A DNA stretch of 64,000 bases from a virus (Duplodnaviria; Caudoviricetes). The notes beneath the pieces were generated by a model that saw only the letters and a program-made list of their open reading frames with translations, made no database searches and had not been told where the DNA came from. How positions within the stretch are numbered: the first letter of the stretch is position 1; each line of letters starts with the position of its first letter. The stretch is from the IMG/VR virus record IMGVR_UViG_3300037420_002488, positions 997-64,996 of that record; one strand, given 5' to 3'. This document shows, in pieces, positions 1 through 64,000 of the stretch. The position numbers and the translations under genes were made by a program.

Positions 1-14
1 AGCACGCACCCATC

Positions 15-2249
15 GTGGAGCTGGCCGAAATGGCGCCCGCCAATGCGCCAGGCGATGAGGCACTCGGCCAGACCTCGCCAGACCAGTTGTTGACCAAGGC
101 CCGGGCCTTCGCCGAGCCTTTGCTGGCCGCGCAGCGCTTCGATACGGGCGAAGACGCGCTGGCCCATGCCGACGGCGTGAGCCTCATCCTGCAGGGCATC
201 GGCGCGCCGCCGTCCTTGCGCGCAGCCTCCTATCTTGTCTATGCCAGCGAGTACCTGACCCAGCCCGAAGACGTGGTGAGCCGCGCCTTCGGCCCCGATG
301 CCGCGAACATCGTGGCCCACACGCGCAAGCTGGTGCAAGTGCAGCGCAACGCGCGCGATGCCATGGGCGACGAGGCCGACGGCCCGCTGCCCGCAGAGCA
401 GATCGAGCGCATCCGCAAGATGCTGCTGGCCTTCTCGCGCGACCTGCGCGTGGTGTTGCTGCGCCTGGCCTCGCGCCTGCAGACGTTGCGCCACTATGCG
501 CAGAGCAAGCTGCCGTGCCCGAAGGCATTGGCCCGCGAGTCCATGCAAGTGTTCGCGCCGCTGGCCAACCGGCTGGGCATCTGGCAGATCAAGTGGGAGC
601 TGGAAGACTTGTCCTTCCGTTTCCTGATGCCCGATGCCTACCGGGACATCGCCAAGTCGCTGCACGAGAAGCGCCTCGAGCGCGAACAACACATCGAGCA
701 GGTGCGCCTGCAGTTGATGCGCGCCTTGCAGGAGGCCGGCATCAAGGCGCAGGTGCAAGGCCGCCCCAAGCATCTCTACAGCATCTGGAAGAAGATGCAG
801 GGCAAGAGTCTGTCCATCGACAAGGTGTTCGACCTGCGTGCCTTGCGCGTGATCGTCGACGACGTGCCCGCCTGCTACGCTGCGCTCAGCCGCGTCCACG
901 AAGTGTGGCAGGCCGTGCCCGACGAGTTCTCCGATTACATCGCGCGCCCCAAGCCCAACGGCTACCAGTCGCTGCATACGATCGTGCGCGACGAGCAAGG
1001 TCGCTCCATCGAGATCCAGATCCGCACACAGGCCATGCATGAGCACGCCGAAAGCGGCGTGGCGGCGCACTGGGCCTACAAGGAGGCCGGCACCAAAGGT
1101 TATGCGGGCGTGGCCGCCGCAGGCGACTTCGAGAGCCGTGTCGCCGAAGCCCGCAAGACCGTGCTGCGCCAGTTGCTGGCCTGGGAACGCGACTTGGCGG
1201 CCGCCGACGGCGAGCAGACGGGCGCTTCAAAAAGCGGCTTGTTCGACGACCGCATCTATGTGTTCACACCGGGCGGTGAAATCATCGACCTGCCAGCCGG
1301 CTCCACGCCGATCGACTTCGCGTACACGCTGCATACCAGCCTGGGTCATCGCTGCCGCGGCGCCAAGGTCGACGGCGCGATGGTGCCTTTGAACACGGCC
1401 CTGCAGAGCGGGCAGACCGTCGAGATCATCTCGATCAAGGATGGCGGCCCCTCGTTGGACTGGCTCAATGCCGACCTGGGCTATGTGCGCAGCCACCGGG
1501 CTCGCGCCAAGGTCCGCGCCTGGTTCAATGCCCTGGCGCAACAGGCCACCATCGCGCGAGGCCGCGAAGCCGTCGAGCGCCTGCTGCAACGCGAAGGCAA
1601 GACTGCCATCAAGCTCGAAGACCTGGCCACGGCGCTCGGCTTTCGCAGCGCTGACAACCTGTTCGACGTGGTCGGCAAGGACGAGTATTCGCTGCGCAAC
1701 ATCGAGCAGCATCTGCGTCCGGCCGAACCCGAGCCCGATCCGGACGAGTTCCTCGCGCACCGTCTGGCGCGAGGCGACGCCGCGGCCGGCACAGGCGACG
1801 GGCGCGGCGTGCTGGTCGTCGGCATGGATTCCTTGCTCACGCAACTGGCGCGCTGCTGCAAGCCCGCGCCGCCCGACGCCATCGGCGGCTACGTGACGCG
1901 CGGCAAGGGCGTGGCCGTGCACCGCCTCGATTGCAGCAACTTCCGCCAGATGACGGGCCGCCATGGCGAGCGCATCATCCCCGTCGCATGGGGCCGCCAG
2001 GCCACGGCCGATTCGGCTCATTACGCTGTGGACGTGCTTGTCGAGGGACATGACCGCACCGGCTTGCTGCGCGATGTGTGCGACGTGCTGGCGCAAGGCA
2101 AGACGCATGTACTGTCCATGCACAGCCAGACCGTGCGGGACCGCGTCACGATCACGCTCACTGTCCAGACCGCGGACACTGCCAAGCTCGGTGCGGTGTT
2201 GTCACGCGTGTCGCAAATCAACGGCGTTTTGCGTGCACGTCGCAAATGA
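15..2249 (+). CDS. relA: (p)ppGpp synthetase RelA (host)
   Basis: Synthetase motifs RPKHLYSIWKKM, DLRALRVIV, YQSLHT, EIQIRT, AESGVAAHWAYKE; TGS (IYVFTP..TPIDFAY), C-terminal CC/ACT region; HD hydrolase motif degenerate, as in RelA rather than SpoT. GTG start. Confidence 0.96.
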   Translation: MELAEMAPANAPGDEALGQTSPDQLLTKARAFAEPLLAAQRFDTGEDALAHADGVSLILQGIGAPPSLRAASYLVYASEYLTQPEDVVSRAFGPDAANIVAHTRKLVQVQRNARDAMGDEADGPLPAEQIERIRKMLLAFSRDLRVVLLRLASRLQTLRHYAQSKLPCPKALARESMQVFAPLANRLGIWQIKWELEDLSFRFLMPDAYRDIAKSLHEKRLEREQHIEQVRLQLMRALQEAGIKAQVQGRPKHLYSIWKKMQGKSLSIDKVFDLRALRVIVDDVPACYAALSRVHEVWQAVPDEFSDYIARPKPNGYQSLHTIVRDEQGRSIEIQIRTQAMHEHAESGVAAHWAYKEAGTKGYAGVAAAGDFESRVAEARKTVLRQLLAWERDLAAADGEQTGASKSGLFDDRIYVFTPGGEIIDLPAGSTPIDFAYTLHTSLGHRCRGAKVDGAMVPLNTALQSGQTVEIISIKDGGPSLDWLNADLGYVRSHRARAKVRAWFNALAQQATIARGREAVERLLQREGKTAIKLEDLATALGFRSADNLFDVVGKDEYSLRNIEQHLRPAEPEPDPDEFLAHRLARGDAAAGTGDGRGVLVVGMDSLLTQLARCCKPAPPDAIGGYVTRGKGVAVHRLDCSNFRQMTGRHGERIIPVAWGRQATADSAHYAVDVLVEGHDRTGLLRDVCDVLAQGKTHVLSMHSQTVRDRVTITLTVQTADTAKLGAVLSRVSQINGVLRARRK

Positions 2250-2269
2250 ACAGGAAAAGTTCGAAATCA

Positions 2270-2278
2270 TGCTATAGT
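2270..2278 (+). promoter_or_regulatory. Extended -10 promoter for the tRNA
   Basis: TGC-TATAGT ending 11 nt before the tRNA 5' end. Confidence 0.6.
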
Positions 2279-2289
2279 CATGGTCTTCC

Positions 2290-2366
2290 AGGCGCGTAGC
2301 TCAGTTGGTTAGAGCACCACCTTGACATGGTGGGGGTCGTTGGTTCGAATCCAATCGCGCCTACCA
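2290..2366 (+). tRNA. trnV: tRNA-Val (GAC)
   Basis: Cloverleaf by hand: acceptor AGGCGCG/CGCGCCT, D arm GCTC/GAGC, anticodon arm CCACC-TTGACAT-GGTGG, T arm GTTGG-TTCGAAT-CCAAT, encoded CCA. Confidence 0.98.
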
Positions 2367-2379
2367 CATTCGGTAGGTT

Positions 2380-2430
2380 AAAAAAGCCGGTAAGTCGTTG
2401 ATCCAAAACGCCTTACCGGCTTTTTGCTTT
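2380..2430. terminator. Bidirectional intrinsic terminator between tRNA and int
   Basis: AAAAAAGCCGGTAAG...CTTACCGGCTTTTT stem with A and T tracts on either side. Confidence 0.8.
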
Positions 2431-3639
2431 TCAGCCGGTCGAAGACTGGGGAACGGCCGGGGAAATATCCGCTGGTGGTAGTTGGGCCTGGGCCGATTCC
2501 ATCATCCTGCGCTGGTGGCCTTGATCATTCTCGGGAATGAACTTCGCATAGACCTCCAGCAGCACCTTCAAACTGTGCCCGGCCTGGCCGGCGATATAGG
2601 CGGGCAGCACGCCGCCTGTCAGCGCGGTGGCGCAGTAAGTGTGCCGGGTGCAGTAGGCGCGGCGCTCACGAATGCCCAGAGCCCTCAGGGTGGGCTTCCA
2701 GTAGTGGTCCCGCTGGCTGCGCTCGTCGTGCCACCTGCGGCCCACCACGGGGTTCTCGAAGATATCGACGGGCTCGCCTTCTTCGGTGCGCTTCATGAAG
2801 GTGTAGGCCTTCATCACCTGCAGAGCTGCCATGGCCTGCGGCACCAAGTCAACCAGGCGCTCGGTGTAGGTCTTGGTGTCGTCCCACTCGGAGCCGCGGA
2901 ACGTGCGCACGCGCTGGACCATGCACTGGCGCGTATTGAAGTCGATGTCTCCCCACTGCAAGGCGATGGCTTCTTCCGGCCGCATGCCGGTGTAGAACAT
3001 CCAAACGAAATATGCCCAGACGCGCGGGTCATATTGCTTGCGCATTCGCTCCAATACCTTGTCGCGCTCGGCCAAGGTAAGCGGATCTGGCTTCGGCTTT
3101 GTTGCCTTCAAATTCTTGAGGCCGTCCGTGGGCTTCTTGCCTTCCTCGTATTCGAGTTCAAACATGCCGCGCAAGGCGATGAGGTAATTGTTGTGAGTCT
3201 TGGCGGACGGCCAGGCGTATTTGCCAATCTTCGACTTCAGCACCTTGCCCGTGACTGTCGAAACTAAAGTGTCCTCGCCCAGCAAATGGCACCAGAAATT
3301 CACAGCACTTTGATACTGGGAAATGGTGGACGCTTTCTTTTGTCCCTTTGATTCAATCCAAGACTTACCCAATTCCTTCAGGGTCGGGTTTTTCTTGACG
3401 GCGTTGATGGCTGCCGCACGCTTGGAATCAGGGAAGTATTCGTTGTATTCGAAGATTCCGTGGCGGATCTTCGATCGAATCTCGGTTGCGACCCGCCGGG
3501 CATATTTGACGTTAGCCGGGGTGGGCGGCACAGGCTTGCCGTCGAGCTTCAGTGTCTCTTTGCAAGGCTCGCCTTGAAATCGAAAATGAATGCGAATCGA
3601 GTTATCACGAATCTCTACGCCGTCTCGCTCTGCACCCAT
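2431..3639 (-). CDS. int: Tyrosine integrase with N-terminal arm-binding domain
   Basis: TGMRPEE (R), YCTRHTY, AGQAGHS (H), VYAKF (Y); ends at the terminator beside the tRNA. Confidence 0.95.
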   Translation of the reverse strand: MGAERDGVEIRDNSIRIHFRFQGEPCKETLKLDGKPVPPTPANVKYARRVATEIRSKIRHGIFEYNEYFPDSKRAAAINAVKKNPTLKELGKSWIESKGQKKASTISQYQSAVNFWCHLLGEDTLVSTVTGKVLKSKIGKYAWPSAKTHNNYLIALRGMFELEYEEGKKPTDGLKNLKATKPKPDPLTLAERDKVLERMRKQYDPRVWAYFVWMFYTGMRPEEAIALQWGDIDFNTRQCMVQRVRTFRGSEWDDTKTYTERLVDLVPQAMAALQVMKAYTFMKRTEEGEPVDIFENPVVGRRWHDERSQRDHYWKPTLRALGIRERRAYCTRHTYCATALTGGVLPAYIAGQAGHSLKVLLEVYAKFIPENDQGHQRRMMESAQAQLPPADISPAVPQSSTG

Positions 3640-3815
3640 TCTTCATAGCCTTTCATGTCAACATAAACTTCGCGGCCCTTGCGCTTGTATTCGCGGCCTT
3701 CGACCCAAACCCCCGTTTTGATCTTTCCTTCGATGGCATCCACTGTGAGGCCAGTGATCGCGGCGGCCAAGGGGATGCGAACAAAGCGGGAGGACGAAAC
3801 TACAAACGTGGACAC
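3615..3815 (-). CDS. Excisionase-like protein
   Basis: 66 aa, winged-helix pattern (AAAITGLTVDAIEGKIKTGVW..VYVDM), overlaps the int start. Confidence 0.8.
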   Translation of the reverse strand: MSTFVVSSSRFVRIPLAAAITGLTVDAIEGKIKTGVWVEGREYKRKGREVYVDMKGYEEWVQSETA

Positions 3816-3883
3816 GTCACGCCCTCCAAATCGAAGTGGCCTTGAAGTAGGTCATACTGGTATTCCTATCAATGGAGGAAAGA

Positions 3884-4090
3884 ATGTCGAACGAAAGCGA
3901 ACTCACGCCGGGTCAGATCACCAAGTTGGAACGGGCAGTGGCTCTGACCGATTGGCAGTGGCAGCAGGCCAAGGCGCTTGTTCAAGCCAAGGGGGTGCCG
4001 GAGACTCCTAGCAACCTCTTGGCAATGACTCAGATCATTGCCACGAACTACCTGGCCGAATACCAGCGCTTGGCAGCGAACAAGGCTTGA
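3884..4090 (+). CDS. Small protein, opposite to the early operon
   Basis: GGAGG ending 5 nt before ATG 3884; 68 aa, helical-looking. Confidence 0.65.
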   Translation: MSNESELTPGQITKLERAVALTDWQWQQAKALVQAKGVPETPSNLLAMTQIIATNYLAEYQRLAANKA

Positions 4091-4104
4091 GGTCTGAGTC
4101 GGCA

Positions 4105-4515
4105 TCACACGCTCCCCGTTGGGCCTGAGAGTGCGAACGATCGGCGCTTGCGCGTGAACACCTCGGGCTTGCGCACCTTCCTCGCGCGCCGGTCATGGAA
4201 CAGCGATGCCTCGATCAGGATTGCCCAGGCGCCGCGAGAGTTCAGCACCACGGGCCCGACCTGGTCGTAGAACTTGCAATCTTTGCCCTGAAGTTTGAAG
4301 TAGGGCTCGGGCGACAGAATCGCTTGCACTGCGGCCACGGGCACCGCGATGTAGCTTACGCCGTCGTTCAGTTCGATGGCCTCGTCCAGCGTGTACTGGC
4401 CGCAGCGCTCGCCCACCACCGGGGTGTAGCCTCGATGGGCAACGCCCCAGAAGGTAATGTGCTCGTGGTCCCTGTGAGTGTGCTTCAAGCTGGCGATGTA
4501 GTAGATGTCAGCCAT
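4105..4515 (-). CDS. Hypothetical phage protein
   Basis: AAGGAGG RBS before ATG 4515; overlaps the upstream ORF. Confidence 0.7.
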   Translation of the reverse strand: MADIYYIASLKHTHRDHEHITFWGVAHRGYTPVVGERCGQYTLDEAIELNDGVSYIAVPVAAVQAILSPEPYFKLQGKDCKFYDQVGPVVLNSRGAWAILIEASLFHDRRARKVRKPEVFTRKRRSFALSGPTGSV

Positions 4516-4744
4516 TGCCACCTCCTTCACTGCCTGTCGGCAAGGCCGCGTCATCGAGGTAGCGCAGTTCCCACGTCGGATGGAAGCGTCCGGGTGCTTT
4601 GGCGTCGTCCAGTTTGATCAGCAGGTGCGCATTTGCCACGCCAGTGATCGTCCCCAGTTGTGGCTTGCCAGAGCCTGTGTACTCAATGCGCCCGCCGAAC
4701 TTGGCAGGCACGCCGTATTGCTGCTGGATTTGCTCGAAGCTCAT
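4508..4744 (-). CDS. Hypothetical phage protein (SH3-like beta pattern)
   Basis: ATGA overlap with the upstream ORF; MSFEQIQQQYGVPAKFGGRIEY. Confidence 0.65.
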   Translation of the reverse strand: MSFEQIQQQYGVPAKFGGRIEYTGSGKPQLGTITGVANAHLLIKLDDAKAPGRFHPTWELRYLDDAALPTGSEGGGNG

Positions 4745-5427
4745 GCCTGACCTTTCAAGGCTGCATCGACGGGGTCCGGTGGGAGCGGCGCCCAATGGGT
4801 AATGCGCGGCTGGTTGTGCCGGTTGAATCTTCCCCAATCACCCATGAACCAATGGGCTCGGTGCTTGGTTGCGAACAGCAAAATCTCCTCACCCTTGGGA
4901 GCCGTCGCAATCGGCCGCCCGACCGTCTCCGCGGCCTGCAGGCGGTTGAACATGTCTTCGGCCGTCTGGTAGGCGTCGCGGGCCTCTTGCTCCCAGGTGA
5001 CGGGCCAGAGCGGCCCGCAGCCGTTGGGGCAAGGCTCGGTCTTGCTGTCGCCAGCAGTGACGGTGCCGCTGCCCATGTTCAGGGTGTTGCGGATGAGCTT
5101 GAACTTGCAGCGAGCGCAGTGCATGACGCCAGGCGCCAGGATCTTGGCGGCTTCGAGCTTGGCTGTCAGCTCTACGACCTTGTCGCCGTAGGCGCTGGCG
5201 TACTGCTGGGCCTCGCGTGTGGCCTTGTGCATGAACTCGCAGCGCTCGTTCGCCTGCCCAAGCTGAGCGGCCAGAGATGCTGCCTGTGCTTGGCCTGTGC
5301 GAAGTAGGGTGGCGGCATTTCGAAGCGTGCTGCGATGCACCGGCACCATCTCGTTTTGGTGTTGCTCGGCGTCCAGGGCCCAGGCGTCGAAGTCGGTCGC
5401 CATCTTTTCAGTGTTGGTTGTCGTCAT
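4741..5427 (-). CDS. Phage protein with C-terminal DUF551-like motif
   Basis: RPIATAPKGEEILL...ITHWAPLPPDP; coupled on both sides. Confidence 0.7.
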   Translation of the reverse strand: MTTTNTEKMATDFDAWALDAEQHQNEMVPVHRSTLRNAATLLRTGQAQAASLAAQLGQANERCEFMHKATREAQQYASAYGDKVVELTAKLEAAKILAPGVMHCARCKFKLIRNTLNMGSGTVTAGDSKTEPCPNGCGPLWPVTWEQEARDAYQTAEDMFNRLQAAETVGRPIATAPKGEEILLFATKHRAHWFMGDWGRFNRHNQPRITHWAPLPPDPVDAALKGQA

Positions 5428-6125
5428 GCTTCTTGTCGCTCCATGTGTTCACGGCAACGGGATTGGTCAACGTGGTAGGGCCAGTGGTTGTCGACGCGCA
5501 CGGCGGGCTGGCTGCACTTGGCGCACAATTCGATGAGGCGGTTTTGGCGGCGGGCGTCTTCCAGCAGCATCAGGTCGAGGGCGTCCATAGCAGCATTGGC
5601 GGCGTAGCACTCATCGGGCAGCACGACGCGAAAGCCCGAGCGCACGCGCGGCGCGCCGTAGTAGTCGCCGCGGGCCAGCGCCGCGACGGCGTCGGTCAGG
5701 ATGGACAGCGCCAGCGCGTCATCGGGCCGATCGAATGAGCCCACGAACGCGGCGATGCGCGGGCCCTTGTCCTCGGTCCAGTGCTCGAAGTGGTCGTTCA
5801 TCCGCACCACCGTGCCGGGCTGCAGCTCGACCGACAGCAAGTCGTCGTGCGCAAGATCGGGCCAGAGGTGGACCCAAGACGTGCCCTCGTTCAGGCACGC
5901 CAGGTAGACGAAGCCGGTCTTGTCAACGTGGCTGTCCACGTTAGGCATCCAGCCGTAGAGCTCGCAAGCCCTCGTGTTCTCGGTGCCTACGACCTGGCGC
6001 TGGACATCGTCGTTCTTCTCCAGCAGCATGGCGTTGGCCATGGCCTCACGGGCGAACCTGTGGTCGAGCACTGATGATGGGATGGCCAATTGACCAATCA
6101 CCTGCAGGTATTGGGGCGCGGTCAT
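5424..6125 (-). CDS. Putative 2OG-Fe(II) dioxygenase with Cys/His-rich C-terminus
   Basis: H66-V-D, distal H115, R123 with beta-strand spacing typical of the DSBH fold; CAKC...CREH tail. Confidence 0.55.
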   Translation of the reverse strand: MTAPQYLQVIGQLAIPSSVLDHRFAREAMANAMLLEKNDDVQRQVVGTENTRACELYGWMPNVDSHVDKTGFVYLACLNEGTSWVHLWPDLAHDDLLSVELQPGTVVRMNDHFEHWTEDKGPRIAAFVGSFDRPDDALALSILTDAVAALARGDYYGAPRVRSGFRVVLPDECYAANAAMDALDLMLLEDARRQNRLIELCAKCSQPAVRVDNHWPYHVDQSRCREHMERQEA

Positions 6126-6379
6126 TTGTGGTCGCTCCCGCAGCCAGGGCCGCCATTGCAATCGAAGCCTTGTCCGCAGACGGCAGGCATGGCCTGAATG
6201 CTCGATACGCAGCGCACACAAAGGTGGCGTTCGACCTCGCGGGCCGGCTTGACCAACCAGCCGGATGGCTTCGGCCAGTCTTGCCAGTAGATGCCGACAG
6301 CGCGCCGTCCGCTGGACATGTGCTCAAGCGAAAGCACATCGCGGCAAAGGTCGCAGCGGTAGGTGCGGTCAACCGCCAT
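6122..6379 (-). CDS. Small Cys-rich (CxxC) phage protein
   Basis: CDLC and CVRC pairs; coupled to the downstream ORF. Confidence 0.65.
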   Translation of the reverse strand: MAVDRTYRCDLCRDVLSLEHMSSGRRAVGIYWQDWPKPSGWLVKPAREVERHLCVRCVSSIQAMPAVCGQGFDCNGGPGCGSDHK

Positions 6380-6953
6380 CGACCACCTCCGCCGTTGTGA
6401 TGTGGGCCGCCAGGTTCAGCGCGAACTTGCCAGGAGACCACGACAGGACGATCCCGTGCACGGCCTTGTTGAAGGCGTCCATTGCTTGAAGCACTGCATT
6501 TGGCGGTTCATCGACATCCTCGGCGAGTTCGTCGCTGCAATATTCGTGATCAAGTGGGCGGACGTAGTTGGGCGTGCAGATCACCAGTTGAAGGGCGTCA
6601 GCGTTTTGGCCTTCTTCCAGGTAGTCGAGGGCGTCGGCCGGATCATTGAAATACTGATCCCTGGTCTGCGAATAGATCATGGCCTTGCCATCCCAGTCAG
6701 CGCGAGGCATCGCCAGGAAACGCTCGTGGTCCTTCACCGAACAGCAAGGGTCACAGAGCGTCCAGCTCTTGCTGGCGATGCCGTTGCATCGCTGGCAGTA
6801 GCTGCGGGTGCTTCCTGCGTATCGAGCGATGTGCTCGCTGTCCGGCTTGTCGCCATAGAAGAAGCCATCTCGACTTACCCAGCCTTTGATGTCGGTACGG
6901 TAGGAGGCAGCCTCGGGGCTGTCAGGCATGATGATCGGTTCAGAGGTCTTCAT
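6369..6953 (-). CDS. Hypothetical phage protein
   Basis: ATGA coupling at 6950-6953; KGWVSRDG, CQRC/CDPC. Confidence 0.75.
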   Translation of the reverse strand: MKTSEPIIMPDSPEAASYRTDIKGWVSRDGFFYGDKPDSEHIARYAGSTRSYCQRCNGIASKSWTLCDPCCSVKDHERFLAMPRADWDGKAMIYSQTRDQYFNDPADALDYLEEGQNADALQLVICTPNYVRPLDHEYCSDELAEDVDEPPNAVLQAMDAFNKAVHGIVLSWSPGKFALNLAAHITTAEVVDGG

Positions 6954-8566
6954 GCGGCGCCGCCCTCCTGAGTCTTCGGGGCTCCGCGCTGCGCCCACCA
7001 ATCGCGTGATGGGCACTCGGCGTTGTCGGCTTCCATGGCGACCATGAGAGCGATCAAGGCCGCACGGGTTCTGGGCGACTTGCCGCCACCGTTGACGCCG
7101 TTGCAAAACTCAACGCTGGCGCCGCCATCGGTATCCCAAAGGCTGACGTACACGTCGTTGTCGCTGTCCAGGCCCACCCGTATATGCCCGGTGGGGCTCA
7201 TGTCGCCGAGGCGGCCAACATCACGCGCCTTGGGCCAAGCGATGGTCACCTCGTTAAGCGGCATGTGCTTGCCGTCCACCAGGACGCCAGTGCCGTACAG
7301 AGTGGCATCCCTCAGGGCCTTCTCTTGCTCTTTGGTCGGCTCGATGTGGGCGTGCGATAGGGCCTGGGGCGAGGTGTACACGTCGCCGCGCCCAGTGTCA
7401 TCGGTGATTGGCGTGTCGGCGCAGAGCAGAATGGAACCAGCGGGCAAAGCATAGATGCCGCCCTCGATCAGCCAGTCCAATGTGGGTTCGTCCGAACCGT
7501 CATCGTGGTCAATGCGCCCGACTTCCGCCACAGCTTCGACATGGATTGCCTTCGCCAAGGACGTGGCGGGTTTGCCGTCAAGCACTGCTTGCAGAGCCGG
7601 GGCCCACTTCGGGTCAACGCTCCACTGGTCGCCTGCTGCTGATTTGACGGTCACGTTGTCGGGATGCTGCGTTGCTGGTCTGGCTTCCAGTGCGGCGATC
7701 GCCGCCAGATTGGTTGCCTCCAGGTCGCTGCCCGGGTAGCCGTCGTGGTCGTCGTGATCCTGGTGGTGCTGGTGGTTCTCGCGCAGCGCCGCAAGGGCTT
7801 GGTCTGCCACTGACTGGGCAGGCACGACCGCAGCATGATCGGCGCTACCACACACGGTGCACGCACCATCTTCGTCCACTGACCACGATGGATGTACGCA
7901 CGAGCGCACCTGATCAAGGGACAGCACTGCCAAGCCATCAGGAAGGCCGTAGCCAGTCTGAACGTGTGTGACCACGCGGCGGCACACACGGCCGGTGTAC
8001 TCCAGCGGCATGCCTTCGCGCATGGCTTGGCCGGCGTGCCGGGTCTCGCGCAGCACCAAGCCGTCGCCGACCTGGAAGTCGCGGTCGTTGGCGCGGATCT
8101 CGTTCGTCTTGCGCCCGTCCATGACCGCGGCGAACACGTCCGGGTCGCTCTTGAGGTCGTGCCAGCGGGTGGGCTCGGGTTTGCGGGCCGCCTGGGCCCG
8201 ACTGGCTATGATCTGGACGAAGTAGCGATCCAGCCATTGCGCGAGCCTGTCCATCATGATCTTGGGGCCGTAGGCCACTTCCTCGGGCCCATCACCGTGG
8301 TGGGTGATGGTCAGCGGCACCCAGCCCACGGGCATGCGGGCCGACTGAAAGCGCGCGTCTTCAAGGGCAATCTTGCGGGTGCCAATGAGGAAGTGCACCG
8401 CTTCGGCCATGCGGGTTTCGCCCTTGTCCATCAAGCTGGTGTAGATCCACTCGAATGCCGCGCCTTCTTCGGGCGCGCCAATGAGTACAGGCTGCGGCGA
8501 GGCGGCAGAGAAACTGCCGTCAGGACGGCCAACATAGTAGGTTGGCACCATTGGTGTGGTGTTCAT
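6950..8566 (-). CDS. Mosaic phage protein with internal ASCH/DUF3850-like domain
   Basis: HDLKSDPDVFAAVMDGRKTNEIRANDRDFQVGDGLVLRE; 538 aa. Confidence 0.75.
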   Translation of the reverse strand: MNTTPMVPTYYVGRPDGSFSAASPQPVLIGAPEEGAAFEWIYTSLMDKGETRMAEAVHFLIGTRKIALEDARFQSARMPVGWVPLTITHHGDGPEEVAYGPKIMMDRLAQWLDRYFVQIIASRAQAARKPEPTRWHDLKSDPDVFAAVMDGRKTNEIRANDRDFQVGDGLVLRETRHAGQAMREGMPLEYTGRVCRRVVTHVQTGYGLPDGLAVLSLDQVRSCVHPSWSVDEDGACTVCGSADHAAVVPAQSVADQALAALRENHQHHQDHDDHDGYPGSDLEATNLAAIAALEARPATQHPDNVTVKSAAGDQWSVDPKWAPALQAVLDGKPATSLAKAIHVEAVAEVGRIDHDDGSDEPTLDWLIEGGIYALPAGSILLCADTPITDDTGRGDVYTSPQALSHAHIEPTKEQEKALRDATLYGTGVLVDGKHMPLNEVTIAWPKARDVGRLGDMSPTGHIRVGLDSDNDVYVSLWDTDGGASVEFCNGVNGGGKSPRTRAALIALMVAMEADNAECPSRDWWAQRGAPKTQEGGAA

Positions 8567-9453
8567 TGGGGCACCGCCTCTTCAGCAATGGCATGCGTCT
8601 CTTCGCTGCCGCGCCAGTCACGGGCCTGGCCTGCCTGCGTCAACTGCTCGGCGGACAGGCGCTGTGCGCGGCCCATGCCCAGCACGCGGCGTGCTGGCTG
8701 GCCGATCTCCGAATTGAAGCCCTGGTGGTGGTACAGGATCCAGAGCAAGACGGTCGTCATCTCGCCCAGTTGCCACACCTGCTGCCAGTAGGTGGCTTCC
8801 ATGCGGTCGATCAGTGACAGCGTCGAGTCGTCGCCATCGACATCGAGAAGTGCTGCCAGCTTGTCGTTTTCCCAATGGGTGCCATAGTCGCCCGTGTCGG
8901 CAATGGCGTGGCTCCCCATGAAGTTGTCGGGGAAAGACTCGGCATCCTCGCCCAGCAAGATGGCCAGGGCCTCGGCCCGCCCGGCGCGGCGCGCGCTGCT
9001 GGTCGACTTGCGAGCAAAGTCCAGTGCGATGCGCAGGTCCAGAGGCTTGGCCGTGGCCGGCACAGCCGCTTCGGGATCGACTTGGATGTCGCGGACCCAG
9101 GTTGCATCGGCAATGGCCTCGCGCAAGGCATCCATCAGGGGCTGCTCTTCGCGCGTCATGCCGATGTGGTCAAGCTGTGCCAGCAGCGCGCTCCCGGCCT
9201 CGGCCATCACGTAGTTGTGGCGCTTGGCCACTGCCAGTTTCTTCTTCAGATGCTCGGCCGTCACTTCGGCGGGGCGCTTGGGCAAGTCGATGTCGTGCGG
9301 CGCGGCGAACTCTTCGCCGGCCAGCGCGCGGCGGGCACGCTCTTCAATCCAGCGGATGCGGCGGGTGCGGGTGTGGCTGGCGCGCGCGGTCTTGACGATG
9401 TGGTCGAGAGCGTTGCGCAGGCGGTCGATTTCGGATTCAGTGCCTGTTGTCAT
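8563..9453 (-). CDS. Hypothetical phage protein
   Basis: 296 aa, coupled to neighbours, strong GC3 bias. Confidence 0.75.
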   Translation of the reverse strand: MTTGTESEIDRLRNALDHIVKTARASHTRTRRIRWIEERARRALAGEEFAAPHDIDLPKRPAEVTAEHLKKKLAVAKRHNYVMAEAGSALLAQLDHIGMTREEQPLMDALREAIADATWVRDIQVDPEAAVPATAKPLDLRIALDFARKSTSSARRAGRAEALAILLGEDAESFPDNFMGSHAIADTGDYGTHWENDKLAALLDVDGDDSTLSLIDRMEATYWQQVWQLGEMTTVLLWILYHHQGFNSEIGQPARRVLGMGRAQRLSAEQLTQAGQARDWRGSEETHAIAEEAVPQ

Positions 9454-9614
9454 TGTGGTGGTTCCTGTGCTTCGGGCAGGGCATCTGCGACCAGGTGAGG
9501 CGGCAGGCCCAGGCGTTCGGCCACGGCGGTGGCCAGCTCGTCGCGCGTCAGGTTGGGCTGCTCGGCCAACACTGCGACGGCGGTCAGGTTGATCTTGTTG
9601 CGCTCGATGATCAC
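9450..9614 (-). CDS. 54-aa protein missing from the ORF track
   Basis: GTG overlaps the rdgC stop (GTGA); its stop overlaps the next ATG; MIIERNKINLTAVAVLAEQPNLTRDELATAVAERLGLPPHLVADALPEAQEPPQ. Confidence 0.65.
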   Translation of the reverse strand: MIIERNKINLTAVAVLAEQPNLTRDELATAVAERLGLPPHLVADALPEAQEPPQ

Positions 9615-10516
9615 GCGGCGTCCTTGTGCAGCGCCTGCTCGCCGCCCAGAGCCTCGAAGAGGTCGGGCAGCAGTTGGCGCAGCTCGCCCGTGGCGATGGC
9701 GGCGTCAGCGTCGAAGGCGTCGGCGGACATGTCCTTGTTGCCCTCGAAGACCACTTCCAGGAAGGACAGCTTCTTGATCTGCATGGCGTCGGTCAAGACG
9801 AACGACACGCGGTCGCGCCAGGTCATGGCCAGCTTGGTGGGCACCTTGCCGCTGGTGATGTGCTCGCGCACCTGGTCGATGTCGAGCGGGTGGCGGCCGT
9901 ACTTCACCGTGGACTTCATCTCGTCGCACGACTTCAGCTCGCACTCGCGGTCAATTGAGAACTGATAGGGCGCCTCGCCCGTGCCCAGCCAGTGGGCCAT
10001 AGCCACGGCGGGCGACATCTCGGTTTGCACCAAGCTGAGCGCGAGGCCGTCGAGGCACTTGATCAACAGCGTGACGACCTCTTCGGCGCGGGCCTGGCTG
10101 GCGCTGTCAACGACCAGCAGGCGGGCCGTCGGGTCGATCCAGATCAGCGCGGCCGAGCGCTTCGTGAACGCCACGGGCAGCAGCTCCAGCAGGGCCTGCT
10201 CCTTGAGCTCCTTCATGACCTTCTTGCCCGGCTTGCGGCCGGTGGTCTGTTCCATCTGCTTGGCGATCTCGTCTGTGCGGCGGCGCAACACGTCGCCCGG
10301 CACCATACGTTGCTCGCTCATAAGCTTGGTAATGATCTGGCCGTCGACCGATTCAGCGATGGCGCCGTGATCTTCGCGCGGCGGCACGAAGCCAGAGGAC
10401 TTCTGCTGGGTGGGGCCGCAGGCCACGAACAGGCATGCGCGCAAGGCCTGCATGATCGCGGCCAAGTCGCCAGCCCAGCCCGGCGCAATGCGGTAGACGT
10501 TGAGTGTCTTAAGCAT
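9611..10516 (-). CDS. rdgC: Recombination-associated protein RdgC
   Basis: CGPTQQKSSGFVPP, KKVMKELKEQALLELLPVAFTK, VTKL-type KLAMTWRDRVSFVLTD, FDADAAIATGEL. Confidence 0.93.
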   Translation of the reverse strand: MLKTLNVYRIAPGWAGDLAAIMQALRACLFVACGPTQQKSSGFVPPREDHGAIAESVDGQIITKLMSEQRMVPGDVLRRRTDEIAKQMEQTTGRKPGKKVMKELKEQALLELLPVAFTKRSAALIWIDPTARLLVVDSASQARAEEVVTLLIKCLDGLALSLVQTEMSPAVAMAHWLGTGEAPYQFSIDRECELKSCDEMKSTVKYGRHPLDIDQVREHITSGKVPTKLAMTWRDRVSFVLTDAMQIKKLSFLEVVFEGNKDMSADAFDADAAIATGELRQLLPDLFEALGGEQALHKDAA

Positions 10517-10856
10517 GCTCGGGGATCTCCAGCTTATTGGCGTTGAGGAATTCGGCGCACCGGTCGATGTCCCAGTCCTTCAGCGTCTTGACGATGTCCG
10601 TGAGAAAGCACAGCACGACGACCTTGGGTCGCAGCTTGTTGATCTCTCGGCGGCACCGCTGGTCCAGCTTGACCCAGGCCCTGCTCTTGATCACGCCCCA
10701 GTCTTGAAACTCGGGCGGTAGAGTGCGGATGGATTCGCGCAGGAAGGTGCGGTACAGCTCGCGCAGCGCGTTGTCGATGCCCTTGGACACCGCGCGCATC
10801 AGCTTCTTGGATGGGGGGCGAACCGCTTTTCCCTTGACCGGCTTGGTGGTAGCCAT
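10509..10856 (-). CDS. Basic hypothetical protein
   Basis: 115 aa, overlaps the rdgC start. Confidence 0.7.
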   Translation of the reverse strand: MATTKPVKGKAVRPPSKKLMRAVSKGIDNALRELYRTFLRESIRTLPPEFQDWGVIKSRAWVKLDQRCRREINKLRPKVVVLCFLTDIVKTLKDWDIDRCAEFLNANKLEIPEHA

Positions 10857-10879
10857 GCGTGACTTTCAGCGTTGAGGGA

Positions 10880-11179
10880 TTAGGCGGTCTGCTCGGTCTG
10901 GGCGCTGTCGGCCAGGTACTTGTGCGACGTGCGGCTGGCGATGTGCTCGCCGAAGTGGCGACCCAGGGACTCAGCGCTCATGAAGCGATCGTGATCGTCC
11001 TGGCTGAAGTCGGGGTAGTGGTAGACGTGCAGCGCCGTGTCGTTGAAGCGGACCACCAATTCCTGACGTTGCGGGCAGTAGCCCAGTTGCGTGAACTTGC
11101 TCGATACGCACGGCTGCATGGCGATCTGCGGGCGCGGCAGGTGGGTGTGGTCGATTGCGGGTGTGAATTTGCGTGCCAT
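10880..11179 (-). CDS. KTSC-domain protein
   Basis: VSSKFTQLGYCPQRQELVVRF...YHYPDF...FMSAESLGRHFGEHI matches the KTSC pattern. Confidence 0.8.
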   Translation of the reverse strand: MARKFTPAIDHTHLPRPQIAMQPCVSSKFTQLGYCPQRQELVVRFNDTALHVYHYPDFSQDDHDRFMSAESLGRHFGEHIASRTSHKYLADSAQTEQTA

Positions 11180-11210
11180 GGTGGCTCCTTGAAGTGGTGG
11201 GAAGGTGGGG

Positions 11211-12536
11211 TCAGGCCACAGCGGCCAGCGACTGACCGACGAACGCGGCGCGGCGCGTCTGCAGGTCCAGGATCAGGGCGTCGAAGATGGCGGGCACGTC
11301 GCTGACGGGCCAGAAGATGCCGGTCTTCTTGGGCACAGTGACGGGCGTCATACCGAGAGCGATGAGAGAGGCCGACGTGTAGCTGTTGCCCAGCACCTTG
11401 CACAGCTCGCCGTTCGTCATGACCTCGCCGGAGTTGGCGGTGGCGCTGGTCGAAGCGGCGACAGGGGCAGGTGCTGCCTGCACGACGGCGGGCGCAGCGG
11501 CAGGTGTGCTGTCCTGGGCGATCTCGGCGCGCGCGGCATTGTTGGCCGCCACCAGGGAGGTGACGGGGGCGGTGGCCACTGGCGTGGCAGGTACTTCCAC
11601 AGGGGCGGGCGCTGGCGCCTGGGCGGCCTGCAGCTTCTCCATCTGGTCGGCCATGGCCGCCATCTGGTTGAGCTGCACCACAGTGTTGTTGCGGGCCGTG
11701 ACCAGCTCGGACGGCGCCTCGGTGTCGGCCAGCGCGATCTCGGTCAGTTTGTCGGCCTCGGTGTGGATGTGGGCGGCTGGCTTACCGAAGCACGACGAAA
11801 CCAGCGTGGTTAGGTCGGCGATCTTGCGCAGCGCCTCGGCGCGCGCGTCGTTTTCTTTGCGGATGCGCTCGTCCTCGGCGGCCTTGTCTTCGGCGGCCTT
11901 GGTGGTGTCGGCCAGGGCCTGCAGGTCGAGCAGCGCTGTGGCCTTGGCCATGTTGGCGCGCTCGGCGAACTCGGCCCAAGCGGACTCATCAATCACATAG
12001 GCGCGCAGTTGCTCGATGCCCTGCCGGATCTCGGCTGACGTCTTACCCTTGGCGCGCTCGGCGGTGGTGCGCAGCTTGTCGAGCTGAGCCTGCAGGGCAT
12101 CGACGCGGGCCTGCTCTTTGGCCTTCTCTTCGGCCAGGCGCGTTTCCTCGGCCGTGATCTTGGCGTGGTGCGGGTCTTCGATCGCCTTCAGGGCTTCAAT
12201 GATGCGCTCGCCTTCGACTTCCAATGCCTTGGTGATCTCGGCCAGGTTGCCCTTCTGTTCCTTCACGATGTGCGGCACGCGGTAGCGCGCCTGGCGGATG
12301 GCATGGCGACGTTCCTTGGCCAGGGCCAGGCCCTTCGACGTTGTGATGTCATAGTCCGTCGAGCCGTGCTGTTCACGCAGGGCGACGATGCCACGGTCGA
12401 TCGCGGAGAGCGGCGCCAGCGCGCCAGTGCGCACGGTGGCAAGTGCCACCTCTTGGGCTTTGGCATCGACCGGCTGCGCATCGATGACCTCACCCACGGC
12501 GTTGCCCTCAATGGGCAAGAGTTCAAGGGTTTCCAT
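11211..12536 (-). CDS. Long coiled-coil protein in the recombination module
   Basis: 441 aa, heptad-rich centre, Ala/Pro linker, small C-terminal domain. Confidence 0.8.
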   Translation of the reverse strand: METLELLPIEGNAVGEVIDAQPVDAKAQEVALATVRTGALAPLSAIDRGIVALREQHGSTDYDITTSKGLALAKERRHAIRQARYRVPHIVKEQKGNLAEITKALEVEGERIIEALKAIEDPHHAKITAEETRLAEEKAKEQARVDALQAQLDKLRTTAERAKGKTSAEIRQGIEQLRAYVIDESAWAEFAERANMAKATALLDLQALADTTKAAEDKAAEDERIRKENDARAEALRKIADLTTLVSSCFGKPAAHIHTEADKLTEIALADTEAPSELVTARNNTVVQLNQMAAMADQMEKLQAAQAPAPAPVEVPATPVATAPVTSLVAANNAARAEIAQDSTPAAAPAVVQAAPAPVAASTSATANSGEVMTNGELCKVLGNSYTSASLIALGMTPVTVPKKTGIFWPVSDVPAIFDALILDLQTRRAAFVGQSLAAVA

Positions 12537-12557
12537 CAGTGGTTCTCCAACTGGGTA

Positions 12558-13451
12558 TCAAAAGAATTCGGGCACCAAGGCGCTGACTTGGGCTGACGAA
12601 GTGGGAAGGGCTTTGGGGCTGGCTGGCACAGCGAGGCGCGGAGCTGCCGGTGCTGGTGGCATGGCATGGGGTGCAAGGTCTACCCATGGGGCCTGGGGCG
12701 TACCCGGGCCGCCGTGCGTACGGTCGAATTCGTTGATGACGGCCATGTAGTATCGGCGTGCAGCGAGCACCTTGTCTTCGATCAACGACTCCAGCGCGCG
12801 ATCACGCCTAACAGTCCAGGTTGTCCAGCGGTGATGCTCCGGGATGTGGTCCACGAAGTGCAGGTGCTGTGGCTCGAAGCCAATCAGATCCTCGGGCGTG
12901 CTGACCAGCACATAGTCAACACTCCAGGTCTCCGCGTCCCAAAGGCCAGCGCTCATGTAGCCTCGCATCTGCCACTCGTAGCCCGAGTCGAAGCAGTCGG
13001 CCAGTACGATGGGCATGGTGGCCATCGAATAGGGAGCTTTGATATCGCGACCGTGGCGAATGGACTCGTCCCAGATGTCGCATTCGCCGGAAATCAGACC
13101 ATTGGTGCGGCGTTCGGAGTTCTTCACCAGAGGTCGACCTGTGAGGCGGGCCAGCAGGGCGATGCACTCGTCTTCGACAGCGCGGCCCTTCAAGATCGGG
13201 CGCGTCTCGATTTCCGCCGGCTCAAAGCCATAGATGGCTTCGCGTGCGAGTTCGCGGACATGCGTCTTGCCGCCGGCGGACAGGCTCTTGCGTTTGACCT
13301 CAGCCAGGATCGACTTTTCCTCGTCGCTGCGCTTGGTTCGGCGGATGATGTCACCTACCTCGGGCGTGAGGTAGATGGGATCGATGTCGGCGTTTTCAGG
13401 CGTGGCCATCAGCCTGCCGATGCTGCTGCAACGGACGATCAGTTCGCTCAT
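12558..13451 (-). CDS. Lambda-exonuclease/YqaJ-like exonuclease
   Basis: CSSIGRLM, KGRAVEDE, GECD, RDIK, YEWQMRGYM; adjacent to ERF. Confidence 0.82.
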   Translation of the reverse strand: MSELIVRCSSIGRLMATPENADIDPIYLTPEVGDIIRRTKRSDEEKSILAEVKRKSLSAGGKTHVRELAREAIYGFEPAEIETRPILKGRAVEDECIALLARLTGRPLVKNSERRTNGLISGECDIWDESIRHGRDIKAPYSMATMPIVLADCFDSGYEWQMRGYMSAGLWDAETWSVDYVLVSTPEDLIGFEPQHLHFVDHIPEHHRWTTWTVRRDRALESLIEDKVLAARRYYMAVINEFDRTHGGPGTPQAPWVDLAPHAMPPAPAAPRLAVPASPKALPTSSAQVSALVPEFF

Positions 13452-14347
13452 GACGCACCGCCTTCGTCAACAGCCCGGGCAGCCTTGCGCATGACGCCAA
13501 AGTCGGACGTCAAGGCGGTTCGTTGTTTGGCGTCCAGTGTTGACCACCACTTGGTCAGCTCGGCCATGCCTATCTTTGCAGCAGCACTGCCGGCGTCACG
13601 CAACTGATCCAGCGGACCAGTTTCAGCATCTTGTGAAGGGTCGCCGCGTTCTTCGCGATACCCGCGAGCGCCTCGTCCATCGTTGTCCATGCCCTGTTGA
13701 GCTGTGGACGTGATCGCCAGCAGAGTGTGGCGCTCCCAGAAGGTGACCGTCGACTGAATCTCCTGGCTCGGGTTCTTGCTGCCGCTGTCGTCAGGCAAGC
13801 CACCCATCGTGATCGAGCGCGAGTGTCCAAGTCGATGGGTAAGCGTGCACTTCACGTCTATCCAGTCGACCAGTTTGCCGTTGCGCTTGATGACAGGCTC
13901 ATGATGCACGCCGAACCCACACTCGCCAAGGGCGGGCTTCAGGATGGCGCATACTTGGTCGTATTCAGACTGCCAGTAGTTGGGGCCCGGGCCGCCGCCT
14001 TTGGCGCGTTGCTGAACATGCTTGCTCTTTGGAACAACAAGGCCCTTGCTGGTGAACTTCGCAAAGTCATCGTGGAATGCCAGCTCGGCCAGGCGCAGCC
14101 GATCACGCTCTTGCGAATCTCGATAGCGCTCATCCATGACCATCAAACGCTCAAGGCGCTCGATGTCTTTGTCGCCGCTCTCCATTGCAATGCGCAGGAG
14201 ATCGGCTGGGGTGATGGAAGCCTTCGGCAATGCCTGAGTTTGAACATCTCGCTGTTGCACTACAAGCGGCTGGGCTTCGCGGGGTTCTAGGGCCATCTCA
14301 AGCGCTGTGTTCGGAGAGGCTTGCTCAATTGTTGTTGTGGCGCTCAT
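13448..14347 (-). CDS. ERF-family ssDNA annealing protein
   Basis: YDQVCAILKPALGECGFGV, CTLTH, DDSGSKNPSQEIQSTVTFWERHTL, DNDG; start MSATTT at 14347. Confidence 0.85.
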   Translation of the reverse strand: MSATTTIEQASPNTALEMALEPREAQPLVVQQRDVQTQALPKASITPADLLRIAMESGDKDIERLERLMVMDERYRDSQERDRLRLAELAFHDDFAKFTSKGLVVPKSKHVQQRAKGGGPGPNYWQSEYDQVCAILKPALGECGFGVHHEPVIKRNGKLVDWIDVKCTLTHRLGHSRSITMGGLPDDSGSKNPSQEIQSTVTFWERHTLLAITSTAQQGMDNDGRGARGYREERGDPSQDAETGPLDQLRDAGSAAAKIGMAELTKWWSTLDAKQRTALTSDFGVMRKAARAVDEGGAS

Positions 14348-14631
14348 GTGCGTGCCATCAGGTTGAAGGCCTCGCCGACTTGCGAAAGCAGGTGAACCCA
14401 GTCGATGGGAATAAGGCTCAACAGGTCCGTCCACTGGCCGGTGGCCTGCAGCAGGTCGATGCCGAAGTAGACGATCGCGCACAAGCAGCCGACGATGGCC
14501 GCGCCCGTGATCACGTTGAACCAGTCAACGAGCTCAACAAAGGACGGGAACACGGGGTAGAACGCGAAGACGTTGCGGAACACCTCGTTCACGGCGAAGC
14601 GAGCACGGCTGATGAAAAGGGAACGGCTCAT
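14344..14631 (-). CDS. Small membrane protein
   Basis: Hydrophobic segment VITGAAIVGCLCAIVYFGI; ATGA couplings. Confidence 0.6.
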   Translation of the reverse strand: MSRSLFISRARFAVNEVFRNVFAFYPVFPSFVELVDWFNVITGAAIVGCLCAIVYFGIDLLQATGQWTDLLSLIPIDWVHLLSQVGEAFNLMART

Positions 14632-14801
14632 GCGGGCACCTCCGAAACAACAGAGTTGCGGTGCACATGGGCACACTGGCCGCTGTCCAGCAGGCGCACG
14701 CGGATGCGGCCCAGGGCAGGGTACTCGGCGAGCACTTCGGCCGGCCGGTAGTGCCAGCCGCCAGTGGCGTTGGCGAAGCGAACGTGGATGGCGGCCTTCA
14801 T
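14628..14801 (-). CDS. 57-aa hypothetical protein
   Basis: ATGA coupling on both sides. Confidence 0.6.
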   Translation of the reverse strand: MKAAIHVRFANATGGWHYRPAEVLAEYPALGRIRVRLLDSGQCAHVHRNSVVSEVPA

Positions 14802-15169
14802 GCGGGCACCTGCTCGGTCTCGTGCTCGTACACCAAGCCGCAATCGCGCAGGCACTGGATCAAGGCCAGGTCGGCTTCGGTCGGATAGATGACCGAAGCA
14901 CAAGTCTGGTGGCCGCGCGATTGCGTCAAGAAAATGGTCGCGGCGCCCTTGCTGACGAAGTAGGCCTGGCGGAAGCGAAAGCTTGCATTGGCCGCGTTGT
15001 TCACGCGCAGGCCCAGGGCCTTGGCAGCTTCGATCCAGTCGGGCGCCTCGCGCTCACAGCGGATCCTGAAGCGCACGCTGGTCACGCGGCCCGGCTGGTG
15101 CACGGGGGCGGTCAGCGGGCGAGGCCGTTCCACTGGCGCGACGGCGGCGGATGTGGCCGCGACTCTCAC
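14798..15169 (-). CDS. Hypothetical phage protein
   Basis: GTGA coupling; 123 aa. Confidence 0.6.
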   Translation of the reverse strand: MRVAATSAAVAPVERPRPLTAPVHQPGRVTSVRFRIRCEREAPDWIEAAKALGLRVNNAANASFRFRQAYFVSKGAATIFLTQSRGHQTCASVIYPTEADLALIQCLRDCGLVYEHETEQVPA

Positions 15170-15396
15170 GCTGCCACCTCGTCGTTTGTGGATTGCACGC
15201 CGTTGAAGAAGCGAACCGAGCGGATCGCGTCGTTGGCGTTGCTGATGGCCGGGGCAGTGGGGCTGAATTCCGCCACGCCGCTTTCAACGAGCTGCAGATA
15301 CGCGTTCAGCTTGGTGATAGCCGCGCGCAGTTCTTTGAATGGCTTGCTGTCTTTGAAGTCGTCCTTGGCGGACGTTCCCTTGTTCTGTTCAGGCAT
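15166..15396 (-). CDS. First gene of the PL operon, 76 aa
   Basis: GGAG RBS; immediately downstream of predicted PL. Confidence 0.7.
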   Translation of the reverse strand: MPEQNKGTSAKDDFKDSKPFKELRAAITKLNAYLQLVESGVAEFSPTAPAISNANDAIRSVRFFNGVQSTNDEVAA

Positions 15397-15441
15397 GTAG
15401 CACTCCGCGTTGAGCGCACCACTATTGGTGCTGCGGAGTGA

Positions 15442-15484
15442 ACTTTAGTGGACACTTAAGTATGTGTCAAGCATTCACTTAAGT
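15442..15484 (-). promoter_or_regulatory. PL promoter with OL operators
   Basis: On the minus strand TTGACA (15470-15465), 17 bp, TAAAGT (15447-15442); ACTTAAGT at 15454 and 15477, ACTTTAGT at 15442. Confidence 0.8.
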
Positions 15485-15579
15485 TGGTTGAAATATTTTT
15501 CGCAGGCTCATTTGCATGTGTGCTGATTGCAACTATATGTAATGGGACAATGAAAGGATCACGAAAGGGAGTTGATGTA

Positions 15580-15885
15580 GTGAAGTCGAAATTTGCCGTT
15601 CTGATGTTGGTTGCCGTGCTCGCAGGATGCTCATCAGTTGGTGAGGTTCAGAGGACCAGCTTGGATACCTACGCCGTCGAATGCACTAAGGGCGGGCAGT
15701 TCTGGACCTTTGGTCCGTCGTGGATGGACGTGAAGGCCATGTGTCTCTCCCGCGCGAACGAGATTTGCTTGGGGCAAAGCAAAGTCATGATCGTCAATGG
15801 ATGGGAGACCCACGGGGCAAGAGGGTGGACGCCACTGACGGCCGAGCTGTCGTTCAAATGCATCTCGGAGCCGAAGCAGCAATGA
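15580..15885 (+). CDS. Lipoprotein, possible superinfection exclusion
   Basis: GTG start; signal peptide MKSKFAVLMLVAVLAG-C lipobox; several Cys; lies in the immunity region. Confidence 0.7.
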   Translation: MKSKFAVLMLVAVLAGCSSVGEVQRTSLDTYAVECTKGGQFWTFGPSWMDVKAMCLSRANEICLGQSKVMIVNGWETHGARGWTPLTAELSFKCISEPKQQ

Positions 15886-15915
15886 CGGTGGTAGGGCAGG
15901 GCTATGCCCCGCCGG

Positions 15916-16659
15916 TCACCTGTAGACCTTCGTCACCCGCGTAACCTTGGCCAGCACTTCGAGGCCATGTGCCTGAGAGTGCAGGGTGCCATAGGCTGCA
16001 TTCAGCGGCACGGCCTCGAATGTCTTCGAGGTAATGGCCCTGAACTCGCGCAGCAGCAAATCGCCTCCGCCCTCGCGCACCAGCACCTTGTCGCCAGCTT
16101 TGTAGATGTAGCCCTGCACACGCTGGACCATCACCTGGTCACCTGCGGTGAACTCCCCGCTCATCGAGTCGTCTGGAACCTCCACCCATATGCCCGCTTC
16201 GAGCGGCGCCAATCCTTCTTTGAGGATCGATTGCATCAACTGCTCCCAATTGAACGCAACTACTTCAGACGGTTGCGGATTGACCGGGATCATTGACCGT
16301 TTCTGTGCGGTTTGCACGGAAATGGGGCTTAAACCTGCGTTTTCGTTGGATGGAAAAGACGGCCTTTTTTGGAGATCGGAAGAGCCGGATTTGTGCACAG
16401 ACAGTCGATCATCCACGTCATCGAGGTCGTTGGTAAGGTAGCCAGATTGCATACCTTGCGCCTCGAATTCCCGCTCATACCTTAAGGCGGCAACATGCCC
16501 CATGCCGGTCCTGCGGCTGACCGATAGGTGAGCCTCCCGCGCCTTGAACTCTTTCGAGCCTTGTTCATATCCGGCTGACACCAGACATCGAACTGCTCCC
16601 CCGTGGGCTTCTACCCAGGAGTCGAGCAAGCGTCCACGAGTGGTCTTGTGTGGGTCCAT
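15916..16659 (-). CDS. CI-like repressor with S24-like C-terminal domain
   Basis: Divergent from cro; VEVPDDSM..F..GD.V.V and PLNAAY align with the lambda CI C-domain. Start may instead be 16674. Confidence 0.82.
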   Translation of the reverse strand: MDPHKTTRGRLLDSWVEAHGGAVRCLVSAGYEQGSKEFKAREAHLSVSRRTGMGHVAALRYEREFEAQGMQSGYLTNDLDDVDDRLSVHKSGSSDLQKRPSFPSNENAGLSPISVQTAQKRSMIPVNPQPSEVVAFNWEQLMQSILKEGLAPLEAGIWVEVPDDSMSGEFTAGDQVMVQRVQGYIYKAGDKVLVREGGGDLLLREFRAITSKTFEAVPLNAAYGTLHSQAHGLEVLAKVTRVTKVYR

Positions 16660-16721
16660 GCTTAAGTGTTTCATCCCAACTCAAGTAAACACTTGCGCCA
16701 AACTTAAGTGAATGATAAAGT
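16660..16721 (+). promoter_or_regulatory. PR promoter with OR operators
   Basis: TTGCGC (16693), 17 bp, TG-A-TAAAGT (16716-16721); GCTTAAGT 16660, ACTCAAGT 16679, ACTTAAGT 16702. Confidence 0.75.
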
Positions 16722-16727
16722 TGGCGA

Positions 16728-16943
16728 ATGGACTTGAATTCGTGGCTTGACAAAGAGACTGGACGCGCGGCGGCAATGGCTGCGCACTTTGATGTGTCAG
16801 AAGCAGCAGTGCATTACTGGCGATCAAAGGGTGTTCCCGTTCGTCGCATGAAATCGGTTCGTGATTACACGGACGGTGCGGTCTCGTTGGACGAGATGGT
16901 CCCCGAGTCAGGGGCAGCGGACATAGAAAGGCAGGCCGCGTGA
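16728..16943 (+). CDS. Cro-like HTH protein
   Basis: 71 aa, AAAMAAHFDVSEAAVHYWR helix-turn-helix, divergent from cI. Confidence 0.85.
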   Translation: MDLNSWLDKETGRAAAMAAHFDVSEAAVHYWRSKGVPVRRMKSVRDYTDGAVSLDEMVPESGAADIERQAA

Positions 16944-16981
16944 TGGCCGCCGCGCTGTCTTTCGCTGCCGCCGGACCTATG

Positions 16982-17347
16982 TCATGGGGCCTTGTTCGCC
17001 AATCGCGCGTTGACGTCATCCAATTGTCCTTGCAGCTTCGTGCGCTCGGCCTGAAGGCTGCGCACAAGTCCATCGCTGATTTGCTTGCTCTGACGAAATG
17101 CGTCCCAGCAGGTTTTCTGAATGATCTGGTCGTTCGGGAACTCGATGGCATCCGCCTGGCAGTCCGCTCGCTCACGGTGAACGTTGGCAGCCTGTTCGCG
17201 GATGCTGCTTTCAACGACCGCGATGCGGGTCTCAAGAGACTTGCGTTCCCGGTAGGGGGCATCAGCCAGCCAAACGCAACGCGCGACGCCTGCCACCAGC
17301 ACGGCCGCCGTGATGGCCGCCACCTTGAAGATTTTTTGTTTGTTCAT
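16982..17347 (-). CDS. Membrane-anchored coiled-coil moron protein
   Basis: AAGGAG 11 nt upstream; N-terminal TM (IFKVAAITAAVLVAGVA), two periplasm-like Cys, coiled coils. Confidence 0.65.
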   Translation of the reverse strand: MNKQKIFKVAAITAAVLVAGVARCVWLADAPYRERKSLETRIAVVESSIREQAANVHRERADCQADAIEFPNDQIIQKTCWDAFRQSKQISDGLVRSLQAERTKLQGQLDDVNARLANKAP

Positions 17348-17604
17348 GGAGCAATTGTCTCCTTCAATCCAACCCGCGTAAGCGGTTGCAGCACGGCTGA
17401 CTGCCGGTTCAAGGAGGTGGCGCGTGTTGCCTCTGAGAGTGCCCTGAACATGCGGTGTGCTGCGGAAAACACTTCGCCGCATGTTCACCTTTCGAACCAG
17501 CCCGGACTGGGAACGCGCGAATCCGGTGCAGAGGTGTGGGGTGGACACGAGCCCCATGACGGCAGGCGCTTCGGCGCCTGCCCCTCGAAGTCTTTCAGCG
17601 CCCA

Positions 17605-17760
17605 TCAATCGAGCCCCGACGCCTTTTCTTTGAGGTCGTCGGCGAGTTCTCTCATCTCCACCGCTGCGGCGGCCAGCGCCTTCAACCACATCCCCCGCAC
17701 CCAGGCTGCCGCCAGCAGGTGCGCGTCGAAAGGTTCTTCGTCCATGCCTTTGTCGTCCAT
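17605..17760 (-). CDS. 51-aa acidic protein
   Basis: GC3-biased codons; antisense to the PR operon. Confidence 0.4.
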   Translation of the reverse strand: MDDKGMDEEPFDAHLLAAAWVRGMWLKALAAAAVEMRELADDLKEKASGLD

Positions 17761-17809
17761 TGATGATCTCGCTTTCATTGGCTCTGCCCACATCGGTCAT
17801 GACCGAGAT

Positions 17810-18082
17810 ATGCCGCCTGCCTTCAGCTTGCTCGATCGAGCGCTGGGTAAGTGCACGGCCGATCTCGATCTGCGCATCCCCGCCGATCTCAAGGACGCCG
17901 TCGCAGCCGCTGCGCGTGCCCGCGGCTTTAAGGGTGGTGCCGCCGAGTTCGTCAAGTACACCATGGCAAAAGAGGTGTGGGGTGAAGAGCATGTCGCCAG
18001 TTTGATCGCCAAGGAATTGGGCGTCTACGGGATCAGTGCCCCGACGATTGTGGGGACAACTGCCCGGACAACCACTCAGTAA
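17810..18082 (+). CDS. CII-position ribbon-helix-helix-like regulator
   Basis: LGKCTADLDLRIPADLKDAVAAAARARG; start uncertain (17744 or 17810). Confidence 0.55.
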   Translation: MPPAFSLLDRALGKCTADLDLRIPADLKDAVAAAARARGFKGGAAEFVKYTMAKEVWGEEHVASLIAKELGVYGISAPTIVGTTARTTTQ

Positions 18083-18096
18083 GGAGCGAGCAGGCG

Positions 18097-18483
18097 GTGG
18101 CGCGCGGCTTTGATGAGTTGAACGAGATCCCGCCAGCGTGCGTGATCCAGCTCGGTCAAAGGCCGCCTGAGTGCTTCGAGCCTACCCAGTGGATTGAGTG
18201 GCTGAAAGATGCGTGGCGATCGGTCTATGACGACCCCGCCAAGAAGCGCCAGATGCAGCGCATGCGGCCTCCAAACCACTGCGAAGACTGCACCGCTAGC
18301 CACCAGTCCCAGATGCTCGCCGCAGGCAAGTGCAACCCCGCAGTGATGCGCCTCACGCCACTTGGCGCCGTGGCCATCGAACGAATGCAAATGATGCCGC
18401 CGGCACCGCCCTCGGTCGTGGTGCCGGTAGTGATCCAGAAACGCGAAGCCCCCGAACAGTTGGAGCTATTCGAGGGCTTCTGA
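18097..18483 (+). CDS. Cys-containing hypothetical phage protein
   Basis: AAGGAG RBS; PECF, HCEDC, GKC. Confidence 0.7.
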   Translation: MARGFDELNEIPPACVIQLGQRPPECFEPTQWIEWLKDAWRSVYDDPAKKRQMQRMRPPNHCEDCTASHQSQMLAAGKCNPAVMRLTPLGAVAIERMQMMPPAPPSVVVPVVIQKREAPEQLELFEGF

Positions 18484-18508
18484 CCACAACGACGATCTAG
18501 GAATCGAT

Positions 18509-19063
18509 ATGGTTTCAAAGAAGTGTAGCAGGCGCAAACCCTACAACCCCGACAAGTACGGCAAGGCGCGCACGCAGGCCGAGCGCGAGGCGCTGCTGGC
18601 GGATCGCCTGGCAGAGCGCTTCAGGATCATCGGCGACACGAACGCGCCCATCGACCCTGATGCGGTCAACACCATCGAGTTGCAGATGCGCAGTGCTGTC
18701 GATGCAATGACCTCTGGCGCCAGCAAGGTCGAGCACGCCGCCGTGCTGGCCGGCGAGATCAGCAAGGCCATGCTCATATGTCAGGCCGATTTCGCAGGTG
18801 CGAGGGAGTACCTTGCAATGGTGCTCAAGGCACGCGACGCACTCGAATCGGCCGGCAATCGCGCGATGGTCAAGCGCAAGTGGGGCCTGTCGGGGCCCGA
18901 GCTTTGCGCGCTGCGCGACTTCATAGATCTGCGCGCCGCGCTGCTGAGCCACGAGGACTACACCAAGGGTCTTGAGCGCTCAGTCGACAAAGCCGTGCGC
19001 GCTGAGATCGAAGCTGGCAATGTGCTGCGCTTCGCTGTTGACCCGGAAGGCGTAGCAGCATGA
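18509..19063 (+). CDS. Hypothetical phage protein
   Basis: 184 aa, helical, coupled to the downstream MTase. Confidence 0.75.
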   Translation: MVSKKCSRRKPYNPDKYGKARTQAEREALLADRLAERFRIIGDTNAPIDPDAVNTIELQMRSAVDAMTSGASKVEHAAVLAGEISKAMLICQADFAGAREYLAMVLKARDALESAGNRAMVKRKWGLSGPELCALRDFIDLRAALLSHEDYTKGLERSVDKAVRAEIEAGNVLRFAVDPEGVAA

Positions 19064-19563
19064 AACAACCCGTGGTACTTGATCCATGCTGCGGCAGCCG
19101 CATGATGTGGTTTGACAAGGCCGATCAGCGCGTGCTGTTCGGTGACCAGCGTAGCGAAGTTGTCGCGGTCACTGATCGTTCACATGGCAATCCGTCGGGG
19201 CAGCGCACTTTGCGCATTGAGCCCGACGCATTGATGGACTTTCGAGCCCTGCCGTTCAGTGACGCCTCCTTCAAGCTGGTGGCCTTCGACCCGCCGCACC
19301 TTGTGCGCGCTGGCCGGCGCAGTTGGCTGGCAGCCAAGTACGGGAAGCTGTCCGAGAACTGGCGCGATGACCTGCGCGCAGGCTTTTCCGAGTGCTTCAG
19401 GGTGTTGGAACCGCACGGTGTGCTCGTCTTTAAGTGGAATGAGACCCAGGTGAAGGTAGGCGAGGTGCTGGCCTTAGCGCCCATTGCGCCGCTGTTCGGG
19501 CACTTGAGCGGTCGTAAGGGCCTAACGCACTGGCTGGTGTTCATGAAGGTGGAGGCCGTATGA
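19060..19563 (+). CDS. Small SAM-dependent (probably amino-DNA) methyltransferase
   Basis: VLDPCCGS (motif I), FDPPH (DPPY-like motif IV), ECFRVLEPHG. Confidence 0.85.
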   Translation: MKQPVVLDPCCGSRMMWFDKADQRVLFGDQRSEVVAVTDRSHGNPSGQRTLRIEPDALMDFRALPFSDASFKLVAFDPPHLVRAGRRSWLAAKYGKLSENWRDDLRAGFSECFRVLEPHGVLVFKWNETQVKVGEVLALAPIAPLFGHLSGRKGLTHWLVFMKVEAV

Positions 19564-19889
19564 AGCGCGTCTACATCGCCGGTCCGATGACGGGCCATGC
19601 AAACCTGAACTTCCCCGCGTTCCATGCCGCCGCCTCGGCGCTGCGCGGTCAGGGCTTCGAGGTGATCAACCCAGCCGAGATCAACGGCGGGGAGGATGAA
19701 ATCGTGGCCTGCGCCTTGATGACGCCGCAGCAGCTCAAGGACCACTGGCGTGACTGCATGCGCAATGACATCACCATGCTCATGACATGCGACGGCGTGC
19801 ACATGCTGCCCGGCTGGGAGATGTCCAAGGGCGCCACCTTGGAGCATCACATCGCCTCTGCGCTTGGCTTGGAGGTCACTTTCGCGTGA
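19560..19889 (+). CDS. DUF4406-like (nucleoside deoxyribosyltransferase-like) protein
   Basis: VYIAGPMTG...NFPAF, VINPAE, LPGWEMSKGATLEH. Confidence 0.85.
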   Translation: MKRVYIAGPMTGHANLNFPAFHAAASALRGQGFEVINPAEINGGEDEIVACALMTPQQLKDHWRDCMRNDITMLMTCDGVHMLPGWEMSKGATLEHHIASALGLEVTFA

Positions 19890-21028
19890 CCGCCTATTAC
19901 AACGAGATCGACCCCTATGCAGCACAGTGGCTCCGCAATCTCATTGACGCCGGGCACATCGCCCCAGGCGTGGTCGATGAACGATCCATCGAGGACGTCT
20001 TGCCCTCGGACCTCAGAGGCTTCACACAGTGCCACTTCTTCGCTGGCATTGGCGTCTGGTCCCATGCCCTTCGCCGGGCCGGATGGCCAGACAACCGACC
20101 TGTTTGGACCGGTTCCTGTCCTTGCCAACCTTTCAGCACGGCAGGCGCGGGATCTGGATTTGCTGACGAGCGGCACCTGTGGCCAGCATTCCACCACCTC
20201 ATCCGCCACCGTCGCCCTCCAGCGGTCTTTGGAGAGCAAGTTGCGAGCAAGGACGCAGATCCTTGGATCGACCTTGTTCAAGCTGACATGGAAGGCATGG
20301 AATACGCCTTCGGGGCCGTTGCGTTTCCGTCTGCGGGCGTCGGTGCGCCGCACATCCGTGACCGCATTTTCTGGGTGGCCCACAGTGACGGCCGCGCTGG
20401 CGGACAAGGGCGTGCGCACGGTGGAAGGCGGCATAAGAGAGGCCATGCGCAGCCATGGGCCGGATCTGGCAGCAGTGGCGTGCATGACGCATTGGCCGAC
20501 CACGACAACATCGGACGCCTTGCGGTTCCCCGCCTTCGACAACGAAGCGGCGAACATGACGTTGAACCATGCGGCGGTGTTGGCATCGTGGGGAACGCCA
20601 ACAGCTCAGGAGGCGGGCGGGACGCCCGAGGCCTTTGTGGCTCGCAAGAGGAAGCATGCTTGCGGCAATGCGCTGACGGCGCTCAATCTGCAGGTGCAAC
20701 TTTCTTCCTGGGCAACGCCTGCGACAAGGAACTGGCACAGCGCCTCAGCGTCGCCGGAGTTCCTGGCGAGCCGCTTGGAGCAGTCGCGGGGCAAGCCCTT
20801 GAGCGAACAGGCCTTCACGATGCTGCCGGGTCCAGCCCGATTGGCGGTTTCTGGCGAGATGCTGACTGGCTCCTTTGCCGAGATGGGAAGTGGCGGCCAG
20901 TTGAACCCGGCACATTCCCGCTGGCTGATGGGGCTGCCGCCCGAGTGGGACGCCTGCGCGCCTACGGCAATGCGATCAACGCCGAAGCGGCGATCGCCTT
21001 CATTGAAGCATCCGGGCTGATCGCATGA
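19886..21028 (+). CDS. C5-cytosine DNA methyltransferase, alpha chain
   Basis: GGAGG plus GTG; HFFAGIG (I), SCPCQPFS (IV), GEQV (VI), APHIRDRIF (VIII), RLRAYGNAI (X); no motif IX seen. Confidence 0.88.
19917..21020 (+). CDS. Overlapping +1-frame MTase beta chain with motif IX-like end
   Basis: 367-codon open frame inside alpha; GC3 bias moves to this frame at ~20370-20950; [17 protein letters not shown]. True start unknown. Confidence 0.75.
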
Positions 21029-21567
21029 CCAAGTGGAATGAACACCTGATCGCCCGCGCAATCTCGCTCCAGACCCTCGCGCGCAAATGCGTGGTGCTGG
21101 TCGACAACTGCAACTGGACCGGCTACGAGTGCGACGTGCTGGGCGTGACCACTGATCTGCGCATCATTGATGTGGAGGTGAAGATCAGCCAGGCCGACCT
21201 GAAGGCCGACGCCAAGAAGGACAAGTGGTGGCATCGGCGCGGCTGGTCCGACATTGCCGGGCCCGAGCGGTTGCGGCCGTGGCCACACAAGGTGTGGAAG
21301 CACTACTACGCCATGCCTGCCGACATCTGGCAGGACTCCCTTTTCGAGTTCCTGCCATCACCGGCCAGCGGCATCCTGCTGCTGCGCGAACAGCGCAACA
21401 GCGCCACACCATTGGTTGTGCACTGCGAGCGACGGGCTACGCCGAACAAGGATGCCGATCGCTTGACGCCCGAGCAGGTGATGGACATCGCCCGCCTGGC
21501 GAACCTGCGCATGTGGGAGTCGTACAAGGCATTGCACGATCAGGCCATTGCCCGGGAGGTCGCCTGA
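21025..21567 (+). CDS. PD-(D/E)xK nuclease-fold protein (MmcB-like)
   Basis: YECDVL...IDVEVKISQADLKADAKKDKW, HYYAMP. Confidence 0.7.
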   Translation: MTKWNEHLIARAISLQTLARKCVVLVDNCNWTGYECDVLGVTTDLRIIDVEVKISQADLKADAKKDKWWHRRGWSDIAGPERLRPWPHKVWKHYYAMPADIWQDSLFEFLPSPASGILLLREQRNSATPLVVHCERRATPNKDADRLTPEQVMDIARLANLRMWESYKALHDQAIAREVA

Positions 21568-22490
21568 TGGCTGGTGGCATTGACTGGTTCCGCTGGCATC
21601 ACGGCAGCGTCACCGATCCCAAGTTCGCGCTGATTGCCGATAAGGCCAAGGCGCGATTGGGTGACGTCTTGACGGTATGGGCCTTCATCTTGGAAAGCGC
21701 CAGCGCCAACCAGGTGCGCGGTCGAGTAGGTGCCATCGACGTGGAAGCGCTCGATTTCTTGCTCAAAGCTGAGCCCGGCACCGTACAACGCATTTTCGTT
21801 GCAATGCACGAACGCAACGTTTTGTGCAACGAAGACGGCGTTGCATGCGTTGCACGTTGGCACTTCAGACAACCCAGAAGGGAGCGTGAGCCTATCCCCG
21901 ATGCAACGGACCCATCGTTGCCAAAGTCATCCACTCAGCGCTCCCGTGAGAGGCGAGAACGGCTCAAGCAAGAGGGTGCAGGCAACGCCACGCAACGCGA
22001 TGCAACGCCAGGCAACGCCAGCAACGAGCAGGCAACACCTAGAGAAGAAGAGAGTAGAGAAGAGAAGAAGAGAGAGGAAATACAGGAGCAGCCCGCTCGC
22101 GCTCCGCGCAAGCCAGCGGCTGACGCCGCCCCGACACTGACCCTGGCATGCTTGGTCAGCGAGGGGGTCGCGCAAGACCATGCCGCAGCTTGGCTCAGGG
22201 TCCGCAAGGAAAAGCGCGCACCGCTGACGCAAGTCGCATGGGATGACCAAAAGGCCCAGGCGATGAAAGCGGGTATCACGCTGGACCAGGCGGTGCACAT
22301 CTGCGCAATCAAGGGCTGGCAGGCCTTCAACGCCGGCTGGAAGTGGCAAGGCATCATCGATACCGGCCATGCAACGCCACGCAACGCCAACGGCGGCAAT
22401 GAGGAATCGCCGGAGCAGAAGGCCGCACGCCGTGAGGAAGGCCGCCGCCTGGCCTTCGGTGGCAAGCCTGCGGAGGTGGTCGATGCTTGA
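21567..22490 (+). CDS. Replication initiator (O-like)
   Basis: N-terminal WFRWHHGSVTDPKF helical domain, internal iteron-like repeats, position upstream of a loader-like gene. Confidence 0.8.
   Translation: MAGGIDWFRWHHGSVTDPKFALIADKAKARLGDVLTVWAFILESASANQVRGRVGAIDVEALDFLLKAEPGTVQRIFVAMHERNVLCNEDGVACVARWHFRQPRREREPIPDATDPSLPKSSTQRSRERRERLKQEGAGNATQRDATPGNASNEQATPREEESREEKKREEIQEQPARAPRKPAADAAPTLTLACLVSEGVAQDHAAAWLRVRKEKRAPLTQVAWDDQKAQAMKAGITLDQAVHICAIKGWQAFNAGWKWQGIIDTGHATPRNANGGNEESPEQKAARREEGRRLAFGGKPAEVVDA
21797..22077. repeat. Putative origin: GCAACG iterons plus purine tract
   Basis: GCAAC(G) repeated at ~10-bp period 21982-22036, inverted copies at 21797-21857, all-purine-rich run 22041-22077. 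Confidence 0.7.
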
Positions 22491-23364
22491 GGCCGACTAC
22501 GACGAGTTCGCCGACCTTCTGGACGGCGTCTGTTCGCTGTTGAGCCGCGGCAAGTACACGCCCAATGCGACCAACACTGCGCTGTTCTTCCGATCCCTCG
22601 CCCGCCATCCCATGGACGCTGTGCGCGCTGGCTTTGAGGCCCATGTGGCCGACACCCAGCGAGGGCAGTTCGTGCCCAACCCCGCCGACATCCTGGCGCA
22701 GATCGAGGGCAAGGCCGCGATCGACGGCCGCCCCGATTCGGAGGAAGCCTGGGCATTGTCGATCCGCGCGGCCGACGAGTCCGAAACCATCGTCTGGACG
22801 GCCGAGATGGCGCAGGCCTGGCAGGTCTGCCAGCCGGTCATGGCCACAGGTGACAAGGTGGGCGCCCGCATGGCGTTCAAGCAAGCCTACGACCGCCACG
22901 TCGATGATGCCCGCCGGCTGCGCATCCCCGCCACTTGGTCAACGTCGCTGGGCCACGACGCGAAGAAGCGCCACGCCGCCCTGGTGAAGGCCGAGACGAT
23001 GGGCCTGCTGCCTGCGGGCGAGGCTATGCGCTTGGCGGCGCCAGAGCTGGTGGCAGACAACGCGCTGACCTTGCTGCTGGAGACGAGTGTGAAGCGAAGC
23101 AAAGATGCAATCACTGATCCCGCTGAGATCAAGGCCAGGGCCGCCGCGCTCAAGGCAATGCTGGTCAAGCCTGATCACGATCCGGCGCCGGCCGCCAAGC
23201 GCAATGCCGACATTGCCAATGAAAAGGCGCGCATCCAGGCGCTGGTCGAGGCCCATCCGGCCTATACCGCGCCACCGATCGAGCCCAACGCCCTGGATGA
23301 GCTGTCGGACTTGGGCGAGGCCGTCAATGCGGACGGAGGCCTGTCAGGCGAGGTGTCCCCATGA
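22483..23364 (+). CDS. Helicase loader/inhibitor-like replication protein
   Basis: Follows the initiator; FVPNPADIL, RPDSEEAW, GARMAFKQAY. Confidence 0.65.
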   Translation: MLEADYDEFADLLDGVCSLLSRGKYTPNATNTALFFRSLARHPMDAVRAGFEAHVADTQRGQFVPNPADILAQIEGKAAIDGRPDSEEAWALSIRAADESETIVWTAEMAQAWQVCQPVMATGDKVGARMAFKQAYDRHVDDARRLRIPATWSTSLGHDAKKRHAALVKAETMGLLPAGEAMRLAAPELVADNALTLLLETSVKRSKDAITDPAEIKARAAALKAMLVKPDHDPAPAAKRNADIANEKARIQALVEAHPAYTAPPIEPNALDELSDLGEAVNADGGLSGEVSP

Positions 23365-23618
23365 GACGCAGCGCCAGCCTCACCTGCACGCGCTGCGACA
23401 AGACCGGCCACAACTGGACGATGTGCCCCATCCCCACGGCGCCGCACGTGGTGGAGCCCTATGACGGGCATGAAGGCATGGTGCGCTGCGCCGACTGCCG
23501 ACGCGCAAGCGTGCCCGACTACTACGGCCACGGCGGTTGCCCGCTCTATGTGCCGAGCATGCGAATGGTGCTTGTGCATTGCAGCAGATTCAAGGAGAGA
23601 ACATGCCAACCATCGTGA
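23361..23618 (+). CDS. Zinc-knuckle small protein
   Basis: CTRCDKTGHNWTMC (CCHC), CADC. Confidence 0.65.
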   Translation: MRRSASLTCTRCDKTGHNWTMCPIPTAPHVVEPYDGHEGMVRCADCRRASVPDYYGHGGCPLYVPSMRMVLVHCSRFKERTCQPS

Positions 23619-24073
23619 TCACCCGCGGTGACGACGGCAAGGTCGATGGGTTGTCCTGGGCAGACCAGCGCGCCTACCGCCGCTTCAAACGCCGCCTCGA
23701 CGGCATGGTGCCCGGCGACACACTCGAATTCAGTTGGAAGGCAGCCAGATCGGCAGGGTTTCACCGTCGCCACTTCCTCATGCTGCGCTGGGTCTTCGAC
23801 AACCAGGAGACGTTCGTCGGCGAGTACGAGCTGCGCAAGTGGGGCGAGATCGGCGCCGGGCACTGCGCGTGGATACCTGGTGCCGACGGCGAGCCCCAGG
23901 CGATCCCCAAGAGCATCGACTACATGAGCCTGGATGACGACGAGTTCAGGGAGCTTCACCTTGCCGTGAAGGACTTCATGCGCTCGCCGCGCGGCCTGGC
24001 CACGTTGTGGCCGCATGCCGATCCGATCCAGGCCTGGCACGCCATCGACCAAATCATGGAAGGCATCGGATGA
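23603..24073 (+). CDS. DUF1367/NinB-like protein
   Basis: ARSAGFHRRHF, IGAGH, IPKSIDYMSLDDDEF; AGGAG RBS. Confidence 0.7.
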   Translation: MPTIVITRGDDGKVDGLSWADQRAYRRFKRRLDGMVPGDTLEFSWKAARSAGFHRRHFLMLRWVFDNQETFVGEYELRKWGEIGAGHCAWIPGADGEPQAIPKSIDYMSLDDDEFRELHLAVKDFMRSPRGLATLWPHADPIQAWHAIDQIMEGIG

Positions 24074-24273
24074 AGTGCGTTCGTTGCGGCAAGCCACTGA
24101 CAAAGGCCACTGTCACCGTCTCCACAAGGACAGGCCCGGCCGCATGGGGCTCGGTGTGCGCCCAGAAGGATGGCTTCACGGTGCCGCGCGCCACCACGCG
24201 GGCGTGCAAGGTCGTGTCCGCCAAGCCGAAGCCCGAGCCCGACACCTCCCAGATGGAGCTGGAATTCGCATGA
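24070..24273 (+). CDS. 67-aa CxxC protein
   Basis: MKCVRCGKPL; ATGA couplings. Confidence 0.6.
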   Translation: MKCVRCGKPLTKATVTVSTRTGPAAWGSVCAQKDGFTVPRATTRACKVVSAKPKPEPDTSQMELEFA

Positions 24274-25094
24274 CCGCATTGCAACTCGCCACGCTGGCCG
24301 TTGCCCGCAAGACCAGGCAACGCAAGGACGAAGAGAGCCAGCACCAGCAAGCGCTGGTGATGTGGGCCAGCATGGCGCGCTTCCCTGTGCCCGTGCACGG
24401 CGTGCTGCCAAGCGAGACCATCGGGGATTACCTCTTCGCCATCCCCAACGGCGGCGCGCGAAGCAAGGCCGTGGCAGGCAGGATGAAGGCCGAAGGGCTC
24501 AAGGCCGGCGTGCTGGACCTGAAGTTCGAACTGCCGATCGGCCGCTGCCCGGGCCTGTGGATCGAGATGAAGGCGGGCAAGAACACCTTGACGCCTGAAC
24601 AACGCACCTGGCGTGAGCGCATGGCCCGCCTGGGCTTCAAGGTCGTGGTCTGCTGGGATTGGGAGGTCGCCCGCGACCACATCCTGGAATACCTCGGCGC
24701 AGCGCCGACCAGGTCGAGCACGCTGGCCGCACTGGACGAGATCGAGGCGGGCGAGGTGGCCGTGCCCAAGCGCAAGCCCATCCGCTCGCCCAAGTACCTA
24801 GCCATGGTGGCCAAGCTGGCGTGCTGCAACTGCAGCATCGTGGGCTACAGCCAGGCCGCGCATCCCAACACCGGCAAGGGCATGGCAACGAAGGCCGACG
24901 ACAACCTTGCCTTTCCCCTGTGTGCACCACGACCAGGTGAGCCGGGATGCCATGCCCGCTTTGACCAGGGCGCCATGTACACCAAGGCTCAGCGCCGCGA
25001 ACTCGAGACCCGATGGGGCCGCATCACCTCGGCCGCCATCAAACGCACTGGCAAATGGCCGATGGGCCTTGCCTACCCAACCTTCAAGGAGTGA
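24270..25094 (+). CDS. VRR-NUC nuclease fused to a Ref/DUF968-like Zn domain
   Basis: AIPNGG, GLKAGVLDL, WIEMKAG..TPEQ..W, then CCNC...AAH..K..D..FPLC...CH..FD. Confidence 0.78.
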   Translation: MTALQLATLAVARKTRQRKDEESQHQQALVMWASMARFPVPVHGVLPSETIGDYLFAIPNGGARSKAVAGRMKAEGLKAGVLDLKFELPIGRCPGLWIEMKAGKNTLTPEQRTWRERMARLGFKVVVCWDWEVARDHILEYLGAAPTRSSTLAALDEIEAGEVAVPKRKPIRSPKYLAMVAKLACCNCSIVGYSQAAHPNTGKGMATKADDNLAFPLCAPRPGEPGCHARFDQGAMYTKAQRRELETRWGRITSAAIKRTGKWPMGLAYPTFKE

Positions 25095-25095
25095 C

Positions 25096-25521
25096 ATGAC
25101 CACCATCGCATGGGACGGCACCACGCTGGCCGCCGACAAGCAGTCGAGTTGGGGCGGCACGCCAGTGCCCACGACCAAAGTTTTCAAGCTCCAAGCTCCT
25201 GACGGCTCGTACATCCTGTACGGCGGCGCAGGCCACTCGATGCAGCTCGGCGCCTTTCACCGCTGGTTAAGGGGGGAGACGACAGACAAGCCGACGCTGC
25301 TGGACGTGGCTTTTCTCATGATCGACAGCCAGAGGCGGGTGTGGATGACGGACCAGACGCTCAACTGGGCCACTCTCAACAAGGCCCGCTGGGCACTTGG
25401 CAGCGGCGCGGACTACGCCTTGGGCGCCATGGAGGCTGGTGCCACTGCCAGCGAAGCCATCGAGATCGCCTCGCGGCTGGATGCGAGTACCGGCCTGGGT
25501 GTCGATTGCGTGTGGTTCTGA
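25096..25521 (+). CDS. HslV/proteasome-beta-like Ntn hydrolase
   Basis: M-TTIAWDGTTLAADKQ N-terminus and ALGSGADYALGAM motif. Confidence 0.75.
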   Translation: MTTIAWDGTTLAADKQSSWGGTPVPTTKVFKLQAPDGSYILYGGAGHSMQLGAFHRWLRGETTDKPTLLDVAFLMIDSQRRVWMTDQTLNWATLNKARWALGSGADYALGAMEAGATASEAIEIASRLDASTGLGVDCVWF

Positions 25522-25522
25522 T

Positions 25523-25690
25523 ATGGACCACTACATCTTCGGCGTCGACCTAGCGACCGAGCCGGATCGCACCGGCTACTGGTGCGTGGTCTGCGGCTGC
25601 CTCCTACCCAACGAAGACGGTGTGATCGTGCACCGCGACGTGCCACACCCTGAAACCATGACATTTGATGATGAGGACAACCCCCAATGA
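25523..25690 (+). CDS. 55-aa CxxC protein
   Basis: CVVCG; coupled downstream. Confidence 0.5.
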   Translation: MDHYIFGVDLATEPDRTGYWCVVCGCLLPNEDGVIVHRDVPHPETMTFDDEDNPQ

Positions 25691-25920
25691 GTGCACGACT
25701 CGATGCTGCAAAGAGCAGCGCCATGGGCTTATATGACCTCCTTTTGGGCCTTCATCCGCCCGGGCACATCCCGACTGCCCCGGATTCTTTGACCCTGCAG
25801 GTCGCCGCGTTGCGCGAGGAAATCCAGGCATTGCGCCGCGACCTCGCGCCCCAGTCTTCCACCATCCTGACCGGCCGTGAAGCCATGGCCGAATTCCAAC
25901 GCCTGAAAGGCACCCCATGA
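25687..25920 (+). CDS. Hypothetical protein
   Basis: ATGA couplings. Confidence 0.6.
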   Translation: MSARLDAAKSSAMGLYDLLLGLHPPGHIPTAPDSLTLQVAALREEIQALRRDLAPQSSTILTGREAMAEFQRLKGTP

Positions 25921-26357
25921 CCACACTCACGATCTACATTGGCACCAAGATCATCCAGGCCATGCCCCAGCAGCACGCTGACGGCCGCGACGGCTACCAA
26001 GTCGTCTATGAGGACGGCTACACCAGTTGGAGCCCGGCCGATGTCTTCGAGCGGGCCTACCGCAAGACCGACGCCATGACCTTCGGCGATGCCCTGATCA
26101 TGCTGAAGGCGGGCCAGCGCGTGGCCCGTGCGGGCTGGAACGGTAAGGGTATGTGGCTTGCCCTGAGCTGCGGCGAGACCAAGGACGTGCCCGCCGATCG
26201 CTTCTGGTCCGAGCACAACCGCGCCCACGCCGAGGCCTGCGGTGGCACGGCCAAGGTGCTGCCCTCGATCACCATGAAGACGGCCGACGGCGAGATCCTC
26301 ATGGGCTGGCTTGCAAGCCAAACCGACATGCTCGCCGAAGACTGGCGGGTGGCCTGA
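25917..26357 (+). CDS. DUF2829-domain protein
   Basis: YEDGYTSWSP..VFERAY; MTFGDAL..LKAGQRVARAGWNGKGMW; GWLASQTDMLAEDW. Confidence 0.85.
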   Translation: MTTLTIYIGTKIIQAMPQQHADGRDGYQVVYEDGYTSWSPADVFERAYRKTDAMTFGDALIMLKAGQRVARAGWNGKGMWLALSCGETKDVPADRFWSEHNRAHAEACGGTAKVLPSITMKTADGEILMGWLASQTDMLAEDWRVA

Positions 26358-26605
26358 TGACGGCGGCCCTCGATAGCCTGGGCCGTGCTGTCGGCCTGTC
26401 GACGGAGGCCATGCTCGAGATCGCGGCCCAGGTGAAGGGCAACAGCGAAAGGCTCAATGCCTGCGCGCGCCACGACTTCGAGCCCGTGCCCGGCAAGCTG
26501 AAGTTTGGCAACCCATCTCGGTACCGATGCAAGCATTGCCAAGGGGAGGTCGACAACCATGCGTGGTACTGGCACGAAAAGGGGCGGGCTACCGCAGCGT
26601 CATAG
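26357..26605 (+). CDS. 82-aa Cys/His protein
   Basis: CARHDF, CKHC; TGATG coupling. Confidence 0.65.
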   Translation: MTAALDSLGRAVGLSTEAMLEIAAQVKGNSERLNACARHDFEPVPGKLKFGNPSRYRCKHCQGEVDNHAWYWHEKGRATAAS

Positions 26606-27337
26606 GTTGCCTAGAGAATGAAAGCCAGTCAACAGATATTCGGTAGGCGTGGGCGCGCCGAAATCTGCCGCCTCGGCAAGAACCGGCAATGCAATTTCAA
26701 GGTGGCTATTTATCCAACCCATACGGTCATCCCAATACTTCAGTAGGTGATCTCGATGCCGAATGTCAGTCTCGTTGTGCCACACGCTGTCATGCGACGT
26801 GTCTCGCGCCAAGGCCTTTGCGACCTTGGATGCAGCATGCAATCGGCCTGCTGTGTTGCTGGGTAAGGGCATCAGAGCCATTAATGCTTCGTCGGCGATC
26901 CCAAACGCGGGGTGCGAAGCAATACTCCTAATTTGGTCGCGCGCCGTGTTTTGTGCGCTTTGCAGATACGCAAGGTATTCCCGTTGATCGGCTAAGTCGA
27001 ATCGGTACTCCATCCGCAAGGGCACGTCGTTCAGGTAGTGCCGAAGATATTCATTGCATTCGGTGAGATCGGCAACCAATCCGGCGGCCATCAGGTGTGC
27101 GCGTTGCAGTTGGAGGGCTTCCCCGTCAGCCCGCTGCTTGCCAGCGATCTGGAGGGCGATATAGGCGGCGTAGAAGGTGGCCAGGCCTGACAAGGCGCTC
27201 ACGATGATGGCCAGGGCCTCTTTGAATGGCAGGTCGATGTCGCTGATCAGGATCGCCGTGCATGTGGCGCCCAACGCCCCCACGCACGCGGCTGACCCGT
27301 AAAACACCCACTTCTCCCAAGCCTTCATACCGTCCAT
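26600..27337 (-). CDS. Two-TM membrane protein with soluble C-domain (moron)
   Basis: GAGGAG RBS; two N-terminal hydrophobic helices; lower GC in the C-terminal half. Confidence 0.7.
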   Translation of the reverse strand: MDGMKAWEKWVFYGSAACVGALGATCTAILISDIDLPFKEALAIIVSALSGLATFYAAYIALQIAGKQRADGEALQLQRAHLMAAGLVADLTECNEYLRHYLNDVPLRMEYRFDLADQREYLAYLQSAQNTARDQIRSIASHPAFGIADEALMALMPLPSNTAGRLHAASKVAKALARDTSHDSVWHNETDIRHRDHLLKYWDDRMGWINSHLEIALPVLAEAADFGAPTPTEYLLTGFHSLGNL

Positions 27338-27376
27338 GCCCGCTCCTCTTCTTTGAAATTCGATTGTCCCACCCCC

Positions 27377-27409
27377 TTGCGTCTCTTTTGAATAGTATGT
27401 ATTATTCAA
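27377..27409 (+). promoter_or_regulatory. Strong sigma70 promoter with overlapping inverted-repeat operator
   Basis: TTGCGT, 17 bp, TATTAT; TTGAATA-N8-TATTCAA (27388-27409) covers the spacer and -10. Confidence 0.75.
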
Positions 27410-27451
27410 TCATTCGGGCAGCACAAGGCCCCCACCCAACTGGAGAGCGCA

Positions 27452-27751
27452 ATGCAAACTGAGATCAAAGCCATGGCCGAACAGTTCGGCGTCGAAGCCA
27501 GCGCACTGACGTGCCTGGTCATCTTCCTGCAGGACAACTTGAGCAAGCCCGGCGCGGCTGAAGCCTTCGCCCAGGCAACGCCTGCCGAGCAGGACGAGAT
27601 CATCAAGAAGGGCGTGAAGGCCTGGCGCGACCACAGCGTGCGCATCTTCACCGACCTGATCGCCAACACCACCGAGTGGGCCCAGGAAGCCCGCAAGCAG
27701 ATCGCTGACGACGTGTGGCACCACGCCCGTATGCAAGGAGCCCAGGCATGA
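27452..27751 (+). CDS. Small protein 1 of the accessory cassette
   Basis: GGAG RBS; 99 aa; no motif recognised. Confidence 0.75.
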   Translation: MQTEIKAMAEQFGVEASALTCLVIFLQDNLSKPGAAEAFAQATPAEQDEIIKKGVKAWRDHSVRIFTDLIANTTEWAQEARKQIADDVWHHARMQGAQA

Positions 27752-28098
27752 ACATCACACAGGCAAAGATTGAGGGAGTGAAGGCCTTCAGGGCAGGCCA
27801 AGGGCGTGCGCCTGCGCTCAACGGCGCCTTTATGAACGCAATGCACAATGACACCGTGGAGGGCATCAATGCGATGCTGGACGCCTACCTGCACGGCTTC
27901 GACATCGCCAGCCTTGCCAAGGACGCCCCACTGCCCAACATGCCCAGCGTGCTGGAGCTGGCCCGCATCGAACGTGCGGCCATGCTGGATGCCCTGAATG
28001 CCGCCCTCGACCAGGTGGACGCTGAGCGCGCCGAAGGCATCGAGGAACCTGAATGGGCCGCCCTGGCGCGTGACGCCGTGGCCCTGACCGCCGAGTGA
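27748..28098 (+). CDS. Small acidic protein 2 of the cassette
   Basis: AGGAG RBS, ATGA overlap; 116 aa. Confidence 0.75.
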   Translation: MNITQAKIEGVKAFRAGQGRAPALNGAFMNAMHNDTVEGINAMLDAYLHGFDIASLAKDAPLPNMPSVLELARIERAAMLDALNAALDQVDAERAEGIEEPEWAALARDAVALTAE

Positions 28099-28343
28099 TC
28101 GGCATGGCAACCTACTTTGAGGCCGCCCGCGCGGCCGAATTGCTTTTCGGCGTGATGATCACCCACTGCAGTAACCGCCGCAGCGGTGATGGCCCGTTCT
28201 CGGTCTGGGCGTTTGTTCGCGGTACGAACCACGGCAAGGCAGCCGATGCCCTGGTGATCGCCAGCGATTGCCCGGCGATAATCGAATCTGATCCCACGAT
28301 CGACGGTTCGATCGTTCGATACACCCGCAACCCCGGCAATTGA
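28095..28343 (+). CDS. Small protein 3 of the cassette
   Basis: GTGA overlap; 82 aa (or ATG at 28104). Confidence 0.6.
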   Translation: MIGMATYFEAARAAELLFGVMITHCSNRRSGDGPFSVWAFVRGTNHGKAADALVIASDCPAIIESDPTIDGSIVRYTRNPGN

Positions 28344-28346
28344 TCC

Positions 28347-28625
28347 ATGACGCCAGCGAAGAAGACAAGCACCAGAGGCGGCGCCCGCAAGGGCACCGGC
28401 CCCAAGCCAGCCGATGGCGCCACCGATCTTTCGAAGGTCACGATCACGATTGACCCGATCAGCGATTCGATCGCCAAAGACATCGGTGAAGGCGATCGAT
28501 CCCTGGGAATTCGTAGGGCACTGGCGATCGCCAAAGAGGTTCGCAGTTCACAGGTGCGCACACCAGTTCGCAAAAGTGCGCAGGTGCGAACTCGCGCACC
28601 GCGTAGACCCAATGGCGACACTTAA
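28347..28625 (+). CDS. Ribbon-helix-helix-like DNA-binding protein
   Basis: Basic arm RGGARKGTGPKP, strand KVTITID, helices SDSIAKDIG and DRSLGIRRAL. Confidence 0.7.
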   Translation: MTPAKKTSTRGGARKGTGPKPADGATDLSKVTITIDPISDSIAKDIGEGDRSLGIRRALAIAKEVRSSQVRTPVRKSAQVRTRAPRRPNGDT

Positions 28626-28719
28626 ATCAGTATTTGTTTTCAACGCTTGCCTAATGATCAGGGGTTGGTGAAACGTTGAAGCAGATGGCATTGAATTAGG
28701 CACTACAAGGAGGTATTCT

Positions 28720-30387
28720 GTGTTTCCCATATCAGATATAGAGCTTCAATTCGGAGCAACCAAAGACGAGAAGTTGCGCATTCCAAACCCTGGCGTTACT
28801 CTTTTTGTTGGGCCGAATAATTCTGGCAAGAGTCTCGTGTTGCGTGAAATATGGAATGTACTTCGAAATGGCCACGGCGGTGGTCCAGGTCAAATACTGG
28901 CTAGCATGAAATGTGCAATCTCGAGTGCAGAGCGCGAAGATAGTATTATAAGAAGAATACTCGCAGATGCAAAGATTGCCGAAGATTTGAAAGAGGACGA
29001 AAAATTTACTATTCGGGGTACACATCCGCAAATTTTGCTTTCGAAGGCCGAGCTTCGTAAATTCGTAAGGAACCCATTTTCTCTTGGCGAGCGCACACCC
29101 ATGGTTGTGCCTTCGGTAATGCTTGATGGCGCAACGCGACTGCAACTAGTCGGGCAGCAGAGCCTTCCATCACTTTCCTCGCCATCCACTACATTTGGAC
29201 GCCTTGCTACAAATGATGTGGCGCGAAGCCGTTTGCGTGCGGTCCTATTCGAAGCATTTCAAAAGTACATTGTGGTCGACGCGGTTCAATCACCTGGCAT
29301 GGCGTTTCTGAAGTTCGCTCCGACTGTCCCGCCTCCTTCACTTGAAAGAAGCTTTTCAGACGAGGCTTTGGCCTTCTTTCAAAAATGTGTGGGTATAGAA
29401 TTATTCAGCGATGGCGTGCGCGCTTTCACGGGAATTCTGGCCGAATTATTTGCCGGTGATCCTTCAGTTTTAGTGATTGATGAGCCTGAAGCGTTCTTGC
29501 ATCCATCACTCGCGTACCTGCTTGGACGGGAAATCGCTAGGCCAGCGCAATCGGGCTTTCAAAAGAATGTCTTCATTGCAACGCATAGTCCGAGTTTTGT
29601 AATGGGGTGCGTTCAGTCGTCGGCTTCAGTGAACGTAGTTCGGCTCACCTATGCAAACGGACAACCAACTGCGAGAGTGTTGAAAGCATCTGACCTGTCA
29701 TCGCTAATGCGGAACCCTTTACTGCGTTCCGTTGGTGCTATTGAGGCACTTTTCCATGATTTTGTTGTCGTCACGGAGGCGGATGCCGATCGCGCTTTCT
29801 ACGATGAAATCAACCATCGGCTGTTGCTCACCAACGATGAAAGAGGTATTCAGAACTGTCTCTTTCTACGTGCGCAGAACAAGCAAACCGTGGCGGATAT
29901 TGTTAAGCCTTTGCGTGCGCTTGGCATTCCGGCGGCAGGAATAGTTGATGTTGATATATATGAAGAGGGTGGGAAAGTTTGGTCTACCTTCGTTGACGCC
30001 GCAGGTATGGACGCTACAACAGCGGCGGGTAGTGCAATAGTTCGATCTAAGGTGAAAGATCACTTCGTGGCGTCGGGGGCGGTCAAGCCAAAACAGCGTG
30101 GGGGCGTCAACGTTCTAAGCGGTGCCCCTAAAAAGGCTGCAGACGGTTTATTTGACCAGCTTGATGACTATGGGATGTTCACAGTTCGGGGGGGCGAGGT
30201 AGAGCACTGGCTACCCGGCACAGTAAAGAGTTCGGCACATGGCCCAGATTGGCTCATAGAGGCGTTCAAGTCCATGGGTGAGGATCCATCTGATCCAGGT
30301 TACTTAAAGCCTACAGATGGTGACGTGTGGGACTTCATTGCAAAGATTGGTCGGTGGCTACGCAATACATCGCGAAAGGGAATGTGA
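28720..30387 (+). CDS. ABC-ATPase plus TOPRIM protein (OLD-like), candidate defence nuclease
   Basis: GPNNSGKS, FSDGVR, LVIDEPE, IATHSP; TOPRIM VVVTEAD...GIVDVD; AAGGAGG plus GTG; visibly lower GC than the phage core. Confidence 0.85.
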   Translation: MFPISDIELQFGATKDEKLRIPNPGVTLFVGPNNSGKSLVLREIWNVLRNGHGGGPGQILASMKCAISSAEREDSIIRRILADAKIAEDLKEDEKFTIRGTHPQILLSKAELRKFVRNPFSLGERTPMVVPSVMLDGATRLQLVGQQSLPSLSSPSTTFGRLATNDVARSRLRAVLFEAFQKYIVVDAVQSPGMAFLKFAPTVPPPSLERSFSDEALAFFQKCVGIELFSDGVRAFTGILAELFAGDPSVLVIDEPEAFLHPSLAYLLGREIARPAQSGFQKNVFIATHSPSFVMGCVQSSASVNVVRLTYANGQPTARVLKASDLSSLMRNPLLRSVGAIEALFHDFVVVTEADADRAFYDEINHRLLLTNDERGIQNCLFLRAQNKQTVADIVKPLRALGIPAAGIVDVDIYEEGGKVWSTFVDAAGMDATTAAGSAIVRSKVKDHFVASGAVKPKQRGGVNVLSGAPKKAADGLFDQLDDYGMFTVRGGEVEHWLPGTVKSSAHGPDWLIEAFKSMGEDPSDPGYLKPTDGDVWDFIAKIGRWLRNTSRKGM

Positions 30388-30441
30388 TAGCGCATTGCTT
30401 GCAATCGGGTGAGCACTAGTTCGATTCACTCAAAAAGACAC

Positions 30442-30465
30442 AAGCCCACTTCGGTGGGCTTTTTT
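30442..30465 (+). terminator. Intrinsic terminator
   Basis: AAGCCCAC-TTCG-GTGGGCTT-TTTT. Confidence 0.9.
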
Positions 30466-30470
30466 GCGCC

Positions 30471-30501
30471 TGCACTTCTATTCGGTTCGATCAAAAAGAA
30501 T
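30471..30501 (+). promoter_or_regulatory. Putative late promoter 1 (lysis/terminase)
   Basis: TGCACTTCTATT-N13-AAGAAT. Confidence 0.65.
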
Positions 30502-30588
30502 CGGCACCAGTCCTTCGATCAACACCGGGGGCTGGCGTCCCTGCTGGCCTTCGAGCTTCCTACGGGATGCCTTATGAGGTCAGATTCA

Positions 30589-31023
30589 ATGAGCGAACCA
30601 GCATCCAGCCTTGGCGGATATGCATTGGCCAAATGGCTGTGGCCCATTGCCAAGGTGTTTGGCGTCCCGGCTGCCGGTCTGGCTGGTGCCCTGATCGTCG
30701 CGGCTTTCGATCCGCACGAGGCCGAACCTGATCCCCTGAAGCGCCGCAAGCTGCTGCGCGTCCAGTACGTGACGGGCCTGGTTGTCGCCTTCTTCTTCAC
30801 GCCGGGCACCGTGGCATGGCTCGATCACATCCTTCCATGGGTTGACCTGGTGACCGTCGAAGACTGGTTGCAGGTCGCATTGCCCGTGGGCTTCCTCTAC
30901 GGCGCTCTTGCCATCGGCTTTATCGGGGCGCTGGTCAAGCTGCGCCAGATCATCGCCGATCGCGGCGCCAACGCCATCGCCGATCGCATCGGCCTGGGCG
31001 AAGACTCTGGAGAGTCCAAATGA
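30589..31023 (+). CDS. Putative holin
   Basis: Three hydrophobic segments; directly upstream of the endolysin with ATGA overlap. Confidence 0.7.
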   Translation: MSEPASSLGGYALAKWLWPIAKVFGVPAAGLAGALIVAAFDPHEAEPDPLKRRKLLRVQYVTGLVVAFFFTPGTVAWLDHILPWVDLVTVEDWLQVALPVGFLYGALAIGFIGALVKLRQIIADRGANAIADRIGLGEDSGESK

Positions 31024-31505
31024 CCGCGCCTTGGATCGACACCGCCCGCAGCTACCTGGGCACCAAGGAATACCCGGGCGCCAAATCGAATCCCATCATC
31101 CTGGGCTTCTGGAAGCTGGCCCGCCTGTCGGGCATCAAGGATGACGCCGTGCCGTGGTGCTCGGGCTTTGCCTGCGCGATGTTTGAGGCCAACGGCATCG
31201 CGTCGCCTCACAGCGACTCGGCCCGGTCTTGGCTGGCCTGGGGCATCCCGCTGGACGCGCCCGTGCTCGGCTGCGTGGTTGTCTTCCAGCGCCCCGGCGG
31301 CTATCACGTCGGGTTCGTGGTTGGCCAGGACAAGGCAGGGCGCCTGATGGTGCTGGGCGGCAACCAAGGTGATGCCGTGAGCATCGCCGCGTTCTCGCGT
31401 GACCGCGTCGTGGGCTACCGCTACCCGATCAGCGGCATTGCCACGCGCTCCACCGATCCGCTGCCCGTGCTCGCTGGCATCGCGGCCAGCACGTCGGAGG
31501 CCTGA
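31020..31505 (+). CDS. Endolysin, TIGR02594 NlpC/P60-like
   Basis: PWCSGF (Cys), SARSW, HVGFV (His), LGGNQGDAV. Confidence 0.88.
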   Translation: MTAPWIDTARSYLGTKEYPGAKSNPIILGFWKLARLSGIKDDAVPWCSGFACAMFEANGIASPHSDSARSWLAWGIPLDAPVLGCVVVFQRPGGYHVGFVVGQDKAGRLMVLGGNQGDAVSIAAFSRDRVVGYRYPISGIATRSTDPLPVLAGIAASTSEA

Positions 31506-31506
31506 C

Positions 31507-32046
31507 ATGCAGTTGCCGATCATCCCACCATGGGCAAAGGCCCTTGTCGCTTTGGCAGTCGTCGGCTGGCTGGAATACCAGCTTGTCGATTTCGTGCAGG
31601 AGAAAGAGCGCGCGGCCTGCGCTCTCCAGTCGACGCGCACCGAGCTGGCCCAGGCCAGCACCGACCTGCACGCCAGTGAAGGCCTGCGCGCCAAGGCCGG
31701 CAATACCTTCAACCTGCGCAGCGAGGCAGCAGATGACCACATCGACCGTATCCGCACCATGGAAACGCAGCTTGCCGCTGCTCGTGATGCTTCTGAGCGC
31801 TTGCGCCGCCAGCTCGCCGCCACCGTCAGCCAAGCCCAGCAGCAGTGTGGCGCCGCAGGCGATCCCGCCGCTGAGCAAGGCCGCCAAGCAGTCGAAGCCC
31901 TCGCAGCCGTATTTGGAGCGTGCGAAGCAGAACAGCGAGACCTGGCGGCAGCGGCTGCAGACCACTACAGCACCGGCCTCCGCTGTGAAGCCGAGTACGC
32001 CGCCCTGACGCCGCCGGTCACACCAGCTTCGGGGGCTGATCAGTGA
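31507..32046 (+). CDS. i-spanin (Rz-like)
   Basis: N-terminal TM plus coiled coil, following the endolysin. Confidence 0.8.
   Translation: MQLPIIPPWAKALVALAVVGWLEYQLVDFVQEKERAACALQSTRTELAQASTDLHASEGLRAKAGNTFNLRSEAADDHIDRIRTMETQLAAARDASERLRRQLAATVSQAQQQCGAAGDPAAEQGRQAVEALAAVFGACEAEQRDLAAAAADHYSTGLRCEAEYAALTPPVTPASGADQ
31733..32008 (+). CDS. o-spanin (Rz1-like) embedded in the +1 frame
   Basis: LVMLLSA-C lipobox followed by a Pro/Ser-rich mature part. Confidence 0.8.
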   Translation: MTTSTVSAPWKRSLPLLVMLLSACAASSPPPSAKPSSSVAPQAIPPLSKAAKQSKPSQPYLERAKQNSETWRQRLQTTTAPASAVKPSTPP

Positions 32047-32717
32047 CGGAAGGAAAAAAGGTCACCGACTGGGAGGCCCTGCGGCGCGACTACAAGGCGA
32101 ACTTGCTGTCCAACCGCGAGTTGGGCACGAAGTACGGCGTGTCCGAGGCCGCCATTCGCAAGAAGGCCAAGACCGGTGAGGCCAAGGGCGAAGACTGGGC
32201 CCGCGACCTGGGCGCCAGGATCCAGCAGAAGGCCGAAGAGATCGTGCGCAAGCGCGTGGCCTTGGCCGTCGACCCCGAAGAGAAGAGGGCGACCGATCGC
32301 CAGATCATCGAAGTGAACGCCAATGCGATCGTGACGATCCGCATGGCGCACCGCAAGGACATCGCAACGGCCAAGGGCCTGGTGATGGAGCTGCTGGACG
32401 AGGTGATCCACCAGACCAAGCACCGCGATCTGTACGAGGCCCTGGGCGATCTGCTGCGCAAGCCGGACGAAAACGGCATGGACAAGCTCAACGATCTGTA
32501 CTTCAAGATCATTGACCGCGACGGCCGCGTGAAGTCGGCCAAGCTGCTGGCCGATTCGCTCAAGACCCTGATCGGCCTGGAGCGCGAGGCCTGGAACATC
32601 GGCGCCGACGATGGCGGCGAGGGTGCAGGCGCAGGCAAGGTGCTGACCGATGCCGAACGCGCCAGCCGCGTGGCCGCGATCCTGTCGAGGGCCAGAAGCC
32701 AGTCCGATGCTGCCTGA
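32043..32717 (+). CDS. terS: Terminase small subunit
   Basis: N-terminal HTH (SNRELGTKYGVSEAAIRKKA..W.RD); overlaps terL. Confidence 0.8.
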   Translation: MTEGKKVTDWEALRRDYKANLLSNRELGTKYGVSEAAIRKKAKTGEAKGEDWARDLGARIQQKAEEIVRKRVALAVDPEEKRATDRQIIEVNANAIVTIRMAHRKDIATAKGLVMELLDEVIHQTKHRDLYEALGDLLRKPDENGMDKLNDLYFKIIDRDGRVKSAKLLADSLKTLIGLEREAWNIGADDGGEGAGAGKVLTDAERASRVAAILSRARSQSDAA

Positions 32718-34251
32718 CATCGACCCGAAAGAGTTGGTCCGGCTGCTGCCGTTCATGACCGCCGAGGAAAAGGCGGAACTCGACAAGCTGCTGACCGACG
32801 GCATGCCGCTGTGGATGCCGCAGGTGGGCCCGCAGCACGCTGCCTACTACTCCGAGGCCGACATCGTCTTCTACGGCGGCTCGGCCGGCGGCGGCAAGAC
32901 AGACCTGCTGCTGGGGCTGTGCCTGACCGCCCAGCAGCACAGCATCATCTTCCGCCGCGAAGCCGTCCAGTTGATCGGCATCGAAGAGCGCATGTCCAAG
33001 ATCCTGGGCACGCGCAAGGGCTACAACAGCCAGGACGGCGTGTGGCGCCTGCCTGGTGATCGAGTGATGGAGCTGGGCTCGGTCAAGCTGCCAGACGACT
33101 GGATGAAGTACCAAGGCCGCCCGCACGACCTCAAGGCCTTTGATGAGATCACCCACTTCCTGGAATCGCAGTTCCGCACGCTGATCGGCTGGATGCGGAC
33201 GGACAACCCCAACGTGCGTCAACGCGTGGTGTGCGCAGGCAACCCGCCTACCGATGCCGATGGCGAATGGGTCGTGCGCTTCTGGGCGCCGTGGCTCGAC
33301 CCACGCCACCCGAACCCGGCCAAGTCGGGCGAGCTGCGGTGGTTCGTCACCGACGAGAACGGCAAGGACAAGGAAGTGCCCAATGGTGATCGGGTGCTGG
33401 TGGGCAAGGACTGGGTCAAGCCCAAGAGCCGTACGTTCATCAAGTCATCCGTCGATGACAACCTGTATTTGTCGCTCACCGACTACAAAGCCACGTTGCA
33501 GGCGCTGCCCGAGCCGCTGCGCTCGCAGATGCTGCGCGGCGACTTCCTGGCCGGCCGTACCGATCCCGTCTGGCAGTTGATCCCCACAGAGTGGGTGAAA
33601 ACCTCCATGGCTCGCTGGTCGGAGAAGACGGCCAAAGGGCAGATGACGTGCGTGGGCTTCGACGTGGCGCGCGGCGGCATCGACAACTCGACGGCCGCAC
33701 GCCGTCACGATCGCTGGTTCGACAAGATGGTCACGGCGCCCGGCATCGTCACAAACGATGGACCGAAGGCCGCGGCGTTCATCACGCCGCTCTTGCGCAA
33801 CGGTGCGCCAATCGCCATCGACGGCATCGGCGTGGGCACGGCCGCGCTGGACTTCATCAAGGGCCTGAACCTGCGTGTGCACGCCGTGATCGGCTCGGAG
33901 AAGTCAAAGGCGATGGACAAGACCGGCAACCTGCGGTTCAAGAACGTGCGGGCCGAGATGTATTGGCGCCTGCGCGAAGCGCTCGACCCCACGGGCGACA
34001 ACCCGATCATCCTGCCTGACGACTCCGAGTTGCTGGGCGATCTGTGCGCCGTTCGCTACAAGGTCGTGACCATGGGCGAGGACGCGGCCATCCAGATCCG
34101 CGACAAGGACGAGATCCGCGAAGTGCTGGGCCGTTCGCCAGACAAGGGTGATGCCGTGGCCATGACATTTGCCGAGGGCGTGCCGTCTGCGTTGAACAGC
34201 GGATCTGCTGCTGCTTTCCGTGAAAAGCGAGGCTTGCCGGCCCGCGATTGA
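32707..34251 (+). CDS. terL: Terminase large subunit
   Basis: YGGSAGGGKT, AFDEITHF, GNPP, GFDVARGGID, SPDKGDA. Confidence 0.95.
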   Translation: MLPDIDPKELVRLLPFMTAEEKAELDKLLTDGMPLWMPQVGPQHAAYYSEADIVFYGGSAGGGKTDLLLGLCLTAQQHSIIFRREAVQLIGIEERMSKILGTRKGYNSQDGVWRLPGDRVMELGSVKLPDDWMKYQGRPHDLKAFDEITHFLESQFRTLIGWMRTDNPNVRQRVVCAGNPPTDADGEWVVRFWAPWLDPRHPNPAKSGELRWFVTDENGKDKEVPNGDRVLVGKDWVKPKSRTFIKSSVDDNLYLSLTDYKATLQALPEPLRSQMLRGDFLAGRTDPVWQLIPTEWVKTSMARWSEKTAKGQMTCVGFDVARGGIDNSTAARRHDRWFDKMVTAPGIVTNDGPKAAAFITPLLRNGAPIAIDGIGVGTAALDFIKGLNLRVHAVIGSEKSKAMDKTGNLRFKNVRAEMYWRLREALDPTGDNPIILPDDSELLGDLCAVRYKVVTMGEDAAIQIRDKDEIREVLGRSPDKGDAVAMTFAEGVPSALNSGSAAAFREKRGLPARD

Positions 34252-34255
34252 TGCG

Positions 34256-34286
34256 TGCACTTCTATTCAAGAGGTCACCGCAATAT
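34256..34286 (+). promoter_or_regulatory. Putative late promoter 2 (portal/head)
   Basis: TGCACTTCTATT-N13-CAATAT. Confidence 0.65.
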
Positions 34287-34293
34287 CGACTGC

Positions 34294-36348
34294 ATGATTG
34301 ATCAGGCACGTCCTCTCGCACCTCCAGGCTTGGCGCAACCCAAGCCTGACCGCGACCATGCGGTCAACGGCTACCCGATCCAGGCTCTTGAGGACTTGGT
34401 GCAAGACTGCATCGCGCAGCCCGACTGGCGCCCGCGCGCCGATCTGTGCTGCGCCTACTACGACGACAAGCAGTTGTCCCCTGAGCAGCGGCACCGCGCC
34501 CGCGTAGAGGGCCTGGAGCCGCGCAACATCAACCTGATCAGGCCGGTGATCAACGGCGTACTGGGTCAAGAGGCCAAGTCACGCACAGACGTGAAGGTCG
34601 TGGCCGACGACGACATGTTCGCCGACGTGTCGTCGGTGATGTCGCTGAAGATGAAAGAGGCCACGCGCGAGACATACGCCGATCTGGCCATCTCGAACGG
34701 CTACGGCTCGCAAGTGAAAGCGGGTCTTGGATGGGTCGAGGTGTCCCGTGTCGCGGACCCTCTCGAGTACCCGTATCGCGTCACGGACGTGCACCGCAAC
34801 GAGATTTGGTACGACTGGCGCGCCAAGGACGTGGCACTGCGTGACGCCCGCTGGCTGGTGCGCCAGCGCTGGACGGATCTCGATGAGGCCATTGCGTCTC
34901 TGCCAAAGTTCAAGGATGTGCTGACCTACGCCGTCCGGGGCTGGGAACCGCTGATGCTGGCCGACGCCGAAGTGTCGAGCAGCCTTGTCAGCAGCTACCG
35001 CAATGAGCGTTCGTTCAGGGTCAGCCGCGACGAGTGGCTGGACACCTCGCGCAAGCGCATCAAGCTGTACGAAGTCTGGTACCGCGTGCCCGTCGAGGTC
35101 GTGGTCTTGCGCCTGTCGCCCACGCGTCGCGTGCCGTACAACAAGAAGAACCCGCTTCACATCGCGGCCGTGTCCCGCAATCTAGTGAAGGTAGAGAAGG
35201 GCATCAGCCGCCAGGTGCGCATGGCCCTGTTCGCTGGACCGCATCGCCTGTTGGATGTCGGCACACAGATGCGCCACTTCCCCTATGTGCCGTTCTTCGC
35301 CTTCCGCGACGACGAGGACCGCCGGCCATACGGCCTCATTGACGGCATGATCGCGCCGCAAGACGAGTTCAACGAGCGGCGCCTGCGCATCCAGTGGATG
35401 CTCAAGGCTCGCCAGATCACGGTGGACTCCGACGCGCTGGATACCGACTACAACACGATCGATGACCTTGCCGACACCGCCATGCGGCCGGACATGGTCA
35501 CGGTGCTCAACCCAGGCCGACGCAATGCGACCGGGTTCAAGGTTGGCAATGACCTGAGCATGCAGAAGGAGCAGTTCGAGGTCATGAACGACGCCAAGCA
35601 GAGCATTCAAGACTCTGCAGGCGTCTATTCCACCCAACTTGGCAATGCGCCCACGGGCGTGACTTCGGGTCTGGCCATCAACTCGCTGATCGAGGCCGGC
35701 CAGGCCAGCATGGGCGAGCTCAACGACAACTACACGTTGGCGCGCCGCCTGGTGCACGAACGCATCCTGGACCTGATTGTCGAGGACCACGCGGACGAAG
35801 AGATGCGTGTGGTGATCGGCTCAGGCTCGTCCAAGCGCACCATCGTTCTGAACACGACCGATCCTGAGACCGGCATGCCGATGAACACGGTGAAGGATGC
35901 ACCGGTCAAGGTGGGGCTGTCCGAGGTGCCGAGCACGCCGGCCTTCAAGATGCAGCAACAGCAGCAGATTGCCAACATCATCGGCGCCCTTGCTGCAAAC
36001 CCGGCTGCCGTGCAGGTGCTCACGCCGAGCTTCATCGAAGCCACCGATCTGGAAGACCGCCACGAAGTGGCATCGACGCTTCGCAAGATGTCGGGCCTGC
36101 CGCAGCCAGGCGACCAGCAGGCGCAGCAGCAGATCGAGCAGCAGCAACAGGCTGCCCAGCAGCAAGCAGCCCAGGCAGACGCCGCCGAGAAGAACGCTGC
36201 GGCCGAGCACGACATGAGCATCGCGCGTCTCAACAACGCGAAGGCCGACGAGATCGGCCAGCGCATCCAAGCCGGGCAGGCCCAGCAGCAACAGGCCGTG
36301 CTCGATGAACAACTGATTCACCAGTCCTTGGCGGATGCCATGGGCTGA
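34294..36348 (+). CDS. Portal protein (P22-like)
   Basis: After terL; NLIRPVINGVLGQE, GLGWVEV, QDEFNERR, TSGLAI; Gln-rich C-terminal barrel. Confidence 0.9.
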   Translation: MIDQARPLAPPGLAQPKPDRDHAVNGYPIQALEDLVQDCIAQPDWRPRADLCCAYYDDKQLSPEQRHRARVEGLEPRNINLIRPVINGVLGQEAKSRTDVKVVADDDMFADVSSVMSLKMKEATRETYADLAISNGYGSQVKAGLGWVEVSRVADPLEYPYRVTDVHRNEIWYDWRAKDVALRDARWLVRQRWTDLDEAIASLPKFKDVLTYAVRGWEPLMLADAEVSSSLVSSYRNERSFRVSRDEWLDTSRKRIKLYEVWYRVPVEVVVLRLSPTRRVPYNKKNPLHIAAVSRNLVKVEKGISRQVRMALFAGPHRLLDVGTQMRHFPYVPFFAFRDDEDRRPYGLIDGMIAPQDEFNERRLRIQWMLKARQITVDSDALDTDYNTIDDLADTAMRPDMVTVLNPGRRNATGFKVGNDLSMQKEQFEVMNDAKQSIQDSAGVYSTQLGNAPTGVTSGLAINSLIEAGQASMGELNDNYTLARRLVHERILDLIVEDHADEEMRVVIGSGSSKRTIVLNTTDPETGMPMNTVKDAPVKVGLSEVPSTPAFKMQQQQQIANIIGALAANPAAVQVLTPSFIEATDLEDRHEVASTLRKMSGLPQPGDQQAQQQIEQQQQAAQQQAAQADAAEKNAAAEHDMSIARLNNAKADEIGQRIQAGQAQQQQAVLDEQLIHQSLADAMG

Positions 36349-36471
36349 CCCTCGCTGCCCGGCCGTCGCACCGGGCAGTGCAGTACCGACGCGATGTCTG
36401 TCCCGGCCTTCGCCCGAAGCCGGTGACGTAGCAGGGCATTCGGACTCATCCGAGAACTGAGATCGAGGAAA

Positions 36472-37527
36472 GTGATGACTTTGGAATTTGACCCATTCGA
36501 CCCTGATGCCATCGACCGCGCCCAACGCAGGGCAGACGGCGAGCTTGAAGAAGACACCACCGCTAACAATGGTGGTGAAGGCGACGGCGAGGGTAGCGGC
36601 GCTTCGGCCAACGCAGGCACTGGCGCCGCTGACGCAGGTGCTGGGGCCGGTGGCGCCGCTGCTGGCAATGGGGCTGATGGCGCTGGCCAGGGCCAAGCTG
36701 ATGCACCTGCAGAAGGTGCCAGCACAGGTAAGCCGGCGGGCGTGTCCAGCAAGGACGGCAAGCATGTGCTGCCCTATTCCGCTTTGGCCAAGGCGCGCAA
36801 CGAGGCTTCGGCCCACCGTTCGCGTGCCGAGGCAGCGGAACGTGAGGCTGCTGCAGCTCGCGCCGAGTTGGAGGCCGTGAGGTCTGGCAAAGCCCCTGAC
36901 AAGGCAGAAGGCGACGATTTGGCGAACCTCACCGAAGAGGAAATCGCAGAGATCGAAGCCGACTATCCGCAGTTGGCCAAGCTGGCCCGCGTTGCCAAGC
37001 TCGCAGTCGATCGTGTTGGCAAGACCGACACCCAAGCTGCAACAAAGCCCGCTGCTCAGAACGATGAGCCCAGCGAACCGTCCGGCGACCCTGTGCAGGA
37101 TGCCATCGACATGGTGCCCGATCTGCTGGCCTGGCAGACCGACCCTGCTCATGCCGACAAATTCGCATTGGCCGTCCAACACGACAACGCCTTGAAGGCA
37201 TCACCCAAGTGGGCCAATCGCCCGATGGAAGAGCGCTTCGCCGAAGCCGCACGACGTGTGCGCGAAGAGTTCGACATCGCGGAAGAGCAGTCCACATCCT
37301 CGAAAGACAAGACCGATGACAAGGCCAACGAAGCCGTTCACGGCAAGAAGGCTCAAGACGTCATCGACAAAGCCACAGAGCGCAAGCCCAACACGTTGAG
37401 CGACCTCAACGGCGGCGCGCGCCCGGCCTCCGCTTCAGTTGCCAACATGACCCCGGTAAGCATGCTCAACAAGTTCATGAGCATGACCCCGGAGGAAATG
37501 ATGGAGCAGTTGGACCGTGGGGCCTGA
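36472..37527 (+). CDS. Scaffolding protein
   Basis: Acidic, Gly/Ala-rich and coiled-coil; between portal and capsid. Confidence 0.8.
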   Translation: MMTLEFDPFDPDAIDRAQRRADGELEEDTTANNGGEGDGEGSGASANAGTGAADAGAGAGGAAAGNGADGAGQGQADAPAEGASTGKPAGVSSKDGKHVLPYSALAKARNEASAHRSRAEAAEREAAAARAELEAVRSGKAPDKAEGDDLANLTEEEIAEIEADYPQLAKLARVAKLAVDRVGKTDTQAATKPAAQNDEPSEPSGDPVQDAIDMVPDLLAWQTDPAHADKFALAVQHDNALKASPKWANRPMEERFAEAARRVREEFDIAEEQSTSSKDKTDDKANEAVHGKKAQDVIDKATERKPNTLSDLNGGARPASASVANMTPVSMLNKFMSMTPEEMMEQLDRGA

Positions 37528-37557
37528 CCAATCCATTTGATTTGAAGGAATCCCATC

Positions 37558-38853
37558 ATGTCTCAAACCAGTGTGCAATCGGGCTCCAGCCTGTCGCTCA
37601 CCCAGTTTTCGGTGGCGCTGACCGCCCAATACATTGCCGCGCCCGGTGATCTCAACATGCTCACGGGCCCGGCTCCCCAGCAGAAGGACGCTGAAGCAAC
37701 GCTCAAGCAACAGACCAGCCCCAAGATGCCCTTCGTTCGCGTGACGGACCTGGGCGATTTGAAGGGTGACAAGGTCACGATCGACGCCTTCGACGTTGTC
37801 GGCGGCATGCCCATCATGGGCGATCGCAACGCCGAAGGCCAGGGCAAGAAGATGTCGTCTTCGTCCATGGACCTGAAGATCGACCTGGGCACGTTCAACG
37901 TCGATGCTGGCGGCAAGATGTCGCGTCAGCGGACCCGCCACGATCTGCGCAAGCTGGCGCTGTCCGCGTCGGCGGCTTACTGGCCACGCTTCGTATATCA
38001 GCGCACGCTGACGCACCTGGCCGGCGCTCGTGGCTCGCAGACGGGCCAACGCTGGGACCTGGCTCTGGCGACGCATCCTGACTTCGATGAAGCCATGATC
38101 AACCCGGTGCAGGCCCCGACCTACAACCGCCACCTCGTGATCGATGGTGGTTCCGTGGTTCGCGGCGGCGCGCAGATCGCCAACATCGACACAACCGACG
38201 TGTGGAAGCTGTCGGTGCTCGATGACATCGCCAATATGCTGGACGCCCAGGAAACCAAGCTCCAGCCGATCAAGGTCGACGGCGACAAGATGGCCGATTC
38301 GAGCCAGATCCGCGCTGTGCTGTGGCTGCCCCCGGACAGCTACAACAGCCTGATCACCGACCTGACGGCCAGCAACAACCTGCGCAACTTCCAGGCCCTG
38401 GCACTCGAGCGCGCCAAGCTCGCTGGCAATCACCCCATCTTCATGGGCGAGGTCGGCATCTGGCGCGGCATCCTGGTGCGCAAGATCGAATACTCGATCC
38501 TGTTCAAGCCAGGCGATGACGTGAAGTATGTGGCCGTGGCCGATCGCCTGAAGAAGGCGGCGAACGAATCGACCCTGCAAGTGCCAGCCCTGGGTGCTGG
38601 CTGGAAGGTCGAGCGCGGCATCCTGCTCGGCGCCCAGGCTCTGGCCCGTGGCGAAGGTGCTTCCAATTCCAGCGTGCAGGCCAACATCATCGAGAACGCC
38701 TACAACGCCGGTCGCAGCTTCGAGTACCTGTCCGAGTTCATGGGCGGCGAAGCCAAGATGCGCTTCCTGTTCAAGAACGAGAACGGCGATCCCGAGCCCA
38801 CTGACAACGGCGTCTACGTGATCGACGGCGTTGCCAAGCTGCGCGCTGCCTGA
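37558..38853 (+). CDS. Major capsid protein (N4-gp56/DUF4043-like)
   Basis: DLGDLKGDKVTID, MSRQRTRHDLR, FMGEVGIWRGILV; AAGGA RBS. Confidence 0.88.
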   Translation: MSQTSVQSGSSLSLTQFSVALTAQYIAAPGDLNMLTGPAPQQKDAEATLKQQTSPKMPFVRVTDLGDLKGDKVTIDAFDVVGGMPIMGDRNAEGQGKKMSSSSMDLKIDLGTFNVDAGGKMSRQRTRHDLRKLALSASAAYWPRFVYQRTLTHLAGARGSQTGQRWDLALATHPDFDEAMINPVQAPTYNRHLVIDGGSVVRGGAQIANIDTTDVWKLSVLDDIANMLDAQETKLQPIKVDGDKMADSSQIRAVLWLPPDSYNSLITDLTASNNLRNFQALALERAKLAGNHPIFMGEVGIWRGILVRKIEYSILFKPGDDVKYVAVADRLKKAANESTLQVPALGAGWKVERGILLGAQALARGEGASNSSVQANIIENAYNAGRSFEYLSEFMGGEAKMRFLFKNENGDPEPTDNGVYVIDGVAKLRAA

Positions 38854-38862
38854 TGCGGCATA

Positions 38863-38880
38863 GCCCGGCTTCGGCCGGGC
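38863..38880 (+). terminator. UUCG hairpin after capsid (attenuator or mRNA stabiliser)
   Basis: GCCCGGC-TTCG-GCCGGGC with no U tract. Confidence 0.55.
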
Positions 38881-38920
38881 CTGCCCATCGCATCGAACCC
38901 CATTTTCTGGAGATCCCATC

Positions 38921-39379
38921 ATGACCGCATATACCAACGTGCGCGCCAGCAGCCCTGCCTACATGCAGGCCTTCGGCAACGCCTTCCGTGGCAACGACCT
39001 GACGTCCGTCACTGCCGCTCTAGGTGTCGGCGACACCATCGACCTGATCAAGCTGCCCGGCGGCCTGGAGCTGGACGAGCTGCAGTTCGACCACGACGAC
39101 ATGGACACGGGCGCGACCCTGGTCATCAAGATCGGCTACCGCCCCGCGGCTGCCGACGGCGTCCTGCAAGCCAATGACAGCGCCTTCGGTGCTGGCTTCA
39201 CCTTCCTGCAGGCCGCGAGCGCAGCGCTGAACGGACGCGAGCGCCTGGCCGTGCCCGCGATGAAGTTCAACGAGGACGTGATCGTCTTCGCCACCGTCAC
39301 GACGGCCGCCGTGGGCCAGTCGGCCGGCGCCAAGTCGATCCGCACATTCGCGTCCGGCATCGCGCGCGGCACCAAGTAA
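38921..39379 (+). CDS. Capsid decoration/cement-like protein
   Basis: 152 aa, beta-rich, follows capsid; GGAG RBS. Confidence 0.65.
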   Translation: MTAYTNVRASSPAYMQAFGNAFRGNDLTSVTAALGVGDTIDLIKLPGGLELDELQFDHDDMDTGATLVIKIGYRPAAADGVLQANDSAFGAGFTFLQAASAALNGRERLAVPAMKFNEDVIVFATVTTAAVGQSAGAKSIRTFASGIARGTK

Positions 39380-39431
39380 GCGCGTCGGGCTGGACTTCGG
39401 GCTGGCCCGTCGCCACCTTTCAGGAGAAAGC

Positions 39432-40046
39432 ATGCCTCTCATCATGTATATCGGTCGCAAGGACCGAAAAGAAGACAACGTCGCTGGTACCGGCCTGGCC
39501 TGGATCGGCCACGGCGACACCCACCTAGTGGACAAACGTGCCGCCACGTTGCTGCTCAAGCACGCTGACGTGTGGAAGGAAGTGCCAGGCACGACGGCGG
39601 ACAGTGGTGCTGCGGGTCTCTCGCAGGTTGCTCAAGCCGTGCAAGCCAGTCGACCCAGCACGCCCGCGCCTGTCCTGAGCGCTGCACCTCCACCGCCTCC
39701 ACCGCTGACCCAGACGCCCAATGAAGTGCTGGGCACGGGTGCCAACACGGGCCCGACCACGAGTCCAATCATGGAAGCCGCAGCGCAGGCCATCCAGCAG
39801 CAGGCAGCCAATGCCCAGCAAGCAACCCAGATCCCGCCTGAAGGCGGCATCGTCGGCGGCGCAGGTGGCGATGATGGCACCGATGCCGGCAAGGTGGTCG
39901 AGCCCAAGCCCTACGAGGCCATGGAGATCGAAGAGCTGCGCGCCATCGCCAAGGAAAAGGGCGTGACCGTGGGCAACTCAGGCAAGACGCGCGTCATCGA
40001 GCTGATCCGCGTCGCCGATGCTGCCAAAGCCGCAGCCACGGAGTAA
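39432..40046 (+). CDS. Hypothetical structural-module protein
   Basis: AGGAG RBS; low-complexity middle; C-terminal ELRAIAKEKGV small helical motif. Confidence 0.7.
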   Translation: MPLIMYIGRKDRKEDNVAGTGLAWIGHGDTHLVDKRAATLLLKHADVWKEVPGTTADSGAAGLSQVAQAVQASRPSTPAPVLSAAPPPPPPLTQTPNEVLGTGANTGPTTSPIMEAAAQAIQQQAANAQQATQIPPEGGIVGGAGGDDGTDAGKVVEPKPYEAMEIEELRAIAKEKGVTVGNSGKTRVIELIRVADAAKAAATE

Positions 40047-40052
40047 GAGGGC

Positions 40053-40844
40053 ATGCGTTCGATCCTGGTCAAGGATGTGCTCTGGCGGGTCAGTTCGATC
40101 CTGCAGGACAGCGACCCCCAGTTCACACGCTGGCCGGAGATCGAGCTGGTGCAGTGGCTCAACGATGCCCAGCGTGCGCTCTTCAAGTTCCTGCCGCAGG
40201 TGGGCTCCCGTCTGGATTCGTTCAGGCTGGAGCCCGGCTGCAAGCAGGACATCACGCTGATTGCTGCCAACCGTATCAAGCTGCCCAGCGGCGCGAGCCC
40301 AACCGGACCAGTTGGCGGGCAGCAACTGCTCAGCCTCAACTGCAATCTGGGCGCCGATGGCATGACGCCCGGCCGCGCCATCACGATCATGGACCGGCAG
40401 CGCATGGATGCCAGCGCGCCCATGTGGCGCACGCAGGTCGGCTCTGTGGTGCGTCAGTATGCGTATGACCCTCTGGTCCCGCGCACGTTCTTCGTTTCGC
40501 CTGGTGTGCCTGCCATCGGGCAGGTGTGGGTTGAGATGGCATGGACGGCCGATCCCGACCCGATCCCAGATGGCGGCGCCAAGGGTCAAGAGAAGTACGC
40601 CTTCAATGGCAACAGCACGACCGTCATCGGCGTGCACGACGACAACATTGACGAGCTGGTGAACTACATGGCCGCCCGCTCGTTCTTCAAGGACAGCAAG
40701 GACACCACCGTGATGGCGCGCGCGTCCATGCATGGCCAGATGTTCCTGGCCTCCCTAAACGCCCGAGTGCAGCAGGCCACGGGCACCAATCCCAATATCA
40801 AGGTGCTGCCGTTCATGCCTGAGCCGGTGGCCGCCGCATCATGA
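40053..40844 (+). CDS. Head-tail adaptor-like protein
   Basis: RWPEIELVQWLNDAQR motif; position. Confidence 0.7.
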   Translation: MRSILVKDVLWRVSSILQDSDPQFTRWPEIELVQWLNDAQRALFKFLPQVGSRLDSFRLEPGCKQDITLIAANRIKLPSGASPTGPVGGQQLLSLNCNLGADGMTPGRAITIMDRQRMDASAPMWRTQVGSVVRQYAYDPLVPRTFFVSPGVPAIGQVWVEMAWTADPDPIPDGGAKGQEKYAFNGNSTTVIGVHDDNIDELVNYMAARSFFKDSKDTTVMARASMHGQMFLASLNARVQQATGTNPNIKVLPFMPEPVAAAS

Positions 40845-41443
40845 AGATTCAAGACGCCGTCGAGGCCATCGCCAGCAAGTTCCCAGGCTGCCCGGAGCCG
40901 GAACTGATCAGCGCCTACCGCTACGCCCTGATCGACTTCTGCACGCGCTCGCGCTGCATGACCGCCTGGGTGACCACCACGACGGCCGACATGGCCGTGG
41001 CCACGCTGGCCGCCGATCAGCAGGTCGTGGACATCATCGACGCCTTGCTGGACGACGAAGAGATCGACATCGTGGGCATCAACGATCGCGCTGTCACCAG
41101 GGCCACGAACGAATGTCCGGTGCTCACCTGGCAGAACCCCACGCTGCCGATCGTGATCCCCGAGCCGCCCACCTCTCTGGACATTCAGATGCTCATGGTG
41201 TTCGCGCCGGGGCCCGCCGCTGAAGACATCGAGGACGCGGTCTGGATTCGCCACAGCGAAGACATCAACCACGGTGCCATGGCGCGGCTGTTTGCCGAGG
41301 CCAACCAGCCCTACACGAATTTGAACCTGGCTACCTATCACGAAGGTCTGTTTGAGCGCGCCATCGCAAAGATCGCCGCCAAGCTGGGCGCCACCCGCAA
41401 GACCAAAGCCAACCGCCTGCGCACCAAGCCCGCAGGCCTGTGA
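40841..41443 (+). CDS. Head-tail connector-like protein
   Basis: PGCPEP...IDFC; coupled to the upstream gene. Confidence 0.65.
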   Translation: MKIQDAVEAIASKFPGCPEPELISAYRYALIDFCTRSRCMTAWVTTTTADMAVATLAADQQVVDIIDALLDDEEIDIVGINDRAVTRATNECPVLTWQNPTLPIVIPEPPTSLDIQMLMVFAPGPAAEDIEDAVWIRHSEDINHGAMARLFAEANQPYTNLNLATYHEGLFERAIAKIAAKLGATRKTKANRLRTKPAGL

Positions 41444-41453
41444 CGGAGACAAC

Positions 41454-44400
41454 ATGCCTCGCTATCCATCAACAACCATCGGCGGTGTCGGCGCGGGCGG
41501 CGGTGCCGTCTGGGGCCGCATCCAAGGCGAGCTGGCCCAGCAGCAGGACATTGCCGCCGCTCTGGCGGCCAAGGCTGACGCCGGGGCCGAGGCTACGGCG
41601 CAGTGGGGCCAGGTGACAGGCGACATCACCCAACAGGCCGACCTTGCCACTGCCATCCATGACGCCGTGGCCGATGCCACGGGCACCTCCTTTGTGCTGG
41701 TGCCCATCATCGTCACGACGGCGGAAGACACGCCGCTGACAGCCAGCGCGTTTTCGGGGGCCAACGCGGCTGCAGCAGGCTCGACTGTCCTGCTGTACAC
41801 AGTAGAAGGCAACGACGGCATCTTCCTGCCAGGAGCCACGGTGACCGCAGGCGGGATGGGTGATGTCACTCTAGAAGCGGATGGCACGATCGAATTCAAG
41901 CCGGCGGTCAACTGGCACGGCTCGTTCCCGCTGGTGTCCTACGCCGCCCGTAGCGACATTGACATCCGCTGGTGCTCGTTCGCCATCCATGTGACGTCCG
42001 TCAACGACGCGCCTGCGGTGCGCGGCGACTATGCGGTGTGTGCCGTCAACCAGTCGGCGACTATCTTCCCGCTCGTCAACGATGCAGACGCCGACGGCGA
42101 TACGGTCACCATCACGCAGATCAACGGCGCCGCGCCTGTCGTGGGTGTGCCCCAGGCCGTCGAAGGTGGCGTGTTCGTCTGGAACGCTAACAAGTCGGTG
42201 CGTATCACGCCAGACACCGGGTTTGTCGGTCAGATCGTGATCCCTTACAGCGCCACCGATGGCATCGAGGTGCGCTCGGCCAACATCACGCTGGATGTGG
42301 GCATCGCCGAAGTGCACATGTTCTCGCCGATCTCGCCGGCCGACCCGTCGCTGATCCCGTGGTTCAACACCGTGGCCAACTTCTACGGCCCGGCCTTCAG
42401 CGAGCACAACCCCACACCAATCGAAAACGGGCCCACGGCCACGCCACTGACCTATACCGAGGACTACGGCCAGTTCATCGGCGGCGACACGGCTACTGGC
42501 CGCCAAGCCTGGCTCTACGACAACTGCACCACGCTCTACCTGATCTACAAGCGCACGGGCGACCCGTTGTACTGGGACGAATGCCTGCGTCGCACCGAGC
42601 TGTATTACTCGCGGGTGACGGTCGATCCAAGCGACGGCATCGGCTATCTGGCAGTCAACAGCGGCGACAAGCTGGACGTGCGCTATGGCTATGCCGTGCC
42701 CGCCCTCTGGTATGAGCACGAGACAGGGGACCAGCGCTACCGCGAGAAGGCCATCGCCCTGGCAAAGCAGAAGCTCACCCAGCCCAAGGTCTACACACTC
42801 GACCTGAATTTCTGGACAGAGCGGCACCGCGGTTATTGCATCCGCGAGCTGCTGGCCACCTACATCTTGACAGCAGACCCGGTCTGGCTGAACCACTGCA
42901 CCGACTTCGTGGTCGATACCTTTGCCATGTGCGCGGCCAGTGGCGCGCCGCTGCACACCGAGTATCAGCACGAGGGCGGCAACGGAGTGTTGATGGCGTC
43001 CACCTGGATGGCGAACCTGCTGGTTTCACCCATGCTGCAGTGGTATCGCGTGACCGGCGATTCGCGGTTTCTGCCGTGGCTGTCACGCTATGGCGATTGG
43101 ATGCTGGACGGCGGCCTGTACGTGCCTGGCGAGGGCATCCCCGGGCGCATCCCCTGGTATTACAAGTTCGCCAGCGGTGTGGGCTTCACCGACAGTGGCG
43201 CCGAAGACGACATGTGCCACAGCTACGACATGCGCGGCTTCTTCAAAGCGGTGCGCTGGGCCAAAGCGCTGCTCGGCCAGGACACGACTGCCTGCGATCA
43301 AGCCATTGCCGACTTGACACTGAGTGCGAACTATCACTTCACCTACTTCACGCGCGCCACGTCCTATCTGGCGCGGTACCGGATTGCACCCAGCCGCAAG
43401 GGAAACTGGATGTTTGGCGACATGAGCATGGACTACACCGACGCTTTTGCGCTGACGGTGCCTCTCCCAGCTCCGATTCCAGCGCCAGTCAACACCGCCG
43501 CGCCCACCATCTCGGGCACGTTCAACCAAGGCGAGGTGGTCACCCTGAGCCCGGGCACATGGACACCCAGCTCGGGCGCCAATGCTCCAACGTTCACCTA
43601 CCAGTGGCAGCGATCTGCCGACGACGGCGCCACATGGACGAACATCTCGGGCGCCACGGCCACGACGTACACGCTCACCGGGACTGACGTCGGCAAGCGG
43701 GTGCGCGTCAAGGTGACCGGCACGAACGCACGGGCGACCGCTTCGGCGTACAGCGCCGGCACAGCGGTCAATGCCGCTGGCGCCCCCTCGCTGACGCTGG
43801 ACCTGCCGCCCACGCTTTCGGTGTCCGCTCTGTCCTCGATGACGCTGACGGTTGCGGCCACCGGCTCAGGCTTGACCTTCACCTTCCAGAAGTCGACCAA
43901 CAGCGGCGCCACCTGGGCCGACGTGCAGGCATCGGCAGCCACAAGCTATGTGGTGGCGTCGGTCCCCTCGACCGACCACGGCGCTCAGTACCGCGTGGTG
44001 GTGTCCAACACCTCGGGCAGCGTGACGTCGACGGTGCTGGCCCTGACCGTGACAGCGGCCGTGAGGCGCGTCGGTGTGACGGCCGGCGGGACCGACAACG
44101 GCAGTGGCGCGGCGGCCTACTACGCGTCGCTGAACGCTGCGCTGGCAGGGGAAGTGCAAGACCTTGTGGCGGCCGAGTTGATCCTGGCGATCGAGCTGGA
44201 TGCCTTCACCGACACGACCGCAGTCATGACTGCAGGCCTCGCCTACACGGTCAATGCCGACAACTACATTTGGATCAAGCCACGATCCGGGCAGGGCCAC
44301 GGCGGCGTGCTGAATGCGGGCTACAAGCTGGTCACGGCAGCGCTGTACGACCGGGCCATGTACCTGAGCATTCCGTACACCCAGATGGAAGGCTTCACGA

Positions 44401-44963
44401 TCCAGTCCACCAACACCGGGGCAGGGTCGGCCAAGTGCGTGGCCATTGCAGGGGGCACCGACAGTGTCACTGCTCACAGCATGTTCCTGATTGGCACGTC
44501 GGAGTCTGAGTATGGCTTCGAGTGCAATGGCGCGAACTTCACCGCCGATAACTGCGTGATCATCGGCACGAAGGTCGGCGTCGTGAACAACAACTACGGC
44601 GCCGGGCCCATGCGGCTGACGAACATCACGGCCGTGGGCCAGTCCTCGAAGTCCTTCCTGGGCCCGGGCGGCACAGAGACCATCGTCAAGAACTGCTATG
44701 GCAAGGCGATCACCACAGCCTTCGACCTGGTCACCAGCGGCGCGAACCAGAAGGTCAACTGCGCCAGCGCCGACAGCTCGGGCTCATCGGGCCTGACCGG
44801 CGTGCCCTACAGCACGATCACCTTCACATCGGTCACGCCGGGCTCCGAGAACCTTGCGCTGGCTGGTACGTCGGCGCTCATCGGCGCCGGCGTGAACAGC
44901 TCGGTCACCACCAACATCGCTGGTGCTACGCGCTCCAGCCCGCCCAACATCGGCGCCTACTGA
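41454..44963 (+). CDS. 1169-aa multidomain fibre (cadherin-like, glycosidase-like helical, Ig, beta-helix)
   Basis: Two WG..G....Q.D repeats; AEDTPL/VNDAP/NDADADGD cadherin-like units; helical Tyr/Trp-rich domain; two Ig-like units; C-terminal beta-helix ending NIGAY. Confidence 0.8.
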   Translation: MPRYPSTTIGGVGAGGGAVWGRIQGELAQQQDIAAALAAKADAGAEATAQWGQVTGDITQQADLATAIHDAVADATGTSFVLVPIIVTTAEDTPLTASAFSGANAAAAGSTVLLYTVEGNDGIFLPGATVTAGGMGDVTLEADGTIEFKPAVNWHGSFPLVSYAARSDIDIRWCSFAIHVTSVNDAPAVRGDYAVCAVNQSATIFPLVNDADADGDTVTITQINGAAPVVGVPQAVEGGVFVWNANKSVRITPDTGFVGQIVIPYSATDGIEVRSANITLDVGIAEVHMFSPISPADPSLIPWFNTVANFYGPAFSEHNPTPIENGPTATPLTYTEDYGQFIGGDTATGRQAWLYDNCTTLYLIYKRTGDPLYWDECLRRTELYYSRVTVDPSDGIGYLAVNSGDKLDVRYGYAVPALWYEHETGDQRYREKAIALAKQKLTQPKVYTLDLNFWTERHRGYCIRELLATYILTADPVWLNHCTDFVVDTFAMCAASGAPLHTEYQHEGGNGVLMASTWMANLLVSPMLQWYRVTGDSRFLPWLSRYGDWMLDGGLYVPGEGIPGRIPWYYKFASGVGFTDSGAEDDMCHSYDMRGFFKAVRWAKALLGQDTTACDQAIADLTLSANYHFTYFTRATSYLARYRIAPSRKGNWMFGDMSMDYTDAFALTVPLPAPIPAPVNTAAPTISGTFNQGEVVTLSPGTWTPSSGANAPTFTYQWQRSADDGATWTNISGATATTYTLTGTDVGKRVRVKVTGTNARATASAYSAGTAVNAAGAPSLTLDLPPTLSVSALSSMTLTVAATGSGLTFTFQKSTNSGATWADVQASAATSYVVASVPSTDHGAQYRVVVSNTSGSVTSTVLALTVTAAVRRVGVTAGGTDNGSGAAAYYASLNAALAGEVQDLVAAELILAIELDAFTDTTAVMTAGLAYTVNADNYIWIKPRSGQGHGGVLNAGYKLVTAALYDRAMYLSIPYTQMEGFTIQSTNTGAGSAKCVAIAGGTDSVTAHSMFLIGTSESEYGFECNGANFTADNCVIIGTKVGVVNNNYGAGPMRLTNITAVGQSSKSFLGPGGTETIVKNCYGKAITTAFDLVTSGANQKVNCASADSSGSSGLTGVPYSTITFTSVTPGSENLALAGTSALIGAGVNSSVTTNIAGATRSSPPNIGAY

Positions 44964-44975
44964 TCGGACTGCACC

Positions 44976-46277
44976 ATGGGACAGAAGTTTGCAAACAACG
45001 TGCTGGGCAGCTTGACCAGCAACATGAGCGCCGTAGTGCTGTCGTTCACCATCGACCCCACGAAGGCCGACGATCTGCCCGCTTTGACGCCGGGCGACTG
45101 GTTCTATGCGGTCATTCAGAAGCTGACCGGCGAGTATGAAATCGTCAAGGTGCAAAAGCGCGATGTCGGTTCAAACGCCTGCCAGAACATCGTGCGGGCG
45201 CAGCAGGGCACGACAGCCCTGAACTTCACCGCAGGGCAGGCGGTGGTCGCGCTACGCGCCACGGCAGCAGACTTTCAGGCGATGATCGACCACATCGAGG
45301 CGCATTCCAACGCACACGTTGCCAGCGCCATCGGCTTCACGCCAGACGATGAATTCGATTCGGCCAACGTGGCGGATGCGATCCATGAGGTGCTGGCCAA
45401 GGCCCGCGATGCCATTGCCGACGCGGCCGAAGACAAGGTCAAGGTCGCCGACCTCATCGCCCAGACCTTTACTTGCTTCACGACTGCCGGGGCATCTCCA
45501 GCTTACACGCTGACCCCAGAGCCTCCGATCGCGGCCTATGCTGACAACCAGCGGTTTCAGATCAAGACCCATGCGGCATCGGCGGACACCGGCAACACGC
45601 TCAATGTTTCGGGGAAAGGAGCAAAGGCGCTGAAGCGATACGACCCAGTTGGGGCGAAGGTAGACGTAACCTTCGGAGCAAACCAGCTATTGGACGTTGT
45701 CTACGACGGTGCCGACTTCGTCATTGTCAGCGGTTTGGCCTCGTATGAGCCCGCCTGCGACTATCACTTCAGCCCGCTGGCAACCAAGCCGCCGGGCACG
45801 CGCCGCCTGCTTGTGCAGGGCCAGGCCGTGGACCTGACGCTCTTCCCGAGTCTGGCGCCCCTATGGTGCGGCGTATCGAAGAACAACACGGCCGACTTCT
45901 ACTACCGCTGCTTGGACCCGAATGCACCCAGCACCACGCGGAACAGCGCGGGTACGTTCCTGAAGCTGCCGCCGCCTGGCTACTTCCTGCGTGTGATGAA
46001 CGCCGGAGCAACTGGATGGGATGCCAACCGTAGCGCCTTCAATCTGCAGGGGGCGGAGGTCGGCTCATTCGGCTACCGGATCATGTCTGACGACGGCGAC
46101 GGCTCGGTGATCACAGATGGCTACCGATCCATTACCGGCATCGATTTGGGCGGCCAGGCGATGACGGCGAACAACGATGCATCGGCGAACAACTGGTCAG
46201 GCTACCGGACAGTGACGGTCACGCCATCGGACACGCGCGGTGTGAACTGGCCAATCTACGTGTGGCTGAGCTACTGA
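44976..46277 (+). CDS. Tail fibre protein
   Basis: KFANN N-terminus, EIVKV...RAQQGT, collar-like PPPGYFLR, terminal DTRGVNWPIYVWLSY. Confidence 0.85.
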   Translation: MGQKFANNVLGSLTSNMSAVVLSFTIDPTKADDLPALTPGDWFYAVIQKLTGEYEIVKVQKRDVGSNACQNIVRAQQGTTALNFTAGQAVVALRATAADFQAMIDHIEAHSNAHVASAIGFTPDDEFDSANVADAIHEVLAKARDAIADAAEDKVKVADLIAQTFTCFTTAGASPAYTLTPEPPIAAYADNQRFQIKTHAASADTGNTLNVSGKGAKALKRYDPVGAKVDVTFGANQLLDVVYDGADFVIVSGLASYEPACDYHFSPLATKPPGTRRLLVQGQAVDLTLFPSLAPLWCGVSKNNTADFYYRCLDPNAPSTTRNSAGTFLKLPPPGYFLRVMNAGATGWDANRSAFNLQGAEVGSFGYRIMSDDGDGSVITDGYRSITGIDLGGQAMTANNDASANNWSGYRTVTVTPSDTRGVNWPIYVWLSY

Positions 46278-46278
46278 C

Positions 46279-48276
46279 ATGGTCGCCATCAACATTGCCC
46301 TGCAGCGCGGCATGGTGCCTCGGCTCACGCCGACCATGCTGGGCGCCAACTACGCTCAGATCGCGCAGAACTGCGACATCACGGCCGGCCGGCTCGACCC
46401 GCTGATGGATCACCAGACCATCGCAACCACCACGTTGGCGCACGTCACCACGCTGAGCCATTACAACGAACAGGGCGTCACAGGGCTGATGACCTGGGAC
46501 GCCGAAGTCGATGTGGCTAAGTCACCAACATCGGGCGACACCCTGGGCCGCGTGTTCTTCACGGGAGACGGCGAGCCGCGCATGACCACTCTGGTGGATG
46601 GCATCCAGGGCTTCGTTGGGCGCCTGCCGCATGCGTGGTTCGTGCTCGGCGTGGTTGCACCCAAGACAGCCCCTACGGTCACGCCCACTGGCGGCAGCGG
46701 CGCCATGGAATCGCGCGCCTATCGCTGGTGCTGGGTCACCCAGTACGACGAACAGGGGCCGCTTTCGGACGCCACAGTGGCAAACGGCCACGTCGATGCT
46801 TCCTGGGATATCGCGGGCTTGGACCCTGCGCCCAAGAACAGCGGCGCCATTGCGAACGCGGTGTCGGTAGGCGGCGTGGTCACACTCGACCTCGACAACT
46901 CATATGGGATCGTGGTCGGCGAGCGCATCAAGGTGGCGGGCACGGCAGGCATCGCAGGTCTCAACGCGACGCACACGGTCATCGAAGTGACCAGCGCCGG
47001 CCTGGTACGTATCAAGCTGGCCGGCGGCGGCGCCTATGCCGGTGGCACATGGCAGCGCGAGGCGCCGCACAACCTTGTTGGCCTGAAGCGCAGGATCTGG
47101 CGCACGACCGGCACGGATACGACCTATCGCATGGTCGATGAGATCCCGGCGGCAACCTTGACGTATTCCGACACTGTCGCCAGCACGGAACTGTTCATCG
47201 CCGCGCCTGACGTCGAGGCCTTGGCGCCGCCCAAGGATCTGCACGGCCTGGTGAACATGCCCAATGGATGCCTGGCTGGCATCTCGGGCAACCAACTGTG
47301 CTTCTCCGAGCCCTTCAAGCCGCACTCGTGGCCCACGGACTATCGCCACAACTTCGCCGCCACACTGATGAAGCTGGTGGTCTGTGGTGCCAATCTGGTT
47401 GTCTTGACTGACTCCTTCCCCTACTACGTGGTGACATCTCAGCCGGGCGTGATCGCCCCAAACAAGATGGCCACGCGCGCGCCGTGCGTCTCGCGTGCTG
47501 GCGCTTGCGACGCCGGAGGATATGCCGTCTATCCATCGCATGACGGCATCTATGCGGCGGATTCATCGGGCGTGCGTAACCTGACCGCGCAGCTCTTTCG
47601 GGCGAAAGAGTGGGCGCCGCTGAGCCCCGAAGCCTTCGTAGCTGTCGTGCACAACAACAAGTACATGGCGCGCCACCCGAACATCGCACGCGACGACTCG
47701 GTGCTGATGCTCGACCTGGCCGAGCCCGATTCCGTGGTGGACGTGCTGTCGGCGCCCGATGCCTTTCACTCGTCGGCGGTGACCGGAGACCTGCTCGCAA
47801 CCTTCGGCAGCGACATTCGAAAATGGGGCGGCTCTGCATCGCGCCGCTTTCAAATGTTGTGGTGCAGCAAGCTCTACACCTTTCCAGGTGGTGCTGAGAA
47901 TTTCGGTGCCGCCCAGGTGCGCGCGCAGTACCAGACGGTAGACGCGGCGGACGTGACGGCCAGTAACGCGGCCATCGTGGCCGAAGGCATCGAACTGCTG
48001 GGCGGCTCGATCGGCGCCGACTCCATCCTGGTGCTCGAGATCAACGGCTCAAGGCTGATCGTGCCCGCGGCCAAGGCCGACAACGCTGTCACGTTCAGCC
48101 TGATCGGCGCCGACGGCGAGATCCTGTGGAGCCGCCCCATCCGTAATGACGAACCCTTCCGACTGCCGGCCGGGTTCATGGTCGATGCAATCGCGGCCCA
48201 GGTGTCGGCCACTTTCCCGATCGACGCAATGGCCTTCGCCACGACCACAAACGAGCTTGCAAGGGTGAATATCTGA
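46279..48276 (+). CDS. Tail tubular B/nozzle-like protein
   Basis: 665 aa, beta-rich; PRL N-terminus, GNQLCFSEP..PHSWP, YPSHDG. Confidence 0.75.
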   Translation: MVAINIALQRGMVPRLTPTMLGANYAQIAQNCDITAGRLDPLMDHQTIATTTLAHVTTLSHYNEQGVTGLMTWDAEVDVAKSPTSGDTLGRVFFTGDGEPRMTTLVDGIQGFVGRLPHAWFVLGVVAPKTAPTVTPTGGSGAMESRAYRWCWVTQYDEQGPLSDATVANGHVDASWDIAGLDPAPKNSGAIANAVSVGGVVTLDLDNSYGIVVGERIKVAGTAGIAGLNATHTVIEVTSAGLVRIKLAGGGAYAGGTWQREAPHNLVGLKRRIWRTTGTDTTYRMVDEIPAATLTYSDTVASTELFIAAPDVEALAPPKDLHGLVNMPNGCLAGISGNQLCFSEPFKPHSWPTDYRHNFAATLMKLVVCGANLVVLTDSFPYYVVTSQPGVIAPNKMATRAPCVSRAGACDAGGYAVYPSHDGIYAADSSGVRNLTAQLFRAKEWAPLSPEAFVAVVHNNKYMARHPNIARDDSVLMLDLAEPDSVVDVLSAPDAFHSSAVTGDLLATFGSDIRKWGGSASRRFQMLWCSKLYTFPGGAENFGAAQVRAQYQTVDAADVTASNAAIVAEGIELLGGSIGADSILVLEINGSRLIVPAAKADNAVTFSLIGADGEILWSRPIRNDEPFRLPAGFMVDAIAAQVSATFPIDAMAFATTTNELARVNI

Positions 48277-48467
48277 TGGCCATCCCAATCGAGCAGGTGC
48301 AGGTTCCCGATCCGGCGCTGCAGCGCTTCATTGACTCGACCAAGCAAGCCTTGGACAAGATCACAGGGCAGCAGGGCGGCGGCGCGACGCTGCGCAAGCT
48401 GCCTGACGATGCGACGCTGGCCGACGTGATCGCGGTCGTGAACCAGCTCATAGACCGCGTCTCCTGA
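48276..48467 (+). CDS. 63-aa tail needle/plug-like protein
   Basis: TGATG coupling; LADVIAVVNQLI coiled coil. Confidence 0.6.
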   Translation: MAIPIEQVQVPDPALQRFIDSTKQALDKITGQQGGGATLRKLPDDATLADVIAVVNQLIDRVS

Positions 48468-48471
48468 CGCC

Positions 48472-48502
48472 TGCACTTCTATCGAAGGCCCTGGCATATG
48501 GT
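48472..48502 (+). promoter_or_regulatory. Putative late promoter 3 (modification enzymes/ejection proteins)
   Basis: TGCACTTCTATC-N13-TATGGT. Confidence 0.65.
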
Positions 48503-48526
48503 CCTGTCAACTGGACAGGAGACACA

Positions 48527-49051
48527 GTGCTCGATTTCGCCATTATCGGTCTGCCTCGCAGTGGCACCGCGTGGGCCTCTAACTGGCTCACCACCGACCG
48601 CACCATTTGCCTGCATGACCCGCTCATGTCCCACACGCTGGATGACCTGGCGGCTTGGGATAGTGGCGGCAAGCTCGTGGGCGTGGCGTGCACCGCACTG
48701 TGGATGTTCCCCGACTGGGTGGCTGCCAACGTCAAGCGTGTGGTCTGTGTTGACCGTGACTTCGAGGAAGTCAATCAGTCGTTGATCGACATCGGTTTGA
48801 CTGCCATGCCGCAATGGTCGCTGGAGCGATTTCAGTCCCTCCCGGGTGCGCGGGTGCCGATGGCTGGCCTGTTCGATCCCGCGCAAGCGGAGGACATCTG
48901 GGTCCAACTTGCGCCTGGCGTGCAGTTCGACGCGCAGCGCCATGGCCTGCTGACGGGCCTGTCCATCAATCCGTACTTTGCTGGCCTGGAGCCAGATCCC
49001 CGCGCCGTCAAGGACTGGGTACGCCGTATTCAGGAGGCGGCGCAGCAATGA
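48527..49051 (+). CDS. Minimal sulfotransferase-family protein
   Basis: 5'-PSB loop IIGLPRSGTAW, CLHDP, 3'-PB-like R-x7-S (DRDFEEVNQS); AGGAG plus GTG. Confidence 0.72.
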   Translation: MLDFAIIGLPRSGTAWASNWLTTDRTICLHDPLMSHTLDDLAAWDSGGKLVGVACTALWMFPDWVAANVKRVVCVDRDFEEVNQSLIDIGLTAMPQWSLERFQSLPGARVPMAGLFDPAQAEDIWVQLAPGVQFDAQRHGLLTGLSINPYFAGLEPDPRAVKDWVRRIQEAAQQ

Positions 49052-49623
49052 AGAACCTTCACCTCATCTCTCGCGGTGCCAACGTGGCGCAGCTTGTGGC
49101 CGAGCTGCACCGTCAGCCGTGGCTGTGGAACCAAGTCACTCTGCGCACGGCGCCCGAGCATTCGCCGCACCACCAGCTTGACGACATCTGGGTGCGCTAC
49201 AACCCGATCGAGAACTACACCGAAGAGGGCGGCCTGGCCGAGTTCAACAAGGAACATGATGCCGAGTGGTATCCGTCCTACTACGCGCTGCCTTCGGTAC
49301 GGCCGCTGGTGTTCGACCTCATGCGACTGGTGGAGGGCGAGCGAATCGGCTTCGTGCTGATCACGCGCATTCCACCTGGCGGCACCTGCTTGCCGCACGT
49401 CGATCGTGGATGGCATGCCGAGTATTACGACAAGTACGCCATCCAGCTCGAATCGGCGCCTGGCCAGACCTTCAACTTCGAGGGCGAGTCCTTGGACGCG
49501 CAGCCGGGCGATGTGTACTGGTTCAACAATCTCGAGAAGCACTGGGTGCTGAACCCCACCGAGCATGACCGCATGACGCTGATCGTGTGTCTGCGCACGA
49601 ATCGCTACGGCAAGGAGGGCTGA
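49048..49623 (+). CDS. Aspartyl/asparaginyl beta-hydroxylase-like 2OG-Fe(II) dioxygenase
   Basis: ITRIPPGG..LPHVD, YWFNNLEKHWVLN, DRMTLIV; ATGA-coupled to the sulfotransferase. Confidence 0.85.
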   Translation: MKNLHLISRGANVAQLVAELHRQPWLWNQVTLRTAPEHSPHHQLDDIWVRYNPIENYTEEGGLAEFNKEHDAEWYPSYYALPSVRPLVFDLMRLVEGERIGFVLITRIPPGGTCLPHVDRGWHAEYYDKYAIQLESAPGQTFNFEGESLDAQPGDVYWFNNLEKHWVLNPTEHDRMTLIVCLRTNRYGKEG

Positions 49624-49625
49624 TC

Positions 49626-50498
49626 ATGCCTGCAGGTTGGGCTGTAGCGGCCGGTGCGATTGGGGGCTACGCACTGAGCACGATGGGCGGTAGCCCAGAC
49701 GACTATTCCGGTGACGTTAGCAAGCAGATCACCAACATGTCGGGGCTTGGCGACAAGCTTAAGGGATTGGGCGATGACAGCAAGTCGGCGCTGGATCAGT
49801 TGGTGGCGCAGTACACCCCGATGTTCCAGCAGCAAATCAATGCGAGCGCGGCCAACCAGGCCAACTATGGCGATCGCAGCGATTCGGAGTGGAATGCCTA
49901 TGTGCGCAGCTTCCGCCCGGCCGCCGAGAAGTTCGCTGCCAACGCGATGAGCTATGACACGCCAGAACGCCGAGAGCAGGTCGCAGGCGACGCCATGGCC
50001 AACACGCGCACAGCCTTCGACCAAGCAGGCCGCCAACTCGACGCAGGGCTGTCATCGGCAATGGTCGATCCCAATTCCGGGGCGGCCATCGCCCAGCGAC
50101 GGCAACTCGCCGCTCAGGGTGCTGCCGCCGTCGCGGCCTCGGGCAATGCCGCGCGTCGGGAGGTGGAAGACACCGGCATGCAGTATCTGAATCAGTCGGC
50201 AGGGCTGGGGCAGGCCGTCGCTGGCAACAGCATGGCGCTGGGTGACCGCTCCGTGCAGGCTGGCAATTCGGCGATCCAGCAAGCCGGGCAGTTGCAGGCC
50301 TTCACCACCGCTCCACAGACCACGGCGGCCGGCCTGTACTCGGCCGCCGGCCAGACCTACGGCAACGCCGGCAACCTGACGTTGGGTCTGCAAAGCGCTG
50401 CCACCGATGCATGGCAGGCCAAGGACTCGAGCACCAAGGACTGGGTTATCGGCGGTGCGTCGCTTGGCGCATCGGCGTACTCGGGCGGCAAGAAGTAA
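49626..50498 (+). CDS. DNA ejection/pilot protein
   Basis: Hydrophobic Gly/Ala N-terminus; A/Q/G-rich amphipathic body; position. Confidence 0.7.
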   Translation: MPAGWAVAAGAIGGYALSTMGGSPDDYSGDVSKQITNMSGLGDKLKGLGDDSKSALDQLVAQYTPMFQQQINASAANQANYGDRSDSEWNAYVRSFRPAAEKFAANAMSYDTPERREQVAGDAMANTRTAFDQAGRQLDAGLSSAMVDPNSGAAIAQRRQLAAQGAAAVAASGNAARREVEDTGMQYLNQSAGLGQAVAGNSMALGDRSVQAGNSAIQQAGQLQAFTTAPQTTAAGLYSAAGQTYGNAGNLTLGLQSAATDAWQAKDSSTKDWVIGGASLGASAYSGGKK

Positions 50499-50507
50499 GG
50501 AGGCCTT

Positions 50508-51689
50508 ATGGGTCAGATCATGGATGGTGCGTATCGCATCGGTGAAATTCTTCGGCAGGGCCGCCTTGATGAGCAGAACGCGGCCTATCGGGCGTCTCAA
50601 GAAGCCAAGCTCGATGAGCAGGCTCGGGCTGCGAAGGCAAAGCAAGATGAGTTAGATCGCGTCGCTGCCCTGGGTAAGCAGGCCGACGCCGCTGGCGCGA
50701 ATGTCCTCAATGGCTATCGCGCTCAGAGCATCCTCGACGGCGGCAACGAGAACGACTACAAGCCCACGATAGGCCACTTGTCGGAGGCTTACGGCGCGCG
50801 TGGCGCGGCATACCTGAATGCTGGGGATATGAAGGGCTACCTCCAGAACCATGCCGAGGGCGCTGCGCTGCGCGCGCAGATGCGCAGCACCTCGGTGCAG
50901 GAGGCCATGTCAACGGGCGATCCCATGAGCGTCATGAAGGCGCTCAATGCCAGCGTGGACAACGGCATCCACCTGCAGGACATCAAGCCCATCAGCATGC
51001 CGTCGCAAGATCCCGAGAGCACGCCAGGGCAGGCCTACAAGGCAACCTACAAATTGCCCGATGGCAGCACGCGCGACGAGATGCTGACGGCCAATGACAT
51101 CCAGAAGCGTGCGGCCTATGTGCTCGCCAATCCCGACAAGATCGGTGAGCAGGAGCTGAAGTACGACTACCTGCGCCAGCAGACGGAAGCCAAGCTCAAG
51201 GAGCAAGACAACAAGGGCGCCAACGACCGCGCATCAACGAAGGTCGAGCAGCAGGAGCGGCGCATCACCGACGGCCTGGAGAACGCGGGCCGCATCAAGC
51301 TGGCGGGCGTCAAGGGCGCCGAGGACCGCAAGACCGACGCCGCAAAGGAAGGCTTGACGCGCACCAGGCCGGTCACGCTTTCGCCAGGCCAGGAAATTCA
51401 GGTGCCCGAGGCGCAGCCCGATGGCCGCTTGAAGTACACGCCCGTGGCCCGCAACAAGACAACCAAGACGGCGCCGGGCCTGAGCAGCAAAGACCTCAAT
51501 ACCGTGGTCATCAACAACTTCGGCGTACTCGATCCGGGCACTGGCAAGCAGGTCGGCAGTGAGACCACGGCCAAGCTCAGCGCAGCCGCTGAACAACTCA
51601 TGGCAGCCAATCCGGGCTTGGGTGCCAACGAAGCCATTGTCGCGGCAGCCGATGACATGGGCCTGTCGATCAAAGCAAAGAGCAAGTAA
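50508..51689 (+). CDS. Internal virion (ejection) protein
   Basis: AAGGAGG RBS; helical; precedes the giant protein. Confidence 0.7.
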   Translation: MGQIMDGAYRIGEILRQGRLDEQNAAYRASQEAKLDEQARAAKAKQDELDRVAALGKQADAAGANVLNGYRAQSILDGGNENDYKPTIGHLSEAYGARGAAYLNAGDMKGYLQNHAEGAALRAQMRSTSVQEAMSTGDPMSVMKALNASVDNGIHLQDIKPISMPSQDPESTPGQAYKATYKLPDGSTRDEMLTANDIQKRAAYVLANPDKIGEQELKYDYLRQQTEAKLKEQDNKGANDRASTKVEQQERRITDGLENAGRIKLAGVKGAEDRKTDAAKEGLTRTRPVTLSPGQEIQVPEAQPDGRLKYTPVARNKTTKTAPGLSSKDLNTVVINNFGVLDPGTGKQVGSETTAKLSAAAEQLMAANPGLGANEAIVAAADDMGLSIKAKSK

Positions 51690-51691
51690 AC

Positions 51692-54600
51692 ATGCCATCT
51701 GGACTGTCCGACGCATCCCCGCGCTATGTCCCCCTCGATGAACAAGACGCCTCGCAGGCGGTAGTGCAGCCGCCGAAGCGCGAAGAGTTAGTCCGGCCCA
51801 AGGGCTACATGGACTTTGTGGCCCGCAACAAGGCCGCGGCCCCAGCCCCTGCGCCACCCAGCCTGACCGAGAAGTTTGTGGGCGGGGCCAAGGATTTGGC
51901 CTCAACCGTTGGCGATGGCCTGTCCAGTGCGGCGGGCTGGGCGAAATCCCAACTTCAGCCCGAGCACATGGACCTGAGCAATGCTGCGGCGCAAACCTAT
52001 CCGCCGATGGGCAACAACGCCGATGTGGGACAGGGTCCGCAAGGCTTCGAGCGGGTGGGCATGGCGCCGTTGAACGCTGCCAAGCCCGAGAACGGCGCGC
52101 CTGCACCAGTCGACGCCGGCCGTTTCAAGGCCATCAAGGCTGAGCTTGGCGCCATGCCGCGTGCTGAGCGCCTGAAGGTTGGCGAAGACCTCAAGGGGTG
52201 GCAGGCCGAAGCCGTCAAGGTGGCGAATGCGCAGCTCGATCAGGAGCAACAGGGCATGGAGTCCCTGGGCATGAACGCCGTGTCACCCACGCTTGAGGGG
52301 CGGGCCGCGCACTACACCTCGCAGGGCGCCGACGGGCCCACGGCGATGGCGCTGGCCAAGCGCGACATGGGCATGGGCGCGGCAGGCGATGTGCTTCGTA
52401 GTGCCGAGCCCCCAACGGCGAAGGGCAACGAGGCCGGCAACCTTGCCACGGACACAGCCGTGTCGCTGGCCAAGGGTGTGAACTCGGTCGGCACCACAAC
52501 TCTGCGCCTGGCCGACATCCTGACGCCGGGCAACAGCGGCGACGAAGACACCATGAAGGCCGCCACGCTGGGCAAGGCCCTTGACTTCTTCCAGGACCGC
52601 GACCGCGAGCTGGACGGCCTGCTGAGCACCAAGGCAAAGGAAGCCCAGCAGGCCGTGAGCCAGGCCAACGGCTTTTTCTCCGCTGCGGGCAAGGCTTTGT
52701 CCACGCGCTCGGGCTTCCTCATGGCGGCCGAGTCTCTGCCGTCCTCGATCGCCGCCGGGGGCTTTGCCATCAAGGCATCTGAGCGGATCATGGCAACCAA
52801 GCTGGCCCAGGCCGGTGTGCAGCGCATCTCGCAGAATGCAGCATCCAACGTGCTGGCGCGTGGTGGCAGCGCGGAGGCAGCCAAGATCGCCGCCGAGCGG
52901 GCAACGGCCATCGCACACACAGCCACTGCCAGCGCGATGATGGCGGCAGCCGACTTTGCCATGGATGGCACGCAGGCCTATGACGACGTCATGAGCGAGG
53001 TATCGCACATGCGCGAATCGTCGTTCGACAACAGCCCGATGTACAAGGAACTGCGCGCGTCTGGCTTGGATCACGCCACGGCCGCGCGCACTGTGGCGAA
53101 GGAAGCTGCGGCCCGTGCCTTCCTGTATGGCGGCGCCATGTCGGCACTCGTCTCGCCGCTGGGCGCGGGCGTCGAGATGCGCGCTGCTGGCAAGGCACTG
53201 GGCATGGCCAACGTGAAGGCCGCAGGCAGCGGGTCCACGGCCCGCACCTTCCTTGCCTCCCTGGTGAACCCCGAGAGCCTGCCGGCTGTGGTGGCCATCG
53301 AGTCGCTGCAGGAAGGTCTGCAGAGCGGAGGACCCCAGGCCGGCCAGAACCTGGCTGTTCGCCAGACTGCAGACAGCACGAAGAGCCTGTCCGATGGCGT
53401 TGCAGCGGCGGCCGGTGCTGGCGCCGCAACCGGCGGCATCATGGGCGGCGGCATGCACATGGTGGCTGGCGGTGATCACGCCGCGCCCGCAGCCGTCCCT
53501 GATGCTGGCCGTGTCCCCGGCCAGCGCGCCGAACCCGTGCTTGCGCCTGCCAAGCACGATGATGGTCCCATCAGCGCTGACGAGGTGCTGGGCGCGGTGC
53601 AGCCTAAGCCCGCCACACCAGTGGATGCCGCTGCCCACGAAGCCGCGACAAGCCCGACCAACGACCGCCCCGAGCCCACGCAGGCCCAGAAGGAAGCGGG
53701 CAACTACAAGCTGGGCCACACGCGCATCGCCGGACTGGACATCAAGATCGAGAACCCTGAGGGCTCGACGCGCAAGGGCGTGGGCGAAGACGGCAAGCCA
53801 TGGGAAACCACGATGCAGGCCCACTACGGCTACATTGCGGGCACCGAGGCGAAGGACGGCGACAAGCTGGACGTGTTCGTCAAACCCGGCACGCCCGAGG
53901 ACTGGCACGGCGCGGCCTATGTCGTTGACCAGGTCGATCCCAAGACCGGCCAACTCGATGAGCACAAGGTGATCTTCGGTGCAGCCGATCAGGCCGAGGC
54001 CGAGCAGATCTACCGCAGCAACTACAGCAGCGACTGGCAGGGCATGGGCGCCATCACGCGGCTACCCATGCCTGCGTTCAAGGCCTGGGCCAAGAGTGGC
54101 CGCCTCGATGAGCCGCTGGGGGACATCTCTGCGCGGACGCAGCAGTCCGTCAAAGCCACACCTGAGCAAGCGGCAACGACCCAGCCCGAGGCCCCGGCCG
54201 TTGAAGTTGCTGCACCTGACGTGGGTGCTAGCAGCGATGCCACGCCCGCAGCAGGCGCACGCGCTGCCGATCCCGCCAGGCCGAAGGCCAGGCCGCCGCA
54301 GCTCGACCCCGAGCACGACACCATGTTGCAGGCATTAGCCAAGCTGGGCGGCATTCGCCGAGATACCGTGGCCAGCGAATTCGGCCTCAAGCCGGAAGAG
54401 CTGCAGCACGCCGTCAGCACGGGCAAGCTCAAGGGCTACCCCTTCCGTAAGACCGGCGGCATGGACATGGACCAGGCCCTGACCGCGATGTCGGAGGCGG
54501 GCTACTTCGATGGCGTACCCGAGGACCAGCACCGCGCCGTGTTCGAGCAGGCCATCCACGATGAACTGGGCGGCCGCCCACGCCTGACCACTCACGGCCG

Positions 54601-57600
54601 CATGCGCGAAGCCGCCCAGGCCTTCAGCGACAACCAGGAGCAGGCGCGTGCCAGCGCCGAGGCTGATGCCCAAGGTCAGGCCGAGCTGGATGCCGAGCGC
54701 GCCGCCATCATGGCGGAAGCTGGCCTCTCAGATGAGGGGCTGTCCGCCCTCACCGACGACGATATCCGGTATGCTGAAAGCGCCGGGACCACGGACGCCG
54801 AGCACGCGAAGAGCATGCGCGCTATGGGGTTCACCGAAGAGGAAATCGCTGATGAGCTCAAACAACGACAAGGCCCGCAAGGACGCGATCAAGAAGGTAA
54901 TGGCGCTGCCGCCCGAGAAGCGCAAGCGCCTGATGGAACTGGAAGCGCAGCACCGCGGGATGAACGAGCCCGAGGTGACGGCCGAGCAGCGCCAGCAGAT
55001 GCTGGACGAATCCAAGAAGGCACGAAGCGCCCCGGCGAAAAAGTAAAGCCGGGCGAACGCCTCAAGCGCGTCTCCGACTATTTCACGCCCGGCAACATCG
55101 TCAAGGGCTACGGCGGGCACAGCCGCGTCATCTCGTTCGACTGGGTGAAGGGAAGCCCGGGCCGGTTCAATGTCAAGGTTCAATCCGTCGTCAAGGATGG
55201 CGAAGGCTGGAAGGTCGATCCCACAGACGCCCGTGAGCGCGTGCATTCCACCCAGCCGACTGACCGCGAACTGAAGGCCGGGCCCGTCGGGCAGTGGAGC
55301 GAGCCAGCCCTGACCAGCCATACCGAGTCTGACCTGCAGGCCAAGGCCGAGCGCGAGGCCGATGGCGTGAAGGCGGAAGCCAAAGCCAAGGCGACCGATG
55401 CCGCCAAGGTGCGCCAGGCCGACGAGGCCAAGGACAACAAGGCCCGCGCCGACGCCACCGTCGAAGACTTCGAGCTGGGCAAGTCGGCTGACGAACAGAT
55501 GTCCGGCATGGGCGACATGTTCGCGGACAAGCCCGGCAAGGCCAACACCATCTTCACCGAAGACGCCGCAGCCGCGGCCCGCGCGCTGCTGCGCAAGAAG
55601 CTGGGCACACTGAACAGCGGCATTGACCCCGAGATTCTGCAAGCCGGCATCACGCTGGCGGGCTATCACATCGAGCGCGGCGCCCGCACCTTCACGGCGT
55701 ATGCAAAGGCCATGGTCGACGACCTCGGCGAGGCCATCAAGCCCTACCTGAAGTCTTGGTATATGGGGGTCAAGTACGATCCGCGCGCGTCGGGATTCGA
55801 TGGTATGAGCAGCGCCGCCGATGTGGAGGGTGCCGATATCCACGCAATCACCGACAATGCGCCACAGGAGACGAAGGCCGATGTATCAGACACCAGCGCC
55901 GATCTGGAACCAGATCGCAAAGACACAACCAGTGCAAAGCGCGTACTGGCGCAGCCTGATGGAAATGAACCAGCAGGATCTGACCAACGCGCTGGGAAAG
56001 CTGGAAAGCGAGCTGGAAGCCAAGGGAGCCGACGCGGCGACGACGCGGGCGTACCTGCTGGTGGCGCCGCTACTGCGCGAGAACGTGGCGATCAGCCGGT
56101 TTCTGGAGGCTCAACAGTCGAGCGACCTGCGCTCGTGCCTGCCGGAAGTGACGTCGATCAACGAGGCGGTGGCTTTGGCGACCGAGGAATTCCAGTTGAA
56201 ACCGTCTCAGCAGGATCAACTCGCGCAACTGCTAAAGACGGACTGGCACAAGGCGTAGCCAACCGGGCCCAGCGCCAAGCACCCAAGGGCTTCAAGGCCG
56301 CCGACCTCGACAACATCCGCGAGACACTGCCCCTGCTGCAGGGTAAGCAGCAGGAGGATGTGCACCGCGCCGAGGTGCGCTTTGCCGAGCCCGACGGCTA
56401 TGGCATTCTGTTCACAAACGGGACCGGCACGGGCAAGACCTACACAGGCATGGGCGTGGTCAAGCGCCTGGCCATGCAGGGCAAAGACGACGTGCTGATG
56501 GTGGCGCCGTCGGACAAGATCATCGAGGACTGGATCACCACCGGCAAGCGCTTCGGGCTGGACATCACCAAGCTGGCAAGCACCAGCGATTCCGGCAAGG
56601 GCCTGGTCATCACGACCTATGCCAACTTCGGCGACAACAAGACGCTGGCTGATCGCTCGTGGGATGGCGTTGTGCTTGATGAGGCGCACTACCTCATGCA
56701 GGCCGAAGACGGCAAGCCCACGCAGGCCCTGAACGCGCTGCGCGCGATCACCATGCACCCGGACGGCGCTCACACACTGCACGCCATGCGCAACCGCGCC
56801 GATCTGGCGCAGCACGATCAATTGCTCAGCGACATGCGCGCGGCCTCGAAGGTGATCGACAGCGGCGCCAGCAAGGACGAGAAGGCCACGGCCCAAGCTG
56901 CGCTGGACGAGCTCAAGCCGAAGTACGAGGCACTGCACGCCAAGCTGGAAGAGGCGCGCAAGGCCATCAAGGTAGAGGTGGGCAATGCGCAAGGCGCCGA
57001 TCGCACCCGCGTCACCTTCCTGAGCGCTACGCCATGGGCCTACGTGCCGACGGTGGACTGGGCAAACGGCTACCTGTTCGACTACAGCGAAGGCCAGCCT
57101 GCCGACGAGACCAGCCGGGGCTACAACGACGGCAGCAACCGTGAGCGCTTCTTCATGCAGCACTTCGGCTACCGGATGCGCTACAACAAGCTCACCCGGC
57201 CGGACGCCAAGGTGAACGTCGGCCTGATGGAGCGCCAGTTCAATGCCTGGCTGCGCAAGTCTGGCGCGCTGTCCGCCCGCACGCTGGATGTGGCTGCCGA
57301 CTATGACCGCCGCTTCGTGCTGGTCGAGTCCGCCATCGGTGCCCGCATCGATCAGGCGCTGAACTGGATCAGTGAACGCGCCCGCGGCAACCGGGAAGAG
57401 AACATCCCGGCCGACGAGGGAGCCCGCGCGCTGGCCAACGTCCTGGACAAGCGCTTCGACTACCTGTCGCGGCGCTATTTACTGGAAGCGATCAAGGCCG
57501 AAGAGTCGATCAAGTACGTGCGCCAGAACCTGGCCATGGGCCGCAAGGTCGTGGTGTTCCACGACTACAAGAAGGGCGGCGGCTTCAATCCGTTCGATCA

Positions 57601-60600
57601 GCCCGAACTGCCTGCAGGCGGCGATGACCTGGTGGCCGCCGAGCGCGTCGAGAAGTACAACGCCGCGTTGCGCGACTTCAAGGCCGAGTTCAAGGATCTG
57701 CTGGCGCATCCTTTCGCCACGATGGCTTCGCCGATCCAAGCCTACCAGAAGGCTTTCCCGAACGTGCTGCTGTTCAACGGCGACGTGTCGCCCAAGGACC
57801 GGCGCGCGGCCGTGGCGAAGTTCCAGACTGATGACAGCGAGCACAACCTGATCCTGGTGCAGTCGGCCGCCGGCAAGGAAGGCATCAGCCTGCACGACAC
57901 CACGGGCAAGCATCAGCGCGTGCTCTACAACCTGGGTCAGCCCACGCAACCCACCACTGCGATCCAGCAGGAGGGCCGCACCTATCGCACTGGCCAGGTG
58001 ACCAATGCCATCTTCCGCTACTTCAATACCGGCACCAACTGGGAGAAGTGGGCCTTTGCTACGACCATCGCGCAGCGCGCCAGCACGGCCGAGAACCTGG
58101 GCATGGGCGAGCAGGCGCGCGCCCTCAAGGACGCCTTCATTTCGGCATTCGAAGAGGCCGATGCCTACCCGCCTGGGCACGAGGGAGAAGGCACGGGCGG
58201 CAAGGCCCGCGACCAAGCTGCCAATGAAGCCCTGACCGAGTTCGACCGCGCAGTGTCGTTCTACTACGGCACCCAGAAGAAGAGCGCCCGCACCAAGGCC
58301 GCCGAGGGCAAGGACTACTTCGCCACGCCCGAGCCGCTGGGCCTGAAGATGGTCGAGTGGATGAACCCCCATGGTGGCGACCATGTGCTGGAGCCCAGTG
58401 CTGGGCACGGCGCCATCGCGCGCTGGCTGCCCGAGAACACCGAGCGCACGGCCGTCGAGCCGTCCACCACGCTGCGCCCGCGCCTGGCCATGGTGTTCGA
58501 CGGCAAGATCGTGGCATCGAACTTTGAAGACCTGCACATCGCCAACAAGTTCGACGGCATCGTGATGAACCCGCCATTCGGCGTGGGCGGCAAGGTGGCT
58601 ATCGAGCACCTGGACAAGGCTGCCAACCACCTGCGTGATGGCGGCCGGGTCGTGGCGCTGATCCCAACCGGGCCCGCTGCAGACAAGCGCTTCGACAAGT
58701 GGTTCCACGACGAAGAGACCCGCGCCAGCAGGCCACTGTATACCGACGAGCGCCTGGGCCCCATCCATGAGGGCGATGTCTTGACGGGCAGCAAGTCCAT
58801 CAACGGCCTGAAGATGATCGTCGGCCATGTGGACAAGCACCCTGATGGGCGACGCACGGTGCGCCCAAAAGGCGAACTGGTCAAGTCGGGCGTCTGGCTG
58901 AACTTCATCGAGTCGGTGCAGCCCGGGCCGCGATCGGAGACCTACCGACCGGCCGAAGGCCTGCACATGGTGGCCGACATCAAACTGCCGCAGGTGGCAT
59001 TTGAGCGCGCAGGCACGTCAGTGGCCTCGCACGTCGTCGTGCTGGAGAAGCTGGCCAGCGGCACCGAGCCGCCCGTGACGCGTCACATCGACCTGTCGGA
59101 CGCCAAGGACATTCAAGAGCTGTTCGAGCGCATCCGCGACTTGTCCTTGCCGCCTCGCTTGAAGCCCGAAACCCAGGAGGGCAGCGCCGATGCCGATCCC
59201 GTGGCCACGACCTTGAAGAGCGCGGTCAAGCCGTCAAAGACTCAGATTGCCGAGTTCGGCCAGGCGCTGGCCGAGAAGCACGGCATGACCATTGCCGAGC
59301 ACACGACGGGCAAGGGCAAGGTGTTGAAGGGCGTGGTGAAATCCGACATCACGCAGGCCCAGGCCAAGGCGGCCGACGCCTACACGTTCAAGAAGGACGG
59401 CGGCTGGTTCATCCGTGCCGAGCACGTTCCCGCGATGCTGGGCGAAGAGATGCCCGCGTTTTCACTTCCGCCCAGTGCCAACGGCCGTGCCGTCGGGAAG
59501 GACGGTAAGGTGCTCACGATTGGCAAGCTGAAAGCTGATCAGTTCGTCTCGCGCATCGCCAGCAACTGGAAGGGGCTGACCCGCACCAACATCGTGGTTG
59601 TCGACTCGTTCGCCGGGCTGCCGCTGGAGATCATCCACCACGGCCTGCGCAGTGGGGGCGTAAAAACGCTTCAGGAAATCCAAGGGGTTGCGCATAACGG
59701 CAAGGTCTATTTGGTGGCCAACACGATCGCCGATGAAAACGAGTTGCAGACAGCGCTCTTTCACGAGGCCTTCGGTCACCTTGGCGTCAATGCCGTGATG
59801 GGTGCCCGCACGGTCGGCACGCTGTCGTCGCTCATGGATTCTATGGGTGGTTTAAAGGCCATCGAGGTCATGGCCCGGAAAATTCGGACATCCGACACCG
59901 AAACGGTTTGGGATCGCCTGCAGCCCTACATCCGCAACCTTGGCGATCAGGTCGATTCGAAGATGGGGCGCGCCGTGATCGCCGACGAGTTCCTGGCCTT
60001 CGCCGCCCAGGTCAACGACCAGTCGGTGCTGGCCAAATTCAAGGGGTACCTCTCGGATGCGAAGGCGGGCATGGCGCGCTTCGCCCGTGCTGCTGGCCTG
60101 AAGGGGCTGGCCGCGCGCCTGGAGCGAATGACCGATGGCGACGTCGCGGCCTTCGTGCGCGACGCCCGTCGCGCCATCGTCACCGGCCAGGCCCCGCGCA
60201 GCGGCCGGTATGTGATCGCGCGCGCTGATGGCGACAGCATGCCGTCAGCGCACAGCTTGCGCGCGGCCGTAGCCACGTCGCCCGCCGACGGCGCCACCCT
60301 GAAGCCATCGAGCGGCATCCTCGACACGATCTTGCGCAAGGCTGGCGGCACTGTGGTGGCGCGCCTGACCTCGCCAGGCTACACGCGCTTGATCAGCATG
60401 ATGGACCGGGCGCTGGAGTCCTACGGCGGCAAGGCCTACGACTATGCCAAGTCGGGCCTGGTGTCCGATCGCGGCCTGAGCGAGCCGTATATTGAAGCCC
60501 GCGCGGACATGCGCACGGCCATCCGCCGCGGCGCGCGCGAGACCAAGACCATCATCGACAACCTGCAGAGCCTGGACCGCGCTCAGTCACGTATCGCCTA

Positions 60601-62965
60601 CCTGTGGATGAGCGAGAAGCCCGACACCGAGCAAGAGCGCGCCTTGCTGGCCGAGCTGCCGGAAGACAGCCGCACCGTGCTGCTGCAGCTCAAGGACCGC
60701 ATTGAGCAACTGAGCCGCGAGGCCGTCGACCTTGGCCTAATCTCTCAGGACACCTACGAGCGCAACTCGATGGCCTACCTGCACCGCAGCTACAAGCGCT
60801 ACGAGGTCAGCGACGACAAGGCCAAGGTCGTGCGTACGCGCGCCATCAAGATCCTGGGCGACCAGTTCAAGGGGCGCGGCATGCGCGACGACGTGCCCAT
60901 GAGCAGGATCCAGCAGTCAGACTGGTGGGCCCGCAAGGAAGCCCGGGGCAAGGCCGACGACAGCCTGAAGGGTGAGAAGTTCATCCGGCTGGAGCGCCGC
61001 GAGATGCCCGACACCAGCACGGCCGAGCTATTCGAAGAAGGCAAGCCCCGGCCATTGGGGCGCCTTCTCGAGGTGGCCTATTGGCCGGCCAGCGAGGCAC
61101 TGCCATCGAAGTATGCCGACTGGCGCCAGGATGGAACCTGGGAGGCGCGCTTCTTCAACAAGCCCGGCAAGGTGGGCATGTGGCGCGACTTCACGCTGGC
61201 TGAGCGCACGGCCATGGGCGAAATCCAGGAGGTGCGCTACAGCACCGCCAAGACCATGCTGCAGATGACGCGCGACGTCGAGACGGCCCGCCTGCTCGAC
61301 TGGGTGGCCCGCCGCGAATCGCGCCTGCTCGAAGACCAGATCCCCGACGGCCACACCGTGGTGCCCGCCAAGGAAAGCATGCTGCGGTCCTACCTGCCCG
61401 ACGAGTGGGTGCAGGTGCCTGATGCAGGCATCCCTGGCACAGGCGGCCTCAAGCGCTTCGGCAACCTGGCTGGCCGCTTCGTGCCGGGCCCGGTCTGGAA
61501 TGACCTTAGGCAGCTTTCGGGCATGACCGACCGCGGCGATGTGGCCAAGATGTACGACCAGGTGATGAAGGTCTGGAAAATCTCCAAGACCGCCCTGAGC
61601 CCGACCACGCACGTCAACAACGTGATGTCGAACTTCATCTTTGCCGATGCTCACGACGTGCAGGCCAGCCACATCCTGGCCGCCCTGAAGGCTTGGGCCT
61701 CGCACAAGAAGGACAAGCAGGCAGCCGATCTCATTGCCGACTACCAAGACAACGGCGGCGACGGCGGCAAGTTCAACGACGCCGAGCTGCGCGAAGATGT
61801 CATGGGCGAGATGATCGCCGAGCTGGAGCGCGAGGTGGGGAAGGGCAGCCCCACGGCGGCCGTCACCGCGGCGCAGGTGGTCGATCTGGTGCGGCACAAG
61901 GAATTCCGCCAGGCCTTCGCGGCCATTGGCCAGACCAAGACCGCAGGCGTGCTCAAGAAGCCCGCCCAGCAGCTGATCAAGCTGTACGGCCACGAGGACG
62001 AGTTGTTCCGCCTTGCCGCCTTCATCAAGGCCAAAGAGGACGGCCTGACCAGCCGGGCCGCTGGCAAGTTTGCCCACGAGTCGTTCTTGAACTACGACAT
62101 CAACGCGCCCTGGGTGCAGGCCGCCCGTCGGTCTTTCTTTCCGTTCGTGTCGTTCACCTACCGTGCTGTGCCCATGCTGCTGCGCACCTTCGCCGACAAG
62201 CCATGGAAGCTGGCCAAGTACGCCGCAGTGGCGGGCGCCCTGAACGCGCTGGCCTACGGCATGCTGGGCGGCGGTGGCGACGAGGACAAAGAGCGGGCCC
62301 TGCTGCCGGACGAGAAGGCCGGGAAAATTTGGGGCATCTTCCCCAAGCTGATGCGCATGCCCTGGAATGACAGCCACGACTCGCCTGTGTTCCTGGATGT
62401 GCGCCGCTGGATTCCGGCCGGTGACGTGGTGGACATGGGCCAGCAGCACACGGCGCTGCCGGTGCCGTCACCCCTGATGCCCGGCGGGCCGCTGGTGATC
62501 CTGGCCGAGTTGGTGATGAACCGCTCGACCTTCACGGGCAAGGACATCACCAAGGAGACAGACACCCTGGCAGAGAAGTACGGCAAGGTGGGCGACTACC
62601 TGTGGAAGGCCGCGGCACCGAACTTCCCCGGCATCCCAGGCACCTATGCAACCGACTCGATCATGGGTGCAGGCAGCGGCAAGACGGATCCATTCGGTCG
62701 GGAGCAGTCGCTTGGCCAGGCGACCCTGTCATCCGTGGGGGTCAAGCTGGGCAGCTACCCGATCGACGTTCTCACCCAGAACGCCGCCAGAGACGCCAAC
62801 GCCAAGGTGGCCGAACTGCGAAGGGCGATCAAGGCCGACGGCCGCCAACTGGGGCGGAAGGGCATCAGCCGCGAAGAGTTTGACGAGCGAACTGATCGCA
62901 ACAGGGACAAGATCAGCAAGATCAACCGAGGCCTGAGCGAGAAGCTGAAGCAGGGCGAACAGTGA
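51692..62965 (+). CDS. 3757-aa DarB-like polyvalent internal virion protein
   Basis: InPase-like (~53680-54100, GNYKLGH..ENPEGS..DGDKLDVF..DEHKV), SF2 helicase (GTGTGKT 56421, DEAH 56678, QQEGR 57965), N6-MTase (EPSAGHG, NPPF 58568), HEAFGH zincin motif (59762), LPD-like C-terminus. Confidence 0.88.
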   Translation: MPSGLSDASPRYVPLDEQDASQAVVQPPKREELVRPKGYMDFVARNKAAAPAPAPPSLTEKFVGGAKDLASTVGDGLSSAAGWAKSQLQPEHMDLSNAAAQTYPPMGNNADVGQGPQGFERVGMAPLNAAKPENGAPAPVDAGRFKAIKAELGAMPRAERLKVGEDLKGWQAEAVKVANAQLDQEQQGMESLGMNAVSPTLEGRAAHYTSQGADGPTAMALAKRDMGMGAAGDVLRSAEPPTAKGNEAGNLATDTAVSLAKGVNSVGTTTLRLADILTPGNSGDEDTMKAATLGKALDFFQDRDRELDGLLSTKAKEAQQAVSQANGFFSAAGKALSTRSGFLMAAESLPSSIAAGGFAIKASERIMATKLAQAGVQRISQNAASNVLARGGSAEAAKIAAERATAIAHTATASAMMAAADFAMDGTQAYDDVMSEVSHMRESSFDNSPMYKELRASGLDHATAARTVAKEAAARAFLYGGAMSALVSPLGAGVEMRAAGKALGMANVKAAGSGSTARTFLASLVNPESLPAVVAIESLQEGLQSGGPQAGQNLAVRQTADSTKSLSDGVAAAAGAGAATGGIMGGGMHMVAGGDHAAPAAVPDAGRVPGQRAEPVLAPAKHDDGPISADEVLGAVQPKPATPVDAAAHEAATSPTNDRPEPTQAQKEAGNYKLGHTRIAGLDIKIENPEGSTRKGVGEDGKPWETTMQAHYGYIAGTEAKDGDKLDVFVKPGTPEDWHGAAYVVDQVDPKTGQLDEHKVIFGAADQAEAEQIYRSNYSSDWQGMGAITRLPMPAFKAWAKSGRLDEPLGDISARTQQSVKATPEQAATTQPEAPAVEVAAPDVGASSDATPAAGARAADPARPKARPPQLDPEHDTMLQALAKLGGIRRDTVASEFGLKPEELQHAVSTGKLKGYPFRKTGGMDMDQALTAMSEAGYFDGVPEDQHRAVFEQAIHDELGGRPRLTTHGRMREAAQAFSDNQEQARASAEADAQGQAELDAERAAIMAEAGLSDEGLSALTDDDIRYAESAGTTDAEHAKSMRAMGFTEEEIADELKQRQGPQGRDQEGNGAAAREAQAPDGTGSAAPRDERARGDGRAAPADAGRIQEGTKRPGEKVKPGERLKRVSDYFTPGNIVKGYGGHSRVISFDWVKGSPGRFNVKVQSVVKDGEGWKVDPTDARERVHSTQPTDRELKAGPVGQWSEPALTSHTESDLQAKAEREADGVKAEAKAKATDAAKVRQADEAKDNKARADATVEDFELGKSADEQMSGMGDMFADKPGKANTIFTEDAAAAARALLRKKLGTLNSGIDPEILQAGITLAGYHIERGARTFTAYAKAMVDDLGEAIKPYLKSWYMGVKYDPRASGFDGMSSAADVEGADIHAITDNAPQETKADVSDTSADLEPDRKDTTSAKRVLAQPDGNEPAGSDQRAGKAGKRAGSQGSRRGDDAGVPAGGAATARERGDQPVSGGSTVERPALVPAGSDVDQRGGGFGDRGIPVETVSAGSTRATAKDGLAQGVANRAQRQAPKGFKAADLDNIRETLPLLQGKQQEDVHRAEVRFAEPDGYGILFTNGTGTGKTYTGMGVVKRLAMQGKDDVLMVAPSDKIIEDWITTGKRFGLDITKLASTSDSGKGLVITTYANFGDNKTLADRSWDGVVLDEAHYLMQAEDGKPTQALNALRAITMHPDGAHTLHAMRNRADLAQHDQLLSDMRAASKVIDSGASKDEKATAQAALDELKPKYEALHAKLEEARKAIKVEVGNAQGADRTRVTFLSATPWAYVPTVDWANGYLFDYSEGQPADETSRGYNDGSNRERFFMQHFGYRMRYNKLTRPDAKVNVGLMERQFNAWLRKSGALSARTLDVAADYDRRFVLVESAIGARIDQALNWISERARGNREENIPADEGARALANVLDKRFDYLSRRYLLEAIKAEESIKYVRQNLAMGRKVVVFHDYKKGGGFNPFDQPELPAGGDDLVAAERVEKYNAALRDFKAEFKDLLAHPFATMASPIQAYQKAFPNVLLFNGDVSPKDRRAAVAKFQTDDSEHNLILVQSAAGKEGISLHDTTGKHQRVLYNLGQPTQPTTAIQQEGRTYRTGQVTNAIFRYFNTGTNWEKWAFATTIAQRASTAENLGMGEQARALKDAFISAFEEADAYPPGHEGEGTGGKARDQAANEALTEFDRAVSFYYGTQKKSARTKAAEGKDYFATPEPLGLKMVEWMNPHGGDHVLEPSAGHGAIARWLPENTERTAVEPSTTLRPRLAMVFDGKIVASNFEDLHIANKFDGIVMNPPFGVGGKVAIEHLDKAANHLRDGGRVVALIPTGPAADKRFDKWFHDEETRASRPLYTDERLGPIHEGDVLTGSKSINGLKMIVGHVDKHPDGRRTVRPKGELVKSGVWLNFIESVQPGPRSETYRPAEGLHMVADIKLPQVAFERAGTSVASHVVVLEKLASGTEPPVTRHIDLSDAKDIQELFERIRDLSLPPRLKPETQEGSADADPVATTLKSAVKPSKTQIAEFGQALAEKHGMTIAEHTTGKGKVLKGVVKSDITQAQAKAADAYTFKKDGGWFIRAEHVPAMLGEEMPAFSLPPSANGRAVGKDGKVLTIGKLKADQFVSRIASNWKGLTRTNIVVVDSFAGLPLEIIHHGLRSGGVKTLQEIQGVAHNGKVYLVANTIADENELQTALFHEAFGHLGVNAVMGARTVGTLSSLMDSMGGLKAIEVMARKIRTSDTETVWDRLQPYIRNLGDQVDSKMGRAVIADEFLAFAAQVNDQSVLAKFKGYLSDAKAGMARFARAAGLKGLAARLERMTDGDVAAFVRDARRAIVTGQAPRSGRYVIARADGDSMPSAHSLRAAVATSPADGATLKPSSGILDTILRKAGGTVVARLTSPGYTRLISMMDRALESYGGKAYDYAKSGLVSDRGLSEPYIEARADMRTAIRRGARETKTIIDNLQSLDRAQSRIAYLWMSEKPDTEQERALLAELPEDSRTVLLQLKDRIEQLSREAVDLGLISQDTYERNSMAYLHRSYKRYEVSDDKAKVVRTRAIKILGDQFKGRGMRDDVPMSRIQQSDWWARKEARGKADDSLKGEKFIRLERREMPDTSTAELFEEGKPRPLGRLLEVAYWPASEALPSKYADWRQDGTWEARFFNKPGKVGMWRDFTLAERTAMGEIQEVRYSTAKTMLQMTRDVETARLLDWVARRESRLLEDQIPDGHTVVPAKESMLRSYLPDEWVQVPDAGIPGTGGLKRFGNLAGRFVPGPVWNDLRQLSGMTDRGDVAKMYDQVMKVWKISKTALSPTTHVNNVMSNFIFADAHDVQASHILAALKAWASHKKDKQAADLIADYQDNGGDGGKFNDAELREDVMGEMIAELEREVGKGSPTAAVTAAQVVDLVRHKEFRQAFAAIGQTKTAGVLKKPAQQLIKLYGHEDELFRLAAFIKAKEDGLTSRAAGKFAHESFLNYDINAPWVQAARRSFFPFVSFTYRAVPMLLRTFADKPWKLAKYAAVAGALNALAYGMLGGGGDEDKERALLPDEKAGKIWGIFPKLMRMPWNDSHDSPVFLDVRRWIPAGDVVDMGQQHTALPVPSPLMPGGPLVILAELVMNRSTFTGKDITKETDTLAEKYGKVGDYLWKAAAPNFPGIPGTYATDSIMGAGSGKTDPFGREQSLGQATLSSVGVKLGSYPIDVLTQNAARDANAKVAELRRAIKADGRQLGRKGISREEFDERTDRNRDKISKINRGLSEKLKQGEQ
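54852..55046 (+). CDS. Nested +1-frame gene, 64 aa
   Basis: GAGGA RBS, ATG, TAA; hand count 56/64 codons end in G/C versus about 24/64 in the host frame. Confidence 0.7.
   Translation: MSSNNDKARKDAIKKVMALPPEKRKRLMELEAQHRGMNEPEVTAEQRQQMLDESKKARSAPAKK
55881..56258 (+). CDS. Nested +1-frame gene, 125 aa
   Basis: AGGAG 10 nt upstream, ATG, TAG; typical CTG/GCG/GAG codons, amphipathic helices; host frame reads as disordered G/A/R/D. Confidence 0.75.
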   Translation: MYQTPAPIWNQIAKTQPVQSAYWRSLMEMNQQDLTNALGKLESELEAKGADAATTRAYLLVAPLLRENVAISRFLEAQQSSDLRSCLPEVTSINEAVALATEEFQLKPSQQDQLAQLLKTDWHKA

Positions 62966-63000
62966 TGCGGTAGGTCAAGCGCGGTGCTATCGTGGGCGCC

Positions 63001-63732
63001 ATGTGTAACCTATATAACATGACGCCGAAGAACGACTTTGAGGTGTACTGGCGGCGAGTTGCGCGGCAGCCGCTGCGCTTGGCCGACTATGGTGCGCGCA
63101 CGGTTGGGCCGTTCGGGCAGGGTGTTTTCCTGCGGCCTGGCCCCGATAGCGATGTGATCGGGCAGCTCGGTCAGTGGGCGATGATCCGCCCAGGCAGCCC
63201 GCCGCCGAAGCCGGGCGAGAAGCGCTACAACACCAACAATGCCCGGATCGAGTCGATCACCGACAAGCCAACCTATCGGCAGGCCTGGGCCGCTGGCCGC
63301 CGTTGTTTGATCCCGGCCGATTGGTATGCCGAGCCCAACTGGGAGACCGGCAAGAATATCTGGTGGCACCTCAAGCGTGCCGACGGCCTGCCGTGGATGC
63401 TGGCCGGGCTATGGGATGAATGGACGGATCGCGACACAGGCGAGGTGGTGCCAAACTTCACCATGCTCACCGTGAACTGCGATGGGCACCTGCTGCTGGC
63501 CAGGCTGCACAAGCCCGAGCGGGACAAGGCGGGCGCGGTGCTGCCTGCCGACCAGCAGGACAAGCGCTCGCTGGTACACATCGACCCGGCCGACTGGGAC
63601 CGGTGGCTGCATGGCAGCGAGGCCGATGCGCGGGAACTGCTAACCCCCCAGTCCAGCGAAAAGTTCGATCAAGCCGACGCACGTCGCACCGACGCGATCC
63701 TGGCCACGCTTGAGCCGCCCGGCCTGTTCTAA
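63001..63732 (+). CDS. SOS response-associated peptidase (SRAP/HMCES family)
   Basis: M-CNLY with N-terminal Cys, NNARIES, RRCLIPADWYAEP, FTMLT..HPLL-like, LARLHKP. Confidence 0.9.
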   Translation: MCNLYNMTPKNDFEVYWRRVARQPLRLADYGARTVGPFGQGVFLRPGPDSDVIGQLGQWAMIRPGSPPPKPGEKRYNTNNARIESITDKPTYRQAWAAGRRCLIPADWYAEPNWETGKNIWWHLKRADGLPWMLAGLWDEWTDRDTGEVVPNFTMLTVNCDGHLLLARLHKPERDKAGAVLPADQQDKRSLVHIDPADWDRWLHGSEADARELLTPQSSEKFDQADARRTDAILATLEPPGLF

Positions 63733-63739
63733 TGCCGCC

Positions 63740-63835
63740 ATGAACCCACGCACCGTTTTTTTTCGCGCTGGCCTGTTTCTCATGGCCGCATTGCTGTTGC
63801 GCTTCCTGATCGACTTCTTGACTTCGCGCACCTGA
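63740..63835 (+). CDS. 31-aa hydrophobic peptide
   Basis: MNPRTVFFRAGLFLMAALLLRFLIDFLTSRT; no clear RBS. Confidence 0.35.
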   Translation: MNPRTVFFRAGLFLMAALLLRFLIDFLTSRT

Positions 63836-63851
63836 ATGCCGTGCACCAAAG

Positions 63852-63877
63852 AAAAAGGCCCCGGTTTCCCGGGGCCT
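63852..63877 (-). terminator. Intrinsic terminator for a minus-strand transcript
   Basis: On the minus strand AGGCCCCGG-GAAA-CCGGGGCCT-TTTT. Confidence 0.8.
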
Positions 63878-63889
63878 GCTCATTTCGTA

Positions 63890-64000
63890 TTACTCAAAAT
63901 GAGGGATGGGGATACCGAAGCGCACGGACATCTTGATCACCACCAAAATGACAACGACGATGTGGAAAACATCAATCAAATCGTCCAACCAATTACTCAT
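63890..64000 (-). CDS. Hydrophobic peptide, or the 3' end of a longer ORF cut by the window edge
   Basis: MSNWLDDLIDVFHIVVVILVVIKMSVRFGIPIPHFE*, ending just before the terminator. Confidence 0.45.
   Translation of the reverse strand: MSNWLDDLIDVFHIVVVILVVIKMSVRFGIPIPHFE

Follow-up and report, generated by a model that had tools for sequence, protein, structure and literature searches.

Can a single stretch of phage DNA encode, in two reading frames of the same strand, both chains of one DNA cytosine methyltransferase? This question is raised by a gene in the 64,000 nucleotide stretch analysed here (referred to below as the window), which makes up almost the whole of a provirus record of 64,996 bases, as the +1 frame of this gene is open over nearly its entire length. 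A first-pass annotation of the window had proposed that the gene is a phage version of M.EcoHK31I, in which a catalytic chain (alpha) shares its DNA with a second chain (beta) carrying motif IX. Long overlaps on one strand with selection on both products are seldom met in bacteria and their viruses, where they are frequently contested. We examined homology, conservation, selection in each frame and structure models, and the two frames most likely specify, respectively, the catalytic and the DNA-recognition chains of a single enzyme, a C5 methyltransferase made of two chains as M.EcoHK31I is, and here with a beta chain that has four W-x-T-P modules and a motif-IX-like end (a reading to which we give a probability of about 0.8).

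The alpha chain

The following features, all on the plus strand, concern alpha and the gene before it.

19560..19889, +, upstream DUF4406 gene (nucleoside 2-deoxyribosyltransferase-like), translationally coupled to alpha
19886..21028, +, alpha coding sequence, C5 cytosine methyltransferase chain of 380 aa with a GTG start; PF00145, M.HhaI and fold matches
19886..20389, +, alpha N-terminal catalytic domain, codons 1-168 (FFAGIG, PCQPFS, GEQV, HIRDR), well folded with pLDDT 80-95
20390..20839, +, alpha tether, codons 169-318, disordered; its amino acids drift (dN/dS 0.79), and stop codons are absent from it in all relatives
20840..21025, +, alpha C-terminal module, codons 319-380, made up of one beta-hairpin and two helices and including YGNAI (motif X)

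The alpha frame is open from 19787 to 21028, and its homologs place the start at the GTG at 19886 (their consensus is M followed by 15 further letters). This GTG shares bases with the stop codon of the DUF4406 gene, as GTGA, and the start of the next gene in turn overlaps the alpha stop codon, as ATGA. Alpha is a C5 methyltransferase. The Pfam profile DNA_methylase (PF00145) matched residues 75-168 only (E 7.7e-12, profile positions 66-163 of 324), phrog_363, named ‘DNA methyltransferase’, spanned the protein end to end, and the sequence of M.HhaI matched residues 72-171 with an E value of 1.3e-14, a region that covers motifs IV-VIII; in addition, HMMER gave a weak match of residues 38-66 to M.HhaI 4-32, at motif I. 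Motifs IV (PCQ), VI (ENV-like) and VIII (R.R) thus lie in a Rossmann-type large domain, and the full set of motifs I-X is not present in the one chain. The first-pass annotation had listed motifs I, IV, VI, VIII and X in alpha and noted the lack of motif IX; its strings and coordinates proved correct. We located FFAGIG at 20036, PCQPFS at 20120, GEQV at 20231, HIRDR at 20351 and YGNAI at 20963, and could recognise no motif IX in alpha. Motif X (YGNAI) was assigned by eye and is invariant in the relatives.

When alpha was folded alone, residues 1-170 and 327-380 were modelled with confidence and residues 170-326 were disordered. The model aligned with M.HhaI (PDB 2i9k and others) with a Z score of 12.5 and an rmsd of 3.6 over 175 of 327 residues, which is about the extent of the large domain. 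The likeness lies in the folded parts of alpha, which superpose, and in motifs IV-VIII, which align; however, M.HhaI comprises 327 residues in a single chain and has a small domain of its own, whereas alpha corresponds to approximately half of it and lacks a folded small domain.

Two further observations were made in this part of the window. The order of motifs in alpha looks permuted, as a segment resembling motifs II-III (a 13-letter string leading on to SIEDV) precedes the motif I-like FFAGIG within 19886-20110; gp69 of mycobacteriophage Hades has the usual order, LFSGIGG and then VEINPYC. Directly upstream of alpha, two small genes occupy 19060-19889 in the same overlapping operon, the first encoding a protein of 167 aa and the second being the DUF4406 gene, whose pairing with a following methylase also occurs in phage N15 (genes 57/58). 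The 167-aa protein carries the strings DPCCGS and FDPPH, gave a sub-threshold match to Methyltransf_11 and, from its sequence, looks like an N6-adenine or N4-cytosine methyltransferase.

Conservation and selection in the two frames

The +1 frame inside alpha is open for 376 codons from 19890, and its longest ATG-initiated reading frame (19917-21020) has the 367 codons reported in the first-pass annotation. In the window alone, this openness is not beyond chance: a +1 frame of 376 codons was reached in 727 of 3000 synonymous shuffles of alpha (24%) and in 275 of 3000 shuffles of codon order. Both kinds of shuffle retain a codon set that has already been shaped by the overlap, and this is why equally long frames are so frequent among them. 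For no other real gene of the window is the +1 frame open over more than 234 codons. The shuffles nevertheless give some footing to the idea that beta is not translated and that the open frame is a by-product of the composition of alpha, or of a constraint at the level of DNA or RNA, since shuffled alpha codons often yield an equally long +1 frame in this GC-rich window.

We therefore turned to relatives, in two samples. The first was picked with alpha and comprised 80 IMG/VR loci and the window (81 in total; 50-61% identity, GC 0.53-0.67). A beta frame broken in homologs had been named in the first-pass annotation among the observations that would count against it; the +1 frame was open in all 81 loci, for 269-394 codons spanning nearly the whole gene, whereas the +2 frame had 6-26 stop codons (mean 16.8). 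As a sample picked in this way is biased towards intact alpha, the second was collected with beta as the query and consisted of 80 genomes, one per species and mostly from Proteobacteria. Here alpha was stop-free across beta in 79 of the 80 genomes, and the third frame in none (0/80). In shuffles that treated beta as the coding frame, the middle of alpha was expected to be open in 10.4 or 5.7 loci and was observed open in 79/79; likewise, beta was open over alpha codons 62-165 in 79/79 loci against 28 or 22 expected. The layout is also present in relatives of lower GC content (47-55%), among them phages of Paenibacillus, E. coli and Mycobacterium, and in these relatives shuffles reached the observed +1 length in 0-18 of 3000 trials. 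Both frames are thus stop-free across about 160 diverged loci, and alpha and beta co-occurred in every locus examined. A search with a beta profile retrieved 18,062 cluster representatives (50% identity, E <= 0.001) that had been called as genes, 7,765 of them at E <= 1e-30. As far as can be read from these sequences, the case for a conserved +1 frame is a comparative one and not one made by any single sequence.

Individual loci also showed departures from the common pattern. In three of the 80 beta-picked loci (L118, L122 and L137), alpha contains a stop codon or a frame break and beta is open; decay of the copy, faulty assembly or switching by slippage could each account for this. One viral contig has, immediately upstream of the full gene, a further match to alpha residues 1-209 (L006:1719-2336, 65% identity), which may be a partial copy in tandem or another methylase.

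Selection was then estimated separately for each frame, as the first-pass annotation had suggested, by sorting changes into those synonymous or not in each frame across 18 independent pairs with 73-97% DNA identity, with bootstrapping over pairs. The dN/dS values by alpha codon were as follows.

Codons 1-36: alpha 0.09, beta 1.02; selection on alpha only
Codons 37-74: alpha 0.08, beta 0.63; weak constraint on beta
Codons 75-168: alpha 0.26, beta 0.40; selection on both
Codons 169-318: alpha 0.79, beta 0.41; selection on beta only, alpha drifts
Codons 319-352: alpha 0.44, beta 0.33; selection on both
Codons 353-380: alpha 0.20, beta 0.83; selection on alpha only

These data show purifying selection on each frame in defined segments. 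Two of the segments are constrained in both frames.

20108..20389, +, alpha codons 75-168, motifs IV-VIII; in the other frame, the N-terminal helix and hairpin of beta (LSARQ, then a ten-letter string, then RASVRRTS)
20840..20941, +, alpha codons 319-352; holds a 14-letter string of beta at 20898-20939

In the first of these, changes that are synonymous in alpha but alter beta were depleted approximately threefold. The same switch of phase between the frames was seen in the variability of codon positions in codon alignments, with the beta phase prevailing in conserved W-x-T-P islands. The first-pass annotation had also described a GC3 bias that passes to the +1 frame in the variable region, and we recovered it: in alpha codons 169-318 the first codon position of alpha, equivalent to the third of beta, had a GC content of 0.78 and the third position of alpha one of 0.59, whereas at both ends of the gene alpha position 3 was the highest (0.71-0.74).

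The middle of alpha is not selected as a protein and yet is never interrupted; read-through, rather than protein sequence, is therefore what the substitution pattern indicates to be selected there. The earlier statement that alpha stays open across the variable region accordingly holds for every relative, although these middle 450 nt are merely kept open. The accompanying estimate of about 1.1 kb of dual coding needs refinement: the overlap itself measures 0.96-1.04 kb depending on the ATG used by beta, and only approximately 380 nt are constrained as protein in both frames. With respect to an untranslated by-product, beta has purifying selection of its own precisely where alpha drifts (0.41 against 0.79 in codons 169-318), the variability switches to the beta phase in the W-x-T-P islands, and the frame is open at a GC content at which shuffles scarcely reach its length; on this evidence we consider that explanation to be the least probable of those weighed here.

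The beta frame and a modelled complex

Three features define beta in the window.

19977..21020, +, beta reading frame in the +1 frame, 347 aa if the ATG at 19977 is the start; stop codon at 21018-21020
19995..19997, +, ACG at the site of the usual beta ATG of the relatives (alpha codon 37), the alpha codon being GAC and not GAT; the usual start is lost in the window
20376..20720, +, four modules of W-x-T-P type in beta (WPTV 20376, WPTT 20493, WGTP 20589, WATP 20709); the variable middle and putative target-recognition part

An ATG at alpha codon 37 serves the beta frame in 68 of 79 loci, mostly preceded by a 4-5 nt Shine-Dalgarno-like match, and most called beta proteins start there. In the window this codon is replaced by the ACG; the ATG at 19977 lies in frame six codons upstream of it and is also an ATG in 26 relatives. 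The other candidates are the ATG at 20064 (318 aa, the choice of the gene caller) and that at 19917. The beta of the window probably starts at 19977 or 20064, and this copy might be poorly expressed; both its start and its expression are uncertain because the ribosome-binding (Shine-Dalgarno) sites before all three ATGs are weak. A scan for sigma-70-like promoters inside and before the gene found none and hence gave no sign of a separate beta transcript.

These starts bear on the proposal that the gene yields a single chain by programmed frameshifting, with the alpha N-terminal domain followed by a shift to the +1 frame for recognition and motif IX and by a shift back for motif X. Such a path would rebuild the canonical order of motifs I-VIII, target-recognition domain (TRD), IX and X, and a 13-letter string of beta (20898-20957) does directly precede the YGNAI of alpha at 20963, as the canonical succession of IX and X would have it. 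A frameshifting gene would, however, have no need of an open alpha middle, which is stop-free in 79/79 and 79/80 loci against 6-10 expected; in addition, beta is under purifying selection over alpha codons 75-168, upstream of any useful point for a shift, and the relatives keep both the beta ATG and its Shine-Dalgarno-like site. We regard frameshifting as very unlikely.

Beta has four W-x-T-P modules here and 1-6 in its relatives, and its C-terminal element, QLNP....WLMG.P.EW, is nearly invariant among them. In the PHROG collection beta matched phrog_1008 and phrog_31772; Pfam gave no match with beta alone, PF00145 matched none of 71 members of the beta alignment even at E <= 10, and a beta profile found no match among PDB sequences. 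The first-pass annotation had called the end of beta motif-IX-like. The string is where it was said to be (14 letters at 20898-20939), although it has no Pfam or PDB support; because beta lacks such matches, motif IX is a label given by eye, from its appearance and from a modelled contact with motif X of alpha. Among longer proteins that hold beta (609-2000 aa), six were found and none of the six contained PF00145; this is weak evidence that there is no fused form, as a fusion in a single frame, at about 450 aa, belongs to the list of matches nearer in length, of which the best 120 were inspected.

Folded alone, beta was modelled poorly (pLDDT 57, pTM 0.27). Modelling of alpha together with beta, which the first-pass annotation had put forward as a check, gave a score of 0.92, with 0.00 for the best of three controls; the mark applied to this score is reached by 58/80 solved complexes and by 2/110 mismatched pairs. 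Agreement of contacts between runs was at least 54% and the pLDDT of the partner at least 58. In the model, beta 51-121 makes confident contacts with the motif VIII region of alpha (141-159), and beta 283-330 (QLNP..WLMG) contacts alpha 316-377, including YGNAI, as well as the N-terminal helix of alpha; the tether takes no part. The model thus supports binding of alpha and beta to each other. It may, however, reflect likeness to solved monomeric C5 methyltransferases and not binding of this particular pair, because the two chains would be the halves of a fold that has often been solved as a monomer.

The same results must be weighed against the view that beta is a translated protein of different function, such as a regulator or an anti-defence factor, that has been overprinted on alpha and is not a methyltransferase subunit. 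Its lack of Pfam and PDB sequence matches and its poor folding in isolation would suit such a protein, and the PHROG name ‘DNA methyltransferase’ for families of the beta type may merely echo the annotation of the overlapping gene. In contrast, the model places the conserved ends of beta on the motif VIII and motif X surfaces of alpha with a score that no control approached, alpha by itself is only about half of M.HhaI and without a folded small domain, the co-occurrence of the two chains is strict in every locus examined, and the sole tested enzyme with the same layout requires both chains (PMC2836561). A separate function for beta is consequently unlikely in our judgement, although we rate it above frameshifting, and all three explanations are weaker than that of a two-chain enzyme, for which the first-pass annotation now finds support in conservation, selection in two frames, the start codon with its Shine-Dalgarno-like site and the complex model.

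If the gene does encode a two-chain methyltransferase, one stretch of mRNA would give rise to two polypeptides. Frame 0 would yield alpha, in which a large domain that binds AdoMet and carries out catalysis (codons 1-168) is followed by a tether of approximately 150 residues and the C-terminal motif X module, and the +1 frame would yield beta from an internal start of its own. The N-terminal helix and hairpin of beta would dock on the motif VIII sheet of alpha, the W-x-T-P modules in the variable region would presumably read the DNA target, and the C-terminal QLNP....WLMG.P.EW element would pack on the motif X helices. Beta would in this way supply the small domain, comprising the variable W-x-T-P modules and the motif-IX-like element, and the two chains, both probably needed, would assemble into one C5 cytosine methyltransferase. 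The middle of alpha would then be the out-of-frame shadow of beta, existing because the ribosome must pass through it to join motif X to the catalytic domain.

Known systems and the wider family

The closest known system is M.EcoHK31I (E. coli HK31, YGGCCR; Lee, Kam and Shaw 1995), in which beta is described as contained entirely within alpha in a different frame, and in which the two chains are reported, from experiment, to associate and both to be needed (PMC2836561, PMC3404938). The present gene shares this layout: beta is encoded wholly inside alpha in the +1 frame, alpha carries motifs I-VIII as well as X, with a motif-IX-like element in beta, although association is modelled here and experimental there. 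Beta is larger in the present gene, at 318-347 aa; for M.EcoHK31I, the plasmid name pET3a-C23 points to approximately 23 kDa. The TRD of M.EcoHK31I is assigned to alpha, where it is called ‘predicted’, and motif IX alone to beta (PMC3404938). Here, in contrast, the variable region of alpha is a disordered, drifting tether and the conserved W-x-T-P modules are in beta, so that all of the variable, target-recognition part, and not motif IX alone, appears to reside there. As the systems are compared by description, the contrast may lie in how they have been interpreted and not in their biology. A second natural C5 methyltransferase of two polypeptides, M.AquI (CYCGRG), is split within the variable region (PMC3404938); it differs from the present gene, in which alpha retains motif X and encloses the whole of beta in a different frame.

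The inner reading frame has been annotated in a few phages. In Paenibacillus phage Sitara (47% GC), gp60 is recorded as ‘g59 internal gene’, gp59 being the methylase; it is the same embedded +1 reading frame and aligns with beta over its whole length (LANLS, LTWK, three W-TP-A units and GQLNP..LMGFP.GW). Escherichia phage K1ind1 has ORF28, ‘Mte8-like’, inside ORF29 in the same +1 layout, and gene 58 of phage N15 has the same two-frame layout. The internal genes of Sitara and K1ind1 are known as database annotations only: the genome papers examined for Paenibacillus phages are silent on the internal gene, the name ‘Mte8’ leads in the literature to a gene list alone, and a search on overlapping genes and cytosine methyltransferases found no description of a phage-methylase overlap family. 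The architecture is known from one enzyme, M.EcoHK31I, and a few GenBank records annotate the inner reading frame. We also noted that gp69 of Mycobacterium phage Hades, a 238-aa annotated methylase (L164:1591-2304), contains an unannotated +1 reading frame of approximately 190 codons with one W-x-T-P unit (W-R-T-P-V-A-R-D) and NP..WLMGFPVEW, a minimal layout that extends the dual-coding family to actinobacteriophages.

Judged by sequence comparison, the same layout is common to thousands of phage genes. The two frames here can be separated segment by segment through the selection acting on each, and there is an experimental precedent. If the two-chain reading is true, standard annotation, with its single gene for each stretch, overlooks half of an enzyme that is very common in phages, and predictions of specificity for these methylases would need to use the beta frame. 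What looks like a disordered ‘linker’ may, as this case shows, be another gene's shadow, and the gene offers a natural system for the co-evolution of two proteins on shared nucleotides. We would put at about even odds the broader proposal that the whole family consists of obligate two-chain enzymes, that is to say tens of thousands of C5 methyltransferase genes of phages and prophages with hosts in the Proteobacteria, Firmicutes and Actinobacteria (including N15, epsilon15 and BcepC6B), in which DNA recognition would lie entirely in the +1 frame as 1-6 W-x-T-P modules and the annotated ‘variable region’ of the methylase would be a meaningless read-through tether. Were this so, it would be, among gene overlaps on the same strand that are conserved in viruses of prokaryotes, the largest known and one of the longest, and most database entries would describe only half of the enzyme.

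What the first reader, a model, noticed from the sequence alone, without database searches (positions are those of the whole stretch)
27377..28625. acr/aca-like cassette: strong promoter with operator, three unknown small ORFs and a terminal RHH regulator
Seen: near-consensus promoter overlapped by a 22-bp inverted repeat, three coupled 80-116 aa ORFs, then a small DNA-binding protein. Known: anti-CRISPR and other anti-defence operons are transcribed strongly on entry, then shut off by a last-gene Aca binding promoter IRs. Inference: a self-limiting anti-defence operon using an RHH instead of an HTH repressor; the ORFs are candidate new inhibitors. It sits directly upstream of the phage's own OLD-like nuclease, so one ORF could be its antidote.
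Basis: partly seen in the sequence, partly recalled or inferred. Interest (0 to 1): 0.7.

Follow-up and report, generated by a model that had tools for sequence, protein, structure and literature searches.

The report
RHH-controlled swappable small-gene cassette in prophage
A prophage carries a four-gene unit in which a promoter with a built-in operator and a small ribbon-helix-helix repressor frame three orphan genes; the same promoter and repressor recur in unrelated phages around about 20 different unknown small genes, the layout of anti-defence (acr-aca) loci, though no function has been shown.

Summary
Four tightly coupled plus-strand genes (99, 116, 79 and 92 aa) follow a 22-bp inverted repeat that covers the -10 box. 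The promoter itself matches only 8 of 12 consensus positions, so it is not near-consensus.

The last gene is very probably a ribbon-helix-helix (RHH) protein. It belongs to a small family that no library describes.

The main new result is comparative. The window's promoter and operator are homologous to a conserved element lying upstream of genes of this RHH family in unrelated phages and mobile elements. A DNA-only scan of IMG/VR for the element gave 38 hits. Twelve have an RHH-family gene 60-1000 nt downstream on the same strand, including 11 of the 14 hits in contigs of at least 55% GC.

Between element and regulator lie 25 small ORFs in 20 unrelated families. This is the architecture of acr-aca loci. 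RHH-type regulators of such loci were published in 2026 (Aca14, AcrIE10), and this family shows no detectable homology to Aca14.

An anti-defence role for the cargo is only circumstantial: a Tad2-like gene lies 1.1 kb upstream, and one relative sits in a Dar-like locus. A toxin-antitoxin reading is disfavoured. Nothing supports the idea of an antidote to the OLD nuclease.

The scan had not noted this element on other DNA.

The parts
27377..27405 (+). Sigma-70-type promoter: -35 TTGCGT (27377-27382), 17-nt spacer, -10 TATTAT (27400-27405). The probable transcription start is near A27412.
   Evidence: Read from the sequence. It scores 8/12 and was not called by the scan. It aligns column for column with the conserved promoter of 16 other loci; the TTG of the -35 box and GT.TGTAT..TTCA are invariant.
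27388..27409 (.). 22-bp inverted repeat (TTGAATAGTA TG TATTATTCAA) covering the spacer and the -10 box. It is the putative operator of the RHH protein.
   Evidence: Unique in the window. Pairs at 9 of 11 positions, p about 0.007 by shuffling. Homologous elements lie upstream of RHH-family genes elsewhere.
27412..27451 (+). Short 5' leader with a weak GGGC/GCCC hairpin (27416-27431) and a GGAG ribosome-binding site 7 nt before the ATG.
   Evidence: The fold is not more stable than shuffles (z +0.4). Most other loci have a hairpin of different sequence at the same place.
27452..27751 (+). ORF1, 99 aa, helical, orphan cargo gene.
   Evidence: GC3 0.84. Matches phrog_26169 at E 3e-6, function unknown. 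No relatives in INPHARED or IMG/VR. The protein atlas gave nothing usable.
27748..28098 (+). ORF2, 116 aa, cargo gene. It looks like two small phage-protein modules joined.
   Evidence: phrog_19203 matches residues 1-61 (E 1.4e-13) and phrog_21166 matches residues 79-115 (E 9e-9). Only two homologs among 5.8 billion proteins. The start overlaps the ORF1 stop by ATGA.
28104..28343 (+). ORF3, 79 aa, with a predicted alpha-beta-beta-alpha-beta-beta two-layer sandwich. It is either cargo or a partner of the short-form RHH.
   Evidence: The only true homologs are proteins of 80-84 aa. AF2 gave pLDDT 83.9 and pTM 0.74. The best structural matches are generic, Z up to 7.0. Two homologs lie on contigs whose lengths (3497 and 57608) equal those of contigs bearing RHH homologs.
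28347..28625 (+). ORF4, 92 aa. It has an Arg/Gly-rich N-terminal arm (RGGARKGTGPKPADG), an RHH core (residues about 29-67) and a basic C-terminal tail. It is the putative autorepressor.
   Evidence: The family has 18 proteins. AF2 predicts an extended segment followed by helices 37-46 and 51-67, with core pLDDT 85-88. The only PDB sequence hit is the RHH domain of NikR, in register, at E 1.2. RHH proteins appear among weak fold matches, for example ArtA 3gxq_B at rmsd 1.3 A over 34 residues, Z 2.2.

Best explanation
Region 27377-28625 is a self-contained, portable transcription unit. A host-type promoter with an operator across its -10 box drives three exchangeable accessory genes (ORF1-3). 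The unit ends in a small ribbon-helix-helix protein that most likely binds that operator as a dimer or dimer of dimers and shuts its own operon down.

Shown here: the promoter/operator and the RHH gene travel together through otherwise unrelated phages and mobile elements, while the genes between them are swapped freely.

Inferred: RHH binding and autorepression, and the role of the cargo. The cargo most likely consists of early counter-defence or host-takeover proteins, by analogy with acr-aca loci and from the neighbouring genes.
For: Conservation of the element:
- The window's -35, spacer, -10 and start region align with 16 other loci, with invariant TTG...TG....GT.TGTAT..TTCA.
- Of 12 distinct loci found through the RHH protein, 9 carry the element upstream of the RHH gene or its operon.
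- Conversely, a scan of IMG/VR with the DNA element alone gave 38 hits. Twelve have an RHH-family gene 60-1000 nt downstream on the same strand, including 11 of 14 hits in contigs of at least 55% GC. Two more (L030, L045) are recognisable modules cut short. The AT-rich hits are chance matches.

Variable cargo:
- The 25 ORFs lying between element and RHH fall into 20 families unrelated by BLASTP.
- No other window protein between 14 and 40 kb matches those loci.

Several promoters under one regulator:
- L006 has five copies of the element in both orientations, in front of five genes, one of them the RHH gene. Aca14 was shown to control more than one operon in the same way.

Position of the repeat:
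- It covers the -10 box, as reported for Aca14 and AcrIE10.

Anti-defence neighbours:
- Tad2-like gene (PF11195, E 1e-23) 1.1 kb upstream in the window.
- L007's module lies between a DarA_N/ddrB-ParB/InPase protein and an N6-methylase/SNF2 giant protein.
- Orphan DNA methylases, PAPS reductases and a pentapeptide-repeat protein occur near other modules.
Against: - No cargo protein matches a known anti-defence family or any other described family.
- The RHH fold rests on a sequence pattern, an AF2 monomer and weak matches: NikR at E 1.2, fold Z no higher than 2.8.
- The left arm of the palindrome is poorly conserved in other loci. What is strongly conserved could be mostly the promoter itself.
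- L010 and L017 have the RHH gene without the element.
- The window's promoter is only 8/12 and lacks the A-rich upstream tract of its relatives.
- The immediate neighbours in the window are defence-like or unknown genes (OLD, a membrane protein). The unit could therefore serve the lysogen rather than the infecting phage.
Confidence: 0.55

Rival explanations
1. The regulatory frame is the same, but the cargo are lysogenic-conversion genes (morons): superinfection exclusion, defence or host-physiology genes. Negative autoregulation by the RHH holds them at a steady low level in the prophage, so they are not counter-defence genes of the infecting phage.
For: The element lies in a provirus, between two low-GC insertions that look like lysogen-benefit genes: OLD (PADLOC Old, E 5.9e-22) and a 245-aa membrane protein. 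No promoter or terminator separates ORF4 from OLD, so OLD may be read through from this promoter. Autoregulated sigma-70 promoters suit expression in the prophage state.
Against: Hypervariable orphan genes of 59-121 aa under a repressible promoter are the signature of acr-type loci. Anti-restriction-type neighbours (DarA_N, methylases, Tad2-like) recur. No cargo matches a PADLOC defence model.
Confidence: 0.25
2. The cassette is the regulatory front end of the OLD-like nuclease gene. The RHH, perhaps together with ORF3, sets OLD expression, and one ORF moderates OLD.
For: OLD starts 94 nt after ORF4, with no recognisable promoter or terminator between them.
Against: The OLD gene is a discrete block of 45-50% GC in a 63% GC phage. 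No OLD-type ATPase/TOPRIM family is among the 25 listed (of 50 matched) Pfam families of the neighbours in 18 other loci. In most loci the RHH gene is followed by convergent genes. ORF1-3 have no PADLOC match.
Confidence: 0.08
3. It is a toxin-first type II toxin-antitoxin module of the HicAB or BrnTA type: the small upstream gene is the toxin and the RHH protein is the antitoxin and autorepressor.
For: RHH antitoxins autoregulate through palindromes at the -10 box. Most family members have an extra N-terminal domain ahead of a C-terminal RHH, like HicB. RHH antitoxins (Rv0298, MazE) appear among the weak fold matches.
Against: The RHH proteins of L011 and L013 differ at 1 of 138 residues yet follow unrelated upstream genes. 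Across loci, 20 unrelated families occupy the 'toxin' position. No cargo matches any toxin family. L006's RHH gene is monocistronic.
Confidence: 0.05

Closest known systems
Aca14, the ribbon-helix-helix anti-CRISPR-associated repressor of Pasteurella multocida (bioRxiv 10.64898/2026.07.27.740549)
   Same: Both are small RHH proteins encoded at the end of an operon of variable small genes. Both have an inverted repeat over the -10 box. In relatives, the same motif lies in front of more than one operon (L006 here).
   Different: There is no detectable sequence relationship (hhalign probability 0.4%). The operator differs: TTGAAT..GT(A/G)TGTAT(T/A)ATTCAA here, TGTATATG..CATATACA for Aca14. This family has an Arg/Gly-rich arm before the ribbon, and most members carry an extra N-terminal domain of about 80 aa. 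No known acr gene lies in any of its operons, and nothing has been tested at the bench.
AcrIE10, a bifunctional RHH-Acr protein of Klebsiella plasmids (PMC13530269)
   Same: An RHH domain recognises an inverted repeat over the promoter of its own locus. The regulator is fused to a second domain, as in most members of this family.
   Different: In AcrIE10 the RHH is N-terminal and the partner domain is a proven Cas7 binder. Here the RHH is C-terminal and the partner domain is uncharacterised. The window's protein is the short form, without that domain. AcrIE10 was not compared by sequence here.
Classical HTH-type acr-aca operons (Aca1 and Aca2 loci of Pseudomonas and Pectobacterium phages)
   Same: A conserved promoter with a repeat, hypervariable small genes and a conserved last-gene repressor. 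The cassette sits at different places in different phages.
   Different: The DNA-binding fold is RHH, not HTH. The cargo has unknown function.
RHH repressors and antitoxins (Arc, CopG, NikR N-terminal domain, ArtA, HicB C-terminal domain)
   Same: A strand-helix-helix core with a G-x-S turn before helix 2, and autorepression through palindromes at promoters.
   Different: No significant sequence or HMM match. There is no cognate toxin.

Membership tests
acr-aca-type (Aca-regulated anti-defence) operon | An inverted repeat overlaps the -35 or -10 box of the operon's own promoter. | tested here: met
   The repeat at 27388-27409 spans the spacer and the -10 box at 27400-27405.
acr-aca-type (Aca-regulated anti-defence) operon | The regulator gene and its promoter motif are conserved together across elements, while the genes between them vary. 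| tested here: met
   The element is present in 9 of 12 loci found through the protein. An RHH gene lies downstream of 12 of the 38 hits found through DNA alone, 11 of 14 at GC of at least 0.55. The cargo falls into 20 unrelated families.
acr-aca-type (Aca-regulated anti-defence) operon | At least one gene of the operon, or of homologous operons, is a known or demonstrated anti-defence gene. | tested here: inconclusive
   No cargo matched Pfam, PHROGs, NCBIfam or PADLOC. No dedicated anti-defence library (dbAPIS, AntiDefenseFinder) was on hand. Known anti-defence families occur only as neighbours: Tad2-like and DarA_N.
acr-aca-type (Aca-regulated anti-defence) operon | The regulator binds the repeat and represses the promoter. 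| not testable with these tools
   This needs a gel-shift and a reporter assay.
Aca14 family | Sequence homology to Aca14 of P. multocida. | tested here: not met
   hhalign of the 18-member profile against the Aca14 sequence from Table S2 of the preprint gave probability 0.4%, with only 11 columns aligned outside the RHH core.
Aca14 family | The cognate operator resembles TGTATATGTAAGCATATACA. | tested here: not met
   The window's operator is TTGAATAGTATGTATTATTCAA. Only a short TGTAT word is shared.
Ribbon-helix-helix (Arc/MetJ/CopG) superfamily | A strand-helix-helix core of about 40 residues, with a G-x-S/T/N turn capping helix 2. | tested here: met
   KVTITID is followed by helix 37-46, the turn GEGDRS and helix 51-67, with pLDDT 85-88. 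G47, S52, G54 and R56-R57-A58 are invariant in the family.
Ribbon-helix-helix (Arc/MetJ/CopG) superfamily | A significant match to a known RHH family by sequence or structure. | tested here: inconclusive
   No RHH family matched in Pfam or NCBIfam. The NikR RHH domain matched in register but at E 1.2. Foldseek found nothing. VIA-align gave Z no higher than 2.8, with ArtA, Rv0298, MazE-mt9 and MazE6 in the list. The dimer could not be modelled.
Type II toxin-antitoxin module, toxin first, with an RHH antitoxin | A cognate toxin co-varies with its antitoxin. | tested here: not met
   Nearly identical RHH proteins (137 of 138 residues, L011 and L013) have unrelated upstream genes. Twenty unrelated families occupy that position.
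OLD-family nuclease (the downstream neighbour, not part of the cassette) | An ABC-type ATPase followed by a TOPRIM domain. | tested here: met
   PADLOC Old at E 5.9e-22. Pfam AAA_21 at 4.6e-16 and AAA_15 at 2.8e-14. OLD-like_TOPRIM at 6.4e-4, just under its cut-off.

The most novel reading that the evidence does not exclude
This RHH family, with its Arg/Gly arm plus RHH core and often an extra N-terminal domain, is a second, independent RHH-type Aca-like regulator lineage. Its portable promoter/operator would mark a hot spot in phages of Burkholderiales-type hosts that holds at least 20 families of undescribed counter-defence proteins, ORF1-3 among them.

In the long forms, the N-terminal domain may also bind the nearly invariant 5' leader block that co-occurs with it. 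That would give dual DNA and RNA control, as in Aca2.
Probability: 0.3. Interest if true: 0.75.

Novelty: new member of a known kind. Interest (0 to 1): 0.55.

Why it matters
Regulators of anti-defence operons are the best available bait for finding new inhibitors of bacterial immunity, and so far almost all of them are HTH proteins. This family is absent from Pfam, PHROGs and NCBIfam, and it comes with a DNA motif that finds its loci without any protein search. It offers a ready set of about 20 unknown small-protein families to screen in a phage group (high-GC hosts of the Burkholderiales type) where few anti-defence genes are known. If the cargo proves to be something else, the module is still a clean example of a portable, self-limiting expression cassette that phages exchange.

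Tried and rejected
The contigs of the closest RHH relatives (P0002-P0011) and of the ORF2 and ORF3 homologs could not be read. ORF3/RHH co-occurrence therefore rests only on equal contig lengths.
- tblastn of ORF1-4 against INPHARED phages found nothing.
- The search for related loci with ORF1, ORF2, ORF3, ORF4 and the ORF3 alignment in IMG/VR found nothing close.
- Rfam gave no family for the leaders.
- Leader RNA folds are not more stable than shuffles; most z scores lie between -2.5 and +0.4. The hairpin is a note, not a claim.
- Foldseek on the RHH model found nothing.
- ORF3's fold is a common alpha/beta sandwich. The matches are designed proteins and EpsL/PilO domains at Z up to 7, with LAGLIDADG half-domains only weakly, so no function follows.
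- ORF3's matches to giant cadherin-like and repeat proteins were rejected as repeat or composition artefacts after Pfam and inspection.
- ORF3 is not the detached N-terminal domain of the long RHH forms (hhalign probability 0.05%).
- The protein atlas gave no usable lead for ORF1. For ORF2 it gave only sub-threshold leads: small phage proteins and an RMF-like cluster.
- The RHH family is rare in species-representative genomes: 2 loci in the GTDB scan and 2 of 401 genomes of the family of G001.
- No second copy of the operator exists in the window, so there is no sign of a wider regulon in this phage.

Full report
WHAT IS THERE

The window is a 64-kb stretch of an IMG/VR provirus record. It has a tRNA-Val and an integrase at the left, early and replication genes in the middle, and lysis, packaging and virion genes from about 30.4 kb.

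The finding lies in the accessory zone between these modules. In order, that zone holds:
- a Tad2-like gene (25917-26357, PF11195, E 1e-23);
- a small zinc-ribbon ORF;
- a divergent, lower-GC gene for a 245-aa membrane protein (26600-27337, minus strand);
- the four-gene cassette;
- a gene of 45-50% GC for an OLD-like ATPase-TOPRIM protein (28720-30387; PADLOC Old, E 5.9e-22);
- the lysis genes.

The cassette genes are ORF1 27452-27751 (99 aa), ORF2 27748-28098 (116 aa), ORF3 28104-28343 (79 aa) and ORF4 28347-28625 (92 aa). They overlap or lie 3-5 nt apart. Their third-position GC is high, and each has PHROG hits or homologs, so all four are real genes.

The upstream neighbour is on the other strand, so the cassette needs its own promoter. 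The best candidate is TTGCGT, 17 nt, TATTAT at 27377-27405.

The 22-bp repeat at 27388-27409 is real. It pairs at 9 of 11 positions, is unique in the window, and only 148 of 20000 shuffles of the intergenic region do as well. It covers the -10 box.

ORF4

No library names ORF4. It has only 17 relatives among 5.8 billion proteins.

The alignment shows three parts:
- an invariant Arg/Gly arm (GGAR.G.G.K..DG);
- a core reading strand (RVNITID), short helix, G-D-R-S turn, second helix (LGIRRALAIA);
- in the closest relatives, a basic tail.

AF2 predicts an extended segment followed by helices 37-46 and 51-67, with pLDDT 85-88. In a monomer the ribbon strand has no partner, so it is not scored as a strand.

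The only PDB sequence hit is the RHH domain of NikR. It is aligned in the correct register but is not significant (E 1.2). Foldseek found nothing. The exhaustive aligner gave only Z of 2.8 or less, but four RHH proteins are in its short list. ArtA has the tightest fit, at 1.3 A over 34 residues.

I take RHH as very probable but not proven.

THE COMPARATIVE RESULT

Loci fetched through the protein came from IMG/VR, GTDB genomes and metagenomes.

- In a Burkholderiaceae MAG (L006), a monocistronic homolog is preceded by a sequence close to the window's repeat.
- A position-weight scan found the same element upstream of the RHH gene or its operon in L006, L007, L008, L011-L014, L016 and L018. It found none elsewhere in those loci, apart from extra copies in L006.
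- Aligned, the element is a whole promoter: TTGCG, 17 nt, TATAAT or TATTAT, TCAA, CAT. The window's version fits column for column.

I then reversed the test and scanned IMG/VR with the DNA pattern alone.
- Of 38 hits, those in AT-rich contigs are chance matches.
- Eleven of the 14 hits in contigs of at least 55% GC, plus one at 49%, have an RHH-family gene 60-1000 nt downstream on the same strand (hmmsearch with the family profile).
- Two of the three exceptions (L030, L045) are recognisable modules cut short.

The family is otherwise rare, so this association cannot be chance.

THE CARGO

Between element and regulator lie one to three small ORFs of 59-121 aa. The 25 ORFs in 20 loci fall into 20 families with no BLASTP relationship.
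- L021 equals L022 plus one inserted gene.
- L049 shares one gene with L016 but adds two more.
- L011 and L013 have RHH proteins differing at one residue of 138, yet their cargo is unrelated.
- None of the window's ORF1-3 recurs in these loci.
- No other protein of the window phage between 14 and 40 kb matches them.

The promoter/operator plus RHH is therefore a portable frame, and the genes inside it are exchanged. In L006 five copies of the element, in both orientations, precede five different genes, the RHH gene among them. This is a small regulon.

HOW IT MOST LIKELY WORKS

Shown: a conserved promoter, a conserved partner regulator, and exchangeable cargo.

Inferred: the RHH dimer, or dimer of dimers, inserts its ribbon into the major groove at the repeat over the -10 box and blocks RNA polymerase. 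The operon would then fire when the DNA is free of repressor and limit itself afterwards. This is the logic shown experimentally for Aca14 (preprint) and AcrIE10 (PMC13530269).

WHAT THE CARGO DOES

This is open. Points in favour of counter-defence:
- the architecture;
- the Tad2-like gene 1.1 kb upstream;
- L007, where the module lies between a DarA_N/ddrB-ParB/InPase protein and a MucR-type regulator followed further on by a methylase-helicase giant;
- orphan methylases, PAPS reductases and a pentapeptide-repeat protein near other modules.

Points against, or neutral:
- no cargo matches any described family;
- the window's nearest neighbours look like lysogen-benefit genes;
- no promoter or terminator separates ORF4 from OLD.

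ORF3 folds with confidence into a common alpha-beta-beta-alpha-beta-beta sandwich that says nothing about function. Its few homologs seem to sit on the same contigs as short RHH homologs, judged only by equal contig lengths. It may therefore be a partner of the regulator rather than free cargo.

RIVALS

- Toxin-antitoxin reading: disfavoured by the L011/L013 comparison and the 20 unrelated 'toxins'.
- OLD-antidote reading: no support. OLD is a discrete low-GC insertion, and no OLD-type family is listed among the neighbours of the other loci.
- Moron reading (lysogen-expressed accessory genes): remains a serious rival.

COMPARISON WITH WHAT IS KNOWN

The kind is known. It covers acr-aca operons and, since mid-2026, RHH-type regulators of them.

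Membership in the Aca14 family was tested and not met (hhalign probability 0.4%; different operator). This is a separate RHH lineage with its own operator. It has an Arg/Gly arm and, in most members, an extra N-terminal domain. That domain co-occurs with a nearly invariant block in the 5' leader, a hint of RNA-level control that I did not test further.

VERDICT

The claimed novelty, RHH instead of HTH, has been overtaken by publications. The value lies in a new regulator family plus a DNA motif that points to about 20 families of unknown small phage proteins.

Noticed in passing
window 25917-26357 (+): The gene has a Tad2-like (Thoeris anti-defence 2) domain, PF11195, E 1e-23. It is a known anti-defence family lying 1.1 kb upstream of the cassette, in the preceding rightward operon.
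   Followed up: partly
L011:250-306, L012:255-311, L016:1633-1688 and equivalents in L013, L014, L018, L020-22, L029, L030, L042, L054: In loci whose RHH protein has the N-terminal domain of about 80 aa (MTHNxRGRLTV...), the 5' leader has a hairpin of varying sequence, followed by the almost invariant block CCGCGCCTCGGGAGATCAGGGGTAGGAG before the first ATG. Loci with the short RHH (window, L006, L034, L049) lack the block. It may be an RNA target of the N-domain. Fold energies are not significant, and no Rfam family matches.
   Followed up: partly
L007:501-12157: In a Hydrogenophaga MAG the module lies between a 1554-aa InPase + DarA_N + ddrB-ParB protein and a MucR-type regulator, followed further on by an N6-methylase/SNF2 giant protein. 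This is a Dar-like anti-restriction locus. Its RHH carries a different N-terminal domain.
   Followed up: partly
L006:4085-5950: Five copies of the promoter/operator element lie in both orientations in front of five genes. One of these genes is a homolog of the L021/L022 cargo family, and another is the monocistronic RHH gene, which is convergent with a lysis cassette.
   Followed up: partly
window 28626-28719: No promoter or terminator is recognisable between the ORF4 stop and the start of the low-GC OLD-like gene. OLD may be transcribed by read-through from the cassette promoter.
   Followed up: no
window 26600-27337 (-): A divergent gene of lower GC (about 55%) encodes a 245-aa protein with an N-terminal membrane segment and a good GAGGAG ribosome-binding site. 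It has no match in Pfam, PADLOC or NCBIfam. Its promoter must share the 114-bp intergenic region with the cassette promoter, and a weak TTCAAA-18-GACAAT candidate overlaps the left arm of the repeat.
   Followed up: no
window 28540-28600 (inside ORF4): The basic C-terminal tail of ORF4 repeats a QVRT motif. This shows at the DNA level as direct and inverted repeats, including AGTTCGCA..TGCGAACT. The tail is conserved in the closest relatives (VRTxVR...RT), and its role is unknown.
   Followed up: no
window 24015-25094 (+): One reading frame combines a VRR-NUC nuclease domain and a DUF968 (NinG-like) domain. It lies just before an HslV-like small protease gene.
   Followed up: no

Follow-up and report, generated by a model that had tools for sequence, protein, structure and literature searches.

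The oxygenases of the PF05118 family (Asp_Arg_Hydrox) act in very different settings. AspH-type enzymes hydroxylate Asp or Asn residues in EGF-like domains and carry a TPR domain beside the oxygenase domain, while LpxO is a membrane-anchored PF05118 enzyme that hydroxylates lipid A. To our knowledge, no part of podovirus infection is less well understood than the ejection proteins, and we know of no enzymatic modification of these proteins by oxygenases or sulfotransferases. When 2-oxoglutarate (2OG) oxygenases and sulfotransferases are found in phages, they are usually given the label 'auxiliary metabolic genes', with no role known. Phage sulfotransferases in particular have been assigned to this class, with their role unknown (PMC10580990). 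In the literature, we found no description of oxygenase or sulfotransferase chemistry on virion proteins, and no paper that connects either PF05118 enzymes or sulfotransferases with the internal virion or ejection proteins.

Here, we describe two genes, ORF1 and ORF2, from a podovirus-type prophage (a 65-kb provirus record, of which a stretch of 64,000 nucleotides, the window, was analysed). What is new is the place of the oxygenase family in the ejection-protein operon, the alternative partners with which it is found there, and the natural fusions that join it to partner domains.

Operon structure at the locus

ORF1 and ORF2 are genes 1 and 2 of the DNA-ejection-protein operon, with three ejection-protein genes directly after them and the fibre and phrog_511 genes on their 5′ side (Table 1). 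This is the arrangement described in the original prediction, which had placed two coupled enzyme genes between the tail genes and three ejection genes, behind a copy of a repeated late-promoter element. The repeated element is indeed present at the head of the pair: the 11-mer TGCACTTCTAT occurs as exactly three exact copies in the window, at 30471, 34256 and 48472, all on the plus strand, against a chance expectation of ∼0.46 matches at one mismatch or fewer. It is a candidate late-promoter or activator site; scans for a sigma-70 promoter and for a terminator at this site were both empty, and relatives do not keep the 11-mer ahead of the pair.

Table 1. Coordinates of the features at the ORF1/ORF2 locus, as positions in the window.
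Feature	Position	Strand	Remarks
Fibre gene	44976-46277		5′ of the pair
665-aa protein	46279-48276	+	phrog_511 'internal virion protein'; upstream of the ORF1/ORF2 slot
63-aa ORF	48276-48467	+	between the 665-aa gene and the pair
11-mer TGCACTTCTAT	48472-48482	+	candidate late-promoter/activator site at operon head; third of three exact copies
ORF1	48527-49051	+	174 aa; compact sulfotransferase-fold protein; phrog_10855
ORF1 P10-W16	48554-48574		PSB loop
ORF1 H30-D31	48614-48619		acidic/His pair
ORF1 R77	48755-48757		R-x7-S
ORF1 S85	48779-48781		R-x7-S
ORF2	49048-49623	+	191 aa; compact 2OG/Fe(II) oxygenase; PF05118
ORF2 H117	49396-49398		HxD
ORF2 D119	49402-49404		HxD
ORF2 H165	49540-49542		distal His
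ORF2 R175	49570-49572		RxT
E1	49626-50498	+	putative first ejection/internal virion protein; 290 aa from M-P start; phrog_8003 'virion structural protein'
E2	50508-51689	+	putative second ejection protein; 393 aa; synteny in L004, L005 and L009
E3	51692-62965	+	3757-aa polyvalent protein, presumed injected; InPase, ResIII/Helicase_C/Sno helicase and MTase domains

The genes of the operon are tightly packed. ORF1 starts at a GTG with the ribosome-binding site GGAG, the stop codon of ORF1 and the start codon of ORF2 overlap in the sequence ATGA, and the ribosome-binding site of E1 (AAGGAGGG) lies inside the 3′ end of ORF2, with the E1 ATG 3 nt past the ORF2 stop. The M-P start of E1 is conserved in 66 of 68 homologues, and is the only conserved feature found when these homologues were inspected for a residue or motif able to mark a modification site. 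A protein-family search with E2 gave no match, and the position of E3 is occupied in relatives by InPase/LPD giants. On the 5′ side, the 665-aa protein has homologues in Stx2/933W-like, Vibrio, Ralstonia and Burkholderia podophages, and the 63-aa ORF has a counterpart of 62-70 aa in relatives. No nucleotide similarity to cultured phages was found, nor is there an APS kinase gene in the 65-kb provirus record.

Two compact enzymes and their families

ORF1 is a minimal enzyme of sulfotransferase fold, with a nucleotide site of the PAPS type, and it most likely transfers sulfate, presumably from PAPS, to a hydroxyl group. This assignment comes from motifs and a predicted structure (pLDDT 93). Within the motif G8-L-P-R-S-G-T14, the residues P10-R11-S12-G13-T14-A15-W16 follow strand 4-8 and correspond to the 5′-phosphosulfate loop of PAPS sulfotransferases, P-[KR]-x-G-[ST]-[ST]; R77, after strand 72-76, and S85, within helix 79-88, form the R-x7-S of the 3′-phosphate-binding motif. 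Among 165 representatives of the family, PRSG[TS][TA]W, R-x7-S and H[DE]P hardly vary (R11 in 145/146, S12 in 142/146, G13 in 122/146, [TS]14 in 145/147, [TA]15 in 140/147, W16 in 145/147, R77 in 164/165 and S85 in 148/163). An unbiased structure search with VIA-align against 48,161 PDB representatives returned sulfotransferases at ranks 1-5, with alignments of 143-151 residues each: OLS-ST (4gox, Z 10.2), TPST2 (9.6), TPST1 (9.5), a tick TPST (9.4) and Cpz8 (8.7). The top five matches in BFVD are all phage 'sulfotransferase family' proteins (best E 1.4e-10), and sequence searches against PDB chains and NCBIfam gave no meaningful match. The ORF1 family, counted at 1667 representatives, is phage-restricted, with 10 matches across 185,579 species genomes.

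ORF2 is a minimal Fe(II)/2-oxoglutarate oxygenase, most likely a hydroxylase, as judged from its signature HxD...H...RxT and its predicted fold (pLDDT 95). The model combines a facial triad, a double-stranded beta-helix (DSBH) and a basic residue placed for the 2OG C5 carboxylate, and all 36 relatives compared retain H117, D119, H165 and R175 (H117-V-D119 in ORF2). ORF2 passes the PF05118 cut-off of 22.6 bits only marginally, with 23.9, and precomputed annotation places most relatives in the same Pfam family. Structural comparison with 2OG oxygenases yields Z scores of 13-15.6, over which range Cpz10, the proline 3- and cis-4-hydroxylases, AspH (14.2), PHD2 and the AlkB/ALKBH-type nucleic-acid oxygenases (13.2-13.6) tie. 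The original prediction of a 2OG/Fe(II) oxygenase is thus borne out, whereas its label of 'Asp/Asn hydroxylase' is not: because oxygenases of free amino acids, nucleoside peptides, proteins and nucleic acids tie structurally, ORF2 is assigned to no substrate class. The helices of the model are all short (11 residues or fewer) and it therefore has no candidate transmembrane helix.

The oxygenase family comprises 536 IMG/VR loci, and neighbourhoods were examined at 119 loci. A homologue of E1 lies directly 3′ of the oxygenase gene in 93 of the 119, and in ∼78% of the examined loci, T7-like phages included, the oxygenase gene sits just 5′ of ejection or internal-virion genes. On a T7-like contig this slot falls between the nozzle gene and the gp14/15/16-like genes, which we take to be the position of T7 gene 13, encoding a small internal virion protein. 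Phage PfAn1 uses this slot as well; it and a prophage of Noviluteimonas gilva are cultivable relatives. Unrelated podovirus lineages share the placement of the oxygenase gene beside the ejection genes.

The partner of the oxygenase within this slot is variable. Either a sulfotransferase or a 4-His mini-cupin adjoins it in 109 of the 119 loci, never both. Among 80 loci sampled with the oxygenase as seed, 58 have the mini-cupin as partner, 15 the sulfotransferase and 7 neither, with no locus carrying both, and at least three to five switches of partner type are needed on the oxygenase tree. Natural fusions also exist. The protein P0086 joins a cupin to the oxygenase (hhalign 99.7%), and P0137 is a probable sulfotransferase-oxygenase fusion on the evidence of a language-model atlas and motif order: its sulfotransferase-like N-terminal domain scores 0.96-0.97 to PF13469-bearing viral clusters in the atlas, and the hhalign comparison of this domain with the ORF1 family is not significant (E 0.16). 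Against PF05118, the fusion proteins score 31-35.5 bits.

Seen from the sulfotransferase family, the pairing is recurrent. All 50 loci in which a sulfotransferase and an oxygenase gene lie within 6 kb of each other have them side by side on one strand, with the sulfotransferase first in 48, and the paired state is scattered over the sulfotransferase tree, which needs ∼10 changes, at least three of them forced by well-supported branches. The co-occurrence of the two genes implied in the original prediction is thereby upheld, and their motifs are family-wide features rather than chance matches. The sulfotransferase also stands alone in the same slot in two near-complete phage genomes, with the oxygenase nowhere in either, and some genomes have the mini-cupin alone in the slot; the slot could be a site, directly downstream of a promoter, that permits insertions. 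Moreover, 50 cultured siphoviruses carry the sulfotransferase without the oxygenase in early or replication regions, among DNA-metabolism genes (DenV, NrdJ, UvrD, ligase and polymerase), and therefore its acceptor need not be an ejection protein.

Possible roles of the pair

The best reading is that the module acts on, or travels with, the ejection proteins. Within it we tentatively prefer a translationally coupled two-enzyme accessory module of the ejection-protein operon with a shared late target, the ejection proteins being the likeliest. ORF1 and ORF2 would be made late, alongside the ejection proteins, and both would act, ahead of packaging, on one shared target made at that time, with ORF2 adding a hydroxyl and ORF1 an O-linked sulfate, conceivably on the very hydroxyl that ORF2 had made.

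A strict sequential pathway goes further, in that the oxygenase always makes the hydroxyl that the sulfotransferase then esterifies, the sulfate then either remaining in place as a charged cap or departing as a leaving group, which is its role with the CurM/OLS 'activating' sulfotransferases. The tight coupling, the recurrent pairing and the probable fusion all point this way, as do the closest structural matches of the two proteins, an activating sulfotransferase that works on a beta-hydroxyl for ORF1 (4gox) and the beta-hydroxylase Cpz10 for ORF2 (PMC9814697). These matches are, however, tied with many other enzymes, the mini-cupin is a commoner partner of the oxygenase than the sulfotransferase, and the sulfotransferase occurs alone both in the slot and in cultured phages. 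We therefore consider an obligatory hydroxylate-then-sulfate sequence, the core of the original prediction, to be unlikely. It is still harder to see ORF1 as a P-loop kinase or NTPase, an assignment that looks highly improbable despite the name 'putative nucleotide triphosphate hydrolase' given to its homologues in GenBank. ORF1 does not reach the Pfam threshold for Sulfotransfer_3 (PF13469; 13.2 bits against 27, E 0.1, residues 5-33, the P-loop alone), kinases attain Z scores of 8.4-8.9, and the margin of the sulfotransferases is only ∼1-1.5 Z. Sulfotransferases nevertheless rank first and align ∼20 more residues than the kinases (∼125-130 residues, at Z 8.6 or less in the unbiased search), all viral structural neighbours belong to the sulfotransferase family, and R-x7-S is present. 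The family also departs from the kinase Walker A motif GxxxxGK[ST]: at position 14, where its Lys would fall, 147 aligned members have T (117), S (28) or L (2), and K never. By fold and by motifs, these results support the sulfotransferase of the original prediction over a kinase-like protein. A role of the ORF1 family as a 5-hydroxymethyluracil DNA kinase, or its membership of a thymidine-hypermodification cluster, was considered and rejected, as the Walker-A Lys is absent and no such cluster surrounds the PaMx11, PaMx28 and PaMx25 genes.

Two further explanations place the targets elsewhere. The enzymes might be cargo, packaged with the ejection proteins and injected, to work at the onset of infection on targets in the host cytoplasm or on the surroundings of the incoming DNA. 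Their genes lie inside the internal/ejected-protein block, beside a 3757-aa multi-enzyme of injected type and, in T7-like genomes, in the place of a small internal virion protein, and the cofactors 2OG, Fe, O2 and PAPS are all cytoplasmic; yet ORF1 and ORF2 bear no packaging mark in their sequences and the sulfotransferase family is also found in siphovirus early regions, and we hold this to be rather unlikely. Alternatively, the substrate of the pair might be the phage DNA prior to its packaging or, late in infection, a molecule of the host envelope (LPS, lipid A or a receptor). The near-equal rank of AlkB/ALKBH-type enzymes among the best ORF2 matches and the siphovirus homologues of ORF1 among DNA-metabolism genes would suit the former, and the presence of LpxO in the same Pfam family as ORF2 the latter. 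Such targets nonetheless appear quite improbable, given that the place beside the ejection genes is kept across unrelated podovirus lineages, that the ORF2 model has no long helix able to anchor in a membrane and that no other DNA-hypermodification genes are seen nearby.

The module with a shared late target may extend beyond this prophage. It is possible, though doubtful, that many podoviruses carry a module that modifies ejection proteins before packaging, composed of a minimal 2OG oxygenase and an interchangeable partner (sulfotransferase, 4-His mini-cupin or GNAT), which here would yield hydroxylated and O-sulfated ejection proteins. If so, it would constitute a previously undescribed post-translational modification system of virion proteins, in which sulfation might be needed for packaging, tail passage or evasion of host recognition. 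In the examined loci, from several podovirus lineages, the oxygenase family is tied to the operon of the ejection proteins, and this offers a concrete and testable place to look, namely the masses of the ejection proteins. Were the enzymes injected cargo, they would form a new class of effectors that modify the host early in infection. In both cases, a minimal sulfotransferase of 174 aa and an oxygenase of 191 aa are attractive for structural and enzymological work.

Comparison with known systems

ORF1 resembles TPST1/2 and the Sulfotransfer_3 family in fold (TPST2, 3ap3, 148 residues aligned), in the P-loop PRSGT and in the R-x7-S 3′-phosphate motif. The TPST P-loop motif is, as we take it, GxPRSGTT, and the TPST catalytic Glu presumably lies ∼20 residues past it, where ORF1 has its acidic/His pair. 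Unlike these enzymes, whose catalytic domains have ∼280 residues or more, ORF1 is only 174 aa long, falls below the Pfam threshold, lacks recognisable acceptor-binding elements and belongs to a family restricted to phages. The activating sulfotransferase domains of CurM and the olefin synthase (4gbm, 4gox) are its best match (Z 10.2 for 4gox and 9.5 for 4gbm), at a margin of less than 1 over other sulfotransferases. The acceptor of these domains is a beta-hydroxyl, in keeping with a scheme in which an oxygenase works first and a sulfotransferase second, but they belong to PKS megasynthases, use acyl chains bound to ACP and have a thioesterase next in line, none of which is present here.

ORF2 shares its DSBH core, HxD...H and an Arg 10 residues past the distal His with the PF05118 enzymes (AspH, LpxO and proline cis-4-hydroxylase), Cpz10 and proline 3-hydroxylase (Z 14-15.6). 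It consists of this core only, without the TPR domain of AspH and, as far as the model shows, without the membrane segment of LpxO. In gene position, the pair can be likened to the small proteins at the T7 gene 13 position and to virion-borne modifying enzymes (T4 Alt and the P1 Dar/polyvalent proteins): their genes likewise lie in or beside the internal/ejected-protein block, and ORF1 and ORF2 adjoin a polyvalent protein of injected type.

The prophage and its coupled gene pair

The window holds an integrated podovirus-type prophage (class provirus in IMG/VR, 98% complete). ORF1 (a 174-aa sulfotransferase-like protein) and ORF2 (a 191-aa 2OG/Fe(II) oxygenase), the two reading frames of the original prediction, are present together with every motif quoted for them. 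The pair is flanked upstream by the gene for a 665-aa phrog_511 protein and a 63-aa ORF, and downstream by E1, E2 and a giant polyvalent gene, all three of which look like ejection-protein genes. In relatives, the position of the polyvalent gene is taken by giant proteins of 1400-4000 aa that have LPD domains.

Features of the window and of numbered comparison loci (positions refer to the window unless a locus, L, is given)
Feature	Position	Strand	Remarks
tRNA-Val	2290-2366		adjoins prophage
Integrase ORF	2431-3639	minus	
555-aa ORF	28720-30387		in the window's lowest-GC stretch (GC 0.53, 28001-30000); weak PHROG matches to ABC-ATPase-like families
Late region		plus	terminase, portal, major head protein, adaptor-like proteins, 1170-aa fibre, second fibre, 665-aa phrog_511 protein
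11-mer TGCACTTCTAT, three exact copies	30471-30481; 34256-34266; 48472-48482	plus only	candidate promoter element
Inverted repeat CCTGTC-aactg-GACAGG	48503-48519		
ORF1	48527-49051		GTG start, GGAG ribosome-binding site in front
ORF2	ATG 49048, stop 49623		ATG overlaps ORF1 stop as ATGA
E1, first ejection-like gene	most likely ATG 49626		AAGGAGGG in front; phrog_8003 'virion structural protein'
Polyvalent protein, 3757 aa	51692-62965		matches to InPase (1.4e-50), ResIII/Helicase_C/Strawberry-notch C-terminal domain (SF2 helicase), MTS methyltransferase
Cupins	L010:8578-8931; L092:5603-5995		
Cupin, phiAp1 gp43	L185:5905-6357		
Cupin, VPMS1 MS_018	L186:4911-5405		
Fusion P0086, 305 aa	L188:1983-2900		cupin + oxygenase
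Fusion P0137, 407 aa	L187:793-2016		215-aa domain precedes oxygenase
Tandem oxygenase-family genes	L132, L133, about 6001-7100		in the slot just upstream of E1

ORF1, ORF2 and E1 form one tightly coupled unit, given the ATGA overlap, the close spacing of the ORF2 stop and the E1 start, and the M-P start of E1, which is kept in 66 of 68 homologues. The 11-mer repeat in the window is real and was not conserved in the relatives checked. Its first copy lies directly 3′ of a terminator-like hairpin and T-run, and the second overlaps the GTG listed as the start codon of the portal ORF (34255); the portal gene may therefore actually begin at a later codon. The inverted repeat may control translation, since its 3′ arm shares bases with the ORF1 ribosome-binding site.

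Identity of the two enzymes

ORF1 belongs to phrog_10855 ('hydrolase', 1e-40), and its GenBank homologues are mostly annotated as 'putative nucleotide triphosphate hydrolase', with one 'similar to sulfotransferase'. The sole Pfam match is a sub-threshold one to Sulfotransfer_3 in the P-loop region. AlphaFold models ORF1 with confidence (pLDDT 93), and an alignment of this model against all 48,161 PDB cluster representatives, which did not depend on Foldseek, placed sulfotransferases at ranks 1-5: an olefin-synthase sulfotransferase domain (Z 10.2), TPST2 (9.6), TPST1 (9.5), tick TPST (9.4) and Cpz8 (8.7). These aligned over 143-151 residues, against about 125-130 for P-loop kinases, which appear from Z 8.6 down. 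The top five predicted viral structures are all phage 'sulfotransferase family' proteins (best E 1.4e-10, TM 0.69), and PF13469-bearing viral clusters are among those listed in the language-model atlas. A search of 1.84 billion clusters yields 1667 representatives of the ORF1 family at E<=1e-3. In an alignment of 165 of them (149 of the 150 best listed matches and 16 first matches), PRSG[TS][TA]W is near-invariant and Lys never occupies the Walker-A lysine position; R77 and S85 (R-x7-S), H30, [DE]31 and R138 are likewise near-invariant. The structural ranks, the viral matches and these motifs bear out a sulfotransferase-like rather than a kinase-like protein. With the small Z margin and the sub-threshold Pfam score weighed in, model and motifs indicate that ORF1 probably has sulfotransferase-type chemistry; that it is a kinase or NTPase, as the database labels might suggest, is highly improbable.

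The assignment of ORF2 as a 2OG/Fe(II) oxygenase is secure. It passes PF05118 narrowly (23.9 bits, threshold 22.6), H117, D119, H165 and R175 are invariant across 36 relatives, and the confident model (pLDDT 95) is a bare double-stranded beta-helix. 'Asp/Asn hydroxylase', the function originally proposed, is a family label only and could not be upheld, as AspH (Z 14.2) ties with Cpz10 (15.6), proline 3-hydroxylase (15.1), proline cis-4-hydroxylase (14.6), PHD2 (14.0) and ALKBH/AlkB (13.2-13.6). Cpz10 is a beta-hydroxylase of caprazamycin biosynthesis (PMC9814697).

The oxygenase and its partners in the ejection operon

What is chiefly new is that one component, the oxygenase, stays constant and is bound to the ejection operon: 93 of 119 oxygenase loci have an E1 homologue no more than about 2 kb downstream. 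A T7-like contig has it in the same slot, with the nozzle gene on one side and gp14/15/16-like internal virion proteins on the other, as does a contig carrying a P22-type stabilisation protein. In Pseudomonas phage PfAn1 the oxygenase precedes annotated internal virion proteins, with a GNAT acetyltransferase as its neighbour. For the comparison loci, gene calling followed a simple ORF rule, BLAST clustering and HMMs built here delimited the neighbour families, and trees came from a quick search.

IMG/VR holds 75 loci of the ORF1 family and 536 of the ORF2 family. The pair does recur across phages, as the original prediction had proposed to check: when all fetched loci were scanned with profile HMMs, the 50 with both genes within about 6 kb all have them adjacent on the same strand, the sulfotransferase first in 48. 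The reversed order is confined to L107 and L178, the latter a prophage of the cultured strain Noviluteimonas gilva HX-5-24 and a possible experimental system; on another contig (L031/L097, IMGVR_UViG_3300033486_000008) the genes lie about 11 kb apart, non-adjacent. The window's lineage keeps the block of 665 aa, ~65 aa, ORF1, ORF2, E1, E2 and giant down to 57-68% ORF2 identity. Pairing is not one inherited accident, since the sulfotransferase tree needs about 10 changes of paired state (well-supported branches force at least 3) and a very distant clade (L012, L140, L150) is also paired.

The oxygenase nearly always has one small adjacent partner, most commonly a cupin of about 120 aa with four invariant histidines (HxHxxxH...H; alignment A4). 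Among 80 oxygenase-seeded loci, the best of 536 by similarity to ORF2 and including near-duplicates, 58 have a cupin as partner, 15 a sulfotransferase and 7 neither; the full set of 119 oxygenase loci gives counts of 59, 50 and 10, and both occur together in none. The oxygenase tree implies at least 3-5 switches of partner type. Both partners may also be fused to the oxygenase: P0086 joins it to a cupin (hhalign probability 99.7%), and the N-terminal domain of P0137 appears sulfotransferase-like from its sequence, with P-loop, GVxC[TN]G and R-x7-S in the right order and a place among viral sulfotransferase clusters in the language-model atlas (score 0.96-0.97); when its profile was compared directly with that of the ORF1 family, the match was non-significant.

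Possible roles of the module

Several observations argue against the hydroxylate-then-sulfate pathway originally proposed being obligatory. The sulfotransferase stands directly upstream of E1 with the oxygenase absent in 14 loci, and the two such records of 100% and 91% completeness have no oxygenase anywhere. In 50 cultured phages (including PaMx25, NP1, PaMx28, PaMx11, Ab18 and Epa5) it lies in early or replication regions, with an oxygenase in 0 of them. In some cultured phages, among them Ralstonia phiAp1 and Vibrio VPMS1, the mini-cupin too is found in the slot by itself. Each component is thus able to work without the others, and the sulfotransferase has an acceptor independent of ORF2. 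Across 61 cultured podoviruses, the lone mini-cupin is flanked by tail-tube/nozzle and internal virion protein genes; 'short tail fiber' and 'tail fiber adhesin', as it is annotated there, seem questionable names for a cupin that binds metal.

We tentatively regard ORF1 and ORF2 as a module of accessory enzymes within the ejection operon, which would be made late and act, through hydroxylation and O-sulfation, on a shared target produced alongside it (most likely the ejection proteins). That the sulfate is placed on the newly made hydroxyl is rather doubtful, and E1 homologues show no conserved site. The two enzymes might instead be packaged and injected as cargo, which we consider unlikely, or modify DNA or the host envelope, which is very unlikely. 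The accessory module acting on ejection proteins is the reading we retain. We found no literature link between these families and internal virion or ejection proteins, and one paper describes the function of phage sulfotransferases as unclear (PMC10580990). Each of the two enzymes falls within a known superfamily; what seems not to have been described before is the conserved module and its association with ejection genes.

Follow-up and report, generated by a model that had tools for sequence, protein, structure and literature searches.

A small basic protein gene in the +1 frame that probably overprints an inter-domain linker of a DarB-like giant phage gene

Phage phiX174 carries genes overprinted on longer genes (B within A, and E within D); in these pairs both frames encode functional products that are folded or essential, and extreme compression of the genome accounts for their overlap. 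In phage lambda, the spanin gene Rz1 is embedded in Rz (see PMC6139136 for the embedded class and PMC5295617 for the genetics). A single late mRNA yields both products, which act together in one function, and the protein sequence is constrained in both frames. An analogous bacterial arrangement is that of comS of Bacillus subtilis, a regulator gene of approx. 46 codons which lies in a distinct reading frame of the giant modular gene srfAB and is co-transcribed with it (PMC12915044); the function of its product is unrelated to the chemistry of the giant enzyme.

In the 64,000-nucleotide stretch of viral DNA analyzed here (the window), an ORF at positions 54852–55046 of the plus strand, designated hid1, lies in the +1 frame of a DarB-like gene, over a linker between domains. 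It is very probably a genuine, overprinted protein-coding gene, because copies in the same frame occur in relatives and free-standing copies occur in other mobile elements. Its layout is that of an out-of-frame gene embedded in a longer phage gene, as in phiX174, and it resembles Rz1 in that an entire small gene, provided with a start of its own, is contained in a larger gene of the phage and read in that gene's +1 frame from the same strand. Like comS, it occupies a distinct reading frame of a giant modular gene. In contrast to the phiX174 pairs, hid1 lies in a genome of 65 kb and makes use of a tolerant linker, and, where the Rz frame is constrained, the host frame of hid1 specifies a spacer, free of constraint, within a multi-enzyme of 3,757 aa; moreover, the lipoprotein signal of Rz1 is absent from the predicted product, a basic helical peptide of cytoplasmic type. 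The comS gene lies over a catalytic module, not a linker, is confined to the bacterial context of Bacillus and shows no similarity to the hid1 family.

The host gene (51692–62965, plus strand) was recognized from the ORF list, Pfam and DNA similarity as encoding a 3,757-aa DarB-like polyvalent protein. Pfam analysis placed an InPase domain at residues 664–801, an SF2/SNF2-type helicase (ResIII/Helicase_C) at approx. 1554–2153 and a methyltransferase (MTS) at approx. 2269–2342. The gene thus joins several enzymatic domains, including an SF2 helicase and an N6-methyltransferase, in one phage polypeptide, as is characteristic of DarB-like proteins, and this domain set matches the description of phage polyvalent proteins (PMC5512222). 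At the DNA level it is similar to genes annotated as “DarB-like antirestriction” in Agrobacterium phage Atu_ph08, Sinorhizobium phage PBC5 and Ralstonia and Pseudomonas phages. The part of the host frame lying over hid1 (54857–55045, plus strand; residues approx. 1056–1118) is open, but its sequence is not conserved. It is a low-complexity region rich in G, A, R, D, E, Q and P, with three aliphatic residues out of 63, which agrees with the initial annotation, where this region was read as a disordered linker.

The nested ORF comprises 64 codons followed by TAA (55044–55046) and is complete within the longer ORF, on the same strand and in another frame, which assigns it to the embedded class. 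At the sequence level it possesses its own translation start signals (GAGGA-N8-ATG), composed of a Shine-Dalgarno-like (SD) GAGGA at 54839–54843 of the plus strand and an ATG at 54852, 8 nt downstream; the ribosome-binding site, start and stop of the initial annotation were therefore reproduced. These signals fall within a host-frame motif, GFTEEEIADE (54827–54856, plus strand), in which the Glu codons constitute the SD site and the nested ATG is embedded in the Asp-Glu codons. The nested SD is partly a side effect of the conserved host Glu-Glu codons. No promoter-like site or terminator was found on the plus strand at 54400–55300, and the RNA fold around the nested start was no more stable than those of shuffled sequences (z = 0.74). 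We propose that ribosomes would initiate at this internal site on the mRNA of the giant gene and synthesize a 64-aa basic protein, probably of three helices, while ribosomes translating the host frame would read the same DNA as a spacer, whose sequence may vary freely as long as the frame stays open.

Codon usage clearly distinguishes the two frames. A recount confirmed the contrast described in the initial annotation: 56 of the 64 codons end in G or C in the +1 frame vs 24 of 63 in the host frame, and the codon log-odds per codon are +0.61 and −0.54, respectively (the host-gene mean being +0.52). Per 64 codons of the giant gene, the mean number of host-frame codons ending in G or C (GC3) is 52.4 ± 6.7, and the two lowest segments of this kind, both with a value of 23, are the hid1 stretch and a second stretch at approx. 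55830–56310; the next-lowest value among the ordinary linkers of the gene is 42. When the host peptide was held fixed and its codons were redrawn according to the giant gene's own usage (synonymous resampling), the GC3 expected over hid1 was 0.79 ± 0.05, compared with an observed value of 0.37 (z = −8.4). The same resampling revealed low host GC3 in all seven other nested copies to which it was applied (z from −2.6 to −10.7).

Homologues of hid1 in the +1 frame of an open giant-gene frame were identified in nine other contigs, each within the same kind of linker and each with an SD-like site. Five of them group with the copy of the window (L061, L083, L092, L095 and L082, the last from a proteobacterial MAG), and the remaining four (L030, L035, L067 and L071) are more distant and have different upstream modules. 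All nine nested copies lie in a linker whose end is marked by the host motif GLTLxAQTPEDL or a variant of it, and in L061, L082, L083, L092, L095, L030, L067 and L035 the nested ORF is preceded by GFTEEEIADE or a similar host motif. In L071 the SD is present despite a different host motif. A strict SD-like site combined with an ATG or GTG start was found in 12/12 of the copies located in a giant-gene or host-like frame (with spacers of 6–8 nt in the six measured). By comparison, such a site precedes 4.4% of 6,674 ATG/GTG codons in the +1 frame of these giant genes, and all eight of the nested family members scored. The idea that the nested gene is accompanied by the host module upstream of it was rejected, as among 80 related viral loci the module is shared by L061 alone.

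Pairwise comparisons of nested copies (20 pairs within two subgroups) revealed that amino-acid identity was higher in the +1 frame than in the host frame in every pair, i.e. the frame-specific conservation proposed as a check in the initial annotation favors the nested reading. The dN/dS ratio of the +1 frame was below 1 in 17 of the 20 pairs (0.27–0.98), and that of the host frame was approx. 0.9–2.0; this contrast is modest and partly saturated, and estimates of this type are distorted by overlapping frames. In four independent pairs, the changes at the three +1 codon positions numbered 61, 58 and 84, with the fewest at the host third position (position 3 vs position 2, p = 0.018). These comparisons indicate that selection acts on the residues encoded in the +1 frame, and in the host frame solely on openness. 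Given the +1 peptide, the probability that the host frame would be open is 0.085 in the window and 0.01–0.43 per locus, with a product of approx. 4e-6 across five lineages. The DNA therefore appears to be dual-coding, with a host frame that is also kept open and a linker that forms a passive “shadow” of the nested gene; this combination of selection on the nested frame with maintenance of the host frame is one mark of an overprinted gene. The proposal of the initial annotation that the linker is such a shadow gains further support from the recurrence of the ORF in the same frame, from the SD and start found in 12/12 copies and from the stand-alone homologues.

The latter were identified with a profile built from six nested ORFs alone (A1), which was searched against 1.84 billion representatives of all lengths. 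Among called small proteins it matched P0008 (E = 4.7e-9), P0011, P0012, P0018, P0019, P0022 (E = 7.7e-5), P0027 and P0028. In the case of P0008 (L085/L086), P0022 (L087/L088) and P0033 (L090), no other open frame extends across the ORF and GC content by codon position is that of normal coding sequence, so at these loci the family occurs as an independent gene; P0033 adjoins genes for a tyrosine integrase and a Mob_Pre relaxase. In P0028 and P0032 the host frame is broken or begins just ahead of the ORF, and both share the N-terminus M-x-S-P-D-K with the nested copies. BLASTP of the window's product gave 58% identity over 33 aa with P0032 and 56% over 36 aa with P0028. The alignments (A3 and A4) define a family of 44–86 aa (median 50 aa; median pI 10.6; net charge +9) that shares its N-terminus from the Met onwards and carries the motif LPxEKRxRLxxLEAxxRG, which in the copy of the window reads LPPEKRKRLMELEAQHRG. 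Judging from this shared motif, size, charge and N-terminus, the predicted hid1 product belongs to an undescribed family of small basic proteins that also occurs free-standing in integrative or mobilizable elements.

The core motif of the family resembles a common helix-capping repeat (LTPEQR-like), and some profile matches are repeat proteins and not relatives. Long matches (P0006, P0009, P0010, P0014 and others) were rejected as relatives for this reason, since they share the generic helix-cap motif alone. Five further “free” homologues (L084, L089, L091, L093 and L094) retain relics of host motifs and could be decayed fragments, and searching by way of called ORFs favors intact copies. When 50,697 phage records and 72,556 plasmids were searched by tblastn with the peptide and with family members, there was no match, and thus no cultured phage carrier was found. 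Three scans of IMG/VR (with a single protein, with the upstream module and with a degenerate DNA pattern) revealed nothing beyond the contig of L061, and none of the 599 pattern matches from the A2 scan of metagenome contigs was confirmed.

Several other explanations of the locus were considered. A chance ORF, combined with a compositional quirk of a low-complexity linker whose +1 frame is unselected, would not be surprising as far as openness is concerned: alternative-frame ORFs are common in DNA of 63% GC, and the +1 frame stayed open in 20–99% of resamplings (P = 0.20 in the window and 0.78–0.99 in the relatives). By itself, openness of the +1 frame does not exceed chance; the excess lies in codon signature, SD and homology. 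Amino-acid composition cannot account for a GC3 of 0.37, as the ordinary Ala/Pro-rich linkers of the giant gene have values of at least 0.63, and neither the E-values of the nested-only profile against the whole library (down to 4.7e-9) nor the recurrence of the SD against its 4.4% base rate is expected of such an ORF, which makes this explanation very unlikely. It is also conceivable that an independent small gene was swallowed by fusion into the giant ORF and that its signature persists although its translation or use has been lost. The same resampling values mean that a dead +1 ORF would remain open by chance in most relatives, and cassettes with broken host frames (L091, L093 and L094) imply that such regions undergo rearrangement. 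However, a dead frame should drift to host codon usage, yet host GC3 is 0.31–0.43 in 8/8 of the nested copies tested. Signature, SD, start and peptide motif persist even where the +1 peptides have fallen to 17–30% identity and the upstream modules are unrelated; all 20 pairs are more conserved in the +1 frame, and host dN/dS is approx. 1–2. We consider the loss of a once-functional gene unlikely.

Two further explanations concern the reading frame itself. A programmed +1 frameshift near 54850, ending at 55044, would yield the 1,050 N-terminal residues followed by a helical C-terminal tail, and stops do not block such a product in the window, where the +1 frame is free of them from 54648, i.e. 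for 68 codons ahead of the ATG. In L071, in contrast, an upstream +1 stop lies just 8 codons from the ATG. No recognizable slippery or hungry-codon site was seen upstream on inspection by eye, an SD at initiation distance is present in every nested copy, and the free-standing homologues start at the corresponding Met and agree in their N-terminal residues; a frameshift product accordingly has very little probability. Two compensating assembly errors, with the peptide really in frame with the giant protein, were named in the initial annotation as one finding that would overturn it, and the codon signature itself, but nothing more, speaks for them. They are excluded in practice by a 45-kb contig of approx. 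142x depth that is identical, by a contig from another study that is identical over 54806–54956, and by the two-frame layout in nine independent contigs. The provirus is present at high depth in soil or rhizosphere samples. The +1 ORF also reaches its stop before host-type codon usage resumes, and no giant protein carrying the peptide in frame was among the matches of the profile search, which covered all lengths, so that the probability of such errors is negligible.

With overprinting as the preferred reading, the nature of the product can be considered. The initial annotation described it as a charged helical 64-mer, in accordance with its calculated pI of 10.0, its net charge of +6 and the three helices predicted by AF2 (pLDDT 79.8; alignment of 21 sequences). 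Pfam, PHROGs and PDB sequence profiles gave no match at the curated cut-off, ESM Atlas gave nothing usable, and Foldseek found no match to the predicted fold in the PDB. The best hit of a wide VIA-align search (Z 5.0) was among generic, non-specific helical hairpins. The most likely activity of the predicted product, suggested tentatively, would be that of a helical-hairpin protein binding nucleic acid or an acidic partner, and, with low confidence, such a role might serve mobile elements in general and not the giant protein specifically. The chaperone, inhibitor or packaging adaptor dedicated to the giant protein, as envisaged in the initial annotation, is made less likely by the homologues in elements in which no giant gene was seen nearby.

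The absence of the product from Pfam and PHROGs, in line with the expectation that standard annotation would miss it, is explained by the fact that gene callers disallow a gene inside a gene; products of the family reach public protein sets only if the host frame is broken or the contig ends, so that the ORF can be called. As a second, independent family nested in DarB-like anti-restriction genes, it makes it more likely that the long “disordered linkers” found in polyvalent proteins are more than spacers. Hid1 probably represents a natural case of asymmetric dual coding, with one frame selected for sequence and the other for openness alone, and would therefore be useful for testing methods of overlap detection and ideas on the growth of giant modular genes. 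A small, very basic predicted protein, made together with a putatively injected anti-defense enzyme, is also a candidate new player in phage-host conflict.

It is quite possible, though we would not go further, that linkers of giant DarB-like genes are systematically sites of overprinting, used in the +1 frame by several unrelated families of small genes. “Disordered linkers” would then be shadows, the giant genes would have grown by module fusion across small genes that stayed functional, and the products would form an accessory set made from one mRNA; the hid1 product could in that event be a DNA-binding partner delivered or acting with the giant protein. The families seen in this analysis are the basic LPxEKRxRL family, a widespread family located ahead of the helicase core, and, in relatives, a minimum of two further clusters.

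At the position of the widespread family, the window has a second nested ORF (55881–56258), located in the linker that precedes the helicase-methylase core of the giant gene, approx. 0.8 kb downstream of the hid1 linker. The two families have in common the +1 frame, the type of host gene, a linker that forms the shadow of the small gene, and the lack of annotation. There is no sequence similarity between them, and that of hid1 is much smaller and far rarer: among 81 related viral loci, its members are nested in six, vs most of the 81 in the case of the pre-helicase-core family.

The provirus record holding the window (64,996 bases, 98% complete, 63% GC) has as the largest gene of the window a plus-strand ORF at 51692-62965, encoding a 3,757-residue protein with InPase, SF2/SNF2-type helicase and methyltransferase domains (Pfam). 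This giant protein is of the polyvalent type set out in PMC5512222. Among annotated genes, the nearest to its own are named 'DarB-like antirestriction' and belong to Agrobacterium phage Atu_ph08, Sinorhizobium phage PBC5 and phages of Ralstonia, Burkholderia and Pseudomonas. In the PBC5 locus (L012, IMGVR_UViG_638276813_000001) the giant frame is open only to locus position 3645, and the region is annotated as orf33 and orf34 in GenBank versus a single DarB-like gene in RefSeq; this interruption may be genuine, or a frameshift introduced by sequencing.

The nested ORF hid1 (54852-55046, plus strand) lies in the +1 frame of the giant gene and ends in a stop codon. Of its 64 codons, 56 end in G or C, compared with 24/63 in the host frame, and the host reading across it is rich in G, A, R, D, E, Q and P, with aliphatic residues at 3 of 63 positions. 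All the figures that the initial annotation had given for this stretch, including the ribosome binding site and the linker-like host reading, were reproduced. Over the whole giant gene, host-frame GC3 is 52.4 ± 6.7 per 64 codons; the two lowest windows, both with 23, are the hid1 stretch and approx. 55830-56310, and the minimum in ordinary Ala/Pro-rich linkers is 42. When the host peptide was kept fixed and its codons were redrawn from the giant gene's own usage, the expected host GC3 across hid1 was 0.79 ± 0.05, compared with the observed 0.37 (z = -8.4). Openness of the +1 frame alone was unremarkable upon resampling (P = 0.20 in the window, 0.78-0.99 in relatives). Host GC3 also dips, to 0.63-0.73 with high first-position GC, at 53252-53671 and 54092-54331; these are ordinary Ala/Pro-rich linkers, and neither shows a full frame swap.

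Compensating frameshift errors were excluded, since a 45-kb contig from one public metagenome run (depth approx. 142) is identical to the window over 54400-56400, a contig from another study's run is identical over 54806-54956, spanning the change of frame in the codon signature, the +1 frame has its own stop codon, and this layout recurs in independent relatives. The initial annotation had named such errors as a possible refutation.

A search with one conserved domain of the giant protein (100 residues) retrieved 80 viral loci. In one of these, L061, the hid1 peptide has a +1-frame match of 46% over 59 residues, far stronger than the match given by the host reading of this DNA. A profile combining the hid1 and L061 peptides, run over the three forward frames of all loci, gave as next-best matches +1-frame ORFs at the equivalent position in L035 and L071, and the copies in L067 and L030 were added by inspection of profile matches and the host motif. 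The ORF is present in all six loci that possess this linker. In each (the window and five relatives) it starts directly behind the short host motif GFTEEEIA or one of its variants; in 4/5 relatives it ends inside the following host motif, GLTLxAQTPEDL, and in L067 its stop lies approx. 40 nt short of it. The window differs in having an additional host domain between the ORF and this second motif. This domain of approx. 90 residues (KPGERLKRVSDYF...; 55046-55315), located between the hid1 stop and the LTSHTESDLQAK module, is absent from the relatives, L061 included. Scanning 185,579 species genomes revealed a further copy in a proteobacterial MAG (L082), and called proteins led to three more (L083, L092 and L095); the giant frame is open across the ORF in all of these loci.

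Frame-specific conservation, a check proposed by the initial annotation, was assessed in pairs within two subgroups, each of five sequences (20 pairs). In every pair, the +1 peptides were more alike than the host readings. The dN/dS ratio was 0.27-0.98 in the +1 frame in 17/20 pairs and approx. 0.9-2.0 in the host frame; single pairs are weak evidence and partly saturated, yet all point the same way. In four phylogenetically independent pairs, changes at the three +1 codon positions numbered 61, 58 and 84 (third versus second position, p = 0.018). The fewest changes therefore fall at the host frame's third position, the reverse of what is expected for host-frame coding. With the +1 peptide given, the host frame was open in 1-43% of resamplings per locus (product over five lineages approx. 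4e-6). Together with the +1 conservation, this means that both frames are maintained, the +1 frame for sequence and the host frame for openness. The idea that the linker is the shadow of an overprinted gene is thus supported by comparative evidence.

The hid1 ATG is preceded, at a distance of 8 nt, by GAGGA. One of the sites GAGGA, AGGAG or AGGGG stands before the start codon (ATG, or GTG in L035) in 12/12 copies lying within a giant-gene or host-like frame, with a spacer of 6-8 nt in the six copies measured; the background across these giant genes is 4.4% of 6,674 ATG/GTG codons in the +1 frame. The Shine-Dalgarno-like site is partly encoded by the Glu-Glu codons of the conserved host motif, but it is present in L071 despite a different host motif. 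Neither an internal plus-strand promoter nor a special RNA structure was found around hid1 and, in the absence of such a promoter, the ORF would be read from the mRNA of the giant gene. The most likely account, judged from sequence, is internal initiation on this mRNA at GAGGA-N8-ATG, which would yield a small basic helical protein from bases that the host frame would read as a free-floating spacer.

Synthesis of the peptide by +1 ribosomal frameshifting is unlikely, because no shift-prone site was seen upstream, the open +1 window is just 8 codons long in L071, and homologues outside the giant gene begin at the same Met. A dead 'fossil' frame is also unlikely, since the codon signature, start signals and motif persist across lineages with 17-30% peptide identity, whose upstream modules are unrelated.

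A profile of the six nested ORFs alone was searched against 1.84 billion representative proteins and matched small called proteins (44-81 residues; lowest whole-library E-value 4.7e-9); a second profile search added further members. Long matched proteins were rejected as relatives, being repeat proteins with a generic helix-cap motif only, and no giant protein carrying the peptide in frame was found in the profile searches. The family has a common core motif, LPxEKRxRLxxLEAxxRG, and an N-terminal M-x-S-P-D-K, beginning at the first Met, recurs in many members. The hid1 product is 56-58% identical over 33-36 residues to P0028 and P0032, called homologues whose host frame is broken or starts just before the ORF. 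The called homologues are (i) nested within the frame of a giant gene (L083, L092, L095), (ii) within a host-like frame that is broken or truncated (L084, L089, L091, L093, L094), relic cases that are weak evidence of independent function because a search through called ORFs favours intact copies, or (iii) truly free-standing (L085/L086, L087/L088, L090), with no other open frame over the gene and GC by codon position normal for coding. The L090 gene adjoins a tyrosine integrase gene, in an element that also carries a Mob_Pre relaxase.

In L089, two hid1-like genes (3692-3925 and 4001-4153) lie in tandem 3′ of a D5_N/DUF5906 primase gene, each overlapping a host-like frame with the terminal sequence EGL(T/I)xPTxQD; the second such frame opens with GFMDQEISDE just 5′ of the nested ATG, a short way before the end of the contig. 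The nested gene is intact in L091 (5980-6150), where the host frame is broken and its motif contains a stop (LGFSE-stop-DI), and in L093 (1150-1420), where the host frame is cut to approx. 100 codons. Both lie amid defence-type genes (type ISP restriction enzyme, PLD, MZB) and represent either polyvalent genes that have decayed or precursors that have not fused.

Median values for the family are a length of 50 residues, a pI of 10.6 and a net charge of +9. AlphaFold2, with a 21-sequence alignment, predicted three helices for the hid1 product (overall pLDDT 79.8), the first hairpin being confident (pLDDT approx. 91). No function-giving match was found in Pfam, PHROG, PDB sequences, the Atlas or by fold comparison. 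The charge and the helical hairpin weakly suggest that the predicted product may bind nucleic acid or an acidic partner. The initial annotation had suggested that it might serve the giant protein as a dedicated chaperone or adaptor; this is made less likely by the free-standing copies, which sit in elements without a giant gene in the fetched neighbourhood.

Lambda Rz1, which lies inside Rz (PMC6139136, PMC5295617), shows the same arrangement, and a nearer likeness is comS within the giant srfAB of Bacillus subtilis (PMC12915044). The literature searches turned up no description of genes nested within DarB-like or polyvalent genes; in the polyvalent-protein survey (PMC5512222) the words 'overlapping', 'frameshift' and 'linker' are absent, and 'nested' appears twice, for hairpin structure. 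As predicted, hid1 is missing from the annotation, and it appears to represent a new small-protein family in an arrangement of a known kind.

A second nested ORF in the +1 frame (55881-56258, 125 aa from the ATG at 55881; stop-to-stop from 55821) lies just before the helicase core. Its same-frame conservation was confirmed in relatives, and the host frame is open across it in 16/16 relatives checked. Most of the 80 relatives show a GC3 swap in the +1 ORF at this position, 47 cluster by BLASTP, and public protein sets contain 31 called homologues (87-145 aa). The ORF has no Pfam or PHROG match. The hid1 family occupies a different linker and is much smaller and much rarer.

The cultured Agrobacterium phage Atu_ph08 (L096 2739-3134, NC_070876.1; identical to L011 3239-3634) has a 132-codon +1 ORF (approx. 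102 aa from ATG) directly after the conserved domain of its 4,877-aa DarB-like gene. GC by codon position is of the coding type (0.60/0.51/0.80), and the ORF is unannotated, RefSeq carrying the giant gene only; the related copy in L002 has a TnpV match below threshold (E 0.012). This phage makes the nested genes of the DarB-like gene family experimentally tractable. In relatives, further clusters of +1 ORFs with a strong GC3 swap occupy other linkers of the giant gene, namely (i) L011 527-910, L014 485-850, L023 557-958, L069 818-1369 and L074 542-919, (ii) L041 1697-2032 and L042 1607-2080, and (iii) L005 1175-1576 and L006 1199-1537, and may constitute additional nested gene families.
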